Source: an uncultured archaeon (GTDB lineage: Archaea > Aenigmatarchaeota > Aenigmatarchaeia > QMZP01 > QMZT01). From it: DNA of 57,197 nt. The translations under genes were made by a program, and so were the position numbers. This document shows positions 1-57,197 of the stretch, piece by piece (the first letter of the stretch is position 1; every line of letters begins with the position of its first letter). The DNA is taken from NCBI GenBank assembly GCA_964613955.1, contig CAZTJN010000002.1, positions 73,526 through 130,722 of the forward strand, read 5' to 3'. The notes beneath the pieces are model-generated. The model was not told where the DNA came from and ran no database searches. It saw only the letters and a program-made list of their open reading frames with translations.

Positions 1-47
1 GTCTGTCAGGAATGTCTTGAGAAATCACAGCAATAAAATCCCGTCTC

Positions 48-78
48 GTTTAAACATGCGTTTAAACATATATATTTT
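48..78 (+). promoter_or_regulatory. Putative promoter region with a duplicated GTTTAAAC palindrome followed by a TATA-like run
   Basis: GTTTAAAC occurs at 48-55 and 60-67. It is followed by atatatatttta (68-78), 24-34 nt upstream of the ATG at 102. Confidence 0.3.
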
Positions 79-101
79 AGTACACAATTCCAGATTTCTT
101 T

Positions 102-1580
102 ATGAAATTTTATTTCGTCTTTTTACTTGCCTTTGTTCTGATCTCAGCCAGTGCCCAGGCATTTTTTATAAACGAGATCATGCCAAACCCCGAGAACGAA
201 ACGAATGAGTGGGTTGAGATATACAACCCGGGGGATGCAGAATTAAACCTTTCCTTGTTTGTGATAGGCGACGAGTATTCAAACAAAAGCATTTCCTTTG
301 AAGGTTCGACAAACGCCACGTACTTTCTCGTGGTGGGAGAGAACGCAAACATCAGTGAAATAACCAACGAAAGCATCACGTATTTCCGTACAGAAGGGAA
401 GATAGGAAACCGTCTTAGAAACGGAGGCGAAAGTGTCTATATATATAATTCAACAGTTCTTCTGGACAATGTCTCCTACCCTTCATTCTCTTCCCATGAG
501 GGTTATTCTTGGTGCAGAACGGAAAACGGAACTTGGATTTACTGCTGGCGTCCCACCCCCGGATTTCCCAACAACTTTGCAAACATCACAGAGAACAAAA
601 CCGGCGACAACCAGACCAACACAACGAACAACACATGCGACCTTCGCATATGGATAAAATGCAATAGCACTTTCAGAACGGGCAGCAACAAATATTATCC
701 CATGGTCGAGGACCTGATGGGAGGCGTTTACGAGCCGGAGGTTGAATACTGGATAGAGGACATGTTCGGCGGCATCGCGAGGTCTAAAGTCAGAACCAAC
801 AACACGAATGTTGCCAAATCCTGGACCCCGCCCGAAATCAATGGAACCGAGGCATACGTGATACGTGCAGAAATAACGAGAGAAATCTGCAACGACACTA
901 ACCTTTCAAACAACCACGCGGAAAAATTAATAATTGTGAAGGGGGAACAGCCATATTCCGAAAAGGGATGCTCATGTGAAACAAGGATAATCGAAACAGA
1001 GAAACCGTGCTCATGCAGTCCCTGCCCTAAATGTGTTTGTGAAAATGAAGAAACAAAGAAAGAGAATGAAATCGAGATAATTTCCTGCCCTGGAGAGGTC
1101 GTGAAGAATGAAGAAGTTGAGATAAAGGTCAGGATTGAAAACCCTTCCGTTTACCAGAGGAATTATACTGTCTATTCGTATGTCTATGACGGGAAAAAAC
1201 CGCTGTCTTTGGGGTTCGATGGCAACAACTGGTCAAACACTTGGGACGCAAACAAACAAGAACTAAACCTGCCAAGGAAATCATCTGCTAACCTCACTCT
1301 CATCAACAGGATAGCAGATGATACACAACCAGGCAAATACAAGCTCAGGATTAGGATAAAATTCAATGACGAAAAATATGATGTTACCAGAGACATTATT
1401 ATCAAAGAAGCGCCCGAAGAATCAATAGAGGAGGTAACGCATGAAAACGAAGCCAACGAAACAATCGAAAGGGAAGAGATTAAACTGCCTACAGGAAGAA
1501 TCACATCTGAGAGAAAAAACTGGTTTGCAGGTTTCATAGAAGACATTGCCAATTTCTTTAAAAACCTGTTTAGAATTTAA
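102..1580 (+). CDS. Secreted lamin-tail-domain (LTD) protein, Cys-rich and heavily sequon-decorated
   Basis: 492-aa ORF with an N-terminal signal-like segment (MKFYFVFLLAFVLISASAQA). Residues ~22-150 fit the LTD pattern (INEIMPNP..EWVEIYNPG..NGGESVYIYN..VSY). There is a CxC/CxxC-rich middle (GCSCE..CSCSPCPKCVCE). I count about 23 N-x-S/T sequons. Confidence 0.75.
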   Translation: MKFYFVFLLAFVLISASAQAFFINEIMPNPENETNEWVEIYNPGDAELNLSLFVIGDEYSNKSISFEGSTNATYFLVVGENANISEITNESITYFRTEGKIGNRLRNGGESVYIYNSTVLLDNVSYPSFSSHEGYSWCRTENGTWIYCWRPTPGFPNNFANITENKTGDNQTNTTNNTCDLRIWIKCNSTFRTGSNKYYPMVEDLMGGVYEPEVEYWIEDMFGGIARSKVRTNNTNVAKSWTPPEINGTEAYVIRAEITREICNDTNLSNNHAEKLIIVKGEQPYSEKGCSCETRIIETEKPCSCSPCPKCVCENEETKKENEIEIISCPGEVVKNEEVEIKVRIENPSVYQRNYTVYSYVYDGKKPLSLGFDGNNWSNTWDANKQELNLPRKSSANLTLINRIADDTQPGKYKLRIRIKFNDEKYDVTRDIIIKEAPEESIEEVTHENEANETIEREEIKLPTGRITSERKNWFAGFIEDIANFFKNLFRI

Positions 1581-1612
1581 ATAACATTCCAGATAATAGT
1601 TATAAGGTTCAC

Positions 1613-1813
1613 GGGCCTGTAGCTCAGTTGGAAGTTTCGAATAAAGGGTTTGCCCGTTTCGCCGACAATAGAGCACTCGCCTCCTAAGCGAGGGGTCGTG
1701 GGTTCGAAGCTCAAACCCCCAGCGGATGTTTCGAATGATGCAGATCATATCTGCGTCCGTCGTTGGTTCGAGAAATCCAGCAACCGATTGGTTCGAAATT
1801 CCCACCAGGTCCG
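1613..1813 (+). tRNA. tRNA-Arg (anticodon CCU) interrupted by two putative non-canonical introns (D-loop ~1633-1668, T-loop 1709-1799)
   Basis: Reads GGGCCTG-TA-GCTC-AGTTGG[insert]TA-GAGC-A-CTCGC-CTCCTAA-GCGAG-GGGTC-GTGGG-TTCGAA[insert]T-CCCAC-CAGGTCC-G. Removing the inserts gives a full cloverleaf. The acceptor stem pairs 7/7 with a G3:U70 wobble, and the anticodon loop is intact. No CCA is encoded. Confidence 0.7.
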
Positions 1814-1938
1814 TTATCGTATGACCCGGCCACGGCTTGGGTCCATCGAAAAAATGAGACGGGTTGGATTGAAAGTGAAGTGCCTTTCGGAATCTAAGGT
1901 AGGATAGATTTATAACTTTTCAAAAATAAATTATAAAC

Positions 1939-2700
1939 ATGACAAGAATTATAACGATTGCTTCTGGAAAAGGCGGTGTCGGGAAGACAACGCTTGTTGC
2001 GAATCTTGCTGCTGCTCTTGCCCGATATGGAAAATCGGTTATAGCACTTGATGCGAACCTGACGACATCGAACCTTGGTCTCCACCTAGGAATGCACCTA
2101 TACCCAAAAACCTTGCATGATGTTTTGGAAGGAAGTGCTGACATAAGGGAAGCAACGTACGAACACAGGGCAGGGTTCAAGGTGATACCCGCTGACATAT
2201 CACTCAGGAAGATTAGAAACGTCAAATCGCATGATTATGTCAACATTTTTTATAAGATGCTTAAGGACACGGATTTCATTTTGATAGATTCAGCAGCAGG
2301 CCTTGGAAAAGAAGCGCGCGCCTCGATAGAGGCTGCGGATGAGCTCATAACGGTAACGAACCCGGAACTTCCGGCAGTGACGGACGCCCTCAAATTAGAC
2401 CTCATTGCAAAAAAGGCCGAAACCCAAAATCTAGGGGTGGTTCTTAACAGGGTCAAAGGAGAATATCATGAACTGCCCAAAGAGCACATAGAGGACATGC
2501 TGAAGGTCCCTGTAATTGGCATGATACCCGAGGACAAGGAGGTACGAAAGGCAATCGCCCTGAAGGAACCCGTTGTTTCTTACAACCCGAAATCACACGC
2601 TGCGCAGCACATGTTATCGCTGGCCGCCAGTCTCATCGGGGAAGAATACGTACCAAAAACACCGTGGAGAGTCCGTTTGTTTGGCTGGCTTAACAGATAG
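1939..2700 (+). CDS. minD: MinD/ParA-family P-loop ATPase
   Basis: Deviant Walker A motif SGKGGVGKTT at the N-terminus, and a later DSAAGL motif. The 253-aa length is typical of archaeal MinD. Confidence 0.9.
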   Translation: MTRIITIASGKGGVGKTTLVANLAAALARYGKSVIALDANLTTSNLGLHLGMHLYPKTLHDVLEGSADIREATYEHRAGFKVIPADISLRKIRNVKSHDYVNIFYKMLKDTDFILIDSAAGLGKEARASIEAADELITVTNPELPAVTDALKLDLIAKKAETQNLGVVLNRVKGEYHELPKEHIEDMLKVPVIGMIPEDKEVRKAIALKEPVVSYNPKSHAAQHMLSLAASLIGEEYVPKTPWRVRLFGWLNR

Positions 2701-2701
2701 T

Positions 2702-4375
2702 CTATCCTTTAAGTATTTTCAAGATATCGCTCAAATTAACTTCAAACGCACAAACAGGCTGTTCAATCCCGAAGTTTTCCAGAACCTGCGGGTGGATTTC
2801 ACCCATGTAAGCGATTTTTTTGCCCTTTACAGAGATTCTCCCAGCCCTTCCTGGAATGAAAGAAGGATGACTGGCCTCTTCGATTTTGTACTCAAGACCA
2901 AGCCCCCTCATAAACACGTCAAAACTCTGCTTGGCCTTAGTGAAATTTGCACCTGAACCTGCAAAAGTCCATGCGAGTCGGACGGGGTTCGAGGTTTTTG
3001 TCTCTGCTTTTTCGTCCAAAAGAACGACCTCTCCTATTTCAAATATATTCTGTGGGTATTCTCTGTTCGTATTTTTCCCAAGGAATTCTATGAGAGAAGG
3101 AATGATCCATGTGCGGAATACGCACCAGTTTTTTGATACGGGATTTTCAACTTCTATTGCCTTTGAAACCTCCATGTTCATTTTCCTGAAAAGGCAATCT
3201 TTGTTGGTGAGAATATACGAGAGAACTTCCTGTGCCCCCAGACCTACCATTATTTCTGACACCTTACTGGAAAATAAATTTATTTCTGCTGACTTTCCTA
3301 CGGTAGCGATTTTCAGAGCTAGCGGCTCTATTCTGTTGTAGCCGTATGATATTATGATATCCTCTACAACATCCACCTGGTGCATTATGTCCTGTCTGTA
3401 AGGCGGATATGAAACAACAAGTTTATTCCCTTCGTTCTCTACACCATACCTCGATTGTAATAGCAATTTTTTAATCTCGCTTATTCTCATACCAAGACCT
3501 GAAAGTTTCCTTACTTCCTCAACATCCAATACCATCTTTTTTGCTTCCATGTCCGGAGTTTCGATTTTCCTGTCAGGAAGAACAAGGTCCACTGTTTCTA
3601 TATTTCCTCCTCTGTCAGCAAGCGCAGAAACCATTATATTAAGGGCAGGCATAAGGAACTTGAAATGGAAACCTGAACATTCTATGAAAATGTCTTTGGT
3701 TTCCTTGGTGACCTTCCCGGTGTGGTCAGAATTTATGATGGGTGGCATGGAAAGAACCTGGCCCTTGGAATCTATGAACACAGGATACTTTTCAAATCCA
3801 GCCAGCAGATGTCCATACTGCCTGCCTTTGGGATGCTGAGAAAGCACCTGTCTCAGATTTACCTTCCTGTCAAAATCCAGAGGTATAAACTCTATCTCAT
3901 CCGGTTTGCAGGCGCGGAAGTAGACAGGAGGAGAGATCTTATGATAGTCGTAAATACCAAGGGCAACTTCTCTGCGACCCCTCCCAAAGGTTTCGCATAT
4001 CTTTTCCTGTAGCTGTATCATCTGAAAGAGGGTTTCATCGTTTATTTCTAGGCCCTTTATAACAGCACATACGGTCAGGGGTCTTATGTTCTTCAATGAT
4101 TTATCAACTATGACCCTGAGACCTGATTTTTTGGTTTTGTATTTTGCTAAACCCTTGTCATTCGCATACCTCCCACGCAACTCCCTTGCTACCCCCTCTA
4201 CAGACCAGAGGTCAGGTCTGTTGGTGTCAGCAATTTCTATTTTTACCCTGTCGCCGTCAGAAGATTCTATCTCACCCTTTACGTATTGCAGCGCCTCATG
4301 TAATTGTTTGAGGCTAAACTTCTTTCCCACGAGACCGTTGAGGTCCCTCAGTGATAGTTCGATGGTTGGCATCAC
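2702..4375 (-). CDS. pheT: Phenylalanyl-tRNA synthetase beta subunit (archaeal type)
   Basis: 557 aa. The N-terminus MPTIELSLRDLNGLVGK is typical of archaeal PheT. Its start overlaps the pheS stop by 4 nt (4372-4375). Confidence 0.95.
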   Translation of the reverse strand: MMPTIELSLRDLNGLVGKKFSLKQLHEALQYVKGEIESSDGDRVKIEIADTNRPDLWSVEGVARELRGRYANDKGLAKYKTKKSGLRVIVDKSLKNIRPLTVCAVIKGLEINDETLFQMIQLQEKICETFGRGRREVALGIYDYHKISPPVYFRACKPDEIEFIPLDFDRKVNLRQVLSQHPKGRQYGHLLAGFEKYPVFIDSKGQVLSMPPIINSDHTGKVTKETKDIFIECSGFHFKFLMPALNIMVSALADRGGNIETVDLVLPDRKIETPDMEAKKMVLDVEEVRKLSGLGMRISEIKKLLLQSRYGVENEGNKLVVSYPPYRQDIMHQVDVVEDIIISYGYNRIEPLALKIATVGKSAEINLFSSKVSEIMVGLGAQEVLSYILTNKDCLFRKMNMEVSKAIEVENPVSKNWCVFRTWIIPSLIEFLGKNTNREYPQNIFEIGEVVLLDEKAETKTSNPVRLAWTFAGSGANFTKAKQSFDVFMRGLGLEYKIEEASHPSFIPGRAGRISVKGKKIAYMGEIHPQVLENFGIEQPVCAFEVNLSDILKILKG

Positions 4376-5886
4376 AACACCTTTCTAGCTTTTCTTAAAA
4401 ATTCAATATCATGCGAAAAGATATGTCGTATATCTTTTATGTTCAGTCTCATCATGGCCAGCCTGTCTATCCCGAACCCCCATGCTATAACGGGTTCTTT
4501 CACGCCGAGGGGTTCCGTAAGCTCCGGTCTGAATACACCTGCGCCCGCCAGCTCGATCCATCCGAATCTCGGGTGCTTGGCCGATATCTGAACGGAAGGT
4601 TCAGTGAATGGAAAGTAATCTGGAACGAACTTTGTTTCCTCGATATCTGTTATTTCCAAGACGAATTGCTTTAGCAGACCGAGCAGATGCCTGAACGATA
4701 AATTATCATCAATCACAAAGCCACCCAGCTGATTAAATTCCACTCCATGGGTAGAATCGATAACGTCCGGTCTGAAACAACGGACAAGGCTGAAATATTT
4801 TCCAGGGATTTCAACACTCCTCGCCAGATATCTTGGGGATATTGCTGTGTCATGCGCCCTGGGCATAAGCTCCGAAGCTATCTTTTTGCTCCATTTGTAT
4901 CCCCACCCGGTAGAACCTGTTTTCCAGCCGTTTTCATGCGCTGCCTTCACGTTGTTCACGAACCTGCCTTTGGGAAGCCTTCCGTATTTTGGATACTTGA
5001 TTCGATAGGTAGCACTCCAGTCCCTTGCAGGGTGGTTCTGCGGTTGATAGAGCGCATCGAAATTGAAGAATCCAAGTTCTATAATCGGACCTTCCATTTC
5101 TTTGAACCCGAGCCTGACTAGCGTTTCCCTGACTCCCTGGATAAATTCGTTATATGCGTGTCTCTTGCCCGCGTATATTTCGGGAACATTTATTTTGATA
5201 TCGTATCTTCTGAATTTCTTCCCTTTCCATGCCCCATTTTTCAGCATGGCCGGCGTCAGGGTTTCAATGAACTCAAGGGATTTCACCTTCTTGAATTTTG
5301 ACAGGACGTTCTTCCCGAACTTGGTAATATCAATATACTTCAGCTTGACCCTGTTCCTCTTGACTATCCTTTTCCTCTTGCTTAGTCTGGAATATATTGT
5401 TCTGTCCTTCTGTGTAAGATCGGATAGGTTGAGGGGGAGACGCCGGAGGAAATTTTCTTCAGGGAACCCTTCTTTGAGCAGTTCCTTTTTCTTCACAGTC
5501 GGTTCTACCCTGTCCCCGAGTATTGATATCGCGTACCTTGATTTAAGTATGCCGAGACAGGCCTTTAATTCGTCGTCATCAAGGTTTGCCTTTTCCTTTA
5601 TTTCGCTAAGGTGCATTTCACCGTCAAGATTTTCCAGAAATCTCCTCTCTGGAAGACCCTTCTTCAGGTAGAGTCTTCCATTTTCATCAACATCTACAAT
5701 CTCCTTTGGAATGGATTTTATCTTGAGCACGCCTTTGTTTTCCAGCCACTGAAGCGCGCGCATCGCCTCTATTTTTTTCATACCCGCCTTCTTGGCGATA
5801 TCGCTCAGTTCCACTCCGTTCCTTATGAAAGGCAGGATTTTTCTCTCCAGAACATGAAGAGACTCAAGAATTTGTGGTACACCCAT
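4372..5886 (-). CDS. pheS: Phenylalanyl-tRNA synthetase alpha subunit
   Basis: 504 aa with class II motifs (FRPD..., FPFTEPSVQI, GFGIDRLAMM). N-terminal winged-helix repeats are typical of archaeal PheS. Confidence 0.95.
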   Translation of the reverse strand: MGVPQILESLHVLERKILPFIRNGVELSDIAKKAGMKKIEAMRALQWLENKGVLKIKSIPKEIVDVDENGRLYLKKGLPERRFLENLDGEMHLSEIKEKANLDDDELKACLGILKSRYAISILGDRVEPTVKKKELLKEGFPEENFLRRLPLNLSDLTQKDRTIYSRLSKRKRIVKRNRVKLKYIDITKFGKNVLSKFKKVKSLEFIETLTPAMLKNGAWKGKKFRRYDIKINVPEIYAGKRHAYNEFIQGVRETLVRLGFKEMEGPIIELGFFNFDALYQPQNHPARDWSATYRIKYPKYGRLPKGRFVNNVKAAHENGWKTGSTGWGYKWSKKIASELMPRAHDTAISPRYLARSVEIPGKYFSLVRCFRPDVIDSTHGVEFNQLGGFVIDDNLSFRHLLGLLKQFVLEITDIEETKFVPDYFPFTEPSVQISAKHPRFGWIELAGAGVFRPELTEPLGVKEPVIAWGFGIDRLAMMRLNIKDIRHIFSHDIEFLRKARKVL

Positions 5887-5957
5887 AGATTATATAATAA
5901 AGACTATTGTTTTTATAATTTCATTCTGATATAAAGGTTTCAGGAGAATAGATTATT

Positions 5958-6701
5958 ATGGGGCCCGGAAAATACAACAGATCGTACTATTCAAAAATTT
6001 TCGAAAACGAGGCTGAGATGTACTATAAGATACAGAAAGAAAAGATAAAAATAATCCTGGGGATGCTGGAAAAGCATCCGAACGGAAGGATGCTGGATAT
6101 AGGATGTGGGGATGGCTACATCACGCTTAAAATATCTAAAAAAACCGGTTGCGAGCCCCATGGTATTGACATAAGCAGGAATGCAGTGGAATCCGCCAAA
6201 AAAAGCGGCATCAACGCAGTGGAAGCAAATCTTGACAAAGGGAAACTCCCATACCCGGAAGGATATTTTGACATAGTTTTCTGCGGCGACATACTTGAAC
6301 ATGTCTACAGCACAGAGGACCTTCTTGAGAGTATATACGAGGTTTTAAAGCCAGGAGGCTACGCGATAATTTCGGTCCCGAACATAGCTTCGTGGTACAA
6401 CAGATTTTTCCTTCTCATAGGATGGATGCCCACATGGATAGAATCATCATCAAAAACTTACACGGGAAATCCCTTCCTTAAGGAGGGTGTGGGACACATA
6501 CATGCCTTCACAAAGAAATCATTGATAGAACTCGCGATGTTAAAGGGATTTAAAATAGAAAAGGTGAAGGGGAGCCCTCTGATAGGTTGCGGGAAATATT
6601 CCAGGAGCAAGGAAATGATATGGGACGCGGTTGACAGGCTTTTTTCAAAGAAGGCCAGCCTGTCATCAACCATCGTGATCAAGGCAAGGAAAAAAATTTA
6701 G
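5958..6701 (+). CDS. Class I SAM-dependent methyltransferase
   Basis: Motif I (MLDIGCGDGYIT) and post-I/II motifs (DIVFCGDILEHV, LKPGGYAIISVPN). An AGGAG Shine-Dalgarno box lies upstream. Confidence 0.85.
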   Translation: MGPGKYNRSYYSKIFENEAEMYYKIQKEKIKIILGMLEKHPNGRMLDIGCGDGYITLKISKKTGCEPHGIDISRNAVESAKKSGINAVEANLDKGKLPYPEGYFDIVFCGDILEHVYSTEDLLESIYEVLKPGGYAIISVPNIASWYNRFFLLIGWMPTWIESSSKTYTGNPFLKEGVGHIHAFTKKSLIELAMLKGFKIEKVKGSPLIGCGKYSRSKEMIWDAVDRLFSKKASLSSTIVIKARKKI

Positions 6702-6745
6702 AAGCTGAGAACTAAATATATAAAAGTAATAAATAAGGGAGAGTA

Positions 6746-7750
6746 ATGGACCTGAAAAAATTGTTTTACAACAGCATAACTATAAGTCTGCCAAAGAATG
6801 CGGTGCAGTTTTTTCTAGGCGCTGTTCTGTTCTGGCTGGTTATGGGGGTTCCCGAGACTTTGACAATGGTAATTGCGCTTTCAGGCTTTTTGATCACGTA
6901 CTCTTCTGTTTACCTTTTCAACGACATATCGGATTACAAGGAGGACATAAAAAACAGGGAAAAGCTTAAATGGAAGCTTGTTGCAGGAAAAATGATAAGC
7001 ATGAGAGCTGCGTTTGCCCTGAGTTTAACTTTGCTTTTTTCTGGTCTCTTGATATCGATTTTCATAAGCAAATGGTACTTCTTGATAATGGTAGTTTTGA
7101 TATTTTTGAACTTTCTTCACTCCTCCCCCTGGACAAGATTCAAGAAGAGTCTGGCAAAGACATCAGTTAACATGACTGTTATACAGTTCCTTAAATTTTC
7201 AACAGGGTGGTTCGCTTTAACGTCGAACATATCCCATTTCCCTTTCTGGCTTATAACAGGATTTTCGATAGTCTACACTGCAAGCTACATAATATACAAG
7301 TTCGGTTTTAAAGGGAAGAAGATAAAGAGCAGAAAAGGTTTCTTCTGGACACTCGGGATACTCGGAGGAAGCTTTTACATCATTTCCTTTCTTGTTTACG
7401 GATTTCCCCTCAGCCTTGTGATGCTCGTGGTGATTCCGACATGTATTCTTCTGTTTTTCAAGAAGATAAATTGGAAATGTCACAAGATAACCAACATGAT
7501 AATGCTGGAGTACCTTCTTTTACCTATTATTATAGCGTCTTTTCTCATACTGATACTCAACCCTGTGCTGGCCAAAATGAATGAAAATCTTGCAAAAGAT
7601 ATCAAAGAATATACCAGCGAAATTTCAGAAAATCTCCCCCCGCAGGTTACGAAACCCATAAAGAACATATCCGATGAGCTTAAAAAATACAAAAGCCTCG
7701 AAGATGTAGAAAAAACCCTTAACCTCACAATAAAGGAAACGTTTACCTAA
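6746..7750 (+). CDS. UbiA-like prenyltransferase-family membrane protein (divergent)
   Basis: Polytopic membrane ORF with a first Asp-rich motif, NDISDYKEDIKN. I could not find a second Asp-rich motif. The ~70-aa C-terminal tail is hydrophilic. Confidence 0.5.
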   Translation: MDLKKLFYNSITISLPKNAVQFFLGAVLFWLVMGVPETLTMVIALSGFLITYSSVYLFNDISDYKEDIKNREKLKWKLVAGKMISMRAAFALSLTLLFSGLLISIFISKWYFLIMVVLIFLNFLHSSPWTRFKKSLAKTSVNMTVIQFLKFSTGWFALTSNISHFPFWLITGFSIVYTASYIIYKFGFKGKKIKSRKGFFWTLGILGGSFYIISFLVYGFPLSLVMLVVIPTCILLFFKKINWKCHKITNMIMLEYLLLPIIIASFLILILNPVLAKMNENLAKDIKEYTSEISENLPPQVTKPIKNISDELKKYKSLEDVEKTLNLTIKETFT

Positions 7751-8411
7751 ATCTTTTCTGAACAAACGTTTTAACATGCGGTTTGAAACCCGACTTCCAG
7801 CCCATGATATGCGCTTTGCCCGATTTTATCGCCTTCATAATGCTTTCCTTATCAGGTCTGGACTTCACGAAGGTTACAGCCATGCCTATTTCCTCCATAA
7901 AGTGCGCGTCCGAACCTGCTATCACAGGCAGATCGTTTTCCTTTGAAAATTTCACGGCATTCCTGTTGAATCTGTCAAACATGGTTCTCGCGTTGAATCC
8001 CTCTACGGCATCCACATAGCTTACTATCTTTCTGGCGGAGACACCCAAACCCCTCCTGAGACTGTCAAAAGGGTGCGGTAAAACAATGAATCCTCCGAGT
8101 CTTTTAACCTCCCTGCATGTTTCTTCCAGATCCATCCATTCAGGAATATCTTTGCTTATGTTGAAAGCTATGATCTCCCCTTCTTTCGTCTTTATCTCCT
8201 CGCCAACAAAAACAACAAGGTTCTTTGCTGTCCTCTTTGCGAGGGCTTCAGTTTCTCTCCCCCCCTTAATGCTTCCGTGATCCACAACTCCTATGATATT
8301 TAGACCGAGTTCCTTTGCTTTCTTTATAATCCATTCCGGCCTCAAGTCGCTATCATTAGAATGATACGTATGAATGTGGAAATCTCCCTTCAGAATATTT
8401 TCGGACGACAT
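7743..8411 (-). CDS. PHP-domain metal-dependent phosphoesterase
   Basis: N-terminal DFHIHTYHSNDS, followed by VVDHGS and GSDAHF motifs characteristic of the PHP fold. Confidence 0.85.
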   Translation of the reverse strand: MSSENILKGDFHIHTYHSNDSDLRPEWIIKKAKELGLNIIGVVDHGSIKGGRETEALAKRTAKNLVVFVGEEIKTKEGEIIAFNISKDIPEWMDLEETCREVKRLGGFIVLPHPFDSLRRGLGVSARKIVSYVDAVEGFNARTMFDRFNRNAVKFSKENDLPVIAGSDAHFMEEIGMAVTFVKSRPDKESIMKAIKSGKAHIMGWKSGFKPHVKTFVQKRFR

Positions 8412-8463
8412 AGATTATTCTTATTAAATAAACTCTAATAAATGTATATAACCAGGTGTTTTT

Positions 8464-9936
8464 ATGGGAAAATTCGAAAGAATACATGAACTTGCCGACC
8501 GAAGAGGTTTATTCTTCCCGTCCGCGGAAATTCATACCCCCCTCTCCGGGTTTTGGGATTTCGGCCATCTCGGGACCGTGCTCCGGAGGAAAATAGTCGA
8601 TCTCTGGAGAAAGGAGGTCGTTCGCAGAACCGATTCCATCGAAATAGAAGGATGTGTGGTACTCCCCAAAAGGAATTTCGAGGCTTCCGGCCATTTGAAG
8701 AGCTTTGTCGACCCGTTGATTCAATGCAAGAAATGCCACAAAATTTTCAGAGCGGACAAGCTGATAGAAAACGCGGGCAAAAAGGAGGTTCCTGAGGCAC
8801 TGGATGCGAAGGAATTCGACATACTCATAAAAAAATTCAAAATCTGTTGCCCGGAATGTAATGGAACGCTAACGAAGGTGAAAAAATTCAACATGATGAT
8901 AGGAACTTCCATAGGTCCGTTATCCAAGGAATATAACGCTTATCTGCGGCCGGAGACCTGTCAGAACATATTCACCGCCTTCAGAAAGATTTATAAAACC
9001 GCACGTGTATCCCTCCCTCTGGGAATATCGCAAGCGGGAAGGGCATTCAGAAACGAGATTTCACCCAGGCAGGGCCTCGTTAGAACTCGGGAATTTACGC
9101 AGCTGGAAACAGAGGTATTCTTTAATCCAAAAAAAATCAACGACTTTTCTGGTTTTGAACATTACAAAAAATTTAAACTTCGGCTAAAGCTCTTGGGTAA
9201 GGAGAAAACAGAGGCTGTATCCTTGGCTGATGCAGTTAAGAAAGGCATAGTATCAGGCAAGCTTATTGCTTATTATCTCGCAATAACTCAGCAATTTTTC
9301 GAAAAGGCAGGTTTTGACCCAAGGCTTATCCGCTTCCGCGAACTCGAAGATAAAGCGAAGGCCTTCTATTCGAAGGAAACATGGGATTTCGAAGTAAAGA
9401 CGAGTGTGGGATGGCTCGAACTCGTTGCGTGCAACTACCGGACGGATTTCGATCTCTCCTCCCATTCGAAAATTTCGGGCGTTGATCTTTCGGTGGTTGA
9501 AGATGGTGAGAAGTTTACCCCGCATATTTTCGAACTTTCCATGGGGCTGGACCGCATATTTTACGCGGTGCTTGAAAATTCCCTTTCGGAGAGGAACGGA
9601 AAACCTGTCCTGAAGTTCCCATGTCACCTCACACCCCTGGATGTGGTGATATTCCCGCTGGTTCGAAAAGACGGGATTGACAGGAAAGCGAAGGAAATAC
9701 ACGAACTTCTTAAAACCAAGTTCGAAACCAAATACGATGAGAAGCAGTCGATCGGCAAGCGTTACGTCATATACGACCAGCTCGGTGTTCCGCTGGCAAT
9801 AACCGTTGATTACGATTCGTTGAAAAAGAATGACGTGACCCTGCGCGACCGTGATTCCATGAAACAGATACGCGTGAAGATAAAAGACCTGGAACCCAGA
9901 ATAAGCGATTTCTTTGAGGGCAAAGAAATATTCTAA
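8464..9936 (+). CDS. glyS: Glycyl-tRNA synthetase (archaeal/eukaryal alpha2 type)
   Basis: 490 aa. Sequences RGLFFPSAEIHTPLSGFWDFGHLG, FRNEISPR and ELSMGLDR match the class II GlyRS core and its anticodon-binding C-terminus. Confidence 0.95.
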   Translation: MGKFERIHELADRRGLFFPSAEIHTPLSGFWDFGHLGTVLRRKIVDLWRKEVVRRTDSIEIEGCVVLPKRNFEASGHLKSFVDPLIQCKKCHKIFRADKLIENAGKKEVPEALDAKEFDILIKKFKICCPECNGTLTKVKKFNMMIGTSIGPLSKEYNAYLRPETCQNIFTAFRKIYKTARVSLPLGISQAGRAFRNEISPRQGLVRTREFTQLETEVFFNPKKINDFSGFEHYKKFKLRLKLLGKEKTEAVSLADAVKKGIVSGKLIAYYLAITQQFFEKAGFDPRLIRFRELEDKAKAFYSKETWDFEVKTSVGWLELVACNYRTDFDLSSHSKISGVDLSVVEDGEKFTPHIFELSMGLDRIFYAVLENSLSERNGKPVLKFPCHLTPLDVVIFPLVRKDGIDRKAKEIHELLKTKFETKYDEKQSIGKRYVIYDQLGVPLAITVDYDSLKKNDVTLRDRDSMKQIRVKIKDLEPRISDFFEGKEIF

Positions 9937-11018
9937 TATCCCCTTTCCCTTTCCAGCTTTTTATGAACCCCCCTCTCTATCTTTTCTAGGAACAGTTTCA
10001 TCGCCTTCGTTGGGTCCCATTCGTGGTCGCTTGCGTAGAAATTCCCTCTTTCTGTAACGAACCTGCCCTGGACAGAGTACTTGCTTCGCCTTCCGCCTGT
10101 TTTATGCGTTTCTACATGTATTGCGACGTACCTCAAGGGAACGATTTTCAGCAGTTTTGTGATGGTGTTATCAACCATTTCATCTATTTTCGATTTTATG
10201 AATGCATCCTCTTTATCCAGACCACTGATTCTCACATACACGGTTTCCAGAGACTTTCCTATCAACTTGAATATATCCTTTATCGTGATCATCCCTGCAA
10301 ATTTTTCATCCTTCTCGACTATCACCACAGAAAAACTTTCCTTTGAAAGTTTTTTTGCTATTTGTTTTAGGTCTGTTTCCGGGTCTACGCGCAGCACGTC
10401 ACTTCTCAGGAATTCTCCTATACCAATTTCACCCGATCCTTTCTTGTCACCGAACCTCTCCCCCCTCTTTGCTCTATGCCCATCAACCAAAAACCTTGCA
10501 AGGCTCACATTGTCTGCGAGACCAACAAATTTCCCGTTTTCATCAAGTACCGGTATTCTGTCTGTACCCACATCCTTCATCACAGAAATAATTGTTAAGA
10601 GCGTGTCATCACTTGTTGCGCAATAAGGAAAGCGCATAACATCCTTTGCCTTCTTCCCCTCAAAAACCTCGTCTTTAATGAAGTTTAACAGTTTTGGTTT
10701 TGATATGGAAAAAATATTCCCCCCTTTCTTTACGGGAAGGGATTTGTGTTCGCTCACCAGCATGTAGTTGATTAAGTTTTCAACAGGGTCATCGACATCG
10801 AAGGGGTTTACAGGTTTCATGAAGCGAGAAACCTTTACCTGATGGGACTCGCTTATTCGTCTTTTAACTATGTCATTCAGGCTGATTATCCCCCTTAGCT
10901 CGCCATCAAAGACAAAGGCCTCGTATTTCCCCCTCTTTGCCATTTCTGAAGTCACATGAGAAAGCGTGTCATCCGGCTTGACTAGGAAGGCCTTCTCGAG
11001 CACGCTCTCCATTTTCAT
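9933..11018 (-). CDS. CBS-domain protein (two CBS pairs) with a C-terminal HPF/RaiA (S30AE)-like domain
   Basis: 361 aa. Repeated CBS-like segments occupy residues ~1-250. The C-terminal ~100 aa (VYVRISGL..IHVETHKTGGRRSKYSVQGRFVTERGNFYASDHEWDPTKAMKLFLEKIERGVHKKLER) follow the ribosome-hibernation-factor pattern. The HPF call is by eye only. Confidence 0.6.
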   Translation of the reverse strand: MKMESVLEKAFLVKPDDTLSHVTSEMAKRGKYEAFVFDGELRGIISLNDIVKRRISESHQVKVSRFMKPVNPFDVDDPVENLINYMLVSEHKSLPVKKGGNIFSISKPKLLNFIKDEVFEGKKAKDVMRFPYCATSDDTLLTIISVMKDVGTDRIPVLDENGKFVGLADNVSLARFLVDGHRAKRGERFGDKKGSGEIGIGEFLRSDVLRVDPETDLKQIAKKLSKESFSVVIVEKDEKFAGMITIKDIFKLIGKSLETVYVRISGLDKEDAFIKSKIDEMVDNTITKLLKIVPLRYVAIHVETHKTGGRRSKYSVQGRFVTERGNFYASDHEWDPTKAMKLFLEKIERGVHKKLERERGY

Positions 11019-11022
11019 AAAA

Positions 11023-11223
11023 TCACAGTCCGCTTTTCTTTATTCTCTTTATCTCTTTTGTTATGTATCCTGCAAGAATATTCCTTATCTTTTTGGACTT
11101 TATGTCCTTGATTTCATTCAGAACCTCTTTGTTTTTTTCAAAGCTGTCAGTGAAGAGATTTCCGTGCTCTCTTATTATTTGGTTTCCCATCACCTTTATC
11201 GCTACCGTTTTTATTCTGCCCAC
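11023..11223 (-). CDS. rps17e: 30S ribosomal protein S17e
   Basis: VGRIKTVAIKVMGNQIIREH..FEKNKEVLNEI..SKKIRNILAGYITKEIKR matches S17e. I place the start at GTG 11223, preceded by GGTGATAAC. The ORF track extends to ATG 11250. Confidence 0.85.
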   Translation of the reverse strand: MGRIKTVAIKVMGNQIIREHGNLFTDSFEKNKEVLNEIKDIKSKKIRNILAGYITKEIKRIKKSGL

Positions 11224-11266
11224 GTTATCACCACATGATTTCCATAACATAATTTCTTTACGTTGT

Positions 11267-11277
11267 TATTTAAAAAT
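11267..11277 (-). promoter_or_regulatory. TATA-like box for rps17e
   Basis: The minus strand reads TTTTTAAATAA about 45 nt upstream of GTG 11223. This would give a short leader that contains the GGTGAT Shine-Dalgarno box. Confidence 0.35.
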
Positions 11278-11303
11278 GGATAATCCTTTGTGCTTTGCAT
11301 ATT

Positions 11304-12197
11304 TTACACAATACCTGCTTCGCCCCCCGGCATCTGGAATATGTTTATCTGGAACTGCCCAAGGAGGGTGAATATCGTGTATCCTATGATCACAAGGACC
11401 AGAGAATGCTTGAACCCGGCTACCAAAGAGCCCTCGGCCATCTTACCGGTTGCCAGGCCCGCAAAGAAACCCTGTACGATAATGAAATTTACGAACGTCT
11501 GGGAATATATTTCACTCGGCAGTTGCGGTGACTCTTCATCCAGACCTGCGACGGTTGCGGTGCCCAAAGCAGGAATCAGAAACGCCTTGAGCACGACCAA
11601 AATAAACACGAAGACGAAGAATATTAGGTAAGAAGTCACGATCTGCGACTGAACTGAAGCGGTCCTCTCCTGCTTTATCTTGTTTATTTCAATAAGCGAT
11701 TGCCCTATAGCGCGTAAAGTGTCCGAAATTTTACCACCGACTTTGTACGTTTCTATTATGGTTCCCACAGACCTCTTTATAGGGACCGACCTCACCTTTA
11801 AGGCGAACATGGAAAGTGCCTGTTCGAAGGGGACACCCCAATCCACCTTGCTGTGTATTTCCTTGACATATGGTGTTAACACGCCGTAACTCCTTTGTGC
11901 TGAATGTTTCAATGCGATTGGCAGTGTCATGCCTGAGTCTATCGCTTCTGTCAAATCGGAAATAAACATAATAAACTGCTCTTCTATTTCCTTTCCCAGT
12001 TTGTACCTCGAATAAAACAGAAGGAAGGGGGGGATTATCGCTATCAGCGCCCCTATCATGTTGAGCAGAGGACTTATGAAAGGGAAAATCTCTGAAACCA
12101 GCAGGAAATTTAAGATTAATACAGCAACGCCTATGGCAACGAACATACCCTCGAACACAAATATCTTAAGGTCTTTTGCATCCCATCTCATACTCAT
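11304..12197 (-). CDS. Type II secretion system F-domain membrane protein (TadC/EpdK-like pilus platform subunit)
   Basis: Polytopic, with one T2SSF-like cytoplasmic domain between TM segments. It is paralogous to 50487..51440. I place the start at ATG 12197, which overlaps the upstream stop as TGATG. The ORF track extends to 12266. Confidence 0.8.
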   Translation of the reverse strand: MSMRWDAKDLKIFVFEGMFVAIGVAVLILNFLLVSEIFPFISPLLNMIGALIAIIPPFLLFYSRYKLGKEIEEQFIMFISDLTEAIDSGMTLPIALKHSAQRSYGVLTPYVKEIHSKVDWGVPFEQALSMFALKVRSVPIKRSVGTIIETYKVGGKISDTLRAIGQSLIEINKIKQERTASVQSQIVTSYLIFFVFVFILVVLKAFLIPALGTATVAGLDEESPQLPSEIYSQTFVNFIIVQGFFAGLATGKMAEGSLVAGFKHSLVLVIIGYTIFTLLGQFQINIFQMPGGEAGIV

Positions 12198-13075
12198 CAA
12201 ATCCCCGGATAGGTTACATGGATGAACACCAAATAACACACGTTGAGTGTCGGCAGTATCACCCATGTTATGAGCAGCATGATATCCTGTATGCCGAAAC
12301 CCAACACCTGACCGCCTATTATGCTCATTGTTGCCAGCAAGGCAAGCATCATCAGCGGCGCTGCAACAAGCAAGGCCGTGTATATGTCAGCGTACGTCGA
12401 AAGCGTTTTAAGGTATTTTTCCCTCTTTATCCTGTAATCAAAAAGCGCTTTATCGGCCATTTCCCTCAGATACTCTATGAGGTTCCCTCCTGTCTCAATT
12501 GTTGAAACTATGCCCAAAAGAAGCTCTCTGAACTCCTGTGAAGGCGTGCGTTCACCCACGTTTTTTATCGCGTCGACACTGCTCATACCGAATGTTTTTA
12601 TATTCCTTATTATGAGCCTTGATTCCTCTGCTATTCCACCGTATTCCTTGAAGCCCATGAGCAATTCAAATATGAACTCAGTTGGTATTCCCGAGGAAGC
12701 AATGGCGGCCATGTGGGTGATGGCGAACGGAAGATTATTTTCTATGTTGTTTTTCCTCGATTTCTCCTTCTGGATTGGATAAAGGTAAAAAATTATGAAT
12801 GCTACCGAAGAGACGAAGACAGGGAAGAATATGATGGTAAACAGGTAGATATAAAATTCAACTTCTATGAAGAAAGTTAACAAAACAAAGGTCACGGTAA
12901 ATGTTATTATGAAGAGCAAGACGGTGGTAAAGAGTATAAGGGAGACCCACGTCTTCAGAAGAATTTTCATGTTCGCGTTCTTTATGTGGGGTTCAAGCGT
13001 TTTGAACGAGTCTATATATTTTTCGGTGACACCTCCAAAAAAGACCATTGCCAGCCTTTTGTAGAATGAATACAT
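12197..13075 (-). CDS. Type II secretion system F-domain membrane protein (TadB/EpdJ-like pilus platform subunit)
   Basis: 292 aa with one T2SSF-like domain (LPFAITHMAAIASSGIP...) flanked by TM helices. It is paralogous to 51442..52380. Confidence 0.8.
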   Translation of the reverse strand: MYSFYKRLAMVFFGGVTEKYIDSFKTLEPHIKNANMKILLKTWVSLILFTTVLLFIITFTVTFVLLTFFIEVEFYIYLFTIIFFPVFVSSVAFIIFYLYPIQKEKSRKNNIENNLPFAITHMAAIASSGIPTEFIFELLMGFKEYGGIAEESRLIIRNIKTFGMSSVDAIKNVGERTPSQEFRELLLGIVSTIETGGNLIEYLREMADKALFDYRIKREKYLKTLSTYADIYTALLVAAPLMMLALLATMSIIGGQVLGFGIQDIMLLITWVILPTLNVCYLVFIHVTYPGI

Positions 13076-13110
13076 AATAATTTATTTGCTTTGATTTCAT
13101 AAAAATAAAC

Positions 13111-13119
13111 TTTTAAATA
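13111..13119 (+). promoter_or_regulatory. TATA box for SRP RNA
   Basis: TTTTAAATA is centred about 25 nt upstream of the first base of the terminal helix (13139/13140). Confidence 0.45.
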
Positions 13120-13138
13120 CCGTTTTCCAAAAGAAAGA

Positions 13139-13490
13139 TGGTAGGGACTAGACTGGGAGGTTAGGCGTCTCCTGTAACCATAAACCGCCTTCATGATGGA
13201 GTCGAAACCCGAGGGCGATATTGAGATGCCAATGGGCCCTTAATCCCAACTGGGAAGCTCTGTCCTTCAGGGTTTTTAGAGGTTGACGGCCTGAAAATCA
13301 ATCAAAGCCGTCTTCCGAAAAATATAATGAACCGGGTCAGGGTCGGAAAGTTTGACACGTGAAGCGTGCCAACCCGAAAGACAGCAGCCCTAAGTTATAT
13401 TAACGACGCTTGAAGGGTAGCGGAGTGGAGGAGGGTTTAAGGATAAACTTATTGGCGGATCAATATCCACCAAGGGTGTGTCCCTACCAC
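13139..13490 (+). ncRNA. Signal recognition particle RNA (7S/SRP RNA)
   Basis: The 5' GGTAGGGAC (13140-13148) pairs with the 3' GTCCCTACC (13480-13488). CTGGGAGGTTAGGCGTCTCCTGTAACCATAAACCGCC and GTCGAAACCCGAGGGCG closely resemble the Pyrococcus-type Alu domain as I recall it (GGGGGGUUCGGCGUCCCCUGUAACCGGAAACCGCC.., GCCGAAGCCCGAGGGGCG). Helix-8-like elements GGTCAGGGTCGGAAAG and ACAGCAGCC are present. A TATA box lies upstream and a T-run downstream. Confidence 0.85.
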
Positions 13491-13500
13491 TTTTCTTTTC
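13491..13500 (+). terminator. Oligo-T terminator after SRP RNA
   Basis: ttttcttttc follows directly after the closing helix. Confidence 0.4.
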
Positions 13501-13545
13501 CTTTCTGCCCAAGTCAATATAAAATCCAAAAACAATATTATCAAT

Positions 13546-14331
13546 ATGTACAGAAGAGCACGAAAGTTCACTGGACTGAAAATAGCAGTTTCGATTATTC
13601 TCATACTTCTTGTGTTTCTTGCAGGTTACTATACAGGGAACCGGTTGACAGAAACAGTTGTGATATACGAGAATCACACCAAACCTGCCAACATCGTTAC
13701 ATACGTACCATACGCGGGAAAAAACGCATCTTATGCTTCGATTATGGTTCCTGCAGTCGACGAAAACGGTGAGGGACTGACAACGGTTCTGAACGTCCAG
13801 ATAGTCCCTGGTTCAGGAAAAATCCTTGCCAACATAGACAGGCTCTTGTTCTGGACAGATACGCAGAACTCAATTCGTACGTCAACGAAGGTAGCATCCA
13901 ATACAACAGGAATAAATCTTTCGAAGTACGACATAATTTACACCATAGAGACAGAGGCGACAGCTGTCGAAGGTCCCTCTGCCGGCGCTGCCCTGACGAT
14001 AGCTACCATAGCCGCTTTGGATGGTAAAAGACTCAATCCTAAGGTCACGATAACAGGGGCGATAAACCATGACGGGACGATCGGACCCGTGGGGGAGATA
14101 CTCCCGAAGGCAAAAGCTGCTAAGGAAGCGGGAGCGAAACTTTTCCTTGTCCCCCTCCTCCACTCCAAAGAGGTGACGTACAAGACGAAGAAATACTGCG
14201 AACAAATCGGAATCTCGCAGATATGCACTACAGAGAAGATACCTGTGGAAGTCAACATCTCAGACGAGGCCGGGATCGAGGTTATCGAAGTGAGAACAGT
14301 AAAAGAGGCGCTGAATTATTTCTTGGAATAG
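13546..14331 (+). CDS. Membrane-anchored Lon-like (S16) serine protease domain protein without an ATPase module
   Basis: N-terminal TM segment (IAVSIILILLVFLAGYY). The Lon proteolytic-domain signature EGPSAGAALTIATIAAL...TGAINHDGTIGPVGEILPKAKAAKEAG contains the Ser-Lys dyad context. Confidence 0.8.
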   Translation: MYRRARKFTGLKIAVSIILILLVFLAGYYTGNRLTETVVIYENHTKPANIVTYVPYAGKNASYASIMVPAVDENGEGLTTVLNVQIVPGSGKILANIDRLLFWTDTQNSIRTSTKVASNTTGINLSKYDIIYTIETEATAVEGPSAGAALTIATIAALDGKRLNPKVTITGAINHDGTIGPVGEILPKAKAAKEAGAKLFLVPLLHSKEVTYKTKKYCEQIGISQICTTEKIPVEVNISDEAGIEVIEVRTVKEALNYFLE

Positions 14332-14366
14332 TTTATTTTTTAATCCATTCTGGTAATTTATTGTTT

Positions 14367-15143
14367 ATGATTGATATACATGCCCATCTCTGTTTCCCGG
14401 AATATGACAGAGACAGGGAAGAAGTGATAGATAAATGCAAGAAAGAACTTGCCGGTGTAATAGTCAGTTCCGCCCGTTATAGAGAAGGCCTTCAGGTTCT
14501 GGATATTGTCGACAAATACAAAGGCTTCCTTTTTGCCACACTTGGATACCACCCGACTGAAGGGACGGAATTTGAAAGGACAATAAAACTGATAAAGGCA
14601 AATTCTGAAAGAATCGTGGGCGTGGGAGAAGTGGGCATGGATTATCACTGGGAGAAAGATACAGAAAAACGCAGAGAGCAGAAAGAAAAATTCGCAAAGT
14701 TCATAGAGCTCGCACGAAAACTTTCGAAACCCTTGGTTATCCACTCATGGGATGCGGAACGCGAATGTTTCGAGATGGTCAAAGATTCCCACGCGAATAT
14801 AATATTCCATTGTTTTTCAGGTAACAGGGAGCTCGCAAAAGAAATAGTTTCCCGCGGATTTTACATTTCAATTTCAACCATGGTCCTCTTCTCGAAGAAC
14901 ATACGTAAAATCGCAAAGGACATGCCTCTGGACAGATTCCTTCTCGAAACGGATTCCCCCTTCCTCTCACCAGACAAGGCGAAGGACCCGAGAAACTATC
15001 CGTGGAACATAAAATTATCCGCAGAAAAGATTGCGGAGATAAAGGGAACGTTGAAAGAAGAGATTCTCGAAAACGCAAAAATGAACGCTATCAAGGCTTT
15101 TAATTTAAAACCGACAAATCATAATTTCTATGTGAAAACATGA
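14367..15143 (+). CDS. tatD: TatD-family metal-dependent hydrolase/DNase
   Basis: MIDIHAHL.., GEVGMDYHW, VIHSWDA and ETDSPFLSP motifs. I place the start at ATG 14367. The ORF track's 14223 start would overlap the upstream gene. Confidence 0.9.
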   Translation: MIDIHAHLCFPEYDRDREEVIDKCKKELAGVIVSSARYREGLQVLDIVDKYKGFLFATLGYHPTEGTEFERTIKLIKANSERIVGVGEVGMDYHWEKDTEKRREQKEKFAKFIELARKLSKPLVIHSWDAERECFEMVKDSHANIIFHCFSGNRELAKEIVSRGFYISISTMVLFSKNIRKIAKDMPLDRFLLETDSPFLSPDKAKDPRNYPWNIKLSAEKIAEIKGTLKEEILENAKMNAIKAFNLKPTNHNFYVKT

Positions 15144-16339
15144 TAAAAGAGACGGCCGTGAAAATACTGAAAGAGGGATATGTCTGCGATCACTGTCTGG
15201 GAAGACAGTTCGCGAGTTTGCTCAGTGGTTATACGAACGATGAGCGTGGAAGGTTCATACGCAGCTTCCTTGCAATGGAATACGAGGTGAAGCCTTTCAA
15301 AGTGAGCCTTCCGAACTTTTACGGTTTCAGGTTCAGGAAAAGAGAGATAAAGGCAAATAAACCAGGTAGTTGTGTAGTTTGCAAAAACCTGTTCGAAAGA
15401 CTCCCGGAATTTGCCAAGGATGCAAAAAGAAAACTGAAACCCATTGATTTTAAGACGTTCATGGTCGGGGTCAAGATGAGCGATTCACTTGCCATTGCGG
15501 AGGAATCTCTCTGGGAAAAATCAGGAATTGCATACTGTGAATCGCTGAAATCCGAAATTAACAGGGAACTGGGGAAACTCATAGAGAAAGAGACAGGCAA
15601 GGTGGCCGATGAAAAGAAACCTGATGTTATTGTAATGCTCAACCTGCAGAACAAACGCATAGAAATCACAATCAATCCCATGTACGTCTACGGCATGTAC
15701 AAAAAATTCGCTAGGGGTATACCCCAGACCAAGATAAGTGGATACAGGTACAGCGTGGCAGACATGATAGCGAGGCCCCTCATCAAATTCACAAAGGGTT
15801 CTGGTTACAGGATGCATGCATGCGGAAGGGAGGATATGAAGGCGAGATGTCTGGCCTGGAGGCCGTTCATTCTTGATATCAGCCAGCCGTTAAAACGTGA
15901 AATAAACATGAAAAATATTGAAAGGGTCATAAACAAGGGCAGGAAAGTGAAGGTTAAGGGTCTAAGATGTTCCTCTGCCAAGGAGATAGTCGAACTTAAA
16001 AAAAGGAAGATGGAAAAGGTTTACAGCGTAAAAGTCAGCTTCAAAAACCCTGTCGAAGGTATAGAGAGAGTTAAAAAAATTGTGGGTATCGTAAGTCAGA
16101 GGACGCCCAAAAGGATTTTGCATGCACAACCCGACAAAGTGAGATACAAAAAGGTTAAAAATATTAGATGGAAAAAGATAAGTACTAAAACATATGAATT
16201 TAAAATACGAATGGACGCTGGTTTATACATAAAGGAACTTGTTACCGGTGATAACGGAAGGACCAAACCGTCAATATCCGGGCTGCTGAAAAATGACGGA
16301 AGGGTTGAAGAATTTGACGTTATAAAGATAGTGATGTGA
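15140..16339 (+). CDS. pus10: tRNA pseudouridine(54/55) synthase Pus10
   Basis: N-terminal zinc-ribbon CDHCLGRQFA..CVVCKN, then THUMP-like and catalytic regions. The 399-aa length fits. The start overlaps the tatD stop as ATGA. Confidence 0.9.
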   Translation: MIKETAVKILKEGYVCDHCLGRQFASLLSGYTNDERGRFIRSFLAMEYEVKPFKVSLPNFYGFRFRKREIKANKPGSCVVCKNLFERLPEFAKDAKRKLKPIDFKTFMVGVKMSDSLAIAEESLWEKSGIAYCESLKSEINRELGKLIEKETGKVADEKKPDVIVMLNLQNKRIEITINPMYVYGMYKKFARGIPQTKISGYRYSVADMIARPLIKFTKGSGYRMHACGREDMKARCLAWRPFILDISQPLKREINMKNIERVINKGRKVKVKGLRCSSAKEIVELKKRKMEKVYSVKVSFKNPVEGIERVKKIVGIVSQRTPKRILHAQPDKVRYKKVKNIRWKKISTKTYEFKIRMDAGLYIKELVTGDNGRTKPSISGLLKNDGRVEEFDVIKIVM

Positions 16340-16343
16340 AAAA

Positions 16344-16634
16344 ATGGTTAAAAAGAGCAGAGGTCTAAGAAGAAAAACGAGAAGAAAGTTGAAGAGCAAT
16401 GTGAAAGACAAATTCACGGTTGCCCCCTACCTACAAGAATTCAAGAGAGGGGACGAGGTAGTTATAAAGTTAAACCCATCTTCCCATAAGGGATTCCCTG
16501 ATCCCGTATTTGAAGGGAGAAAGGGGGAGATCAAAGAAAAGAGAGGAAGAGCATACGTGGTCAGTCTCCGCATTGGTAAAAAAACCAAAAATATAATAGC
16601 AAGACCGGAACATTTAATATCCAAATCCGGATAA
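16344..16634 (+). CDS. rpl21e: 50S ribosomal protein L21e
   Basis: MVKKSRGLRRKTRRKL..FKRGDEVVIKLNPS..GRKGEI. The length of 96 aa is typical. Confidence 0.9.
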   Translation: MVKKSRGLRRKTRRKLKSNVKDKFTVAPYLQEFKRGDEVVIKLNPSSHKGFPDPVFEGRKGEIKEKRGRAYVVSLRIGKKTKNIIARPEHLISKSG

Positions 16635-16650
16635 ATTAAAAGGTGGTTTC

Positions 16651-16977
16651 ATGGAAGTGAATGATGAGAAGGTAACCAATTGGGTCGAGGTCAAGAAAAT
16701 ACTTTTGAAAAAGGAGAAAGAAAATGAACTTGGGTACGAACAGAAAAATGCTCTCGACCATTTAAGGAAATTCTGCAAAATATCAGAAGCAAAGGCAAAC
16801 AAGATAATAAGCGAACTAAGGCAGATAGAGAAGCTTAAAGACAAACATATTGCCAACATAGTGAATTTTTTACCTGAAAACCAGGAAGAACTGAGGATAC
16901 TGTTCGCTAACGAGAGGGTAGTCTTGACAGATGAAGATAAAAAGAAGATACTTAAAATTGTGAAAGACAATAGGTAA
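16651..16977 (+). CDS. rpoF: DNA-directed RNA polymerase subunit Rpo4/F
   Basis: YEQKNALDHLRKF...NIVNFLPENQEELRILFANE fits RpoF. It sits in the conserved rpl21e-rpoF-DUF655 context. Confidence 0.85.
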   Translation: MEVNDEKVTNWVEVKKILLKKEKENELGYEQKNALDHLRKFCKISEAKANKIISELRQIEKLKDKHIANIVNFLPENQEELRILFANERVVLTDEDKKKILKIVKDNR

Positions 16978-17021
16978 TATATTATAAACCCAAATTCTAT
17001 TTTAATATTGAGGCAGATAAC

Positions 17022-17591
17022 ATGCAAAAGAATCTGAAAAAGGACGAGTGGGCAATAGTTTTGGACTACCTCCCCCATGGGTATTACGGTATGCGTATTT
17101 CGCAGCCTGTTGCCCAGGTTTTAGGTGAAGAGTATTTTTCCCTGCTTGAGGTCATAGTCAGGGAGGGCGTACATCTAAAGGTTGGTACCCGCGTTTATAT
17201 AGGCGATGGCAAGCGAGAGGAAATAAAATTCATAAAGAGGAGAATAGATTTTAAGGACCTTACGGGGGCCTCCAAAGAAGAACTGCCGGATATTGTGGAA
17301 AAAATTGTTAAAACAAAACCAAAAAGGTTCCTCGATTTTTTCAACAGGGCAGGCCCTATCACAACGAGGCTGCACCAGCTTGAATTGCTCCCCGGGATAG
17401 GCAAGAAGCACCTGTGGGCAATAATAGCGGCCAAAAAGGAAAAGGACTTCGAAAGTTTCGATGATCTTAAGAAACGCGTTTCCATGCTTCCTGACCCGGA
17501 GAAGATAATAATAAGAAGGATACTTGACGAACTGGAGGACAAGGACAAATACAGAATTTTTGTTCCGAGGTTTGAAAAAACGCGCAGATAA
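17022..17591 (+). CDS. DUF655-family putative nucleic-acid-binding protein (OB + helix-hairpin-helix)
   Basis: KDEWAIVLDYLPHGY..., LHQLELLPGIGKKHLWAII. It occupies the conserved position after rpoF. Confidence 0.8.
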   Translation: MQKNLKKDEWAIVLDYLPHGYYGMRISQPVAQVLGEEYFSLLEVIVREGVHLKVGTRVYIGDGKREEIKFIKRRIDFKDLTGASKEELPDIVEKIVKTKPKRFLDFFNRAGPITTRLHQLELLPGIGKKHLWAIIAAKKEKDFESFDDLKKRVSMLPDPEKIIIRRILDELEDKDKYRIFVPRFEKTRR

Positions 17592-17592
17592 A

Positions 17593-19113
17593 TTATTTTT
17601 TGACCATTTTCATAACGCTTTCCGGGTTTTTGTAATAATCTGAAATTAATCTTCCAACCTGATTTATATCCCTTATCTTCTTCTTCACCAGCCAGAGAAG
17701 TATCTTTTTCTTACCCTCAATGTTTTCCTTGATCTCGTCATCGCTCATCGCAGAATAAAGTTTTATTTCCTTGAGCAGCCTGTGGGGTTTCCCCCATTCT
17801 ACTATCTGGTCTTTTGAAGGAATCCATTTGAAGATAGTGTTCAGTTCAATTTTCATCTCCTCAAGACCGCCGCTGGGTATGAGTTCTGTTACTTCAAGCA
17901 GCCTTCGTATGCCCTTCCTCCTGTCCCTGTGCATGACGGCCACAAGCTGGAGCGAACTTATCAAGGAAACCGGTATGTTTATCGGCGGGTTGACAAGACG
18001 CTTGAATGTTTCTTCGGAGGTATTTGCGTGAAGTGTTGAATAAACCGAATGTCCTGTGTTTATTGCTTCAAACAGGACCTCTGCTTCCTTTGAACGCCTT
18101 ATCTCTCCGACTATCATCCTGTCCGGCCTCATTCTCAGTGCATTGATCATCAACTCGAGCATCGTCACTTCACCCTTGCCTTCGATATTGGGTGGCCTTG
18201 TTGTAAGGGGGACCCAGTGAAGGAAATTCGGCAGCTGGATTTCCCTTGTGTCCTCTATGGAGATAATCCTTTGCGTCGGGGGTATGAACATGCTCAGAAC
18301 GTTGAGAAAGGACGTCTTACCTGAGGCCGTTCCTCCCGTGCAAACAATGTTCATTTCATACTGTATTGCCAGCCAAAGAAACGCAGCGACATCGGCTGAT
18401 AGTGTCCCCATCTCTATAAAATCAGTTATGGTCCATGCCCTGCGAGCGAATTTCCTTATGGTTAAAGTGTTGCCCTCCGAGGATATGGGGAACAAGGTCG
18501 CATTGGCCCGGTCTCCTGTTGCCAGATACGCGTCCATCAAGGGATTTAAATTGGTTATCTGCGTTCCCACCTTCCTTCCAATCTGTGCGGAGTAATTGTA
18601 TATCTTCGCCTCGTCTGGAATCGTGATGTTTGTCTTCAGCCATCCAAATTCCCTGTGGTAAACCCATACGGGCTCCTTTGAGCTGTTTATAACAATCTCC
18701 TCTAGGCCCTGATCCTTCAGCATGAACTCCAACGGACCAAGGCCAAGCGCTTCCTGCACAAGTATGCCTATCAAAATTTTATTTTCCCTTTCGCTGATGC
18801 TGGGAAGCTCTTTCTTCAGAAGCATAGAGGCATTATTCACGAATTTGTCCTTCATCTCCTTAACATCTGTAGGATTTAGTATCTCTTCTGTTTTGAATGC
18901 GAGTTCTGCAACTATTCGCTCTCTTATGGAATCAAGGACTGCATGTGTTGCCCGTTCTATCCTGGGATATGTTATTTTGTATATGGGCACGTATTCATCG
19001 GGGTCATGGATAATATCAACGGTTGCAGGAACATCCTCTGAAATTATTTTATACGTTCTTTCCCTTTGTCTTGCTTTTCTTACCCTTTCTGCCTTTATTT
19101 TTTTCTTTGGCAT
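17593..19113 (-). CDS. Type II/IV secretion-system ATPase (archaeal pilus/archaellum FlaI/EpdL-like)
   Basis: Walker A CTGGTASGKTSFLN, Walker B/Asp box RIISIEDTREI, His box GHSVYSTLHA. A GGAGAGG Shine-Dalgarno box lies upstream. Confidence 0.9.
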   Translation of the reverse strand: MPKKKIKAERVRKARQRERTYKIISEDVPATVDIIHDPDEYVPIYKITYPRIERATHAVLDSIRERIVAELAFKTEEILNPTDVKEMKDKFVNNASMLLKKELPSISERENKILIGILVQEALGLGPLEFMLKDQGLEEIVINSSKEPVWVYHREFGWLKTNITIPDEAKIYNYSAQIGRKVGTQITNLNPLMDAYLATGDRANATLFPISSEGNTLTIRKFARRAWTITDFIEMGTLSADVAAFLWLAIQYEMNIVCTGGTASGKTSFLNVLSMFIPPTQRIISIEDTREIQLPNFLHWVPLTTRPPNIEGKGEVTMLELMINALRMRPDRMIVGEIRRSKEAEVLFEAINTGHSVYSTLHANTSEETFKRLVNPPINIPVSLISSLQLVAVMHRDRRKGIRRLLEVTELIPSGGLEEMKIELNTIFKWIPSKDQIVEWGKPHRLLKEIKLYSAMSDDEIKENIEGKKKILLWLVKKKIRDINQVGRLISDYYKNPESVMKMVKK

Positions 19114-19624
19114 GTTTTCCTCTCCTTTTGCCCCTCTTCACTGCCTTACGCAGCGTTACGATTAGAAGGAGCACTACAATTATAATTAAGATGAGAGCTA
19201 AATAAATTTGATTTTGGAGCAGTGTACCAAGGAACGTGCTTAAATCAGGAATAACAAAGGAATTCGTGGCGAAAAATATATTCAGTCTGCCCGTGTAAAT
19301 CAAAACAAAAACCGCGAAAATCATGATTATTACAATGTTGATTATAAGTGCCTTTTTGTTTCTGGGTTTCCTAGGCTTTTTCACTCCAGCCTTTGGTTTA
19401 AACTTCTTGAGTATCAGAACAGGGTCACCAAAAGGCGGGTAATGGAGGATGGCGAGGTCATGCTCCTCCAGAATTCTGCCCCACTCCTCTATTCTGTCTT
19501 CCTTTACTTTGAATTTCTTTGCAGCCCTTTTCACCTTGACGATCCCGCCCTTTTTTATCATTTCATACAGTTTGTCCACATCTGTTTCAAGGTAACCCCT
19601 GCCCTGCTTTGTTTCTGTCTTCAT
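19049..19624 (-). CDS. Small wHTH-like / single-TM protein with a Lys/Arg-rich tail
   Basis: The N-terminal ~70 aa look like a winged helix (VDKLYEMIKKGGIVKVKRAAKKFKVKEDRIEEWGRILEEHDL). Two hydrophobic segments follow. The tail is KRGKRRGKHAKEKNKGRKGKKSKTKGK. The last 65 nt overlap the ATPase gene in another frame. Start taken as ATG 19624; a TTG at 19636 is also possible. Confidence 0.6.
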   Translation of the reverse strand: MKTETKQGRGYLETDVDKLYEMIKKGGIVKVKRAAKKFKVKEDRIEEWGRILEEHDLAILHYPPFGDPVLILKKFKPKAGVKKPRKPRNKKALIINIVIIMIFAVFVLIYTGRLNIFFATNSFVIPDLSTFLGTLLQNQIYLALILIIIVVLLLIVTLRKAVKRGKRRGKHAKEKNKGRKGKKSKTKGKNV

Positions 19625-19625
19625 T

Positions 19626-20819
19626 TCAACCCTCAAATAATTCTTTCAGACCGTATCTTTCTGCGATAGTCTGATTTATCTTGAACCACTCGGGCAAGCC
19701 CCTCACGCCATGGCCAATATAATCTTGGTCCGAGAAATATAAATAATCCAGAGAGATTTGGCCCTCCTTTATCGGTATGCCTAAACTCTCCAGTTCAGGG
19801 GCGTTTACGAGGGACTCCAGACCATTTGACGAAGCCTCTAAATCCCCTTCGAGCCTGTCAAGATAATCAGGACCCTCGCCTTCAAAATAATAGCCTTCAT
19901 CGAGCTCGAGTTTTATGGGCAAATGCCATACGGATTTCGTTTGGTTATCAATGTACACCTTTTCATAACCTGTTTCTGTTATTGTTTGGTTTATCAAATC
20001 AAGAGAGCTGGCGTTGCCGGTCACGTAGCAGTCTGTATTTCCGCTCAAATCAACATCCTCTTCTGTGATAATCCCCCTGTAGCACCCGAAATCAATTCCG
20101 CTCGTGTTGGAAGCTACAAGTATTTTTGCCGGGTTGCATTCGGATTTTTCAAAGGTGACGTTGCCTTCACACGAACCCCCTGAATTGAAAGAGCCCTTAA
20201 CGATTTTTTTCGCTCTGTAGGTGAAGGGGGAAAATCTTATAACCCTTGTCAGAATGCCGTTCGTTTCTAATGGGAACAGCGGGTCTTCCATGTCGACTAC
20301 GGAGACAAGCACTTCCTCCTTCACGCCATTTTTTTCTACCCTTGCCATGCCCATATCATCTGCTACATGCACGCTGAGATTGGAACTTACCCTTACAGTG
20401 GAGTAATCGTTGCCGGCTATATGAAGGCCCGAATAGTTCAAATCAACATTGAAATTCGTCTTGACATTCCTTATCCTTTGTGTCCAGTTGCCGAGTGTGT
20501 TGTTAACCATGAGTATTGCTTCTTCACCAGATAGCGTTCCATTTTCCATCAGTTCCTTCAGACTTTCAACAGAGTTGTTGAGTGCCGTTCCATTCATAAC
20601 AATTCTATCCCCTGCCGCTATTAATGCCCTCTTGCAGGACGTTACGAGGGCCTTACTGAAATCAGTCTCGATGCTTTTTTCAAGCTGGTGGACCTGGTCA
20701 GAAACTATCCTTTCGTAAATATCTGACCCTATTGTCTGCGAGCCTATGTAAACGGTTACGAAAAGTATTATGGGTATGGCTATGAGTATTGCAGTCGCAG
20801 AATAAAACTGACCCCTCAT
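19626..20819 (-). CDS. Large pilin-like secreted protein with a class III (prepilin-type) signal peptide
   Basis: From ATG 20819 the protein begins MRGQFYSATAILIAIPIILFV, a short basic segment, then G, then a hydrophobic helix. It is about 400 aa with many N-x-S/T sequons. TTTAATTAAAT on the minus strand lies 25-35 nt upstream of the ATG, which suggests a leaderless transcript. Confidence 0.6.
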   Translation of the reverse strand: MRGQFYSATAILIAIPIILFVTVYIGSQTIGSDIYERIVSDQVHQLEKSIETDFSKALVTSCKRALIAAGDRIVMNGTALNNSVESLKELMENGTLSGEEAILMVNNTLGNWTQRIRNVKTNFNVDLNYSGLHIAGNDYSTVRVSSNLSVHVADDMGMARVEKNGVKEEVLVSVVDMEDPLFPLETNGILTRVIRFSPFTYRAKKIVKGSFNSGGSCEGNVTFEKSECNPAKILVASNTSGIDFGCYRGIITEEDVDLSGNTDCYVTGNASSLDLINQTITETGYEKVYIDNQTKSVWHLPIKLELDEGYYFEGEGPDYLDRLEGDLEASSNGLESLVNAPELESLGIPIKEGQISLDYLYFSDQDYIGHGVRGLPEWFKINQTIAERYGLKELFEG

Positions 20820-21130
20820 ATAAATAATATGGAGGGATTTAATTAAATTGGAATTATCCCCCTGGAAGTTCAACAAATTCTTCGATGGGCATAAGATTTA
20901 TTTTTTTACCCTTGTACTTAACAATTATTCTATCCTCTTACGCTTATCCCCTTCACATCGGTATTGCCTTCTTGCAAGTAGCTTTCCATATCTTTCAATG
21001 TCACGTCGTAAGATGTCAGAGAAGTCTTTTTGGTTTTTATTCAAGGCATTTCTATCCTAGTGGAATAATCGCTTTTTATTTTCAAATAGGAACCTGAGAT
21101 TTAAATTAAAACAGAATACAATATTCTATT

Positions 21131-22840
21131 ATGAAATACTCAGAACTGGTTGATCTCTACGAATACTTGGAACATACACCATCGAGGCTAAAAAAGATAG
21201 ACAAAGTTGCTGATTTCCTCAGGAAAGCGGAAACCTCTGTTCTGGAAAAGGTTGTGTTGCTTGTACAGGGAAGAGTGTTCCCCTCCTATTCCGAAAAAGA
21301 GATAGGAGTGGCAGACAAAATGATGGTGAAGGTCGTAGCATCCTCGACGGGGTTCGCAGAAAACGGGATTGTGAAAAAATTCAAGGAAACCGGAGACCTC
21401 GGCCTTACGGTAGAGGAATTGATGAAAAGGAAGAGGCAAACAACCTTAGTTTCAAGGAAACTGGAGATAGAAAAGGTCTTTGAGAACCTGAGAAAGCTGG
21501 CAAATGTCGAGGGAAGGGGCTCGCAGGAGGTAAAGATATCACTCATAAAGGAGCTTGTTTCCAATGCCAAGCCAAAGGAGGCAAAATATATAGTAAGAAC
21601 GGTTCTCGAACAGCTGAGGATAGGGGTTGCCGAGGGTGTTTTAAGGGATTCCATAGCAAAGGCATTCTTTCCTGAAAAGGAAGGAGAAGAAAAGAAAGAG
21701 ATAGTCAAATCAATAGAATGGGCATGGTTTTTGAGGCCGGACTACTCCGAAATAGCCAAGATAGCAAAGGAGAAAGGCCTTAAAGGTCTGAAGGAAGTTT
21801 CAATAGAGGTTGGAAAACCTTATCATGTTCTCCTAGCCGAAAAGGCAAAGAATCTCAGGGAAGCGATGAAAAGTTTTGAAAAACCTTCCTTGGAATTCAA
21901 GTATGACGGAGCCCGCGTGTGCATACACAAAAAAGATGAAAATTTCTGGATTTATACCAGAAGGCTGGAGAATATCACCAGGCAATTTCCTGACCTGACC
22001 GAGCTTGCAAGAAAAAGCATCGGGGCGAAAGAATGCATCGTTGAAGGGGAGATGCTGGGGGTGAACCCTAAAACAGGCAGCCCTATGCCTTTCCAGATGC
22101 TTTCCCAGAGAATCAAAAGGAAGTATGATATAGAGAAGATGGTGAAGGAAATACCTATCCAAGTCAACCTTTTTGACATCGTGTACCACAATGGAAAGCA
22201 GCTGTTCTCTGAACCGCTGGAAAAGAGGAGAAAAACGCTGGAGAGTATCGTAAAATCCGTACCTGGAAAATTTCAGTTGGCAAGGCAGCTTGTAACAAAG
22301 GACCTGAAAAAGGCAGAGGATTTCTATCAAAAGGCATTAAAGGCGAAGCAAGAAGGTGTAATGGTCAAGAATCTCGATGCCACTTACCAGCCCGGGCGGA
22401 GGGTCGGTTACTGGCTGAAAGTCAAACCAATAATGGAAACGCTCGATTTGGTTATAACAGGAGCGGAATGGGGAGCGGGAAAACGTGCCAGCTGGCTTGG
22501 TTCTTTCGTCTTGTCCTGCAGGAAAGGAGACGAATTTCTGGAATGCGGCATGATGGGCACAGGGATAAAGGAAAAAGGCGAGGGAGTCACCTTCGAAACC
22601 CTCACCCAACAGCTGAAGCCGTTCGTAGAGAGCGAAAGGGGAAAGACCGTCACGATAAAACCAAAAGTTGTTGTGGAGGTTGCCTATGAGGAAATCCAGA
22701 AATCCCCCAATTATTCTTCAGGCTTTGCTTTGCGTTTCCCCCGTCTGCTAAGGGTAAGATTCGACAAGTCCCCTTCTGATGCAGACGATGTTAAAAGGAT
22801 AGAGAAACTTTATAAGCAACAGCGGGGAAGGAAGTCCTGA
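21131..22840 (+). CDS. lig: ATP-dependent DNA ligase
   Basis: Motif I adenylation lysine in EFKYDGARV, plus motifs EGEMLG, FDIVY, MVKNL and WLKVK. The 569-aa length fits. Confidence 0.95.
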   Translation: MKYSELVDLYEYLEHTPSRLKKIDKVADFLRKAETSVLEKVVLLVQGRVFPSYSEKEIGVADKMMVKVVASSTGFAENGIVKKFKETGDLGLTVEELMKRKRQTTLVSRKLEIEKVFENLRKLANVEGRGSQEVKISLIKELVSNAKPKEAKYIVRTVLEQLRIGVAEGVLRDSIAKAFFPEKEGEEKKEIVKSIEWAWFLRPDYSEIAKIAKEKGLKGLKEVSIEVGKPYHVLLAEKAKNLREAMKSFEKPSLEFKYDGARVCIHKKDENFWIYTRRLENITRQFPDLTELARKSIGAKECIVEGEMLGVNPKTGSPMPFQMLSQRIKRKYDIEKMVKEIPIQVNLFDIVYHNGKQLFSEPLEKRRKTLESIVKSVPGKFQLARQLVTKDLKKAEDFYQKALKAKQEGVMVKNLDATYQPGRRVGYWLKVKPIMETLDLVITGAEWGAGKRASWLGSFVLSCRKGDEFLECGMMGTGIKEKGEGVTFETLTQQLKPFVESERGKTVTIKPKVVVEVAYEEIQKSPNYSSGFALRFPRLLRVRFDKSPSDADDVKRIEKLYKQQRGRKS

Positions 22841-22876
22841 TTTTCTTGGGAACAATCATTATTTAAATATATTTAC

Positions 22877-22888
22877 TATCAAGTGATA
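22877..22888. promoter_or_regulatory. Palindrome TATCA-AG-TGATA upstream of the TrmB-family gene (candidate operator)
   Basis: Perfect 5+2+5 inverted repeat at 22877-22888. A related TATCAATTAGGTGA lies at 22969-22982, next to the TATA-like CTTTATAAAT (22942-22951). Confidence 0.3.
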
Positions 22889-22986
22889 AACATATATAAA
22901 GCTTTCCATTCAAATAATTATCATAAACCAGTAACTATAATCTTTATAAATCTCCAACAGCAATTAACTATCAATTAGGTGAAAAA

Positions 22987-23778
22987 ATGGTGGCATCAAC
23001 AAAAACTATGGATGCTCTGAAAAGCATTGGCTTAAATCTGTACGAAAGGAAGATATTCGTAGCTTTGCTAGCAAGAGGGGTGGCGACGGCAGGCGAATTG
23101 TCCCAGATAGCGGGTGTCCCGAGATCAAGGTCTTACGACATTTTGGAATCACTCGCTGAAAAAGGATTCGTCGTTGTGCAGCCTTCAAAACCTATACGTT
23201 ACGTGGCTCTCGCTCCCAAAGATGCACTTGAAAGAACAAAGGAAAATTTGACAAAGAAACATGAAGAGGTGATACAGCGAATAGAGGAACTCAAGAATTC
23301 GCCCATTGCAGCAGAACTTGATACAATATATAAAGAGGGTTTGAACCTCGTTCAGCCATTTGAGATGACAGGCACGCTTAAGGGAAGACATTCCATCAAC
23401 CAACATTTGAACTCTCTCTTCAAGAAGGCCAACAAAGAGATAAAGATAGTGACCACGGGAGACGGTCTTAATGAACTTTACTCGAACCATTACAGCTCCT
23501 TGAAGAGAATAACCAAGAGGGGGGTGAAACTTAAGATAATAGCTCCTCCCATGAGCGAAACTACCCCTGTAAAGGCGTTCTCAGAGATAGCAGACTTGAG
23601 ACACACGGAAAAGCCTCTGAACAGGATTTTCACAATCGATGATAAACATTTCGTTTTTGCCCTGACCGATGACAAGAAAGTGCATCACACGCAGGATGTT
23701 GCCTTCTGGGCGCAGTCAAAGCATGCGATCAAGAGTTTTGTAGAACCCTTCTTTACCCAGGTCTGGGCATCGAAGTAA
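22987..23778 (+). CDS. TrmB-family transcriptional regulator
   Basis: N-terminal wHTH (LYERKIFVALLARGVATAGELSQIAGVPRSRSYDILESLAEKGFV), then a coiled linker and a C-terminal effector-like domain. An AGGTGA Shine-Dalgarno box is present. Confidence 0.85.
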   Translation: MVASTKTMDALKSIGLNLYERKIFVALLARGVATAGELSQIAGVPRSRSYDILESLAEKGFVVVQPSKPIRYVALAPKDALERTKENLTKKHEEVIQRIEELKNSPIAAELDTIYKEGLNLVQPFEMTGTLKGRHSINQHLNSLFKKANKEIKIVTTGDGLNELYSNHYSSLKRITKRGVKLKIIAPPMSETTPVKAFSEIADLRHTEKPLNRIFTIDDKHFVFALTDDKKVHHTQDVAFWAQSKHAIKSFVEPFFTQVWASK

Positions 23779-23811
23779 GAACCTTTCATTATTAAAACCC
23801 GTAAAGATAGC

Positions 23812-25599
23812 CTACTTCATTTCTTCTTTCTTGAATTCTTTTGTTTTGCCTTTCTTGGTTGCGACACTCGAAAGCAGCCCCCACTCCTCTTCCGGGGTTT
23901 CGAGTAAATCCTTCAGGGGTTCGAATCGGTGGTCTCTCATTATTTGTTCCTGTCTCCAGTAATCGCCTGCAGTCATCCTCACACCAAAAAATTCCGGAGG
24001 GAGCTTGTCAGGCGGGGTATCCTTTTCCAAGAATTTGGCCTGCAGCTTAAGGGCATCAACAGCCTGTTTGAATGGGTCGTCTCCTCCCCCCCTCTCAAAG
24101 AGCAGATAAACATCATGACCCTGCTTTCCCATGCCCGTTGTCCTCAGAAAATACATTAAATTGTAAAGAACCATGTCACCATATTCTATTGGGTAATGTG
24201 CATGCAAAGGGTTAGGTGTGTTTGAGTGAACGGAAAGAATGTATTTTCCATAGTCAGGAGCTATTTTTTTCAGGTCTTTGATCATGATGAGAGGATCAAT
24301 CCCATGACCTGCCACGTGCTCCCAGTCCATTGTAATGAAAACCCTGTCCGTTTTCAGCGTCTTTCTTATGGTTTTTATTGCAGCATATATCTGCTTCGGA
24401 TGCCAAAGCAAATACAGGCCGGCATATTTCGGGTCTCTTGCATCAGGCATCTCAATTGTGAACTTTAGATTCTTTGCTATCTTTATCAGATCGGGTCTGC
24501 CAGCCAGCTCATTTTTTATGAACTTGTCATTTAGCCACTTCAACGCCTCCTGAATATGCCCTTCCAGGAATTTCGCAGCAACGGCCGCATAATAAAATTC
24601 CTTGAACTGTCTGTCGTTGGTTTCTTCCGCCCGTTTCCACGACTTATCCAGCCATTCGTCATCGCTGTAGTCCAATTTGTACTTCCCCAGAACATCCGAA
24701 TAAACCTTGCACATCTCAACCCATATGGGATCCTTTGTGTAGAAAAGATAGTGGGCCATTATGTTGTAACCGTCCGTCAGCTTTCCATATGTATCGACTT
24801 TCCATTTCCTGTCATCGTACTTCTTCTGCATCATCTTCTTTCTGGCTGCTACGCCCATGTATTTTTTGAACAAGTTGGCATACAAATCTCCTGCCTCCTT
24901 TCTAACTTCTTCCCTTATCTTGTCCTCAATTCTTTCCCTTTCCCTTTCCGGTATGTTCTTTCTTGGTCCCAGCGGGGTCATAATGACAGGATAATCCTTT
25001 GTGTACTCTTCCCATTTCCTTTCCTGGAGTTTGCCTGCCATGAGGTCGGATTCTATTCGCGCTCCTCCCTCGGCTTCTCTCAGTTCCTTTTCATCAACTA
25101 TGAAACTGGGGTATTGCCTTTCGAAGTCCCACATGTGCTTTATGAACCATTCCCTGAGCTTAGCGTTTTCGTACAATATCTCGGAAACGAACCTCCCGAG
25201 GTGGTCGCACATAACGATTTCGAGCTTCGAAGTCGTGTATGTTATCATCTCCAGCCAGAAATGAAGACATGCGTGAAACAAAACGTATTTGCAGCCGGCA
25301 TAAACAGCGGAACGTATCGATTTCTGTATATGGTCATGCGCATCTCTCCAGTCCGAACGCTCGGGGATGGCCATGGGGATCGTAAGAGAACCATGGAAAA
25401 GCAGATCAACCCCCTGTTTTTCTGCCAGGTGTCTTATCTCTTCGCCTTCTGTCTGTGATATTTCGTGGGGTGCATCCCCGGATATCTCTATAACATCTGT
25501 CCCTCTGGTCAAACCGTACCCTACCTTTTTCAGAGTAGTAGCCAGTTCTTCTGCTCTTGCTATGTAATACAGACCTGTTGTAACGCCTACCTTTAACAT
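23812..25599 (-). CDS. Xylose-isomerase/endonuclease-IV-like TIM-barrel protein with a ~250-aa charged insertion
   Basis: 595 aa. Strand-like segments carry candidate metal ligands: KVGVTT, DVIEIS, DLLFHGS, KYVLFHA, [insert ~res 120-375, Trp/Lys/Glu-rich], KFTIEMPD, VFITMDWEHVAGHG, ILSVHSN, VYLLFERGG. The fold call is by eye. Confidence 0.55.
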   Translation of the reverse strand: MLKVGVTTGLYYIARAEELATTLKKVGYGLTRGTDVIEISGDAPHEISQTEGEEIRHLAEKQGVDLLFHGSLTIPMAIPERSDWRDAHDHIQKSIRSAVYAGCKYVLFHACLHFWLEMITYTTSKLEIVMCDHLGRFVSEILYENAKLREWFIKHMWDFERQYPSFIVDEKELREAEGGARIESDLMAGKLQERKWEEYTKDYPVIMTPLGPRKNIPERERERIEDKIREEVRKEAGDLYANLFKKYMGVAARKKMMQKKYDDRKWKVDTYGKLTDGYNIMAHYLFYTKDPIWVEMCKVYSDVLGKYKLDYSDDEWLDKSWKRAEETNDRQFKEFYYAAVAAKFLEGHIQEALKWLNDKFIKNELAGRPDLIKIAKNLKFTIEMPDARDPKYAGLYLLWHPKQIYAAIKTIRKTLKTDRVFITMDWEHVAGHGIDPLIMIKDLKKIAPDYGKYILSVHSNTPNPLHAHYPIEYGDMVLYNLMYFLRTTGMGKQGHDVYLLFERGGGDDPFKQAVDALKLQAKFLEKDTPPDKLPPEFFGVRMTAGDYWRQEQIMRDHRFEPLKDLLETPEEEWGLLSSVATKKGKTKEFKKEEMK

Positions 25600-25608
25600 A
25601 AAAATCTA

Positions 25609-27252
25609 TCATATGCTTTGTCCGCTTAATCTAAAACACGTTTGCTTTATCAGGTTGACTATCTCGGCAACCTGCGGACCCATGTAATCGCCGTAACACT
25701 TTGAAATCCTCTTCTGTATGTTTATTTCATAAGGCCCTGGTTTCACGAAAATGCCTACAGTAGGTCTTATGACCTTTCTCCTGAACGTACGCACACCCTT
25801 CTTTAAAGATGCGAGTTTTTTGGATTTTATCTTCTTCTTCTCTATCTCTTCGAACTCCTCTTCAATTTTTTCCTTTATCCCCCTCTCGACTTCTTTAACG
25901 CCTATAAGCTCGTTTATTTCTCTTTCAAAGGCCATCTTTTTGGCTTCAAGTTCGAGCATGAAAACCAGAAGGGCGTTCTGGGATATGAGGAAGGGATGAA
26001 AATGAAAGTACTGGTCCTCAACGACCATGGGCCCTGTCGACCCCCTCTTATACGCAACATTGTAATCCATATCCACAAATATGTAGTACAGATACCTCGG
26101 GTCGTATACAGGGCCGGGATGAACTGTGAGTATCTCTTTCTTTTTTGCAGTGTAGCCGGGCATTGTCCATTCCTTCAGGAATCTTCGTATGTCCTTTTCG
26201 GTGAATTTAACACCGTACTTTTTTTCTATTTTTGCCTGCTGCTCCTTTGCCCAGTCGTCGTAAGGGTCTATTTCATACCCCTGTCCACGCAGTATGACCG
26301 GCTTTCCCATTTCCTCGGGTTTTATGGGTTTTATGAACCACAGTTTCGCCCAGATTTCTCCTTCAGGGGTCATGGCCATCTTCAGGGGGTTTGTCAGGTC
26401 ATCTGCAACGCGACCGGGTATCTCGGAAACCTCCTTTATTCTCTTGAACCTTTGCAGATACGGCTTCAGCCAGTCCCTGTACTGGTCAACGGACCTCTTT
26501 CTCGATTCGAGAAGGTTCTTTATTCTTGCATATCTCTCCTTCACATCCGGGAAGAACAGCCTTTTCCATTCGAGAAACAATTCATTCTTCGTCTTCAGAA
26601 CCACGGCTTCAGCCTGAGAGACTTTCAATTCCTTTCTTATTTTTTCAGTATCCCTCCATTCGCTCTTCATCCTTATGAAGTCTGAGATTATGGTTGGCCA
26701 TCTCTTCGCCATGGTAATCATCGAATAACCTTCGCCCGTGTACGCATCCACTCTGTCGACGAACAGCGAACGAAGGATGTGCTCGTCCTTTTTCCCCATC
26801 TTGAAGTAATCAAGGATCTCCCTGTACTTCCTTTCATCATGCTTCAGAAGCTCGTAGTCCGCGACGGCCTGCGCCGCCGAAGCGAGTCCGGATTTTATCT
26901 GGCCTTCCAGTTTTTCCTTCTGTGCAAGCACCGGGGCGAAGGCCGGCGGAGGGTTGGGTGTAAGAAGTATGTATTCATCGGCCTTTTTTACATTCCAGTG
27001 CCACTTCGCAACGCGGTACATCATTACGTTGTATATGATTTCTGCCTGTCCTTCCAGCGTGACCGGATTTATGCTCGTCATCTGGTCTATGCTAGCTGGG
27101 GAAATGACAACCTCACCCAGGATAGCCTTTTTTCTCGCCTTCTCCATCAATATATCAGCAATCATCGGGCCTTCCTGAAGTTTTCGGAGTTCCCTCTCCC
27201 TTTCCCTGCTTATTTGGGCTTCGCTTTTCACTTTCTTTCTGAAAAATACCAT
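25609..27252 (-). CDS. Hypothetical 547-aa protein (charged, coiled-coil segment near the C-terminus, no recognisable catalytic motif)
   Basis: Long uninterrupted ORF ending 9 nt upstream of the TIM-barrel gene. I saw no P-loop, signal peptide or TM segment. A Glu/Lys-rich segment is KEKIEEEFEEIEKKKIKSKK. Confidence 0.8.
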   Translation of the reverse strand: MVFFRKKVKSEAQISRERERELRKLQEGPMIADILMEKARKKAILGEVVISPASIDQMTSINPVTLEGQAEIIYNVMMYRVAKWHWNVKKADEYILLTPNPPPAFAPVLAQKEKLEGQIKSGLASAAQAVADYELLKHDERKYREILDYFKMGKKDEHILRSLFVDRVDAYTGEGYSMITMAKRWPTIISDFIRMKSEWRDTEKIRKELKVSQAEAVVLKTKNELFLEWKRLFFPDVKERYARIKNLLESRKRSVDQYRDWLKPYLQRFKRIKEVSEIPGRVADDLTNPLKMAMTPEGEIWAKLWFIKPIKPEEMGKPVILRGQGYEIDPYDDWAKEQQAKIEKKYGVKFTEKDIRRFLKEWTMPGYTAKKKEILTVHPGPVYDPRYLYYIFVDMDYNVAYKRGSTGPMVVEDQYFHFHPFLISQNALLVFMLELEAKKMAFEREINELIGVKEVERGIKEKIEEEFEEIEKKKIKSKKLASLKKGVRTFRRKVIRPTVGIFVKPGPYEINIQKRISKCYGDYMGPQVAEIVNLIKQTCFRLSGQSI

Positions 27253-27301
27253 TTCTCTCCCCGCATTTAACTATTGTCGAAGCTAAAATAAAAAACTAAA
27301 T

Positions 27302-27499
27302 CTAACTGAAAAGAAGAAAGCCACCTATGACAAGCAAGACGAGACCGACCAGAACACCGATCACATCCATGTGGAAACCCATCGTCTCCACATTCTGTGT
27401 ATCCGAAATACCGGGGAGGAACAAAACCAAAAAACCACCAACGATTATGAGCAAGACCGCGAGAACTTTTACTCCAAGCCACCATAGCATACAAATCAT
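27302..27499 (-). CDS. Small two-TM membrane protein with an internal repeat
   Basis: 65 aa. TM1 LLIIVGGFLVLF and TM2 LLVIGGFLLF are repeats of each other. It lies 49 nt upstream of the 547-aa gene on the same strand. Confidence 0.5.
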   Translation of the reverse strand: MICMLWWLGVKVLAVLLIIVGGFLVLFLPGISDTQNVETMGFHMDVIGVLVGLVLLVIGGFLLFS

Positions 27500-27516
27500 G
27501 CCTGCCCAAGTTAACT

Positions 27517-27547
27517 AATTTATAATTTACAAGTGAAAATATAAATA
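27517..27547. promoter_or_regulatory. Back-to-back divergent promoter elements
   Basis: AATTTATAAT (27517-27526) is positioned for the + strand genes (GAGGTGA Shine-Dalgarno at 27558-27564, ATG at 27568). AAATATAAATA (27537-27547) read on the minus strand is positioned for the gene starting at 27499. Confidence 0.35.
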
Positions 27548-27567
27548 AGGAAAACCAGAGGTGAAAC

Positions 27568-28083
27568 ATGCCGGTATGGGCAAGAACAAAGATCGTAATG
27601 CAAGAGGACTGCTACAGGGAGAAACCTGAAAGGATAACCATAAAATACGTTGGCCCGAATCCTACGAAACTCTACTACAAGGTCTACGAGCTTCTCAAAT
27701 CCATTATCAGGGCGTCCGACTCTGACATACAAGAGGAGAACTACAGCTGGGGCAAGGCGGCAGACAAGGAAAAGTTCAAGGTAAGGTGGTATGTTCACAA
27801 AGATTTGGACCCGTACACATACCTCTACCTGAGGTTCGACGTTTCCGGTTCTGGGAACGAGAAGTCGGGAAACGCAAAGATAAAGATAAAACCCGTGATG
27901 AGGACAGAATATCCGCAGGATACGTTGTGGCAGAGGTCGCTCTTCTACGAGATGATGCGGACATTCTGGCACAGGATGTTCTATCACAGAAAGAGAGAGG
28001 AATACGCAGAGGAGTGCAGAAATCTAATCACGTTATTCCAGAGAGAAATAAACGAGTTCTTCAAGCAGCTGAGAGAGGAATAA
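27568..28083 (+). CDS. Hypothetical protein, paralog 1 of an unrecognised family
   Basis: 171 aa. It shares with the next gene [ED]DCY..(I/L)xYxGP(N/D)P near the N-terminus, a WYVH/YVHW segment, and an aromatic-rich C-terminal helix (LWQRSLFYEMMRTFWHRMFY). A strong GAGGTGA Shine-Dalgarno box is present. Confidence 0.75.
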   Translation: MPVWARTKIVMQEDCYREKPERITIKYVGPNPTKLYYKVYELLKSIIRASDSDIQEENYSWGKAADKEKFKVRWYVHKDLDPYTYLYLRFDVSGSGNEKSGNAKIKIKPVMRTEYPQDTLWQRSLFYEMMRTFWHRMFYHRKREEYAEECRNLITLFQREINEFFKQLREE

Positions 28084-28100
28084 AATAATGGTTGGTCGCA

Positions 28101-28592
28101 ATGGCAAAGGTAGAGATAGAAGACGATTGCTACGCACCTAGGAAGAGCGAATGGCTTGAATATAGCGGACCGGACCCGTTCGCCTTCGTTAGGGAGCACA
28201 GAAACATTCTCCGTCCGGTTTTTGAAGTAGGAACTTCGAGCACGGGCGAACCTAGATGGATGTGGGACTGGACAGGAGACCCCATACAGCTTTACGTGCA
28301 CTGGATTGCAAAGAAGAAATACAGCAGGTTCACAACCTTTCTCATCAGCATCAGGACGGTCGGGTTCATATCGAAGGCCCGAAAAGAAGGGACATTCAGG
28401 ATGGAGATCGAGCCTATTCTGAGACATAAATTTGAAGGGAACAGGCTGGTCGTCTGGTTATGGTGGTTGTACTGGTATCTTTTCTACAACCGCGTGAGGC
28501 AGTCCATGCTGGTCCGCTGCAAAGGGATGGCTGACAAGTTTATAGCAGTTATAAGGGACATGTACAATTTAGGCTCTGTAAAAGAAGAGTGA
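28101..28592 (+). CDS. Hypothetical protein, paralog 2 of the same family
   Basis: MAKVEIEDDCY..LEYSGPDP..LYVHWIAKKK..RLVVWLWWLYWYLFYNRV. Start taken as ATG 28101. The ORF track's start at 28092 is a TTG. Confidence 0.75.
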   Translation: MAKVEIEDDCYAPRKSEWLEYSGPDPFAFVREHRNILRPVFEVGTSSTGEPRWMWDWTGDPIQLYVHWIAKKKYSRFTTFLISIRTVGFISKARKEGTFRMEIEPILRHKFEGNRLVVWLWWLYWYLFYNRVRQSMLVRCKGMADKFIAVIRDMYNLGSVKEE

Positions 28593-28596
28593 GGGA

Positions 28597-30378
28597 TTAT
28601 CCAATATAATAAAACTGGCCGCTTTCTTTTTGTTCTCTGTCTTTTTGCGAATCCGGTTTGTTTGCCCTGGCTCTTCCCGTAAGCGGATCTCTCCTGAAGG
28701 TCACACCCAACATCTTCAGAAAATTGTTCATCCCCTCATTCATAGGGCACGGTTCTCTCCCAAGACCCTGCCTTCCCCCTTCTCCCTCGAAGACCATTAT
28801 CCTGTCTGATATGGAATCTATGACCTGCAGATCATGGTCCACAACAAACGCCGATATCTCTTTATCCTCTACATGAGACCTTATAATCTTTGACATCCTT
28901 AACCTCTGCTCAACGTCAAGAAAGGCGGAAGGCTCATCTAGGAGAAGGATTTCGTGCTCTCTGCCGAGCGAACACGCGATGAACACTGCCTGCAGTTCAC
29001 CGCCCGAAAGGTCTTTCATTTTTTTATCCAAGTTTCTTTCTATCCCAAGCATGGAGAGCATCCTCTTGAATCCACTTTCGTACAACTTCTTCCCAACTTG
29101 AAATTCTATATATTCACACACCTTTGCTTTACCTTCGTCATTCCCCAGCACGAGCCTCTGAGGTTTGTAGGAAAGTTTGAGGGATTTTAGAAACTTTCCT
29201 TTGTCAGGTTTAAGTTCGCCAATAAGCATGCGTATGAACGTGGTCTTGCCAATGCTGTTGGGTCCGACGATCCCTATTACCTCGCCTTGGTTGATATCCC
29301 CTTCCTCTGTCCTCAGCCTGAAAGTTCCGAAATCTTTTTCAAAACCTGAGAAATCCATAAACTTTTTGTCCTTTACCGATATGTGTGCCTTTCCTGAGAA
29401 AGTTATAGGCTTCTCCCGGAACCGGACATTCTCCTCCCTTATATAACCTTCAAGATACGTATTTATCCCCACCCTCACACCGTAAGGATTTGAAACCACG
29501 CCGAATGCCCCCGGCCTTCCATAAAGTATATGAACATGGTCGCTGAGATAATCCAGTATTGCCAGATCATGTTCAACCACCATCACCTGCCTTTCCTTCG
29601 CTAGAGATCTTATCTCCCTTGCTACCATAAGTCTCTGGCTCACATCAAGGTAGCTGGAAGGTTCGTCGAAAAAATAGAAATCGCATTCCTTTGAAAGAAC
29701 TGCCGCTATCGCTAGCAATTGAAGCTCGCCGCCTGAGAGGGTTTTTACGTCTTTGTCCAGCATTGTTTGCATGTTCAGTTTTTTCACAACATCCGAACTA
29801 TCACCATGCTTGTCGAGAAGGTCTTTCACCTCCCCTTTCCATGTTCTTGGTATAAGGTCAACGTGCTGTGGTTTATAACTTATCTTCAATCCTTTGCGGG
29901 ATAACATTTCAAGGTATTCCTGTAGTTCTGTCCCCTTGAATTTTTTAATTATGAAATCCCACGGAACTCTTCCCTTGAAAATCCCTGCATTCGGCCTGAT
30001 ATTTCCTGAAAGAATGTTAAGAACGGTTGTTTTTCCAACACCATTCGGCCCTATCAAACCTGTCACTACGTTTTTCTTCGGTATGGGCAGTTTGTATAGG
30101 GCAAACTGGTTTTTTCCGTATCTGTGTATGGGGTCTTCCTCCAGTTCTTTTGGAAGATTAACAACAGCTATCGCCTTGAATCCGAGTTTTTCACATGCCT
30201 TCGAACATATACCACATCCTATACACAGCTCTTCATTGAATACTGGATAGCCATCCTCCCCCTTGATTATGCACTCCTCCCCGGATCTGTTTATGGGGCA
30301 AACCTTGATGCACTTGTAACCGCAGCTTTCATGTCTGCACAAATCCTTGTCATGCACAACGATTCTTTTCTTTTGCAT
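28597..30378 (-). CDS. abce1: ABCE1/RLI ribosome-recycling ATPase
   Basis: N-terminal 2x[4Fe-4S] ferredoxin-type Cys clusters (CxxxxCxxxCP, CIGCGICSKAC). Two ABC modules are present (GPNGVGKTT, LSGGELQ; GPNSIGKTT, LSGGELQ). Confidence 0.95.
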   Translation of the reverse strand: MQKKRIVVHDKDLCRHESCGYKCIKVCPINRSGEECIIKGEDGYPVFNEELCIGCGICSKACEKLGFKAIAVVNLPKELEEDPIHRYGKNQFALYKLPIPKKNVVTGLIGPNGVGKTTVLNILSGNIRPNAGIFKGRVPWDFIIKKFKGTELQEYLEMLSRKGLKISYKPQHVDLIPRTWKGEVKDLLDKHGDSSDVVKKLNMQTMLDKDVKTLSGGELQLLAIAAVLSKECDFYFFDEPSSYLDVSQRLMVAREIRSLAKERQVMVVEHDLAILDYLSDHVHILYGRPGAFGVVSNPYGVRVGINTYLEGYIREENVRFREKPITFSGKAHISVKDKKFMDFSGFEKDFGTFRLRTEEGDINQGEVIGIVGPNSIGKTTFIRMLIGELKPDKGKFLKSLKLSYKPQRLVLGNDEGKAKVCEYIEFQVGKKLYESGFKRMLSMLGIERNLDKKMKDLSGGELQAVFIACSLGREHEILLLDEPSAFLDVEQRLRMSKIIRSHVEDKEISAFVVDHDLQVIDSISDRIMVFEGEGGRQGLGREPCPMNEGMNNFLKMLGVTFRRDPLTGRARANKPDSQKDREQKESGQFYYIG

Positions 30379-30408
30379 ATTACATAACTCCTTTGAATTT
30401 TACAATGG

Positions 30409-31077
30409 CTAAGATTTTTTTATGCCTTTCAAGAACACTGCCACCAGGGCTGCCATGAGAATGACCAGAACAAGCACCAAGGCAAAGAACAGCGGATCTT
30501 TCTCATACACTTTTTTCAGGCTGCCCGGCACCGGTGCCGCAGCAGGTCCACTTTGATTGTTACGAGGGATTTCCCCACCTTCTTCCCTCCCGCCTTCCAC
30601 CGCCTTCCCCTCACCCGTCTCTTCGCTTTCGTAAACTTCAGGCTGGCCTGGGAGGTCTTCGGGGTTTATTTCACTTGGTGGAAGATAGCCGCTTTCAAGC
30701 GGGCAGTTGGTCCCGTTTGCTCTTGAAAAACTATATACCTTTGATTCGGCATGCCTGAATATATTGCTCTCTCCCAAAAGGTAATCGTTCACACCGAAGA
30801 GGACCAGCGGAACGGCATCTGGAAGATTGTAGGCCTCCCTGTATGCATCAAAGATATTTCTGTTTTCCTGGCTGGCGTCCACATTGTATTTTATTGCCGT
30901 AAGAGTTTTTGCATATTCTTTAAGGAGACCGTCCATGAAGCTGTCCGTTATGCCGCATTCATCACAAAAATTACCTGTGAAATATACGAGACAGACAACG
31001 TTTTCTTTCGTGACATCCTGCGCAGCAACTACCGGAAACAGCAAAAGAATAACCAACAAGATGAACAATTTTCTCAT
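30409..31077 (-). CDS. Secreted, C-terminally membrane-anchored thioredoxin-like protein (CxxC)
   Basis: Signal-like N-terminus (MRKLFILLVILLLFPVVAAQ). VCLVYFTGNFCDECG contains a CDEC motif in a thioredoxin-like context. An acidic/Gly/Pro linker leads to a C-terminal TM segment. It lies 12 nt downstream of the adhesin gene. Confidence 0.6.
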   Translation of the reverse strand: MRKLFILLVILLLFPVVAAQDVTKENVVCLVYFTGNFCDECGITDSFMDGLLKEYAKTLTAIKYNVDASQENRNIFDAYREAYNLPDAVPLVLFGVNDYLLGESNIFRHAESKVYSFSRANGTNCPLESGYLPPSEINPEDLPGQPEVYESEETGEGKAVEGGREEGGEIPRNNQSGPAAAPVPGSLKKVYEKDPLFFALVLVLVILMAALVAVFLKGIKKS

Positions 31078-31089
31078 ACGATCTCCTCC

Positions 31090-34000
31090 TCACTTCCAAA
31101 TCCTTACCTCCATGACAGCAGGGCCCCACATAGAGGGAATCTGGGATATGAAATCCGACTGGAATTTGACCTCTTCTGTCACTTCCAGGTCAATAGGGTT
31201 GCTGTACGATCCGTCTCCGTTTCCGGTGGGCCCTGTTTCATTATGCTCCATATTTACAACGGCAGGGTTCTGGTCAGCCATGAAGTTTATTTTGTCCATC
31301 AGCTTCATAAAGCCGTTATCAATCGAATCATTTTCCGGATCAAACACATCGCTGGGGTCAACACCCACCTCCACAGTCACCGAACTTTCAGGGATGTTGT
31401 CGCCATCGGAATCATAATAAATTGTTGGGCTTGATCCTTTCGCCTTGGGGAAAACGTCACTGTATTCCGTGAGGCCAACGCCCGTGATGCCCAACGTGTA
31501 AATGACCCTGTCATCTGGGGATGCTCCCAAGCCGTCTTGAAGGGAAGGGTGAAGCCCTGTTCCTATCCTGAATGAATTGTTGCCTCCTGGTTCGAGCAGG
31601 TTTGGCGGTATCTGTACGATGTACGGATCGCCCAGCCCCTCGTATTTGTCTGAATAATTCCCTAGCCAGTATACGCGTGTCCAGTTTTGGTTGGGGGTAT
31701 TTGAAGAATTAACCCATAATCTGTCTGTCCAGTAATATGATGAATACGAAGTTATTTTCGAATCCAAGACCTTTGTTACGACTTCTGTGTTGCCCGGAAT
31801 TGTAAACCACCCCTCTTTCGTTCCTGTTTCATTGTCTGTTATCATGGCTTCGCCGGTCGAGTCCCTCAGTCTCGGGGATTCGAAATTAAGCGTCAGCTCT
31901 CCGTATTCCATTGTTCTGACGACAGGGGTGTAATTGAACGATATGAATGAATCCGGATAAAGAATGTTGTTCAGCGAGACATTCCCACTAACATTGAAAA
32001 TCTGGGCCTGGTAGGTTGCGTTGGCTATGTCATTCGCTATATCCCTGTATATTTTCTTCAAACTTTCTGCGTTCGAACTGTTGTAATATTTGTTGCAGTC
32101 AGGTATCCAATCATTCGCTGAACAGTTCCAACAGGCTATTCTTTTAAGCGTTTCGTTATCCGCTCCGCTTCCAAATGCAACCGAATATACCTGTATGCTG
32201 TGGTTTTCCCTTGCTTCACACGCTTTTTCAATTGACTGATCACTTGCATCTATCCCAGAGGGGCAGTAGTATCCAGGAACGCACCTGTTTGCATATCCAT
32301 CGCTCATGACCAGTACAGCCTCGTATCTCTTCATCGTGTAATTCAGCTCCAGACCGAATTTCGCATTTTCGTTGTCGTTATTACGGAGTTTCACGGCTAT
32401 GACGTTGTCCCCCTTCCTGAAATACGATCTATCAACTGGTATTCTCTCCCTTATCTTAACGTCATCCACGTAGAACCTTTCAGAATCCAGGCTTGATCTG
32501 GAACCGAACCTTATTGTGAAGTTATCAATCATGCTGTACCCTGATAGATCTATTTCTTCATGGTTGTACTCGTTGTAATTATGGTTTGACGAATATCTTC
32601 TCAACCTTTTCCATCCCCCGTCCCATATCCAGACATCTGAGTATTCACTGGTTTCTACCGGATTGTCGCCCATCCTCCACCAGTACGAAAGTGTGAGGTT
32701 CGATTTTCCGGACAAGTTTATGGATTTTTCCGCGTAACCATATGAATCCATGTCCCTGAAGACCAAGACGTCGGTTCCGCTGTGCGCGGGATAACCGGGG
32801 TAATCTGCCATGAGAAACACTTCCTTGTCATCCGATGGCGTTCCGTCAGCAATCCAGTAGCCGGGGGAACGGTTTATCTCGTCATAGTAAAGTCTGTTCG
32901 CACCTCCTGTGTAGTAACCTTCGAAATCATCGTAGAATACGACGCCTCCTTTATTCCAGTATTCTGCCTGGTGTTCTCTTGTATCGTTGTTTATCAGGTG
33001 ACCATTAAGGTACACTTCAGCGTTGTCATCCGAGAGAACGTGCAGTTCCCCGGAATCTATCAGGCTGGGATCTTCTATGTCAAAATGTTTTCTGAAATAA
33101 TAATTCCCTCCGTTGTTCCCTATATCCGTCTGTACGTTCGGAGGATATGGGTTGTTTTCGAAACCTAGTATTGCCTGTCCCTCGCTCCATTCCGTATCGC
33201 TGTAGTTATGGGATGTCCAGTGTGTCCCGTTAATGTCGTTCGGAGGTTCAGCCGAAGGATAGCTTGTATTGTAAAGCCATAAGGAATTCGAATGAATAAC
33301 GGTTTTAACGATTTTGGATGTGTCCAACAGATTCACTGCACTCGCTATACCACATGATATGCAGGTGGCCGAATCATCATAGTAACCATTTATATGAGAA
33401 TAGAGGGAATTGCTGTCGTTGCTCATTGGGTGGACACCGACAACCCTTGTGGTGTAATTTACGAGACCGACCCTGTTTCCTGTGTAATTGAGAATGGTAG
33501 AAACGAATTCCTTGTCCACGTCCTTGGCCACATTTATCCTGTTCCTGTGACAGATGGGTGTGGTGTCGCATATTCCTCCTGTGCATTCTGATTCGACATC
33601 GCATGTTGACATGCTTCCCGAAACATCTGTTATCAGAACAGAGTCGCTCGTCCCCTCGCCGCTTATGAACGCGAACGTTTCCGTTCCGAATCTTAATGGT
33701 ATGGTGGCGTTGCTCAAAATTTTAGTCAGGTTCTCCTTCCCGCCGAATATTTCTGAGATGTTCTCATCAGGGATATACAGGTTTATTTCTCCCGTTGTGT
33801 TGCTCCTCATCATTTCTTCCGACCCTATTATCAGATAAACAGGAATGCCCTGATTGTTCAGGCTGAGATTGTTTTTGTAATGAAGCCTGATGCTTATGTT
33901 TTTAAGGGTTCCTGGCACGTAAAAAGAGGAATAAAGATTTATCAGGCCCTTTACTCCTGGGAACCAGTATCTCTTCTCGGATGTTCCCCCGCCGTACACG

Positions 34001-34866
34001 TAGCCTTTTCCCGTCAATTCCGACGTCATGTATGTAATTTTCAGATATCCGCCGCCTATGTAATTGTTTTTGCCTTCAGTGAAATTTATGTTAACAGTGT
34101 TGTTTCCCCCTCCGAAATATGAACAATATGAAGGATTCACAGTCTTAGAACAAACAACCCACTTGTCTGAAGAAAAATTGGCGGCAGTTTTATTGTAGAA
34201 ACCGGCGTTTTGCCCGTTCACCCACAATGTGAAATTTCCGCCTGCATTCATTTCAAGGTAAACGTTCGTAACATTCGCATCCTCAGGCAGCGTCGTGAAC
34301 CTTGTTATGTTGCCATCCCCGACATACCCCCCGAAGTAAACGAAGTTCGTTCCTGTTTTCCTTGTTTTTGTCATGTAAACCTTTGCCACGTAGCCGTTGA
34401 CGGGCTTCGTTTTTTCATAGCCCGAAACTATTGTATTGAGTCTTGTTACGTAATCAGCATTAACAGAACCATTCCTGTATACGCTTTCATTGTTGATCAG
34501 AATCTCGAATCCGTATACGGTGTTGTTGAGGAGAAGGGAAATGACACCCCTGGTAAGGTTTTCCGCGTACGATTTATTCCCCGCTGCCCAGAACGAGCCT
34601 ACGACATCAAGAATCGTCCTGTTCATGTCCTCGTCGTTCAGAACCCCCTGACTGAGATAATTCTGGACCTCCGGAAGGAATGAAACGGATTCCATTTTGG
34701 TTTTTTCGAAGAGCGTCACAGTATCCTTTCCTGCATAATAAAATCTCTGGTAGCGGAGATCAGGAGAGGAATACGTGTGCGACAATCCCACCAAAAATGT
34801 CGACACGAGCAGCAGGAGACTTATCGCAACCAGCGCATCCATAGACAGAAGGAAGCCGTTTCTCAT
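31090..34866 (-). CDS. Giant pilin-like secreted adhesin with a von Willebrand A domain interrupted by ~330 aa of beta-sandwich modules
   Basis: 1258 aa. The N-terminus MRNGFLLSMDALVAISLLLLV is prepilin-like. The MIDAS motif DVSGS is at res ~414-418, the vWA continues to ~510, and the vWA strand AVLVMSDGYAN sits at ~850-860. Between them lie lectin/jelly-roll-like segments (YFRKHFDI..GELHVLSDDNAEVYLNG; FYDDFEG..NLTLSYWWRM..FYVDDVKI). Sequons and paired Cys residues are numerous. Confidence 0.85.
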   Translation of the reverse strand: MRNGFLLSMDALVAISLLLLVSTFLVGLSHTYSSPDLRYQRFYYAGKDTVTLFEKTKMESVSFLPEVQNYLSQGVLNDEDMNRTILDVVGSFWAAGNKSYAENLTRGVISLLLNNTVYGFEILINNESVYRNGSVNADYVTRLNTIVSGYEKTKPVNGYVAKVYMTKTRKTGTNFVYFGGYVGDGNITRFTTLPEDANVTNVYLEMNAGGNFTLWVNGQNAGFYNKTAANFSSDKWVVCSKTVNPSYCSYFGGGNNTVNINFTEGKNNYIGGGYLKITYMTSELTGKGYVYGGGTSEKRYWFPGVKGLINLYSSFYVPGTLKNISIRLHYKNNLSLNNQGIPVYLIIGSEEMMRSNTTGEINLYIPDENISEIFGGKENLTKILSNATIPLRFGTETFAFISGEGTSDSVLITDVSGSMSTCDVESECTGGICDTTPICHRNRINVAKDVDKEFVSTILNYTGNRVGLVNYTTRVVGVHPMSNDSNSLYSHINGYYDDSATCISCGIASAVNLLDTSKIVKTVIHSNSLWLYNTSYPSAEPPNDINGTHWTSHNYSDTEWSEGQAILGFENNPYPPNVQTDIGNNGGNYYFRKHFDIEDPSLIDSGELHVLSDDNAEVYLNGHLINNDTREHQAEYWNKGGVVFYDDFEGYYTGGANRLYYDEINRSPGYWIADGTPSDDKEVFLMADYPGYPAHSGTDVLVFRDMDSYGYAEKSINLSGKSNLTLSYWWRMGDNPVETSEYSDVWIWDGGWKRLRRYSSNHNYNEYNHEEIDLSGYSMIDNFTIRFGSRSSLDSERFYVDDVKIRERIPVDRSYFRKGDNVIAVKLRNNDNENAKFGLELNYTMKRYEAVLVMSDGYANRCVPGYYCPSGIDASDQSIEKACEARENHSIQVYSVAFGSGADNETLKRIACWNCSANDWIPDCNKYYNSSNAESLKKIYRDIANDIANATYQAQIFNVSGNVSLNNILYPDSFISFNYTPVVRTMEYGELTLNFESPRLRDSTGEAMITDNETGTKEGWFTIPGNTEVVTKVLDSKITSYSSYYWTDRLWVNSSNTPNQNWTRVYWLGNYSDKYEGLGDPYIVQIPPNLLEPGGNNSFRIGTGLHPSLQDGLGASPDDRVIYTLGITGVGLTEYSDVFPKAKGSSPTIYYDSDGDNIPESSVTVEVGVDPSDVFDPENDSIDNGFMKLMDKINFMADQNPAVVNMEHNETGPTGNGDGSYSNPIDLEVTEEVKFQSDFISQIPSMWGPAVMEVRIWK

Positions 34867-34929
34867 GTATTAATATTTAAAAGCAGATAAAATAAATATC
34901 AAACAAGTAAAAGCCAAAGGTGGTTTTGT

Positions 34930-35550
34930 ATGGATTTCAGGAAGTTCATAATGTCCAAATTCGGGAAGGATATATTTTCCATAAAAGAAGATGACATAGT
35001 AAAGGAAAGGGTAAAGGTTGAAAAGGAAATCGAAAAAATTTCAGATGATTTGAAGGGCATACAGGAGAAAATTCAGAAGTTGATGCTCGAGGCCAAAGGC
35101 CAGCCGAACACATTGAAAATGCTCAATGTCCAGAAGATAAAAGCCCTGCGCTTGGAATCCCGGACGAAACAGATGGAGGCTTCTCACTATCTTGCCCAAA
35201 TGCAGTTGCTGCTGCTCGTAGAAGCCATGAAGGAGAGGGAAAAAGAAGAGAAAATATCGAAAATAACCGAGGATATCCTCAACTCAGACGTGGACAAACT
35301 TAACAGGGTTCTTATGGACACGGATGTTAAAGAGGCTCTGAGGGAAGGGAGACTTGACCTCGTAAAGGAAAAACTCGAAAGGGTCTTCGGCAAGGAAGAA
35401 ATGCTTGTTGACGGGGAATCCCAAGAACTCATAGCAGCCATAAATGATCTAGAGAAAGTAGATCAGGAAACCGCTCTGAAGATGGCAGGAGAAAAGGCAA
35501 AAGAACTCTCAGAAGAGCCCATTAAAAAGGAAGAGAAAGAAGAGGAGTGA
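34930..35550 (+). CDS. ESCRT-III (Snf7/CdvB)-like coiled-coil protein
   Basis: 206 aa and all-helical by composition. The N-terminal half is basic and the tail acidic (EEPIKKEEKEEE). A Snf7-like heptad core is present (IQKLMLEAKGQPNTLKMLNVQKIKALRLESRTKQMEA). The call relies strongly on the adjacent Vps4-like gene. Confidence 0.5.
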   Translation: MDFRKFIMSKFGKDIFSIKEDDIVKERVKVEKEIEKISDDLKGIQEKIQKLMLEAKGQPNTLKMLNVQKIKALRLESRTKQMEASHYLAQMQLLLLVEAMKEREKEEKISKITEDILNSDVDKLNRVLMDTDVKEALREGRLDLVKEKLERVFGKEEMLVDGESQELIAAINDLEKVDQETALKMAGEKAKELSEEPIKKEEKEEE

Positions 35551-35595
35551 CGTAATTTTTCGTTTTTTAAACCTTGAGCTTATTTAAATAATATA

Positions 35596-36729
35596 GTGGT
35601 TTCTATGGGAGAACTCAGGAACAACCTTCTAAGACAGCAGCTCCAGCATGAGATAGATATTGCCAAGAAGCTGGAATCAAAGGGCAAATCTGACGAGGCT
35701 GTTGCCCATTACAAGCGGGCAGCGTCCATATACAGAAGACTTGCCTACGTCGCTCCCCGGGAACATGCTGAATCCTTCTTCAATTCTGCCTCACAATACG
35801 AGACGATGTCAAATGCCCTGAAATCCGCAACCTCTGAGAAAAGGGCAGAATCACCTGAGCTAATAGAAAGCATGATAATATCCGAGAGGCCCACAACTAC
35901 ATGGGAAGACATAGGAGGCCTGTCAGAGGTCAAGAAGGTGATCAAGGAAGCGATAATACTCCCATTCATAGGCAACAAACCAGCCTTTGTTGAGTCTCCC
36001 AGAACCATTCTCCTCTACGGCCCGCCAGGAACAGGAAAAACACTTCTGGCGAAGGCGGCCAGCAACACTCTGAATGCAGCATTCTTTGAGGCCCGGACAT
36101 CAAGTCTGCTTTCAAAATACTTTGGAGAATCCTCAAAGATAATAAGCATGCTTTTCGAGAAGGCCCGCAAGAGCCAGCCCTCCCTGATATTCATGGACGA
36201 GTTTGACTCGATAATGATAAGCAGGGATTCAGGCATCCAGGAGTCCACAAGAAGGGTTGTTGGCCAGCTTCTTACGGAAATAGAAGGCTTCAACACGAGA
36301 TCCGAAGATAAGATACTGCTGATAGCCGCGACCAACAAACCGTGGGACCTTGACGATGCAATGGTTTCTCGGTTTCAGAGAAAGGTCTACGTTCCCCTTC
36401 CTGACAAAGCCTCCCGGAAGCGAATATTCGAAATACACCTCAAGGGCTGCGTTCTTCATGGCATAACATTTGAAAAACTCGCTGAGATGAGCGAAGGCTA
36501 TTCGGGAAGGGATATAGCTAACGTGTGCAGGGAAGCGGTAATGTTCATGGTCCGCGAACAAAACCCCAAGCTTCAGGAGCTAACACCCGCACAGATAGAA
36601 AATTATGCAATGAACTACAGATCGCTTACCAATGAGGATTTTGAAGAGGCCTTCGGGAAGATAAAGTCTTCCGTGAACCCCGAGACGATAAAGAGATATG
36701 AGGAATGGGGCAGGGAACTTGGGATGTAG
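35596..36729 (+). CDS. vps4: Vps4/CdvC-like AAA+ ATPase with an N-terminal MIT domain
   Basis: MIT-like three-helix N-terminus (IDIAKKLESKGKSDEAVAHYKRAASIYRRL). One AAA module is present (LLYGPPGTGKTLLAKA, IFMDEFD, ATNKPWDLDDAMVSRF). A Vps4-type C-terminal helix is present (IKRYEEWGRELG). The track start at 35596 is a GTG. An ATG at 35605 is equally plausible. Confidence 0.85.
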   Translation: MVSMGELRNNLLRQQLQHEIDIAKKLESKGKSDEAVAHYKRAASIYRRLAYVAPREHAESFFNSASQYETMSNALKSATSEKRAESPELIESMIISERPTTTWEDIGGLSEVKKVIKEAIILPFIGNKPAFVESPRTILLYGPPGTGKTLLAKAASNTLNAAFFEARTSSLLSKYFGESSKIISMLFEKARKSQPSLIFMDEFDSIMISRDSGIQESTRRVVGQLLTEIEGFNTRSEDKILLIAATNKPWDLDDAMVSRFQRKVYVPLPDKASRKRIFEIHLKGCVLHGITFEKLAEMSEGYSGRDIANVCREAVMFMVREQNPKLQELTPAQIENYAMNYRSLTNEDFEEAFGKIKSSVNPETIKRYEEWGRELGM

Positions 36730-36741
36730 TATCGTGATTCA

Positions 36742-38454
36742 ATGATATCCAAAGAAGAAAAAAAGTTGGGCAGGGAACTTAACAGGGTTCTGAAAGACGC
36801 TGAGAGAAGCGTCAGGAAGGAAAACTACGAAAATGCGGCAGCCCTTTACAAAAAGGCATCCCTGATTGCACATAAAATAGGTGACAGGCGTTCAATAGAC
36901 TACGCTCTGGAAGCCGTGAAATACAACCTCAAGATAAAGAAATATTTCAATGTGGGCTGGTCCTACAGAAACGCTGCCATGTTTTCTAAGGATTTCAAGG
37001 ACCTTAACAATGCTGTGAACTTCTCCTTGAAGGCCATCCCCTATTTTTCGAGGGTCAACTCTTTGTATGCTGTTCAATGGTGTTACAATCTGGCCGGTGA
37101 GGCGAGCGAGGAGATGAAGGATTACCTGACGGCAGCCAAATATTACAGGAAATCGCTTGAAATAGAAAGGAAGAAGGAGGTGGAAAAGAAACTGGATCGC
37201 ATACTCAAGGAAATTCCCCACCCAACGGTAGAGCAATACCCAGAAAGGAGAAAGGCAAAGGAAGGGGAAGATGTTGTTTTCGGGATAAAAATAAGGAACG
37301 AATCTCCGGTAGCGCTCGAAGACCTTTGCCTTTTAAACAATGAAAACGAAAAGCTCTGCTCTCTGGACAGAATCGGACCCGGGGAGGAAAAAACACTTTC
37401 TTTAAAGGTCATGGCAGAAAATGTCGGGTCGCTTCCGTCTCCCGTGGCCAAGGTTCAGTGGAAGACCAAGGGGAAGGAATTCACTGATGATGTTGAACCT
37501 GTCGAAATACCATTAAAACCAAACATCGAAATAAAACCCTATATGAAAAACAAGCCCGGGGTAGGGCAATATTCGTATTTTGTGATCTCTGTCAAGAATA
37601 ACTCACCAAACCCCATCACCAACGTGAAACTTAACGTGAACTTCCCATTGGAGTTTGAGGTAAAACCCATAACTGGCTACAGTTTCGATGAAATTCTCGG
37701 GAATGAGGAGAAAGGTTTTGTCTTCAAGATTCTGCCAACGATAGTCGGGAAAACCCGAATAAGCCCGGAAATTGTCTTCAAGGATACAAACGGGGAAGAG
37801 CATGAGATACGAACGTCTTTCATTCTGGAAGAAATACTCGAACCTCCGAAGGACATGGATATAGCAAAAGTCACATCCAAACCTCCATCCAAGGAGAGTC
37901 TGGAAACAACCAAAAAAGCCCAGGAATTCAAGAGATATCTCAGTTCTGTAATGGTCCCCTTGGAAATATCAGAACCTGAATACGTTTCCCTTGCCAAAAG
38001 ATTGCATTATGTCATCAAGGGATACACGTTGAAAGATATAGACATCGAAACAGTTTCGAAGCACGTACTCGAAGAGTGCAAATGCATCAAACTCGCCGGG
38101 ACACACAAGTTAAAAGATGAGGCGCTCTACCTTTTTTCAGGTGAATCAATAAAGGAGAAAAGAATCTACCTGCTTACGGTAGTCGTCAAACAAGAAGGTA
38201 AATTCGTCCATTTGGCGTTCAAACTTCATTCAGACAGAAGGGAGAATCTTGAAGAATTGGTTTCGAAGATTGCGGAGGTAATAAAACATGCCATAGTGAT
38301 AATGAGTTTGGCGACAGAAGTCGAAAAGATCGAAGTCAAGAAAACCATAAACATAATAGATTCTATTGTTCAGAGATCAGATATAGGGACGGGTGAGGGT
38401 GAAGATAAAGAAATAAATGTGAAAGATTCTGTGGTTCAGAGAACTGAGCTCTGA
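36742..38454 (+). CDS. TPR-like + tandem beta-sandwich (CARDB/DUF11-like) protein with C-terminal VVQR(S/T) short repeats
   Basis: 570 aa, starting 12 nt after the vps4-like stop. TPR-like helices occupy res ~20-150. Two beta-sandwich-like segments are GEDVVFGIKIRNESP.. and YFVISVKNNSPNPITNVKLNV... The C-terminus has IDSIVQRSDIG / VKDSVVQRTEL. I saw no signal peptide. Confidence 0.7.
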   Translation: MISKEEKKLGRELNRVLKDAERSVRKENYENAAALYKKASLIAHKIGDRRSIDYALEAVKYNLKIKKYFNVGWSYRNAAMFSKDFKDLNNAVNFSLKAIPYFSRVNSLYAVQWCYNLAGEASEEMKDYLTAAKYYRKSLEIERKKEVEKKLDRILKEIPHPTVEQYPERRKAKEGEDVVFGIKIRNESPVALEDLCLLNNENEKLCSLDRIGPGEEKTLSLKVMAENVGSLPSPVAKVQWKTKGKEFTDDVEPVEIPLKPNIEIKPYMKNKPGVGQYSYFVISVKNNSPNPITNVKLNVNFPLEFEVKPITGYSFDEILGNEEKGFVFKILPTIVGKTRISPEIVFKDTNGEEHEIRTSFILEEILEPPKDMDIAKVTSKPPSKESLETTKKAQEFKRYLSSVMVPLEISEPEYVSLAKRLHYVIKGYTLKDIDIETVSKHVLEECKCIKLAGTHKLKDEALYLFSGESIKEKRIYLLTVVVKQEGKFVHLAFKLHSDRRENLEELVSKIAEVIKHAIVIMSLATEVEKIEVKKTINIIDSIVQRSDIGTGEGEDKEINVKDSVVQRTEL

Positions 38455-38455
38455 A

Positions 38456-38722
38456 TTATTTCTTCTTTTTGGGTTTTTCTTTCTCCGGCTCTTCAAATTC
38501 TGCTGATGATTTGAGTTCATCCGCCTCTAACCAGACCACAAAAAGGCCTATCAGTATCAGGAATATGGGTATTATCCCTGTCAAGACCACTATGAAGTTT
38601 CCTAGCCAGTCAACTGGTATCAGCGGGTTGCTGCCGAAAAGCGGATACACCGAATCAACGAACAGACCCAGGCCGATCAGTATAAGGATCAACCCTATTA
38701 CTATCTTAACAGCTGCATGCAT
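38456..38722 (-). CDS. Small two-TM membrane protein with an acidic/Lys-rich tail
   Basis: 88 aa with two hydrophobic helices (ILILIGLGLFV, FLILIGLFVVW) and the tail EEPEKEKPKKKK. Confidence 0.5.
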   Translation of the reverse strand: MHAAVKIVIGLILILIGLGLFVDSVYPLFGSNPLIPVDWLGNFIVVLTGIIPIFLILIGLFVVWLEADELKSSAEFEEPEKEKPKKKK

Positions 38723-38831
38723 GATTCCACCTTAATGATTATTTAACTCTTGAATCTATTTATATATTTTGTGTTCGATAATTATTAATACTTTAGGTCC
38801 GTTGAAAGTTTTGCCGAAACAGAGTGATTTT

Positions 38832-39341
38832 ATGAGGCTTGCTGGTGTATGGAAGAAGCCAAGGGAAACGCTTGGAAAGGCATGGAAGGAAAGAATGGTT
38901 CAGTGGAGGAAGGAAACGACAGTCAAAAAAATCGACAGGCCCACGAGGCCCGATAAGGCAAGATCGCTCGGGTACAAGGCAAAGCAGGGCTTTGTTGTTG
39001 CTAGGGTCCGGGTAGGGAAAGGGAAGAGGAAGCGACCGAAGTTCAAGGGAGGAAGAGTTCCGAAGAAGATGGGAAGATTTTTCCCCCCAGGGAAATCAAA
39101 CCAGCTGAGAGGGGAGGAGAAAGCGGCAAGGAAGTTTCCCAATCTGGAGGTTCTTAATTCCTATTATGTTGGAGAGGACGGACAGTATGAGTGGTTCGAA
39201 GTCATTCTCCTCGACCCACAAAATCCGAATGTTTCGAAGGACGGGGAAAGGAAATGGATAAGCGAAGGGCAGCATAAAGGAAGGGTTTTTAGGAGCCTGA
39301 CGTCCTCAGGAAAGAGGATGCGAGGGCTGATAAAGAAATAA
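38832..39341 (+). CDS. rpl15e: 50S ribosomal protein L15e
   Basis: [34 protein letters not shown] is characteristic of L15e. I place the start at ATG 38832 after AGTGAT. The ORF track extends to 38769. Confidence 0.9.
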
Positions 39342-39350
39342 AGCCGCACG

Positions 39351-40607
39351 TTATTTGTATTCACTTTCCTGCTTGTATTCGGACCTAACGGAATACTCGC
39401 TTTTTATTCCGTATTCACCTCCGATTTCTTCACCCCTTGAAAAATCAACAGTGTATTTTTCTTCTGCATACTCTTCCTCCACGCCCTTCTTAACTTCCAC
39501 TTCCCAACCTTCAAAGGCCTCCGGCCATTTGGCAGGAATTGTTGTTGATGTCGAAAACCTCCAGATTTCGTTTCCCTCAAGCGAAAGACAGTATAAATGA
39601 CAATCCCATGAGGTGAAATATAGGTGGTCATTCCATATCACGGGCCGCCAGAAAACATCGCCCCCTGTCTTGAAACGCCATATCTCCTTCCCATCGAGCG
39701 ATAAGCAATAGAAATTCGAATCGCCAGATCCTACATAAATCCTTTTGCTGTGAACAGCAGGGACGGCAACCACTTCACCCGTTTTAAACCTCCAAACCTC
39801 TTTCCCATCGGGGGTGAGCGCATACAAAATCCCTTCCCTAGAATGCTGATAGATAACATCATTTCGTATGTAAGGTGCGGAAGCCAGGCCATATTTTCCA
39901 GCTCTGAACCTCCATATCTCCTTGCCTGTTTCAGCGTCAACGGCATAAAGGAAATTGTCAAAGGAGGGAATGAAAACCATACCTTTGTAGACCTCCCCTG
40001 CATAAACATCATATATTTCCCCTCCTGTCTTGAACCTCCAGACCTCTTCGCCTGTTTTTGCATCCAGACAATAATAATTCCCATCAAAAGATCCTATGTA
40101 AATCCTTCCTTCATGGACGAGCGGGGTTGCGGCAATCCAGTCACCTGTTCGGAACTTCCATACCAGCGAAGAGTCCTTCTTATTTATGCAGTAAAGAAAA
40201 CCATCCTTTGAACCTATGTACACATACTCGCCTTCCATAGCAGCACATCCAAGGATTTCACCACCGGTTCTAAATTTCCAAATTTCCTTCCCGTTACGTA
40301 TATCTATTGCATACAAATTGCAGTCAAAAGAGCCTATGTACATGACATTTTCGAAAACAACGGGGGACGATTCCATTATCGGTCCGTTCGCCCTGAAACG
40401 CCAAACCTCTTCCCCGCTTTCTGCGTCCACGGCGTATATATTATGGTCCAGCGAACCAAAATAGACAATGCCGTTCACCAACGCTGGTTTTTGGTCTATG
40501 CTCCCTCCGAAACCTACCCGAAAAACCCTGTCAAATTTTCTTGTCTTCCTGACCTCGACATCCTCAAGTTCCATTTCGAAGTTTTCGAACGATATTCCGA
40601 AATCCAT
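39351..40607 (-). CDS. PQQ-like (BamB-type) beta-propeller repeat protein
   Basis: Eight or so repeats of the form G.iY.gs.D..lYa.D..tGkeiWrfktgg. There is no obvious signal peptide. The C-terminal tail has a low-complexity SEY(K/S) repeat. Confidence 0.85.
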   Translation of the reverse strand: MDFGISFENFEMELEDVEVRKTRKFDRVFRVGFGGSIDQKPALVNGIVYFGSLDHNIYAVDAESGEEVWRFRANGPIMESSPVVFENVMYIGSFDCNLYAIDIRNGKEIWKFRTGGEILGCAAMEGEYVYIGSKDGFLYCINKKDSSLVWKFRTGDWIAATPLVHEGRIYIGSFDGNYYCLDAKTGEEVWRFKTGGEIYDVYAGEVYKGMVFIPSFDNFLYAVDAETGKEIWRFRAGKYGLASAPYIRNDVIYQHSREGILYALTPDGKEVWRFKTGEVVAVPAVHSKRIYVGSGDSNFYCLSLDGKEIWRFKTGGDVFWRPVIWNDHLYFTSWDCHLYCLSLEGNEIWRFSTSTTIPAKWPEAFEGWEVEVKKGVEEEYAEEKYTVDFSRGEEIGGEYGIKSEYSVRSEYKQESEYK

Positions 40608-40660
40608 ACTAAAAAATAGAATGTTAAATACTAAATATATAATATTAATGAGGTGTTTGC

Positions 40661-41347
40661 ATGCGGATAGTCTTCAACATAGGCGGGTCGGTCTTCTGCC
40701 CTTCCGGTATGCCTGATATAGCTTATGTAAAGAAGTTCTCAAGATTTGTTTCTGCTCTTCGAAAAGGGAAGCACAAGATTCTTGTTGTCGTGGGTGGCGG
40801 TGGAATCGCAAGAAAGTACATAGAAGCCACAAGGAGTTTTAACCCTTCTGAAGATTTTCTTGATAGGATAGGGATACTCGGTACAAGAATGAATGCGATG
40901 GTTCTGATCGCTTCTCTCGGGAAGAACGCGTATGGAAAGGTGGTGAAGAACAAGGAGGAACTGGAACACGCGATGTCCTCGGGGAAGATCGTGGTGATGG
41001 GCGGGACTGTCCCCGGGCAGACGACGGACGCAGTCACAATTGCCGCGGCTGAACTTTTTAAGGCGGATTTAGTAATAATAGGAACAGACGTGGATGGTGT
41101 TTACGACAGGGACCCGAAAAAACACAAGAAGGCAAAACTCTTGGAAAACATGACGGTTGAAGGACTCCTCAGAGTAATCAAAACAAAGAAGCATGAGGCA
41201 AAACCAGTCGTCGTTATAGATCCTGTCGCTGTGGAGCTCCTGAGGGGCACGAAAACAAAGACAATAGTCCTAAACGGCAAAAAAATTGAAAACATGGAGA
41301 AGGCGATAGAAGGAAAAAAATTCGTCGGCACAACAATAGGTGGGTGA
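40661..41347 (+). CDS. pyrH: Uridylate (UMP) kinase, archaeal type
   Basis: MRIVFNIGGSVF..VVVGGGGIARKY..GTDVDGVYDRDP, in a 228-aa protein. Confidence 0.9.
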   Translation: MRIVFNIGGSVFCPSGMPDIAYVKKFSRFVSALRKGKHKILVVVGGGGIARKYIEATRSFNPSEDFLDRIGILGTRMNAMVLIASLGKNAYGKVVKNKEELEHAMSSGKIVVMGGTVPGQTTDAVTIAAAELFKADLVIIGTDVDGVYDRDPKKHKKAKLLENMTVEGLLRVIKTKKHEAKPVVVIDPVAVELLRGTKTKTIVLNGKKIENMEKAIEGKKFVGTTIGG

Positions 41348-41662
41348 ATGTACATAGTTGTCTTAATAACATGTCCTGACACGAAAGAGGCAGAGAAGAT
41401 TTCAAATATTCTGTTAAAGGACAGGCTGGCTGCATGCGTGAACATTGTTCCTGACCTGAAATCCCATTTCTGGTGGGCAGGCAGGCTCCACAACGCAGAA
41501 GAAGTTCTGCTCATTGTTAAAACCAAGGAGAAGCTTCTGAGGGAAGTGGTGAGCATTGTCAAGAAGCACCATCAGTACGAAAACCCCGAGGTCATCGCTC
41601 TGCCGATAATAGGAGGGTCCAAGGAATATACAAGATGGATAGATGAGGAGACGAAAATATGA
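41348..41662 (+). CDS. cutA: CutA divalent-cation tolerance protein
   Basis: 104 aa. AEKISNILLKDRLAACVNIVP..SHFWWAGRL..EEVLLIVKT matches the CutA1 pattern. Confidence 0.85.
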   Translation: MYIVVLITCPDTKEAEKISNILLKDRLAACVNIVPDLKSHFWWAGRLHNAEEVLLIVKTKEKLLREVVSIVKKHHQYENPEVIALPIIGGSKEYTRWIDEETKI

Positions 41663-43362
41663 ACACCTCGGAAGAGTTCAGGGAAGATGTTCTGCGATTG
41701 TTGTCGAAGGCGACAAAGCTAAAGAAGGATGAAATATTACTCAAAAAACCACCGCAGCCGGAGTTCGGTGATGCAGCGTTCCCCTGTTTTACCATCTCCA
41801 AAAAACTTAGAAAGGCTCCGGATGAGATAGCAAAAAACCTTTCCGAAAAGCTCAGACCTTCCGGTCTCGTTGTGAAGGTGGAGCCAAAGGGCGGATATCT
41901 CAATTTCTTTGCAGACTGGGGCAAGATAGGTCAGGAAGCCATTAGAAGAATTCTGAGGGAGGGAGAAAAATACGGAAAGGGTAAAAGGAAAGGAAAAAAT
42001 ATAATGGTTGAGTACTGTCATTTCAACACGCACAAAGCTGTTCATATAGGTCACATACGAACTGCCTGCTTGGGCGAATCGCTCTCAAGGATACTTGAAT
42101 TTTCAGGATACAGGGTGATAAGGGCGAACTATCAGGGAGACATAGGACCTCATGTTGCAAGGTGCATATGGGGATTCCTCAAACTTTATAAGGGAAAGGA
42201 ACCTGAGAAGGAGAAAGGCAAATGGCTGGGAAAGGTGTACGCAGAGGCAAGCAAAAAATTAAAAGAAAACGAAAGGTATGCAAAAGAAGTGGACGAGATA
42301 AACAAAAAAATATATGCAGGCGACCCGGAACTTACGAGGGTATGGAAGAAAACGAGAAAATGGAGTCTTGACTATTTCGACAAGATTTACAGGACTTTCG
42401 GGATAAAGTTCGACCGTCTGTATTTCGAAAGCGAGGTCGAAAAGCTGGGGACAAAAATTGTCAGAAATCTCCTTGAAAAAGGCATAGCAAAGAAGAGCGA
42501 GGAAGCAATAGTAATGGACCTGAAAAAATACGGTCTGGGGGTTTTCCTTCTGCTGAAATCAGACAGAACCCCTCTTTATTCCACCAAGGATATAGGGCTG
42601 GCAGAACTAAAATCAAGAGAGTACAGAATCGACAAGTCTGTCCATGTCGTGGGCTCTGAGCAGAAATTGTATTTCCAACAGCTCTTCAAGACATTCGAGC
42701 TTGCAAAATCCCCGCTTGCAAAGAAAAGTTATCACCTGTGTTACGAGCTTGTGAATTTGCCAACAGGCAAGATGGCGTCGAGAGAGGGAGACGTCATCTT
42801 GTATGAGGATGTCTTGGAGGAGTTGAAAAAGCATGCAAGGGAAGAGACGGCAAAAAGAAACCCGGAGATGGAGAAAGAAAAACTGGGACAGGTATCGGAC
42901 AACATAGCCCTCGCTTCGCTGAAATACGACATGATAAAGATGTCCCCTTCCAAAACGATAATATTCGACTGGAGGCAGGCACTGGATTTCGAAGGCAATG
43001 CCGCCCCTTATCTGCAATACACATATGCGCGCGCACATTCCATAGTTAGAAAATCAGGGGTCAAAGAAATCAGAGGTTTCGACATGAATCTGCTCAAGCA
43101 CCCCATGGAAAGGGAACTTATCAAAATGATATCAGAATTCCCCGGACTCATACGAAACGCTTCGGAGGATCTCCGTCCGCACTATGTTGCTAAGTATTGT
43201 TTTGAACTGTCGACAAGATTCAATGAATTCTATCAGTTCATGCCGGTTATTCACGCCCAGGCAGGCATGAAGACAGCAAGACTGGCTCTGGTTAAAGCTG
43301 TTTCTGTCGTCCTCAAGAACGCCCTGAAACTCTTGGGCATAGAAGTTCAGGAAAGAATGTAG
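41659..43362 (+). CDS. argS: Arginyl-tRNA synthetase
   Basis: 567 aa. HIGH-type motif HKAVHIGHIR, a KMSK-equivalent GKMASREG, and a C-terminal DALR anticodon-binding region (APYLQYTYARAHSI). The start overlaps the cutA stop by 4 nt. Confidence 0.95.
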   Translation: MNTSEEFREDVLRLLSKATKLKKDEILLKKPPQPEFGDAAFPCFTISKKLRKAPDEIAKNLSEKLRPSGLVVKVEPKGGYLNFFADWGKIGQEAIRRILREGEKYGKGKRKGKNIMVEYCHFNTHKAVHIGHIRTACLGESLSRILEFSGYRVIRANYQGDIGPHVARCIWGFLKLYKGKEPEKEKGKWLGKVYAEASKKLKENERYAKEVDEINKKIYAGDPELTRVWKKTRKWSLDYFDKIYRTFGIKFDRLYFESEVEKLGTKIVRNLLEKGIAKKSEEAIVMDLKKYGLGVFLLLKSDRTPLYSTKDIGLAELKSREYRIDKSVHVVGSEQKLYFQQLFKTFELAKSPLAKKSYHLCYELVNLPTGKMASREGDVILYEDVLEELKKHAREETAKRNPEMEKEKLGQVSDNIALASLKYDMIKMSPSKTIIFDWRQALDFEGNAAPYLQYTYARAHSIVRKSGVKEIRGFDMNLLKHPMERELIKMISEFPGLIRNASEDLRPHYVAKYCFELSTRFNEFYQFMPVIHAQAGMKTARLALVKAVSVVLKNALKLLGIEVQERM

Positions 43363-43373
43363 GTCGAAGGAAC

Positions 43374-44036
43374 CTAAACAGAACGTATTACAATACCCTT
43401 GGGCGTTATATCGAAGGGATGTATATCTGTCGAGTGATCGGTCATTCTCATCTTTCTTATCATTAAGGAACGCTTGTGTTTCGCTATTCCAAGATACTGG
43501 AGAATGATGACCGAATCCACCATGAATTCTATGACCCCGAATCTTGAAAGCCCTTTGCTATCCTCAAGAACTTCCGCAACCAAAAGGACTGTCTTGCCCA
43601 TGTCCCTTAATCTCTGCAGGACCTTGAACAAAGACTTTCGAATCTTGAACGGCTCATGCATGTAAAGTTCGAACATGCTGACCGAATCAATTACAACCCT
43701 TTTTGCCTTTGCCGCCTCTATGTTCTCTGTAATCCTCTCTATCAGGGTTTCTATGTCAAACGGCTCGATTTCCATGACCTTCACCATGCCCTTTTTCTCG
43801 AGTTCACCGAAATCCCAGCCGAACGTTTTCGATTGCTTCTTTATGTTGGCTATTGTTTCTCCTGTTGTCAGATAGAGGCCTCTTTCGTTGTTTTTAACCG
43901 CTCCGTTGTACAGGAACTGCGCACAGAATATGGATTTCCCCGTTCCTGTCTTGCCAGAAACAAGGTTTATGCTCGCATCTTCGAATCCCCCGCCCATCAA
44001 TTCATCCAGCCCCGGTATCCCTGAGCTCACCCTCAT
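43374..44036 (-). CDS. KaiC/RadA-like RecA-superfamily ATPase (single domain)
   Basis: GIPGLDELMGGGFE..., Walker A SGKTGTGKS, Walker B VVIDSV. The 220-aa length fits. Confidence 0.85.
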   Translation of the reverse strand: MRVSSGIPGLDELMGGGFEDASINLVSGKTGTGKSIFCAQFLYNGAVKNNERGLYLTTGETIANIKKQSKTFGWDFGELEKKGMVKVMEIEPFDIETLIERITENIEAAKAKRVVIDSVSMFELYMHEPFKIRKSLFKVLQRLRDMGKTVLLVAEVLEDSKGLSRFGVIEFMVDSVIILQYLGIAKHKRSLMIRKMRMTDHSTDIHPFDITPKGIVIRSV

Positions 44037-44100
44037 AACATCAGTTTATTTTTGTTGTCATGTTTTATAAATTTTTTAACATGAAATACAAAAGAGAACT

Positions 44101-44907
44101 ATGATAAGGAGACCTGTGGTGGCTGGAATGTTCTATCCATTGAACAGAGACAACCTTAACGAAAAGCTTTCGGGGTTATTTGGAGGGGTAAAACCCGGTG
44201 ATTTCATCTGCGTGGTTTCGCCGCATGCAGGCTATGAATATTCCGGGAAAACATCAGCTCATGCAATCGGATCGCTGAGACCTGCCAGGAGTTTCGTCAT
44301 TCTCGGTCCCAACCATAATTTGTTAGGCTCTGAATTCTCGGTAATGTCTTCGGGCGAATGGGAGACACCCCTAGGAAACATAGAGATAGATAACGGACTG
44401 GCGAATGAAATTAAAAAATGCGACGCCATAGAGGAAGACGAATTCGCCCACACGCACGAACACTCCGTCGAAGTTCAGCTGCCATTTCTCCAATACGTGT
44501 TTAAAAAGTTCAGGTTTGTTCCAATCTCCATCTCCAATGTCGGATACTCGGATGATTTCTTAAGGAAATGCGAAACCCTCGGGAAACAAATAGCGAAAAC
44601 GATAAGAAACAAAAATGTCGGTGTGATCGCTTCTTCTGATTTTTCACATTATCTCCCGAGAGAACTCGCAGACGAAAAGGACAGAAAAGCGATAGAAAAA
44701 ATCCTGAAACTCGATACAAAAGGATTCTTCCGAGTGCTCGAAGAGATTGATGCATCCGTGTGCGGCTATGGACCGATTGCCGTCGTTATGTGCATAGCGA
44801 AAGAACTCAGAATGAAAACAGCAAAAATTATAAAGCATACGGATTCGGGTGACATAACAGGCGATGAGTCATCGGTTGTTTCGTACTATGCAATCGGCTT
44901 TAAATAA
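44101..44907 (+). CDS. MEMO1-family protein (AmmeMemoRadiSam system protein B)
   Basis: RRPVVAGMFYP..., SPHAGYEYSG, EHSVEVQLPFLQ, SSDFSHY. Confidence 0.85.
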   Translation: MIRRPVVAGMFYPLNRDNLNEKLSGLFGGVKPGDFICVVSPHAGYEYSGKTSAHAIGSLRPARSFVILGPNHNLLGSEFSVMSSGEWETPLGNIEIDNGLANEIKKCDAIEEDEFAHTHEHSVEVQLPFLQYVFKKFRFVPISISNVGYSDDFLRKCETLGKQIAKTIRNKNVGVIASSDFSHYLPRELADEKDRKAIEKILKLDTKGFFRVLEEIDASVCGYGPIAVVMCIAKELRMKTAKIIKHTDSGDITGDESSVVSYYAIGFK

Positions 44908-44918
44908 CGCCTGAATAT

Positions 44919-45311
44919 CTATGATCTTCTTAACGGGTTATTGGGAGAATCGTGCGCCAGGAAAAGTCTTCGGGGGTCAGGGTGACCCCTTATATGAATG
45001 CCCAGCATTTCCGAAAGCTCCCTTTCGAATAAATTCGCTCCAGGATAAATGTCCGTTACAGTTTCAATGGTGTGGTTTTTTTTGTCCACAGGAACGCGTA
45101 TGTTTATTGCCCTGTTTTTGTGTATGAGATGGTAAATGACCTCTATGTTCCTGCCGACGTCTGTCCCTGATATCGAGGATATCCTGTAAACACCAAGGTC
45201 TTTGAGATCCTTCAGAATACCTTTAAATTTTTCCATGGTCGTGCTGATCCATACATTGTTGTTTTCTATCTCTGGCTTTAGCCGTTTCAGATAATTCTCC
45301 ATGTGCATCAC
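44919..45311 (-). CDS. mbhK: NuoC/MbhK-like (30-kDa subunit family) protein
   Basis: 130 aa. IEVIYHL...VTDIYPGANLFERELSEMLGI matches the NuoC core. The start overlaps the upstream stop as ATGA. The symbol is assigned by colinearity only. Confidence 0.8.
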   Translation of the reverse strand: MMHMENYLKRLKPEIENNNVWISTTMEKFKGILKDLKDLGVYRISSISGTDVGRNIEVIYHLIHKNRAINIRVPVDKKNHTIETVTDIYPGANLFERELSEMLGIHIRGHPDPRRLFLAHDSPNNPLRRS

Positions 45312-45793
45312 GATTCCCCCATTTTCTTTAGAATCTTTATCACTCCGTCTATTAATGCTTCGGGCTTTGGAGGACAGCCGGGAATGTAAACGTCAACCGG
45401 TATGATCCTGTCAAGGGGTCCAACAATGTTGTAGCAGTCGTAAAATACGCCCTTTGAGATAGCGCATGTTCCGAACGCTATCACGTATTTCGGGTCTCCC
45501 ATCTGCTCGTAAATCGTTTTAATCCGGTCTCTCATCTTCACGTTTATGGGACCCTCTATTATCAGGATGTCTGCATGCCTTGGCGAGCCCTTCGAAAGAA
45601 TCCCGAACCTTTCCAGGTCATATTTTGGCGTAAGGGAAGCGAGGATTTCTATGGAACATCCGTTGCACCCCGAACCCCCGAGATGCAGGACCCATGGGGA
45701 TTTTTTCCTGCAATAGTTCAGGAGTTTCCTCAGTAGTGGCTTCTTTGTTTTTTCCAGAGTTTTGCCATCCAGCCTTATCATTCCCTCTTTCAT
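45308..45793 (-). CDS. mbhJ: NuoB/MbhJ-like [4Fe-4S] small subunit
   Basis: All four N2-type cluster cysteines are present (GCNGC, GTCA, GCPP). The start, ATG 45793, overlaps the upstream stop as ATGA. Confidence 0.9.
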   Translation of the reverse strand: MKEGMIRLDGKTLEKTKKPLLRKLLNYCRKKSPWVLHLGGSGCNGCSIEILASLTPKYDLERFGILSKGSPRHADILIIEGPINVKMRDRIKTIYEQMGDPKYVIAFGTCAISKGVFYDCYNIVGPLDRIIPVDVYIPGCPPKPEALIDGVIKILKKMGES

Positions 45794-46095
45794 GCGAACG
45801 CCCATATAATTATTGAAAATATGACTACAACAGTCCCTATCATAATCCAGAGGAGGTAGTCGGAAAGCTTTCCTGAATGATAGTTTCGCAGGACATCCAC
45901 GCCCACAGCCTTCTTCAGCGAATCATAGAAATTTTCAGTGCTCACGGTGACCATTGGGAAATCCTCCCCGCATGTATAGGTCTCGTATTTCTTTTCTTCC
46001 TCTCTTGTTTTTCTGTTGCCAAGAAGATAGACCAAAAAACCTATTAATACAAATCCTATGAATGTCAGTACAAACCATGACCACTGCTCAAACAT
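45790..46095 (-). CDS. mbhI: Small membrane subunit (MbhI/NuoA-like)
   Basis: 101 aa with two TM helices flanking a YTCGE motif. Its position lies between the antiporter-like subunit and the NuoB-like gene. Confidence 0.6.
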   Translation of the reverse strand: MFEQWSWFVLTFIGFVLIGFLVYLLGNRKTREEEKKYETYTCGEDFPMVTVSTENFYDSLKKAVGVDVLRNYHSGKLSDYLLWIMIGTVVVIFSIIIWAFA

Positions 46096-46145
46096 TCAAA
46101 ATCACCCAAATGCCGAGGCAGGCGAAAGTCTGATTCATTCGTTAT

Positions 46146-47546
46146 TCAACCTCCCATCACGGCAGTTATATATTGACTATGATTTAATAAAGCGTTGGCT
46201 GCAGGTTCAACGATATTCATTCCTATTTGTGGGAACACCCCTATGAGAACGCATATTATCGTCAGTATCACGACTGGTATGAGCAAAATTTTCGGGACAT
46301 CCTTCTCAACCCTTTCCGTTGTCAAGAAGATAGCTGAAAATATCTTGAAGGAATATGCGAGCGTGATTGCCGATGCAATGATTGCAAGGGCCGTCAGCAC
46401 AGGGCTTATTTCCCATGATGCCATGAATATCAGCCATTTCGAAACAAATCCGTTTAGCGGCGGTATGCCGGAGAGCGAAAGCAGCCCTATGCCCATGCAC
46501 ACCATCAGCGGCGTGTTTCGCATTCCCATCCCGTTCAAATTATCCTTACCCGTTACGTATATTGCTATCCCAGCGCCCATGAACAGAATGGATTTCAGGA
46601 TGGCGTTGTTGAACAGATGATACATGCCTGCAGTCAGACCAAGTAACGTTCCAAAGCCCGAAGCCATCACGACATATCCTATTTGAGAAATTCCCGAGTA
46701 TGCAAGCATCCGCTTTACATTTACCTGGGCCAATGCCATGAATGCCCCGACAAGCATGGTGAACACGCCGAATAGTATGAGTACCCAGTTTAGCTGTATG
46801 AGATTGAAAATAAACAAAATCCTCAGAATACCGTAAACACCTATCGCTGTCGATGCAGCCGTAAATACGGCTCCTACGGGAGCGGGCGTGCCTTCGATGG
46901 CATCCGGCTTCCATGCATGAAAAGGAATTATTGTCGCTTTCAGGGAGAATCCCGCTATCATAAGACCAAGGGCTACAATATACGGGGAGGCTAGGGATAC
47001 CTTTGAGGCAAGGTCGGCAAAGTTCAGCGTTCCTGTCAGACCGTACAGCATGCCAATGCCTATGAGTATGAAGGTGGAGGTTAAAGAGCCTGCTATCAGG
47101 TACTTGAACGCTCCTTCTATCGCGCGCTTATCGAGAAAGAAGGCGACGAGGGCGTAAGAAGAGACTGATAGTATCTCGAAGAACACATAAAGATTGAATA
47201 TGTCACCTGTAAGCGAGATGCCAAGCAGACCTATTGTCTGCAGGCATAGAAGTGTGTAAAACCTATATCTTCTCTCCTTTATGTACTTTAATGAATACAC
47301 GGCAACGAATGAAGACACCCCGGTTACTATCAAGGCGAAAAACAGGTTAAATTTATCAAGAACCCATACTATACCGAAGGGTGGCAGCCACCCTCCAAAT
47401 CTCACAACCATTATATCAGGATTCAGCAGCATGTAGCAGACAGAGAAAAATGAGAACAAGATAGCTGCTACCGCTATCTCATCCCTCCTGAGAACCAGAA
47501 CCAAAAACGTCGCGGAAAAAAGTATAAGCAGCATGTATGTTATCAC
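46146..47546 (-). CDS. mbhH: Mrp/NuoN-type antiporter-like subunit (MnhD/MbhH-like)
   Basis: 466-aa polytopic protein with the proton-pumping subunit signature region (SSYALVAF..KYLIAGSLTS..FHAWKPDA). Confidence 0.9.
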   Translation of the reverse strand: MITYMLLILFSATFLVLVLRRDEIAVAAILFSFFSVCYMLLNPDIMVVRFGGWLPPFGIVWVLDKFNLFFALIVTGVSSFVAVYSLKYIKERRYRFYTLLCLQTIGLLGISLTGDIFNLYVFFEILSVSSYALVAFFLDKRAIEGAFKYLIAGSLTSTFILIGIGMLYGLTGTLNFADLASKVSLASPYIVALGLMIAGFSLKATIIPFHAWKPDAIEGTPAPVGAVFTAASTAIGVYGILRILFIFNLIQLNWVLILFGVFTMLVGAFMALAQVNVKRMLAYSGISQIGYVVMASGFGTLLGLTAGMYHLFNNAILKSILFMGAGIAIYVTGKDNLNGMGMRNTPLMVCMGIGLLSLSGIPPLNGFVSKWLIFMASWEISPVLTALAIIASAITLAYSFKIFSAIFLTTERVEKDVPKILLIPVVILTIICVLIGVFPQIGMNIVEPAANALLNHSQYITAVMGG

Positions 47547-47547
47547 A

Positions 47548-47898
47548 TTACCCCCTCAAATTATTCAGTTTCTCCATATCCAGCGTCTTCGTGCCCCTGT
47601 ATGCGAGTATAACAATCCCAAGTGCCAGGGCAGTGACACTCAGTTGTATCACTATCGATGTAAGGACGAGCGCTTGCGGTAACGGATCAACGGCATACCG
47701 CACGAAGTACTCGATATTCGTAGGTGTTACAATCGGAGGTATGCCGTTCTCCTGAAATCCAATCGTTATCAACAAAAGATGAACGGAATTTGTTAACACC
47801 CCGAGACCTATGACTTTTTTTATCATGTTCTTCTTCCGGACTACGCAGTAAATTCCTATCAATGCAACCAGGACCATACCAGCGTATATTTCTAACAT
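47548..47898 (-). CDS. mbhG: MnhC/NuoK-like subunit (MbhG-like)
   Basis: From ATG 47898 (preceded by GGAGTGA) it gives a 117-aa three-TM protein (KKVIGLGVLTNSVHLLLI). The ORF track extends to 47997 into the upstream gene. Confidence 0.85.
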   Translation of the reverse strand: MLEIYAGMVLVALIGIYCVVRKKNMIKKVIGLGVLTNSVHLLLITIGFQENGIPPIVTPTNIEYFVRYAVDPLPQALVLTSIVIQLSVTALALGIVILAYRGTKTLDMEKLNNLRG

Positions 47899-47900
47899 AC

Positions 47901-48296
47901 TCACTCCTTCATCAGCAGGAATAATATAAGTATTACAGCCATGGAGACCATTACCCCTCCAGTGACATTCAGGAACAGAATCTGCTGCGCGCTCCACAAT
48001 TCGAAAATAGTCCCCGTGGGTTTCAAAACAGACCTAACAAATGTTTCAAACAGAACGATAGACACCAAAAGCAATGCGGCAAAAGCCTCTGCTATGTGTG
48101 CGGTTTTTTCCTTTATGGTTCTTTCGGCCTTGCTCAGACCGAACGATAACATTAGCAAGGCAATCCCCGACGCTATTATAATCCCGCCGGGAAAGGAGCC
48201 GCCGGGGGTCAGATGACCATGAAATAATATGTACACGCCAAACAATACTATGAAAGGAAACAGGCCCTTCACCACAGTTCTTATTATAATATCCAT
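47901..48296 (-). CDS. mbhF: MnhB-like subunit (MbhF-like)
   Basis: The GHLTPGGSFPGG motif is typical of the MnhB domain. The start overlaps the upstream stop by 1 nt. Confidence 0.85.
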   Translation of the reverse strand: MDIIIRTVVKGLFPFIVLFGVYILFHGHLTPGGSFPGGIIIASGIALLMLSFGLSKAERTIKEKTAHIAEAFAALLLVSIVLFETFVRSVLKPTGTIFELWSAQQILFLNVTGGVMVSMAVILILFLLMKE

Positions 48297-48568
48297 TATT
48301 TCCGCCTCTTCAGCCCAAATACTACGATAGTGAAAACACCAACTGCTGCCGTAAACAAAACAGTTTCCTCGCCCACTGTATCGAACCCCCTGAAATCCCA
48401 GACTATGGAACTTACGAGGTTCGCTGACCCTGTTTTTTCGAGACCCTTTTCAATATAGTAACTGGCAACTTGCTTGTTTTTCCATGAAGCAAAAGACGGC
48501 GTGAGGAAGACGTACAGCAGCAGGGAGCCGAAAACGACCAGACACGCGAAAAACAAAATACCTTTCAT
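48296..48568 (-). CDS. mbhE: MnhB-N-like small subunit (MbhE-like)
   Basis: NLVSSIVWDFRGFDTVGEE motif in a 90-aa protein. It has an ATGA overlap with the upstream gene. Confidence 0.75.
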   Translation of the reverse strand: MKGILFFACLVVFGSLLLYVFLTPSFASWKNKQVASYYIEKGLEKTGSANLVSSIVWDFRGFDTVGEETVLFTAAVGVFTIVVFGLKRRK

Positions 48569-48798
48569 TCCTCAAACCTCCTAGTCTTTCTTATGACGAT
48601 TATATAGATAAGGGTGGTCAGGCCAGCATTCACGGCAGCCTCTGTGATAGCGATATCAGGAGCATTCAGGAGAAGGAAGAGGATGGCAAGTGTCAGGGAT
48701 GCAGAAGCCAGAAATATTACAGAGTAAAGCAGGTCCTTATGATAGACTGCCATGATAGAGAAAAGTATCAGCAGCAAGAGCAGGGGAACAAACATCAT
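48565..48798 (-). CDS. mbhD: DUF4040/MnhB-related small subunit (MbhD-like)
   Basis: 77 aa with the NAPDIAITEAAVNAGLTT motif. Confidence 0.75.
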   Translation of the reverse strand: MMFVPLLLLLILFSIMAVYHKDLLYSVIFLASASLTLAILFLLLNAPDIAITEAAVNAGLTTLIYIIVIRKTRRFEE

Positions 48799-48829
48799 AT
48801 ATATAATATGTGTTCTGTTAAATTAATTC

Positions 48830-49246
48830 CTATTTATCTTTTTTAACCATAGCCTGTATTTCGGTGGCAATTTCATCTATCTGATTTGCCACCTTGCTCA
48901 TATGTTCCTGTATTTCTCTGCTGGCGTTTTCAAGTTCCCTCTCCCTTTCCTGAAGAAAAAGTTCGGCCGATTTCATTGTTTTCTGGGTCATGATGTTTGC
49001 CCCGACACCCACGAGAAAATTTTTGGTATCCATTACCCTTCCCTTCCCGTAACACCCGCTACCCAGGGGGATGAGCACATCATCGTTACCTTTCCCTGAT
49101 TTCAGATCCTTGAAGACCTGTTCGGTCGTTTTGGTTTCAATGAACTGTCTTTCGACCATCTCTAACTGCTGCCTGAGGGTTTCGAGGTTCTGCTGGAGCA
49201 GCTGATAAAGAACGTATTTCTCTTGAAGTTTTTCCTTTGACATCAA
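48830..49246 (-). CDS. pfdA: Prefoldin alpha subunit
   Basis: 138 aa. Coiled-coil ends flank a double beta-hairpin (VLIPLGSGCYGKGRVMDTKNFLVGVGANIM). Confidence 0.85.
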   Translation of the reverse strand: MMSKEKLQEKYVLYQLLQQNLETLRQQLEMVERQFIETKTTEQVFKDLKSGKGNDDVLIPLGSGCYGKGRVMDTKNFLVGVGANIMTQKTMKSAELFLQERERELENASREIQEHMSKVANQIDEIATEIQAMVKKDK

Positions 49247-49514
49247 ATCACGTAATAATAATTTGATACGTTATTTAAATAATGAATTTGTCCATGTTTC
49301 TGATATTACCTGCTATCAACCCGTACCTCATGATTCGTTCCTGCCGCCTCGGGACCGTAGAAAGCAAAGAAAACAAGACTGTATTTTGCGAGCCCCTTGT
49401 TCAAAATCCCTTTCATGTCCATCAATTCTTAATTCTGAAGTAGTCAGTAAATTTAAACTTCAAAAAGGTTGTATTTTTCAAGATATTCTCTTTGTGGCAA
49501 AAACAAAAAGCGAA

Positions 49515-49856
49515 TTATAACAACTTGAGATTTTTTGTTATCCTGTCAATCTTCTCCTCTTCGGCCGGGCCAATTCCAAGAGTGGTGACTTCACCTGACC
49601 TTACCTGGGTCCTGCCTGCATCCCTTATTACCGCATAAGGGATTCCTTCCTTCTTTACCTTCTCTTTGATGTCCATCAGGTTTCTAAGACTTTCGACTTT
49701 GAGAACAACCTTCTTTGACCCTTCCTCTTCCCAGAGCTTTCGAATGTTTTCATCCGTTTTTTTATAGGCTTCAAGGGAGGCATGTGCTACCTGTGAAGCG
49801 ATTTTTCCTTTATCCATTCCTAGGTCCTTCCGAACGACAATAACCTGTTTGTACAT
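49515..49856 (-). CDS. pth2: Peptidyl-tRNA hydrolase, archaeal Pth2 type
   Basis: KQVIVVRKDLGMDKGKIASQVAHAS...IRDAGRTQV..TTLGIGP, in a 113-aa protein. Confidence 0.9.
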   Translation of the reverse strand: MYKQVIVVRKDLGMDKGKIASQVAHASLEAYKKTDENIRKLWEEEGSKKVVLKVESLRNLMDIKEKVKKEGIPYAVIRDAGRTQVRSGEVTTLGIGPAEEEKIDRITKNLKLL

Positions 49857-49963
49857 ACAATAGAATAAATTAACAGGATTATAAAATAAAAAGTGTCGTT
49901 ATGAAAAGACATAGTTAAAAATAAAAAAATCAAAGAAAAACGGGAAAAGGCAATTTACTGTGT

Positions 49964-50437
49964 TTAACTGACCGTTCCTGTTACAGTTCCTGTTTCCTTG
50001 AATCCTGTCAATCCTGAGTCAAGGTTGTTGTATGTTAGCTCAACTGTTGCCGTGTACGTATTACCTGACGTGAAACCTGCGCAGTCCGCTACGACCTTGA
50101 AGGTCCCGCCTATACCAACTTCTTTGTAGGCAGCACCATCGAAGTCCGCGTTCGTGCAGGAGGTAGCGCCTATAGTTACTGTAACTGCTGTAAAGTTCAA
50201 TCTGGAAGCCAGGTTGTTTTTCAGATTCAGTTCAAAGTTGTTTGGTGTTGTTGCTGCCAACTTCCATGAACCTGTCGCTGGAGCGCCTATGTTGGCGAAT
50301 CCTGTTGCCCGTGAACCTGCGTACGTCGCTGGATTGAACACCCCAAGGGCGTACAGAGCCGCTGCCACTATTATTACAATCAAGATTGCCCAACCGTATG
50401 TCATCAAATACTCCATTGCGGATTGTCCTTTCTTCAT
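49964..50437 (-). CDS. Archaeal type IV pilin with a class III signal peptide
   Basis: MKKGQSAMEYLMTYGWAILIVIIVAAALYALG carries the KGQ-S..E motif plus a hydrophobic helix. The body is Thr/Gly/Ala-rich beta sequence. Start taken as ATG 50437. The track start at 50446 is a GTG. Confidence 0.8.
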   Translation of the reverse strand: MKKGQSAMEYLMTYGWAILIVIIVAAALYALGVFNPATYAGSRATGFANIGAPATGSWKLAATTPNNFELNLKNNLASRLNFTAVTVTIGATSCTNADFDGAAYKEVGIGGTFKVVADCAGFTSGNTYTATVELTYNNLDSGLTGFKETGTVTGTVS

Positions 50438-50467
50438 GTTGATCACTTTATAATTGGTTTCAACTGG

Positions 50468-50480
50468 TATATATATATTA
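50468..50480 (-). promoter_or_regulatory. Strong TATA-like element for the pilin gene
   Basis: The minus strand reads TAATATATATATA about 30-43 nt upstream of ATG 50437, inside the 40-nt gap after the platform genes. Confidence 0.4.
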
Positions 50481-50486
50481 AGCGGG

Positions 50487-51440
50487 CTAAGCGGGCAGGA
50501 AACCAGAAAACATACCGGCTATCAGCATCCTTGCACCAAAGAAAACCAGCAAAGCAATTGTCATGAATATGGGTATGTATTTGATTCCGCCTTTCTCCTT
50601 GCCTGTATCTATCAGACCTATTATTATTCCAGAGAAGAACGTGGTTATTATTATCGAAATGACAGAAAATATCAGAAGGAAGTCGGGCGATATGGATACA
50701 CCAAACTTGAAGAAAGGTATGTTGCTGGAGAATGATTCTGGGAGCGTCCCAACCGATGAAAACGTGGTTAGCGTTGTTATGAGATAGAGGGAGAGTGCAT
50801 AAAGAATAGGGGCTCCCAGTATCCCTGCAAAAACTATGAATATCCCGTACATCACGATGTTCGCCTTCACCTCCTTGTTTATTGCCTGCCTCCTTCGTAT
50901 GTCGATAGCATTCTCTTCAAGAAGGGCAACCAGCTGGCCTCCTGATTTTGCGCCCTCTGCTATCAGATTTACCGCTTTTTCAAGAATCTCTGATCTTATG
51001 TATCTGGAGATTTGCTTCAGACCATCTGCAAGGGACCTGCCCGTCATTATCTCTTTCCCCGACCTCCTTATGGCTTCGGCCAGCGGTCCGAACTCGCTCC
51101 TTGCAGAAAGAAGCAAAGCCTTGCTGGGTATGAAGCCTGCCCGTATGTTCGCCGCGGTTAACTCTAGGGCATCGGGAAGGACCTTTTCCACGAAATTCTT
51201 CCTTCTGTCAACCGCCAGTATGAGCCATCCGTTGTAAAGAAGGAAGACAGTACAAAAAACCCCAGCGAAGACATATGGACCATAAATACCTCCTGCCAAA
51301 AATCCGAGCAGAACTGCAATTATAATACTGATAATCAGCGATTTGGTCACGTATTTCTGTGGGCTCGTTTTCATGCCTGACAATTCTATCATTTCCCTTA
51401 CCCAGTTCCTGTAGCGTGGTGGGGCCATTCTCCATAACAT
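50487..51440 (-). CDS. T2SSF-domain pilus platform protein (TadC/EpdK-like)
   Basis: 317 aa with a single T2SSF-like domain plus TM helices. It is paralogous to 11304..12197. Confidence 0.8.
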   Translation of the reverse strand: MLWRMAPPRYRNWVREMIELSGMKTSPQKYVTKSLIISIIIAVLLGFLAGGIYGPYVFAGVFCTVFLLYNGWLILAVDRRKNFVEKVLPDALELTAANIRAGFIPSKALLLSARSEFGPLAEAIRRSGKEIMTGRSLADGLKQISRYIRSEILEKAVNLIAEGAKSGGQLVALLEENAIDIRRRQAINKEVKANIVMYGIFIVFAGILGAPILYALSLYLITTLTTFSSVGTLPESFSSNIPFFKFGVSISPDFLLIFSVISIIITTFFSGIIIGLIDTGKEKGGIKYIPIFMTIALLVFFGARMLIAGMFSGFLPA

Positions 51441-51441
51441 A

Positions 51442-52380
51442 TTAATCTATACCTATCGGCCTCCTTGATTTTACCAGACCTATGAACATAAACTGGAACA
51501 TGACAAGAACCGCTATAATACCGATCAGTATCACTTCCAGGTTCAGCGTCAGGCCTGTGAAAGATGCGAGAACCAGAAGGAACGTTATGCCCAAAGTCGG
51601 AAATATGACGGCGAAAAGCATGTACATGAGTGCGAGAGGGTTCAGTTGTGAACCGTATTTTTTTATGGCGACCCTCTGTTCGACAGCGAGATTATCAACT
51701 ATCTCCTTCATTGTGATTCCTATGTCGGCCCCTGATTTAAGAGCATTAATTACCTGCCACATCACCCTCCTGAAAAAGAATGAAGGCGTCTCCCTTGTTA
51801 GTATTTCCAAGGCTTCTGCCTCCGATTTGCCCGTGTTAACCTCGTTGACCACCCTGCGTATTTCGTTGGAAAGCAGACCGTAATCGCTCTTCGCTATGGA
51901 CACGAATGTATTGTAAAGCGGAACACCGGCCCTTACCTGGACAAGAAGATGATGAAGCATTGGCGGAAGGTTCTTCTCTATATCCTTTACCTTTCTTGTG
52001 GATGTGAGTTTCGGGTAGAATGAAAGGAAGAGGAAGCTTGCAAAACCTATGCTGCCCCCCGACAGCAAAGATATTGACAATGCCTTGATAAGCCCTGCTT
52101 TCGCACTTATTGTTACCGCAAATATGAGCGAGAACACAAGAGCAAAATAGAATATCAAGGTAAAAATCGCTATTGCCATCCATCTTCTGGGGCTTATTTC
52201 AATGCCAGCCTGTTCTAAATCAAATTCAAGGGATGGAAAGAGTTTTGAAATATTTTCTCCCAAGCCCAAGAAATGCCCTGATATGCGCCTGACCTTCTCA
52301 TAAGGCAACGGCAGGAACGGGATTTTGTTTTTCACATAGAAATATTGTTTTAGATTGAATATAAGTTTTGGGTTAACCAA
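51442..52380 (-). CDS. T2SSF-domain pilus platform protein (TadB/EpdJ-like)
   Basis: 312 aa with a single T2SSF-like domain plus TM helices. It is paralogous to 12197..13075. Confidence 0.8.
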   Translation of the reverse strand: MVNPKLIFNLKQYFYVKNKIPFLPLPYEKVRRISGHFLGLGENISKLFPSLEFDLEQAGIEISPRRWMAIAIFTLIFYFALVFSLIFAVTISAKAGLIKALSISLLSGGSIGFASFLFLSFYPKLTSTRKVKDIEKNLPPMLHHLLVQVRAGVPLYNTFVSIAKSDYGLLSNEIRRVVNEVNTGKSEAEALEILTRETPSFFFRRVMWQVINALKSGADIGITMKEIVDNLAVEQRVAIKKYGSQLNPLALMYMLFAVIFPTLGITFLLVLASFTGLTLNLEVILIGIIAVLVMFQFMFIGLVKSRRPIGID

Positions 52381-53005
52381 GTTCTAGGTAAAGAATTCCC
52401 TTCTTGAAACTTTTCCTGAGTATGCCTGTCTGCGGGGGTTTAGTGAGAATCTTGAAGTATGCCTTGTCCCCTGCCATTGCTTTGACCTCTATTGAGTTTT
52501 CCAGGGACTTCACTTCTATGTCCCCTTCGTCTTTCACATCCGGGAGCTTCACTTCAACCACTATGTTGTCACCCAGCCTCCTTACGCATGTCTTGGGCTC
52601 TTCTGTTGTCTTCGCTTCACTCATGTGTGCACCCCCTTTCGCTTGTCCAACCTCCATGATTTTCGGTTTAATCCCCTTCAATCTGTCCCTGAAACCAAGC
52701 TTCCTCACTTCCTTTTCTATCTCCTCTCTGTTAACATTACCGAAAGTTTTTACCGAAACATTGGGTTTCTCACCGGAACTCTGAGTTATCTTGATAGAAA
52801 AACCTCTACCTCTGAGGGGTTTTCTAAAAAAGGGGGACAGGTCAAAAACTTCGAAATCTCTCTCAAACATCTTGCCCATCTCTTTCAATTCACGCTCCAT
52901 CCTTGAAAACATGTCAGAGAACATGTCGCCACTTATCCTCGCTCCGCAACGCGGACAAAACTCCCAATCTCCCCTGACATCTGCCCCGCACCTTCTGCAT
53001 TTCAT
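52373..53005 (-). CDS. Zinc-ribbon protein with a C-terminal Hsp20/alpha-crystallin-like domain
   Basis: From ATG 53005 it reads MKCRRCGADVRGDWEFCPRCGARI. The C-terminus (NIVVEVKLPDVKDEGDIEVKSLENSIEVKA..YFKILTKPP..KKGILYLEL) follows the alpha-crystallin-domain (ACD) pattern. Its 3' end overlaps the platform gene start by 8 nt. Confidence 0.65.
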   Translation of the reverse strand: MKCRRCGADVRGDWEFCPRCGARISGDMFSDMFSRMERELKEMGKMFERDFEVFDLSPFFRKPLRGRGFSIKITQSSGEKPNVSVKTFGNVNREEIEKEVRKLGFRDRLKGIKPKIMEVGQAKGGAHMSEAKTTEEPKTCVRRLGDNIVVEVKLPDVKDEGDIEVKSLENSIEVKAMAGDKAYFKILTKPPQTGILRKSFKKGILYLELG

Positions 53006-53036
53006 ATTATACACTTCAATTTTCGATATAAATAAA

Positions 53037-53534
53037 TTATTTAAGTATATCTGCTGTTGCAGCTCCGATGGACGCGAAAAACGAAACAAATATGAAAATG
53101 TTAAATGTCCATGCAGAGTCGTTAACATGGTTCATTATGCCAAAGAGCCACAGAATGAACCATGTAACACCGTAAGAAATGATAAAAAGAGAAACCAGTC
53201 TCCTGGGTATGTACGTTTTACCTGCTATGTACGTATCGAATTCCCCACCTATTGATTCTTTGGCAACCTTCTGGAACTTTGTATAATATATAATTATCGT
53301 AACGACAGCGATGGAGAGCAGAACGAAAGAAACGAGTCGTAAAGGGTCCAGTTCTTTTGCCAAAGTCCAGACCTCTTCAGTCACAGACAAGGGCGTCGCC
53401 AGGAGCACCGCCCCAAAAATCTGCTGTGCAGCATCGTCCACCCCGAACTTTTCCGGCTTTATTTTCTGGGCTATATAACTGATTTTTTTCCCATTCCTCA
53501 TGTTTTTTATTCTCTTCATTACCATTGTTTTCAC
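53037..53534 (-). CDS. Integral membrane protein of unknown function
   Basis: 165 aa with four hydrophobic helices after a basic N-terminus. I could not assign a family with confidence. Confidence 0.6.
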   Translation of the reverse strand: MKTMVMKRIKNMRNGKKISYIAQKIKPEKFGVDDAAQQIFGAVLLATPLSVTEEVWTLAKELDPLRLVSFVLLSIAVVTIIIYYTKFQKVAKESIGGEFDTYIAGKTYIPRRLVSLFIISYGVTWFILWLFGIMNHVNDSAWTFNIFIFVSFFASIGAATADILK

Positions 53535-53655
53535 CCGGCATATCGGGCGGTTCCAGACTTTCTAAATCCATTTCCTGACAACTCCAGATATTTATAGACA
53601 TATTCTCTATTTAAATGCTTTCCGGATGATTTCAAAAACCCTTTCAGAAAATCAA

Positions 53656-54855
53656 TCACGGCAAAAGGAGTTTCCTCGCAAGCGGAACAAGTCGCGGTTT
53701 TTTCATTAAAAGCAAACCCAGTTTTTTGAGTCCTGAGGCCCTGGCGAGATCGACAAGTTCATCTCCCTTCAGATAATCTGCCAGCCAGTTTAGCTCCTCG
53801 TCACTCAGGGTCTCCATGACCTTTCTGAGTTTGACTAACTTTTTAAGTTTCTTCCCCCTGCTTTCCCACCATTTTTCGTTGTATTCAGATAATTTCTTTT
53901 TGGAACAATCTCCGGATTTTATGGCCTTGGCGATGACTTCTCCTGCGATCCTGCCCGCGATATATGATTCCGCTATGCCCCCTCCGTGCACAGGATTTAC
54001 CTGGTGTGCTGCATCCCCGACTATCAAAAAGTTATCCAGTACCATGTTTTCCAGCAAACCGCCGACAGGAACTCCGCCTGCATTTACCTCTATAACAGAG
54101 CCTTTTCTCAACCCTTCCCTGCCTTTCACAAAATCTTTTAGATATTCAATTGCATGTTTTCCTGCTGAGGGACTTCTTATCCCCAATCCGACATTCGCAC
54201 TCTTCCTTCCCTTTGGGAATATCCATACATAGCCGCCAGGAGCAATGTTGTTTCCAAAATACATCTCTATTCTGTTGGGATCGATTTTGACATTGGTCAT
54301 TTCAAACTGCGCGCAGGAGGCAATATCCATCAAGGACAAGGTTGTATTTATGCCCATCATCCTCGCAATCCTTGACTCGATGCCATCGCAAGCGACAAGT
54401 ACTTTACATATTATTTCGAAGTCCTCACCCTCTGATTTCATCCTGACATTTAGTTTAGAACCATTCCTTTTGACCCCGGTTACCTCTGTTTTGGTAAGAA
54501 TTTTTGCGCCTTTCTCTGTCGCGAGTTTTGCCAAATACTTGTCAAAAATTTTCCTTTCAATAATCCATCCTTCGGGTCCGTTGAAGTCGATTGTAACTTT
54601 CTTTCCATTTGGTGCGTAGACGGCCGCTCCCCTGATGAGCTTGGAAACCCATCTTTTGTCGAGTTTTATGCCCATTCTTTCCACCGCCGATCTCGACAGT
54701 CCTTCTCCGCACCTCACAGGTGTTCCTATTTCCTGGCGTTTCTCAACTGCCAAGACTTTCAAACCCTTTTCTCCGCAATACCTGGCAACAGAGCTGCCGG
54801 CAGGACCTACTCCCACCACTATCACATCATATTCCTTTTCAAGATTCCTGAACAT
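53656..54855 (-). CDS. Geranylgeranyl reductase-family flavoprotein (archaeal lipid saturation)
   Basis: FAD-binding YDVIVVGVGPAGSSVARYCGEKGLKVLAVEK, RCGEG and GDAA motifs. The 399-aa length fits. Confidence 0.9.
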   Translation of the reverse strand: MFRNLEKEYDVIVVGVGPAGSSVARYCGEKGLKVLAVEKRQEIGTPVRCGEGLSRSAVERMGIKLDKRWVSKLIRGAAVYAPNGKKVTIDFNGPEGWIIERKIFDKYLAKLATEKGAKILTKTEVTGVKRNGSKLNVRMKSEGEDFEIICKVLVACDGIESRIARMMGINTTLSLMDIASCAQFEMTNVKIDPNRIEMYFGNNIAPGGYVWIFPKGRKSANVGLGIRSPSAGKHAIEYLKDFVKGREGLRKGSVIEVNAGGVPVGGLLENMVLDNFLIVGDAAHQVNPVHGGGIAESYIAGRIAGEVIAKAIKSGDCSKKKLSEYNEKWWESRGKKLKKLVKLRKVMETLSDEELNWLADYLKGDELVDLARASGLKKLGLLLMKKPRLVPLARKLLLP

Positions 54856-54929
54856 ATGCCCACCTAAGTTCGCCTATAAACCTTTTTAACAAATAATCTA
54901 TTTATAATATTTAACTTCAATGTGATGCT

Positions 54930-55391
54930 ATGTTTTTCAGAAAGAAGAAAGGGAACGAAAGAAAGAACCTCGCCCTTTTCGTGGACGGGCCCAACATCAT
55001 AAGAAAAGAATTCAACATAGATTTGGACGAGCTGAGAAGTATTGTGGAGAGGTATGGAAGGATCGTAACAGGGAAGGTATTCCTTAACCAGCACGCCTCG
55101 GACAAACTGATAGAGGCTATCGCAAACCAGGGTTTTGAGCCGCAGGTTGTCTTGGCGGGAGAAGTGGAATCGGACGTTGATGTCAGCGTTGCAGTGGGCA
55201 TGGTCCAGGCCTCCTTTAACGACAACATCGATGTAATAGCACTGGCTTCAAGGGATGCGGATTATTTGCCGGCGATACAGCTCGCAAAGGAGAAGGGAAA
55301 GAAGGTCCTTGTCATAGGAACAAAAGCAGGCTTCTCGAAGGCCCTTCAGCACGCAGCCGATTACGTCGAACTGCTTTCTAAAAGGACCTGA
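54930..55391 (+). CDS. NYN-domain (LabA-like) protein
   Basis: LALFVDGPNIIRK..., DVDVSVAV, ALASRDADYLPAI. Confidence 0.8.
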   Translation: MFFRKKKGNERKNLALFVDGPNIIRKEFNIDLDELRSIVERYGRIVTGKVFLNQHASDKLIEAIANQGFEPQVVLAGEVESDVDVSVAVGMVQASFNDNIDVIALASRDADYLPAIQLAKEKGKKVLVIGTKAGFSKALQHAADYVELLSKRT

Positions 55392-55630
55392 TTACCTCTG
55401 CGGTGTGAACAGATGAAACTTAAAAAATTTCATTTCAAATAATATATGCGTTTCAAATGCCTGAAAATCCATTTGTTATCCACTTCCCGGGACGTGCCGC
55501 CAGTTTTTCCTTTCTATGTCGCTAAATACGGGCATGGCGTGCCTGGGACCTATGGCAACGATATTCGAACGTACCTTAGAAGGAGCCAGACCGTATACAA
55601 ATACCCCAGAAGCGGAAAGGGAAAATAGAT

Positions 55631-56536
55631 TCAGACCCCTGTTGCAAACCTGCTCTTTATCCCGACCACAAAATACGCACCTATTAGTATGAGCGCGCTG
55701 CCGAAAAGTTGAAGTGCTGGGACGGGTTCGCCCAGCCAGAGCACACCAAGAATCAGGGAAATAACGGGAGCAAGCAAAAGCAGGGTGGCGGCTTTCGAGA
55801 CGTTTATGTACCGGATGCTCCAGTACCAGAAGAGGACATAACCGAAGAGGATAGCAACAGAAACAAATATGTTTCCCCATTGCTGCGCAGTAAGGGAGAG
55901 CAGAATATCGAACTTCCCGAGCAAAAGAACCACGCCGAATAGAATGAGCCCCCCGAAGAACATTCTTGCAAAGGAAACCATGAAATTCGTTTCTCCGTTT
56001 ATCATTGCTTTACGGGCAATCACGTTTTCCAGTGCCCAGAGGACAGTCGCCCCTATTACAAGGAGATCGCCCAGTTGCGGATTCATCCACAGCTCAGCGG
56101 GATTTATTTTGGCCGAAAAAAGTATGATTGTCCCCAGAAACATGACGACGAGGGCGAAAATCTGTTTTCTCGGTATTTTTTCCCTAACTATTATAAAGGC
56201 AAAAACGGCGACGTACAGAGGCAGGGTCTTGTGAAGGAAGGCAGCCCTCCCACCGGTTGTGAACTTCAGACCGGTGAAGAACAGGAGAAATGCAAATGAC
56301 CCGCCTATTATGGCGATGAGAGCCAGGTACTTCCAGTTAACTTTCAGTCTCCCCTTCTTGAAACCTCCGGTAACCAGCGAGAGAAGAAGAAATACCAAAC
56401 CTACTACTACTGCCCTCACGGCAGTGAAAACAGTGGGGTCGAGACTAACAACGAATATCTTGTTCACAGGTATGGCAACACCGCTCACTATTGCAGTCAA
56501 CAGGGCAAGTATTGTTCCATAGGTTTCCTTATTCAT
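55631..56536 (-). CDS. EamA/DMT-family transporter
   Basis: 301 aa with about ten TM helices in two EamA-like halves. Confidence 0.85.
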   Translation of the reverse strand: MNKETYGTILALLTAIVSGVAIPVNKIFVVSLDPTVFTAVRAVVVGLVFLLLSLVTGGFKKGRLKVNWKYLALIAIIGGSFAFLLFFTGLKFTTGGRAAFLHKTLPLYVAVFAFIIVREKIPRKQIFALVVMFLGTIILFSAKINPAELWMNPQLGDLLVIGATVLWALENVIARKAMINGETNFMVSFARMFFGGLILFGVVLLLGKFDILLSLTAQQWGNIFVSVAILFGYVLFWYWSIRYINVSKAATLLLLAPVISLILGVLWLGEPVPALQLFGSALILIGAYFVVGIKSRFATGV

Positions 56537-57068
56537 ACCTCTCCCTACTCAATATTTTATTCGCATAGCTGGCTTTTATTTTTTCTGATATGTAATCGTA
56601 ATGAACGCTTACCCAGTCGTTCTTTTGCAACCTTTCGATAAAATCCCCCCTGAACGTTTTCTCTCCCAATTTGGTTTTAACTATGATACCCTGGGAATCG
56701 ATTTTAATAACCCTGCCCGGGTAAACTAGGCATTCACTCACCTTGAGCTCAGGCCTGATCTGCTGCCTCCATTTTATCGCCTTCTCGTGCTCGAGAAGGA
56801 AGTATCTGCGAATGACTTCGGCATCTATTTCATTCTTTCCCATCCCTTTCGCTATGATAGAACACATGCTGGTGGCAACCCGGAACACATTTTCTACAGG
56901 TATCTCGATTTCCTTCCCTGTTTTTACTGAACTGCCAAGCCTTTCCAAAAGCTCTTTTTCCAGTTCCCCTCTGCTGACGAGGACCTTGCCGCAGGGAATG
57001 GCGTACCGTAAAAAGAGTTCCTTGTCCTTTATAGGCAATATTTTCATGAACTTGGAAACCATTATCAC
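56529..57068 (-). CDS. Hypothetical protein
   Basis: 179-aa ORF whose 3' end overlaps the EamA start by 8 nt. The track start is GTG 57068, and ATG 57062 is likely the true start. No family recognised. Confidence 0.6.
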   Translation of the reverse strand: MIMVSKFMKILPIKDKELFLRYAIPCGKVLVSRGELEKELLERLGSSVKTGKEIEIPVENVFRVATSMCSIIAKGMGKNEIDAEVIRRYFLLEHEKAIKWRQQIRPELKVSECLVYPGRVIKIDSQGIIVKTKLGEKTFRGDFIERLQKNDWVSVHYDYISEKIKASYANKILSRERYE

Positions 57069-57076
57069 AACCTCTC

Positions 57077-57156
57077 CATGTTAAAACCTCCTGCGGGTTT
57101 TAACGAATCCAGCCGCCATGTTAAAACCTCCAGCGGGTTTTGACGAATCCCGCCAC
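57077..57156. repeat. Two abutting ~40-bp direct repeats
   Basis: catgttaaaacctcctgcgggttttaacgaatccagccgc (57077-57116) and catgttaaaacctccagcgggttttgacgaatcccgccac (57117-57156) differ at 4 positions. Each contains the inverted repeat AAAACC..GGTTTT. Confidence 0.8.
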
Positions 57157-57197
57157 CTTTCTATTATGAAATTGTTAAACACCATTACTTTATCACC

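Follow-up and report, generated by a model that had tools for sequence, protein, structure and literature searches.

What five adjacent genes at positions 23,812–28,592 do, and whether they act together, is the question raised by this locus of the window, the whole 57,197-nucleotide stretch of an Aenigmatarchaeota (DPANN) genome that was analysed. Re-reading of the sequence reproduced the five open reading frames, the gaps between them and the 68-bp spacer as they had been placed by an earlier, sequence-only reading. On the minus strand, gene C (27,302–27,499), gene B (25,609–27,252; 547 aa) and gene A (23,812–25,599; 595 aa) form an operon in this order, C being its first and A its last gene, with gaps of 49 nt between C and B and of 9 nt between B and A. 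On the plus strand, gene D (27,568–28,083) is followed after 8 nt by gene E (28,092–28,592); the size of 171 aa given earlier for D stood, and the ~164 aa given for E became 166 aa from a TTG start, or 163 aa if an ATG three codons in is the start. The two arms diverge from the spacer (27,500–27,567), whose GC content is 31%, compared with about 40–48% in the surrounding 500-bp windows. The spacer contains two opposed TATA-like boxes, CTAATTTATAATTT at 27,515–27,528 (plus strand), a putative box for C-B-A, and GAAAATATAAATA at 27,535–27,547, a putative box for D-E; their position, about 22–27 nt upstream of the start codons, suggests that they are the promoters. Both boxes and their spacing are kept in the window's clade (L001–L020 and L053), and AT-rich twin boxes also recur in the remaining clades.

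Relatives of B, which has only 244 matches at E ≤ 1e-3 in a set of 1.84 billion representative proteins, were found in 132 species-level genomes. Synteny was counted in 80 loci kept from species-level genomes, the denominators being the loci with enough flank. The arrangement in which E and D lie back to back with C, B and A recurs, and all five genes were present in 48–50 of 57 loci (about 85%); A adjoins B in 60–61 of 66 loci, and D adjoins E in 57–59 of 64. Gene order was still kept where the identity of B is only 24–26% (L087 and L088). The genes flanking the cluster vary from clade to clade, the rearranged loci L046, L047 and L087 still hold members adjacent, and the gene junctions across loci measure 1–39 nt or overlap. 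Identities across loci were 44–88% for D, mostly 43–83% for A, and 51–80% for ABCE1, a sign that D and A are strongly constrained. The conserved order, the changing flanks, the rearrangements that keep members together, the short or overlapping junctions and the twin boxes make us highly confident that the five genes form one functional unit, as had been proposed; the neighbourhood and profile searches found a cluster conserved across relatives, rather than scattered genes of characterised families with unrelated roles. B occurs alone or only with A at some loci (L021, L069, L022, L027, L067, L084 and L086), so that D and E may be a later addition or may be encoded elsewhere in these genomes.

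The product of gene A matched PF01261 above the gathering score (35.6 versus 31.1 bits; E = 1.1e-8). Deletion of residues 127–335 gave a single continuous match to profile positions 8–222 of 249 (E = 2.5e-9), indicating that the barrel of A is interrupted by an insert of ~210 aa. The Trp/Lys/Glu-rich insertion described earlier is present (7 Trp, 25 Lys, 25 Glu; 40% charged), and its length is nearer to this value than to the ~250 aa first estimated. When the motifs of A are matched to those of E. coli endonuclease IV, the insert would fall between strands 4 and 5, those that carry H109 and E145 in that enzyme. A also has a conserved C-terminal tail of ~90 aa. Eight residues, H69, H109, E383, D425, E427, H428, H458 and E502, did not vary among the 64 family members, and two were nearly as constant (H468 in 61, H466 in 58). 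Set against the metal ligands of endonuclease IV (1QTW, the sequence of which was verified), H69, H109, E383, D425 and H428 correspond by motif to ligands H69, H109, E145, D179 and H182, and H458, E502, H468 and H466 to H216, E261, H231 and D229. By these motifs, the ligand pattern of A follows that of the three-metal endonuclease IV. The PF01261 match, the deletion construct and the conserved residues confirmed, at the level of sequence, that A is a xylose-isomerase/endonuclease-IV-type metal TIM barrel with a giant insertion, and the invariance of the putative catalytic residues argues for a working enzyme. Homologs of A numbered 301; the 120 listed were all 475–635 aa long, mostly 565–635 aa, and the named ones among the matches listed came from Aenigmatarchaeota-type MAGs. 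JGI records label several of them "sugar phosphate isomerase/epimerase" and one "endonuclease IV". The NCBIfam nfo, isomerase and epimerase models did not match A, even when the insert was deleted, and a comparison of A with PDB sequences, profile included, returned no TIM-barrel match at E < 1. An hhalign comparison of insert-deleted A with 1QTW was not significant (E = 0.19), and it paired H69 with H69 and H109 with H109.

Composition, hydropathy and database searches bore out the description of B as a highly charged protein without a recognisable family or TM segment (33% charged residues, pI 9.5). No match to B was observed in Pfam, NCBIfam, PADLOC or PDB sequences, and the one weak match in PHROGs (E = 0.0041) was a family whose function is unknown. 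The AF2 model of B (pLDDT 70.6, pTM 0.59) predicts two very long helices, at residues 103–155 and 213–276 (53 and 64 residues), and a small beta-sheet domain. A Foldseek search of the model against the PDB gave a best E of 0.36; the neighbours, none of them significant, were coiled-coil arms from proteins such as SMC, and SRPBCC, Bet v 1 and START folds were also among the weak matches. An alignment of 25 diverse sequences contained 56 invariant columns. The best-conserved block, residues ~120–245, is rich in invariant polar residues, suggesting that B could have an enzymatic or ligand-binding function of its own instead of being a scaffold.

Among the five products, only C reached TM-grade hydropathy, and A, B and D have neither TM nor signal sequences. 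C was found to be the two-TM protein seen earlier, its two hydrophobic stretches, VLAVLLIIVGGFLVLF and VLVGLVLLVIGGFLLF, being repeats of each other. The ORF does read 65 aa, as reported; the family alignment favours a start at the fourth codon, a Met at 27,490, which would give 62 aa. The family consensus is MFGxxGxxxGxxLxxxGxFLVFFFPxxxxHQ...GIxxGxIxxIxGxxLxF. An iterated HMM detected C in 72 of 83 loci (L001–L083); among the 69 GTDB loci whose flanks were long enough, 63 have C upstream of B. Distant lineages carry C as a 4-TM tandem version or as two tandem copies. In some lineages, E is followed by a sixth gene, for another small multi-TM protein (24 loci), and a seventh encodes an NTase-HEPN protein.

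D and E are tandem paralogs, as supposed, with 21% identity over their full length in BLASTP (E = 2e-13). D is a basic alpha+beta protein with a beta1-beta2-alpha1 unit, a four-stranded meander, two C-terminal aromatic/basic helices and the signature EYPQDTxWQRSLFYEMxRTFWHRxFYHxKR. It has 181 homologs, of which the 120 listed are 53–86% identical. A Pfam scan of 29 family members gave no match. The AF2 model of D (pLDDT 82, pTM 0.73) found its best PDB matches by Foldseek among SRPBCC/START/CoxG-type proteins, with TM scores of 0.13–0.35, a best E of 5.6e-4 and an rmsd of 7–17 Å. In a hydrophobicity scan, E showed a Trp-rich hydrophobic stretch, LVVWLWWLYWYLFY, at residues ~118–131, where D has an amphipathic helix. 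The pI values of B, D and E are 9.2–9.5.

The identification of Lig, TrmB and ABCE1 placed the cluster between trmB/lig and abce1, as had been read. The neighbours had been regarded as entirely housekeeping, which holds for these three genes, but not for a 1258-aa vWA surface protein near the module or for an ESCRT-III-like gene and Vps4 that lie 6 kb from it. A B-only gene at one distant locus comes immediately after the gene for a Snf7-like protein; Pfam gave this Snf7 assignment a non-significant E of 0.62, and a PDB search returned no ESCRT-III match. At two distant loci, an HhH-GPD glycosylase or NurA is encoded near the module. A second, ordinary-sized PF01261 protein (cluster c10) lies 2–3 genes off in many of these genomes.

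The five genes are probably a hallmark module of the DPANN phylum Aenigmatarchaeota, which comprises tiny symbiotic archaea, encoding an undescribed cellular machine. As a tentative explanation, possible but well short of assured, we infer one co-regulated, membrane-associated complex around A as a three-metal phosphoesterase. Two back-to-back promoters in the spacer would drive C-B-A one way and D-E the other. A would be the catalytic subunit, most likely acting in phosphoester or phosphodiester hydrolysis and not in sugar isomerisation, and its long charged insertion, together with the long-helix protein B, would probably provide an extended scaffold or substrate-handling arm. C would anchor the assembly at the cytoplasmic membrane face, helped in many lineages by the second small membrane protein, and D/E would be a heterodimeric accessory with the membrane or a polyanionic substrate as its docking site. 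The two-TM hairpin of C, the additional multi-TM gene after E, the Trp-rich stretch of E and the basic character of B, D and E suggest the membrane association. Nucleic acid and phospholipid head groups are the candidate substrates of A, and both would agree with a scavenging role in an organism that depends on a host for nucleotides and lipids. Biosynthesis of nucleotides and of membrane lipids is absent from Aenigmarchaeota (PMC8407114).

The leading alternative, which we regard as unlikely, is that A is the lineage's AP endonuclease, an Nfo orthologue acting in base-excision repair, with B maybe a DNA-binding partner and C, D and E mere syntenic neighbours. The ligand pattern conserved in A, the single "endonuclease IV" label, a DNA ligase 1 kb from the module in the window, the glycosylase or NurA genes near the two distant loci and the basic pI of B are consistent with this assignment. 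However, A matched neither the nfo model nor an endonuclease IV in the PDB and gave no significant alignment with 1QTW, many genomes have the c10 protein nearby, the ligase/TrmB flank is confined to the window's clade, and C, D and E have stayed with A and B despite deep divergence and rearrangements.

It is improbable that the module makes up an apparatus of a structural or membrane-remodelling kind (cytoskeleton-like, or related to division or host contact), in which the helices of B would polymerise or bridge, D/E and C would bind the membrane, and A would be regulatory or vestigial. The catalytic residues of A are invariant, and the conserved block of B is polar and not heptad-like, although the predicted helices of B with their non-significant SMC-type neighbours and the two small membrane proteins agree with such a role. 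The ESCRT-III-like gene and Vps4 in the window and the Snf7-like protein also point that way, but at all other loci the region within 7 kb of the module contains neither Vps4 nor an ESCRT-III-like gene, and the Snf7 call is not significant. About as improbable is a sugar(-phosphate) isomerase, epimerase or dehydratase as A, with the module as a small pathway of metabolism or of cell-envelope glycans: the histidines of second and third metal sites, to which H69, H109, H428 and H468 would correspond, are not required by one-metal isomerases; no NCBIfam isomerase or epimerase model matched A; and the partner proteins carry no enzyme-family signal, even though such enzymes predominate in PF01261, several JGI records name homologs accordingly and A has the core E-D-H-E ligands. 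It is very improbable that the order is synteny inherited in genomes that are small and rearrange slowly, each gene acting alone, since, although all loci come from one phylum and ABCE1, with no obvious functional link, also lies within a few kb in many clades, the flanks outside the five genes differ, three independent rearrangements leave members together, junctions are short or overlapping, both arms share a promoter region, and every member is under strong constraint.

No described system is similar to the module, the fold of A excepted, in agreement with the sequence-only reading: B, C and D/E had no match in Pfam, NCBIfam, PADLOC or PDB sequences and profiles, and in Foldseek against the PDB and BFVD, B had no significant match and D had only weak helix-grip-like ones of low TM score, which with the PHROGs match of B are the sole exceptions. 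The module is not mobile or defensive, its families having no match in PADLOC or in phage, plasmid and IMG/VR collections, and PHROGs giving the outcome noted for B. With endonuclease IV (Nfo/Apn1), A shares PF01261 and the putative ligands, seven of nine positions being invariant and the other two nearly so, and H69 and H109 have the same residue numbers as in the E. coli enzyme; A differs in its charged insert between strands 4 and 5, its C-terminal tail, a His (H466) at the D229 position, the lack of significant sequence or profile similarity to solved endonuclease IV and of an nfo match, and its operon with orphan and membrane proteins, a setting not known for Nfo. With the sugar-phosphate isomerases/epimerases (COG1082-type JGI annotation), A shares PF01261 and the core Glu-Asp-His-Glu ligands, but it has extra invariant histidines typical of three-metal nucleases, is twice the usual size and is not matched by the specific models. 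D, at ~170 aa, resembles SRPBCC, Bet v 1 and START proteins in its predicted antiparallel beta-meander and the long C-terminal helix after it; it has two N-terminal strands ahead of the first helix, and its strand/helix order differs, so that the modelled likeness is not enough to claim SRPBCC/START membership or lipid binding for D/E. The keyword-matched main-text passages of PMC8204110 (Castelle et al. 2021, Front Microbiol) do not describe the cluster, its architecture or the split barrel. They do report a lineage-specific "Module 128" of Aenigmarchaeota as "completely lacking functional predictions", a description that B, C, D and E fit.

The ORF list placed the five genes of the module, designated A to E, exactly where an earlier, sequence-only reading of the window had put them. 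On the minus strand lie A (23812-25599, 595 aa), B (25609-27252, 547 aa), and C (27302-27499, 65 aa), transcribed in the order C-B-A, and on the plus strand lie D (27568-28083, 171 aa) and E (28092-28592, 166 aa, with a TTG start). The intergenic gaps measure 49 nt from C to B, 9 nt from B to A, and 8 nt from D to E. The flanking genes encode an ATP-dependent DNA ligase, a TrmB-family regulator, and ABCE1, and the GC content of the module resembles that of its flanks. Hydropathy analysis predicted no TM segment in A, B, or D and TM-grade hydropathy in C alone; B, D, and E are basic proteins (pI 9.2-9.5) with about 30% charged residues. The window is archaeal, as it carries an archaeal SRP RNA at 13141-13487 (+), the sole Rfam match in positions 1-57197, and no tRNA genes were found by ARAGORN across the 57 kb.

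The two arms of the module diverge from a 68-bp spacer (27500-27567) with a GC content of 31%, against about 40-48% in nearby 500-bp windows. Two opposed TATA-like boxes were observed in it, CTAATTTATAATTT at 27515-27528 and GAAAATATAAATA at 27535-27547 as read on the plus strand, the sequence and spacing of which are conserved in the window's clade, with AT-rich counterparts in other clades. The boxes lie 22-27 nt from the start codons, distances that would fit leaderless or near-leaderless divergent transcripts. A scan for bacterial promoters and terminators, of a type unsuited to archaea, performed no better than on shuffled sequence.

Judged by its sequence, A is the only one of the five proteins that can be filed in a known family, the superfamily of PF01261 (xylose isomerase-like TIM barrel, AP_endonuc_2). 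Full-length A scored 35.6 bits against PF01261 (E = 1.1e-8; gathering cut-off, 31.1 bits), and A without residues 127-335 scored 37.6 bits (E = 2.5e-9). This deletion fused the two partial matches of A into one continuous stretch covering profile positions 8-222 of 249, indicating that the barrel is split by an insertion of ~210 aa and bearing out the earlier description of A as a metal TIM barrel interrupted by a large insert. A precomputed PF01261 match is also present on most of the A homologs listed, and we regard the membership of A in the superfamily, as assigned by these profile matches, as secure. No NCBIfam model was matched by either full-length or insert-deleted A. The insertion, 40% of which is charged (7 Trp, 25 Lys, and 25 Glu are present), consists of two conserved, helical-looking blocks around a variable Lys/Glu-rich linker, the length of which is very different between lineages, and the barrel is followed by a conserved C-terminal tail of ~90 aa. 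At the start of the insertion, A residues ~133-202 (window 24995-25203, motif DHxxxFIxxL...LRxWF) resembled the N-terminal domain of the human primase large subunit, PriL (E = 0.025-0.09), the only PDB match of the A-family profile; a Pfam search with the insert alone was negative, and the resemblance is probably due to chance.

The alignment of the A family, comprising 64 members with the four most distant included, revealed eight residues that are invariant in 64 of 64 (H69, H109, E383, D425, E427, H428, H458, and E502), with H468 kept in 61 and H466 in 58. Among the invariant residues, E383, D425, H458, and E502, on the C-terminal strands, are the Glu/Asp/His/Glu metal ligands typical of PF01261. 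For comparison we used the sequence of E. coli endonuclease IV (Nfo), identical to that of PDB entry 1QTW, with the trinuclear-site ligands H69, H109, E145, D179, H182, H216, D229, H231, and E261. On correspondence by motif, the equivalents of seven of these nine ligands are invariant in A and the other two are near-invariant, H468 standing for H231 and H466, a substitution, for D229. An hhalign comparison of A with 1QTW was not significant (E = 0.19) and paired only H69 with H69 and H109 with H109; the A-family profile, searched against all PDB sequences, retrieved no TIM-barrel chain, endonuclease IV included, at E < 1. By motif, the ligand pattern of A comes close to that of endonuclease IV proper, although the test of sequence similarity failed. 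The predicted active-site residues of A most resemble those of the three-metal nuclease branch, and A is not demonstrably an endonuclease IV. The less likely alternative that A is a plain Nfo-type repair enzyme with its neighbours as bystanders has this near fit of the ligands on its side and conflicts with at least one of the features tested. A sugar-phosphate isomerase pathway, also less likely and the reading implied by the automatic annotation of A as a "sugar phosphate isomerase/epimerase", likewise conflicts with at least one tested feature; this annotation could mislead metabolic reconstructions.

Sequence and profile searches with B gave no match in Pfam, NCBIfam, PADLOC, or the PDB, and only one weak coiled-coil match, to a family of unknown function, was obtained in PHROGs (E = 0.0041). 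Pfam scans of 25 B homologs individually also returned no recurrent family. A HMMER profile of B searched against 1.84 billion representative proteins yielded 244 matches at E <= 1e-3, the best 150 of which all look like members of the B family. The AlphaFold2 model of B, of moderate confidence (pLDDT 70.6, pTM 0.59), consists of a pair of very long helices (103-155 and 213-276) together with a small sheet (strands 87-97, 297-309, and 389-424), and a Foldseek search of the model against the PDB gave a best E of 0.36 with a TM of 0.16. Conservation peaks at residues ~120-245, where invariant polar residues abound, among them D139, R141, R161, D166, R167, D169, R184, W185, D191, E215, K222, and N223; the block has more the look of a surface for binding or catalysis than of a simple coiled coil. 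An SMC/Rad50-type coiled-coil ATPase was rejected on the lack of any AAA, SMC, or ABC Pfam match in B or the 25 homologs and on Foldseek matches to SMC arms with E >= 0.46 and TM <= 0.15 only, and an ESCRT-III/CdvA-type protein on the lack of a Snf7 match in Pfam and of an ESCRT-III structural match by Foldseek. A structural or membrane-remodelling apparatus, an unlikely account of the whole module, conflicts with at least one of the tested features. No domains common to B and D/E, or to A and B, were found by hhalign.

Direct reading of the sequence of C showed two hydrophobic helices, each a repeat of the other, and alignment placed it in a conserved family of 2-TM hairpins, by comparison with which translation of C probably begins at the fourth codon (27490). 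D and E are true paralogs, aligning over their full length by BLASTP with 21% identity (E = 2e-13), and E carries a Trp-rich hydrophobic stretch in place of the amphipathic helix of D. D is very conserved, the 120 homologs listed out of 181 sharing 53-86% identity, and the family bears the signature EYPQDTxWQRSLFYEMxRTFWHRxFYHxKR. The model of D (pLDDT 82, pTM 0.73), better than that of B, runs in the order two strands, helix, four-stranded meander, and two C-terminal helices. Its Foldseek matches in the PDB were mostly SRPBCC/START/CoxG/PR-10 proteins, with PYL also among them; the E-values against START, CoxG, PR-10, and PYL reached 5.6e-4 to 4e-2, but TM was <= 0.35 and rmsd 7-17 Å. Against the viral structures of BFVD, low-TM matches to uncharacterised proteins only were returned. 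None of the 29 members scanned matched an SRPBCC Pfam family, even at E <= 0.5, and a profile search of the PDB retrieved no SRPBCC/START member. We therefore describe the model of D as a generic helix-grip-like alpha+beta fold and do not assign D to the SRPBCC/START family.

Nearly all homologs of B, D, and A with a source name derive from Aenigmatarchaeota MAGs; the labels of a few bins read Nano- or Micrarchaeota, and a single bin, labelled bacterial, is evidently mis-binned. In a census of one genome per GTDB species, 132 genomes had a B relative, and 80 loci were fetched (related loci are numbered with the prefix L). Where enough flank was available, A was found downstream of B in 60-61 of 66 loci, D and E divergently upstream of B in 57-59 of 64, and C with B in 63 of 69. 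The full set occurred in 48-50 of 57 such loci, which upholds the proposal, first made from the sequence, that the five genes form one unit, and we consider this very likely. Junctions between module genes in the relatives measure 1-39 nt or overlap. Flanks beyond the module change between clades, the ligase and TrmB being found in the window's clade only and an NTase-HEPN protein, cytidylate kinase, an ordinary PF01261 protein, Trm1, and KaiC being among the neighbours in other clades; mere inherited synteny, an unlikely explanation of the gene order, conflicts with at least one of the tested features.

Rearranged and partial loci were also observed. A is found beyond E in L046 and L047, relocated but still attached to the block, and three genes past D/E in L087. 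In L087 and L088, where B identity is just 24-26% and C is a 4-TM tandem version, E and D still diverge from C and B in the same order, followed by A in L088. The exceptions comprise loci with B alone (L021, L069, and L084) and with B-A only (L022, L027, L067, and L086), and the source MAG of one of them has a D homolog on another contig (P0233). ABCE1 is one of the most conserved archaeal proteins, and comparison of its identity across loci (51-80%) with those of D (44-88%) and A (mostly 43-83%) indicated strong constraint, D and A being about as constrained as ABCE1. Such retention in genomes of ~1 Mb points to a core function. A single recognisable metallo-enzyme, one or two very small membrane proteins, and three soluble orphans make up the block, which is phylum-wide, co-oriented, and predicted to be co-regulated.

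Additional genes accompany the block in relatives of the window. In 24 loci, e.g., L003 6343-6669 (-) and L050 5215-5574 (-), the gene immediately downstream of E, in some cases with an overlap, encodes a multi-TM protein of ~110-120 aa without a Pfam match (flanking-protein cluster c5). This gene still adjoins the block in the rearranged L046 and L047, and it may represent a sixth member of the module, one that the window lacks. In 27 loci, e.g., L049 8000-9217 (+), L003 12292-13551 (+), and L087 1-1406 (-), A has beside it or in its vicinity a gene for a protein of ~405-540 aa with NTP_transf_2/Pol-beta nucleotidyltransferase and HEPN domains, also absent from the window. An NTP_transf_2 gene adjoins A also in the three loci with a relocated A (L046, L047, and L087), and A may be functionally linked to a nucleotidyltransferase. 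In many Aenigmatarchaeota loci, a second PF01261 protein of ordinary size (~290 aa; cluster c10) is encoded a few genes from A, e.g., L044 12808-13680 (-) and L046 59-637 (+), so the lineage has a separate small member of the superfamily.

Several loci were unusual. In L084, from a very distant lineage, genes for a 188-aa helical protein, a 157-aa multi-TM protein, and a B homolog (E = 2.5e-24) follow one another at 6815-7381, 7419-7892, and 8001-9698, all on the plus strand, and the vicinity contains no A, D, or E. The 188-aa neighbour (L084_188) aligned with Snf7 end to end but at E = 0.62, and had no ESCRT-III match in the PDB. A low-complexity Q/N/P-rich protein is encoded beside the module in L086 (1906-2415, -), L087 (3667-4461, +), and L088 (4239-4586, -); these proteins end in a similar short helix, e.g., DRIMDRLDDIENRLRSIERRV, IKQLKVQQELILEKLNLIEERTRRL, and IEQLDVIRAQNEMILRRIKNLERMM, and no family was found for them. 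L082 (CP070801.1, 872903-887727) shows an apparent second module copy, made up of a truncated B with C, D, E, and c5. The genome carries the label of a complete chromosome, and runs of N interrupt B and neighbouring genes; instead of a paralogous cluster, the copy may be an artefact of scaffolding.

Other neighbours of the module in the window itself were also inspected. A 206-aa coiled-coil protein at 34930-35550 (+), ESCRT-III/Snf7-like by eye and with a weak DUF5965 match in Pfam, is followed directly at 35596-36729 (+) by a Vps4-type AAA ATPase (AAA and Vps4_C domains, MIT-like N-terminus), and the two genes, ~6 kb from the module, look like a CdvB/CdvC-like pair. An ESCRT link of the module was rejected, as in the other loci no such gene lies within 7 kb of the module. 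The gene at 31090-34866 (-) encodes what is probably a large surface protein, 1258 aa long, which has a hydrophobic segment at its N-terminus, a vWA domain, and numerous N-x-S/T sequons. The gene beside it (30409-31077, -) encodes 222 aa with a signal-like segment at the N-terminus and a TM segment at the C-terminus, and in close relatives of the window both genes keep their place beside ABCE1 and the module. A T2SSE/PilB-type secretion ATPase (17593-19113, -) is followed by two ORFs of 195 and 416 aa without Pfam matches (19049-19636 and 19626-20876, both -); these genes may belong to a pilus- or archaellum-like locus, and homologs of genes of this region (clusters c13 and c14) also flank the module in close relatives.

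As to function, we propose that the five proteins would form a membrane-associated complex whose chemistry would be phosphoester or phosphodiester hydrolysis at a three-metal centre, with B and the insertion of A as an extended substrate-handling or scaffolding part and D/E as a heterodimeric accessory that would dock on a membrane or polyanion. We advance this mechanism tentatively, at somewhat less than an even chance. Its substrate could be either a nucleic acid or a phospholipid head group. To our knowledge, the only characterised enzymes with the ligand set of A in a TIM-barrel fold are DNA repair nucleases, which favours a nucleic-acid substrate; the membrane proteins, the aromatic/basic helices of D/E, and the weak helix-grip resemblance point to the membrane, which favours a lipid. 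Since Aenigmarchaeota, according to published genome analyses, lack de novo synthesis of nucleotides and membrane lipids, both of which must come from a host (PMC8407114), either substrate would be biologically sensible.

DPANN archaea are abundant, reduced, and mostly obligate symbionts, with much of their biology in "hypothetical" genes. A more far-reaching reading, which we consider rather unlikely as a whole, is that the module is an undescribed, phylum-defining, and probably essential membrane-associated machine in which new folds or families (B, C, and D/E) surround a three-metal TIM-barrel phosphodiesterase that processes host nucleic acids or archaeal phospholipids; if this were true, an obligate DPANN symbiont would have in the module an apparatus dedicated to scavenging or remodelling. 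A complex handling host-derived nucleic acids or lipids would bear on a central question, namely by what means these cells survive in the absence of nucleotide and lipid biosynthesis (PMC8407114). An experimental handle is offered by the recognisable predicted catalytic site of A, set among four partner families without known relatives.

A description of the five-gene cluster was not found in the literature searched; for Aenigmarchaeota, a passage of one report mentions a lineage-specific module of families "completely lacking functional predictions" (PMC8204110). An anti-phage defence system was rejected because none of the five proteins matched PADLOC-DB at E <= 0.1, and a mobile-element origin because tblastn searches of B against INPHARED phages and of D against PLSDB plasmids were negative and no B relative was present in IMG/VR. 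Placement of D/E in SRPBCC or of B among SMC- or ESCRT-like proteins, a defence system, and a mobile-element origin were thus not supported, and the initial impression that this combination maps to no described system stands. The module, new in the sense of being uncharacterised rather than of being shown to act in an unprecedented way, lies in our assessment outside every described kind of system.
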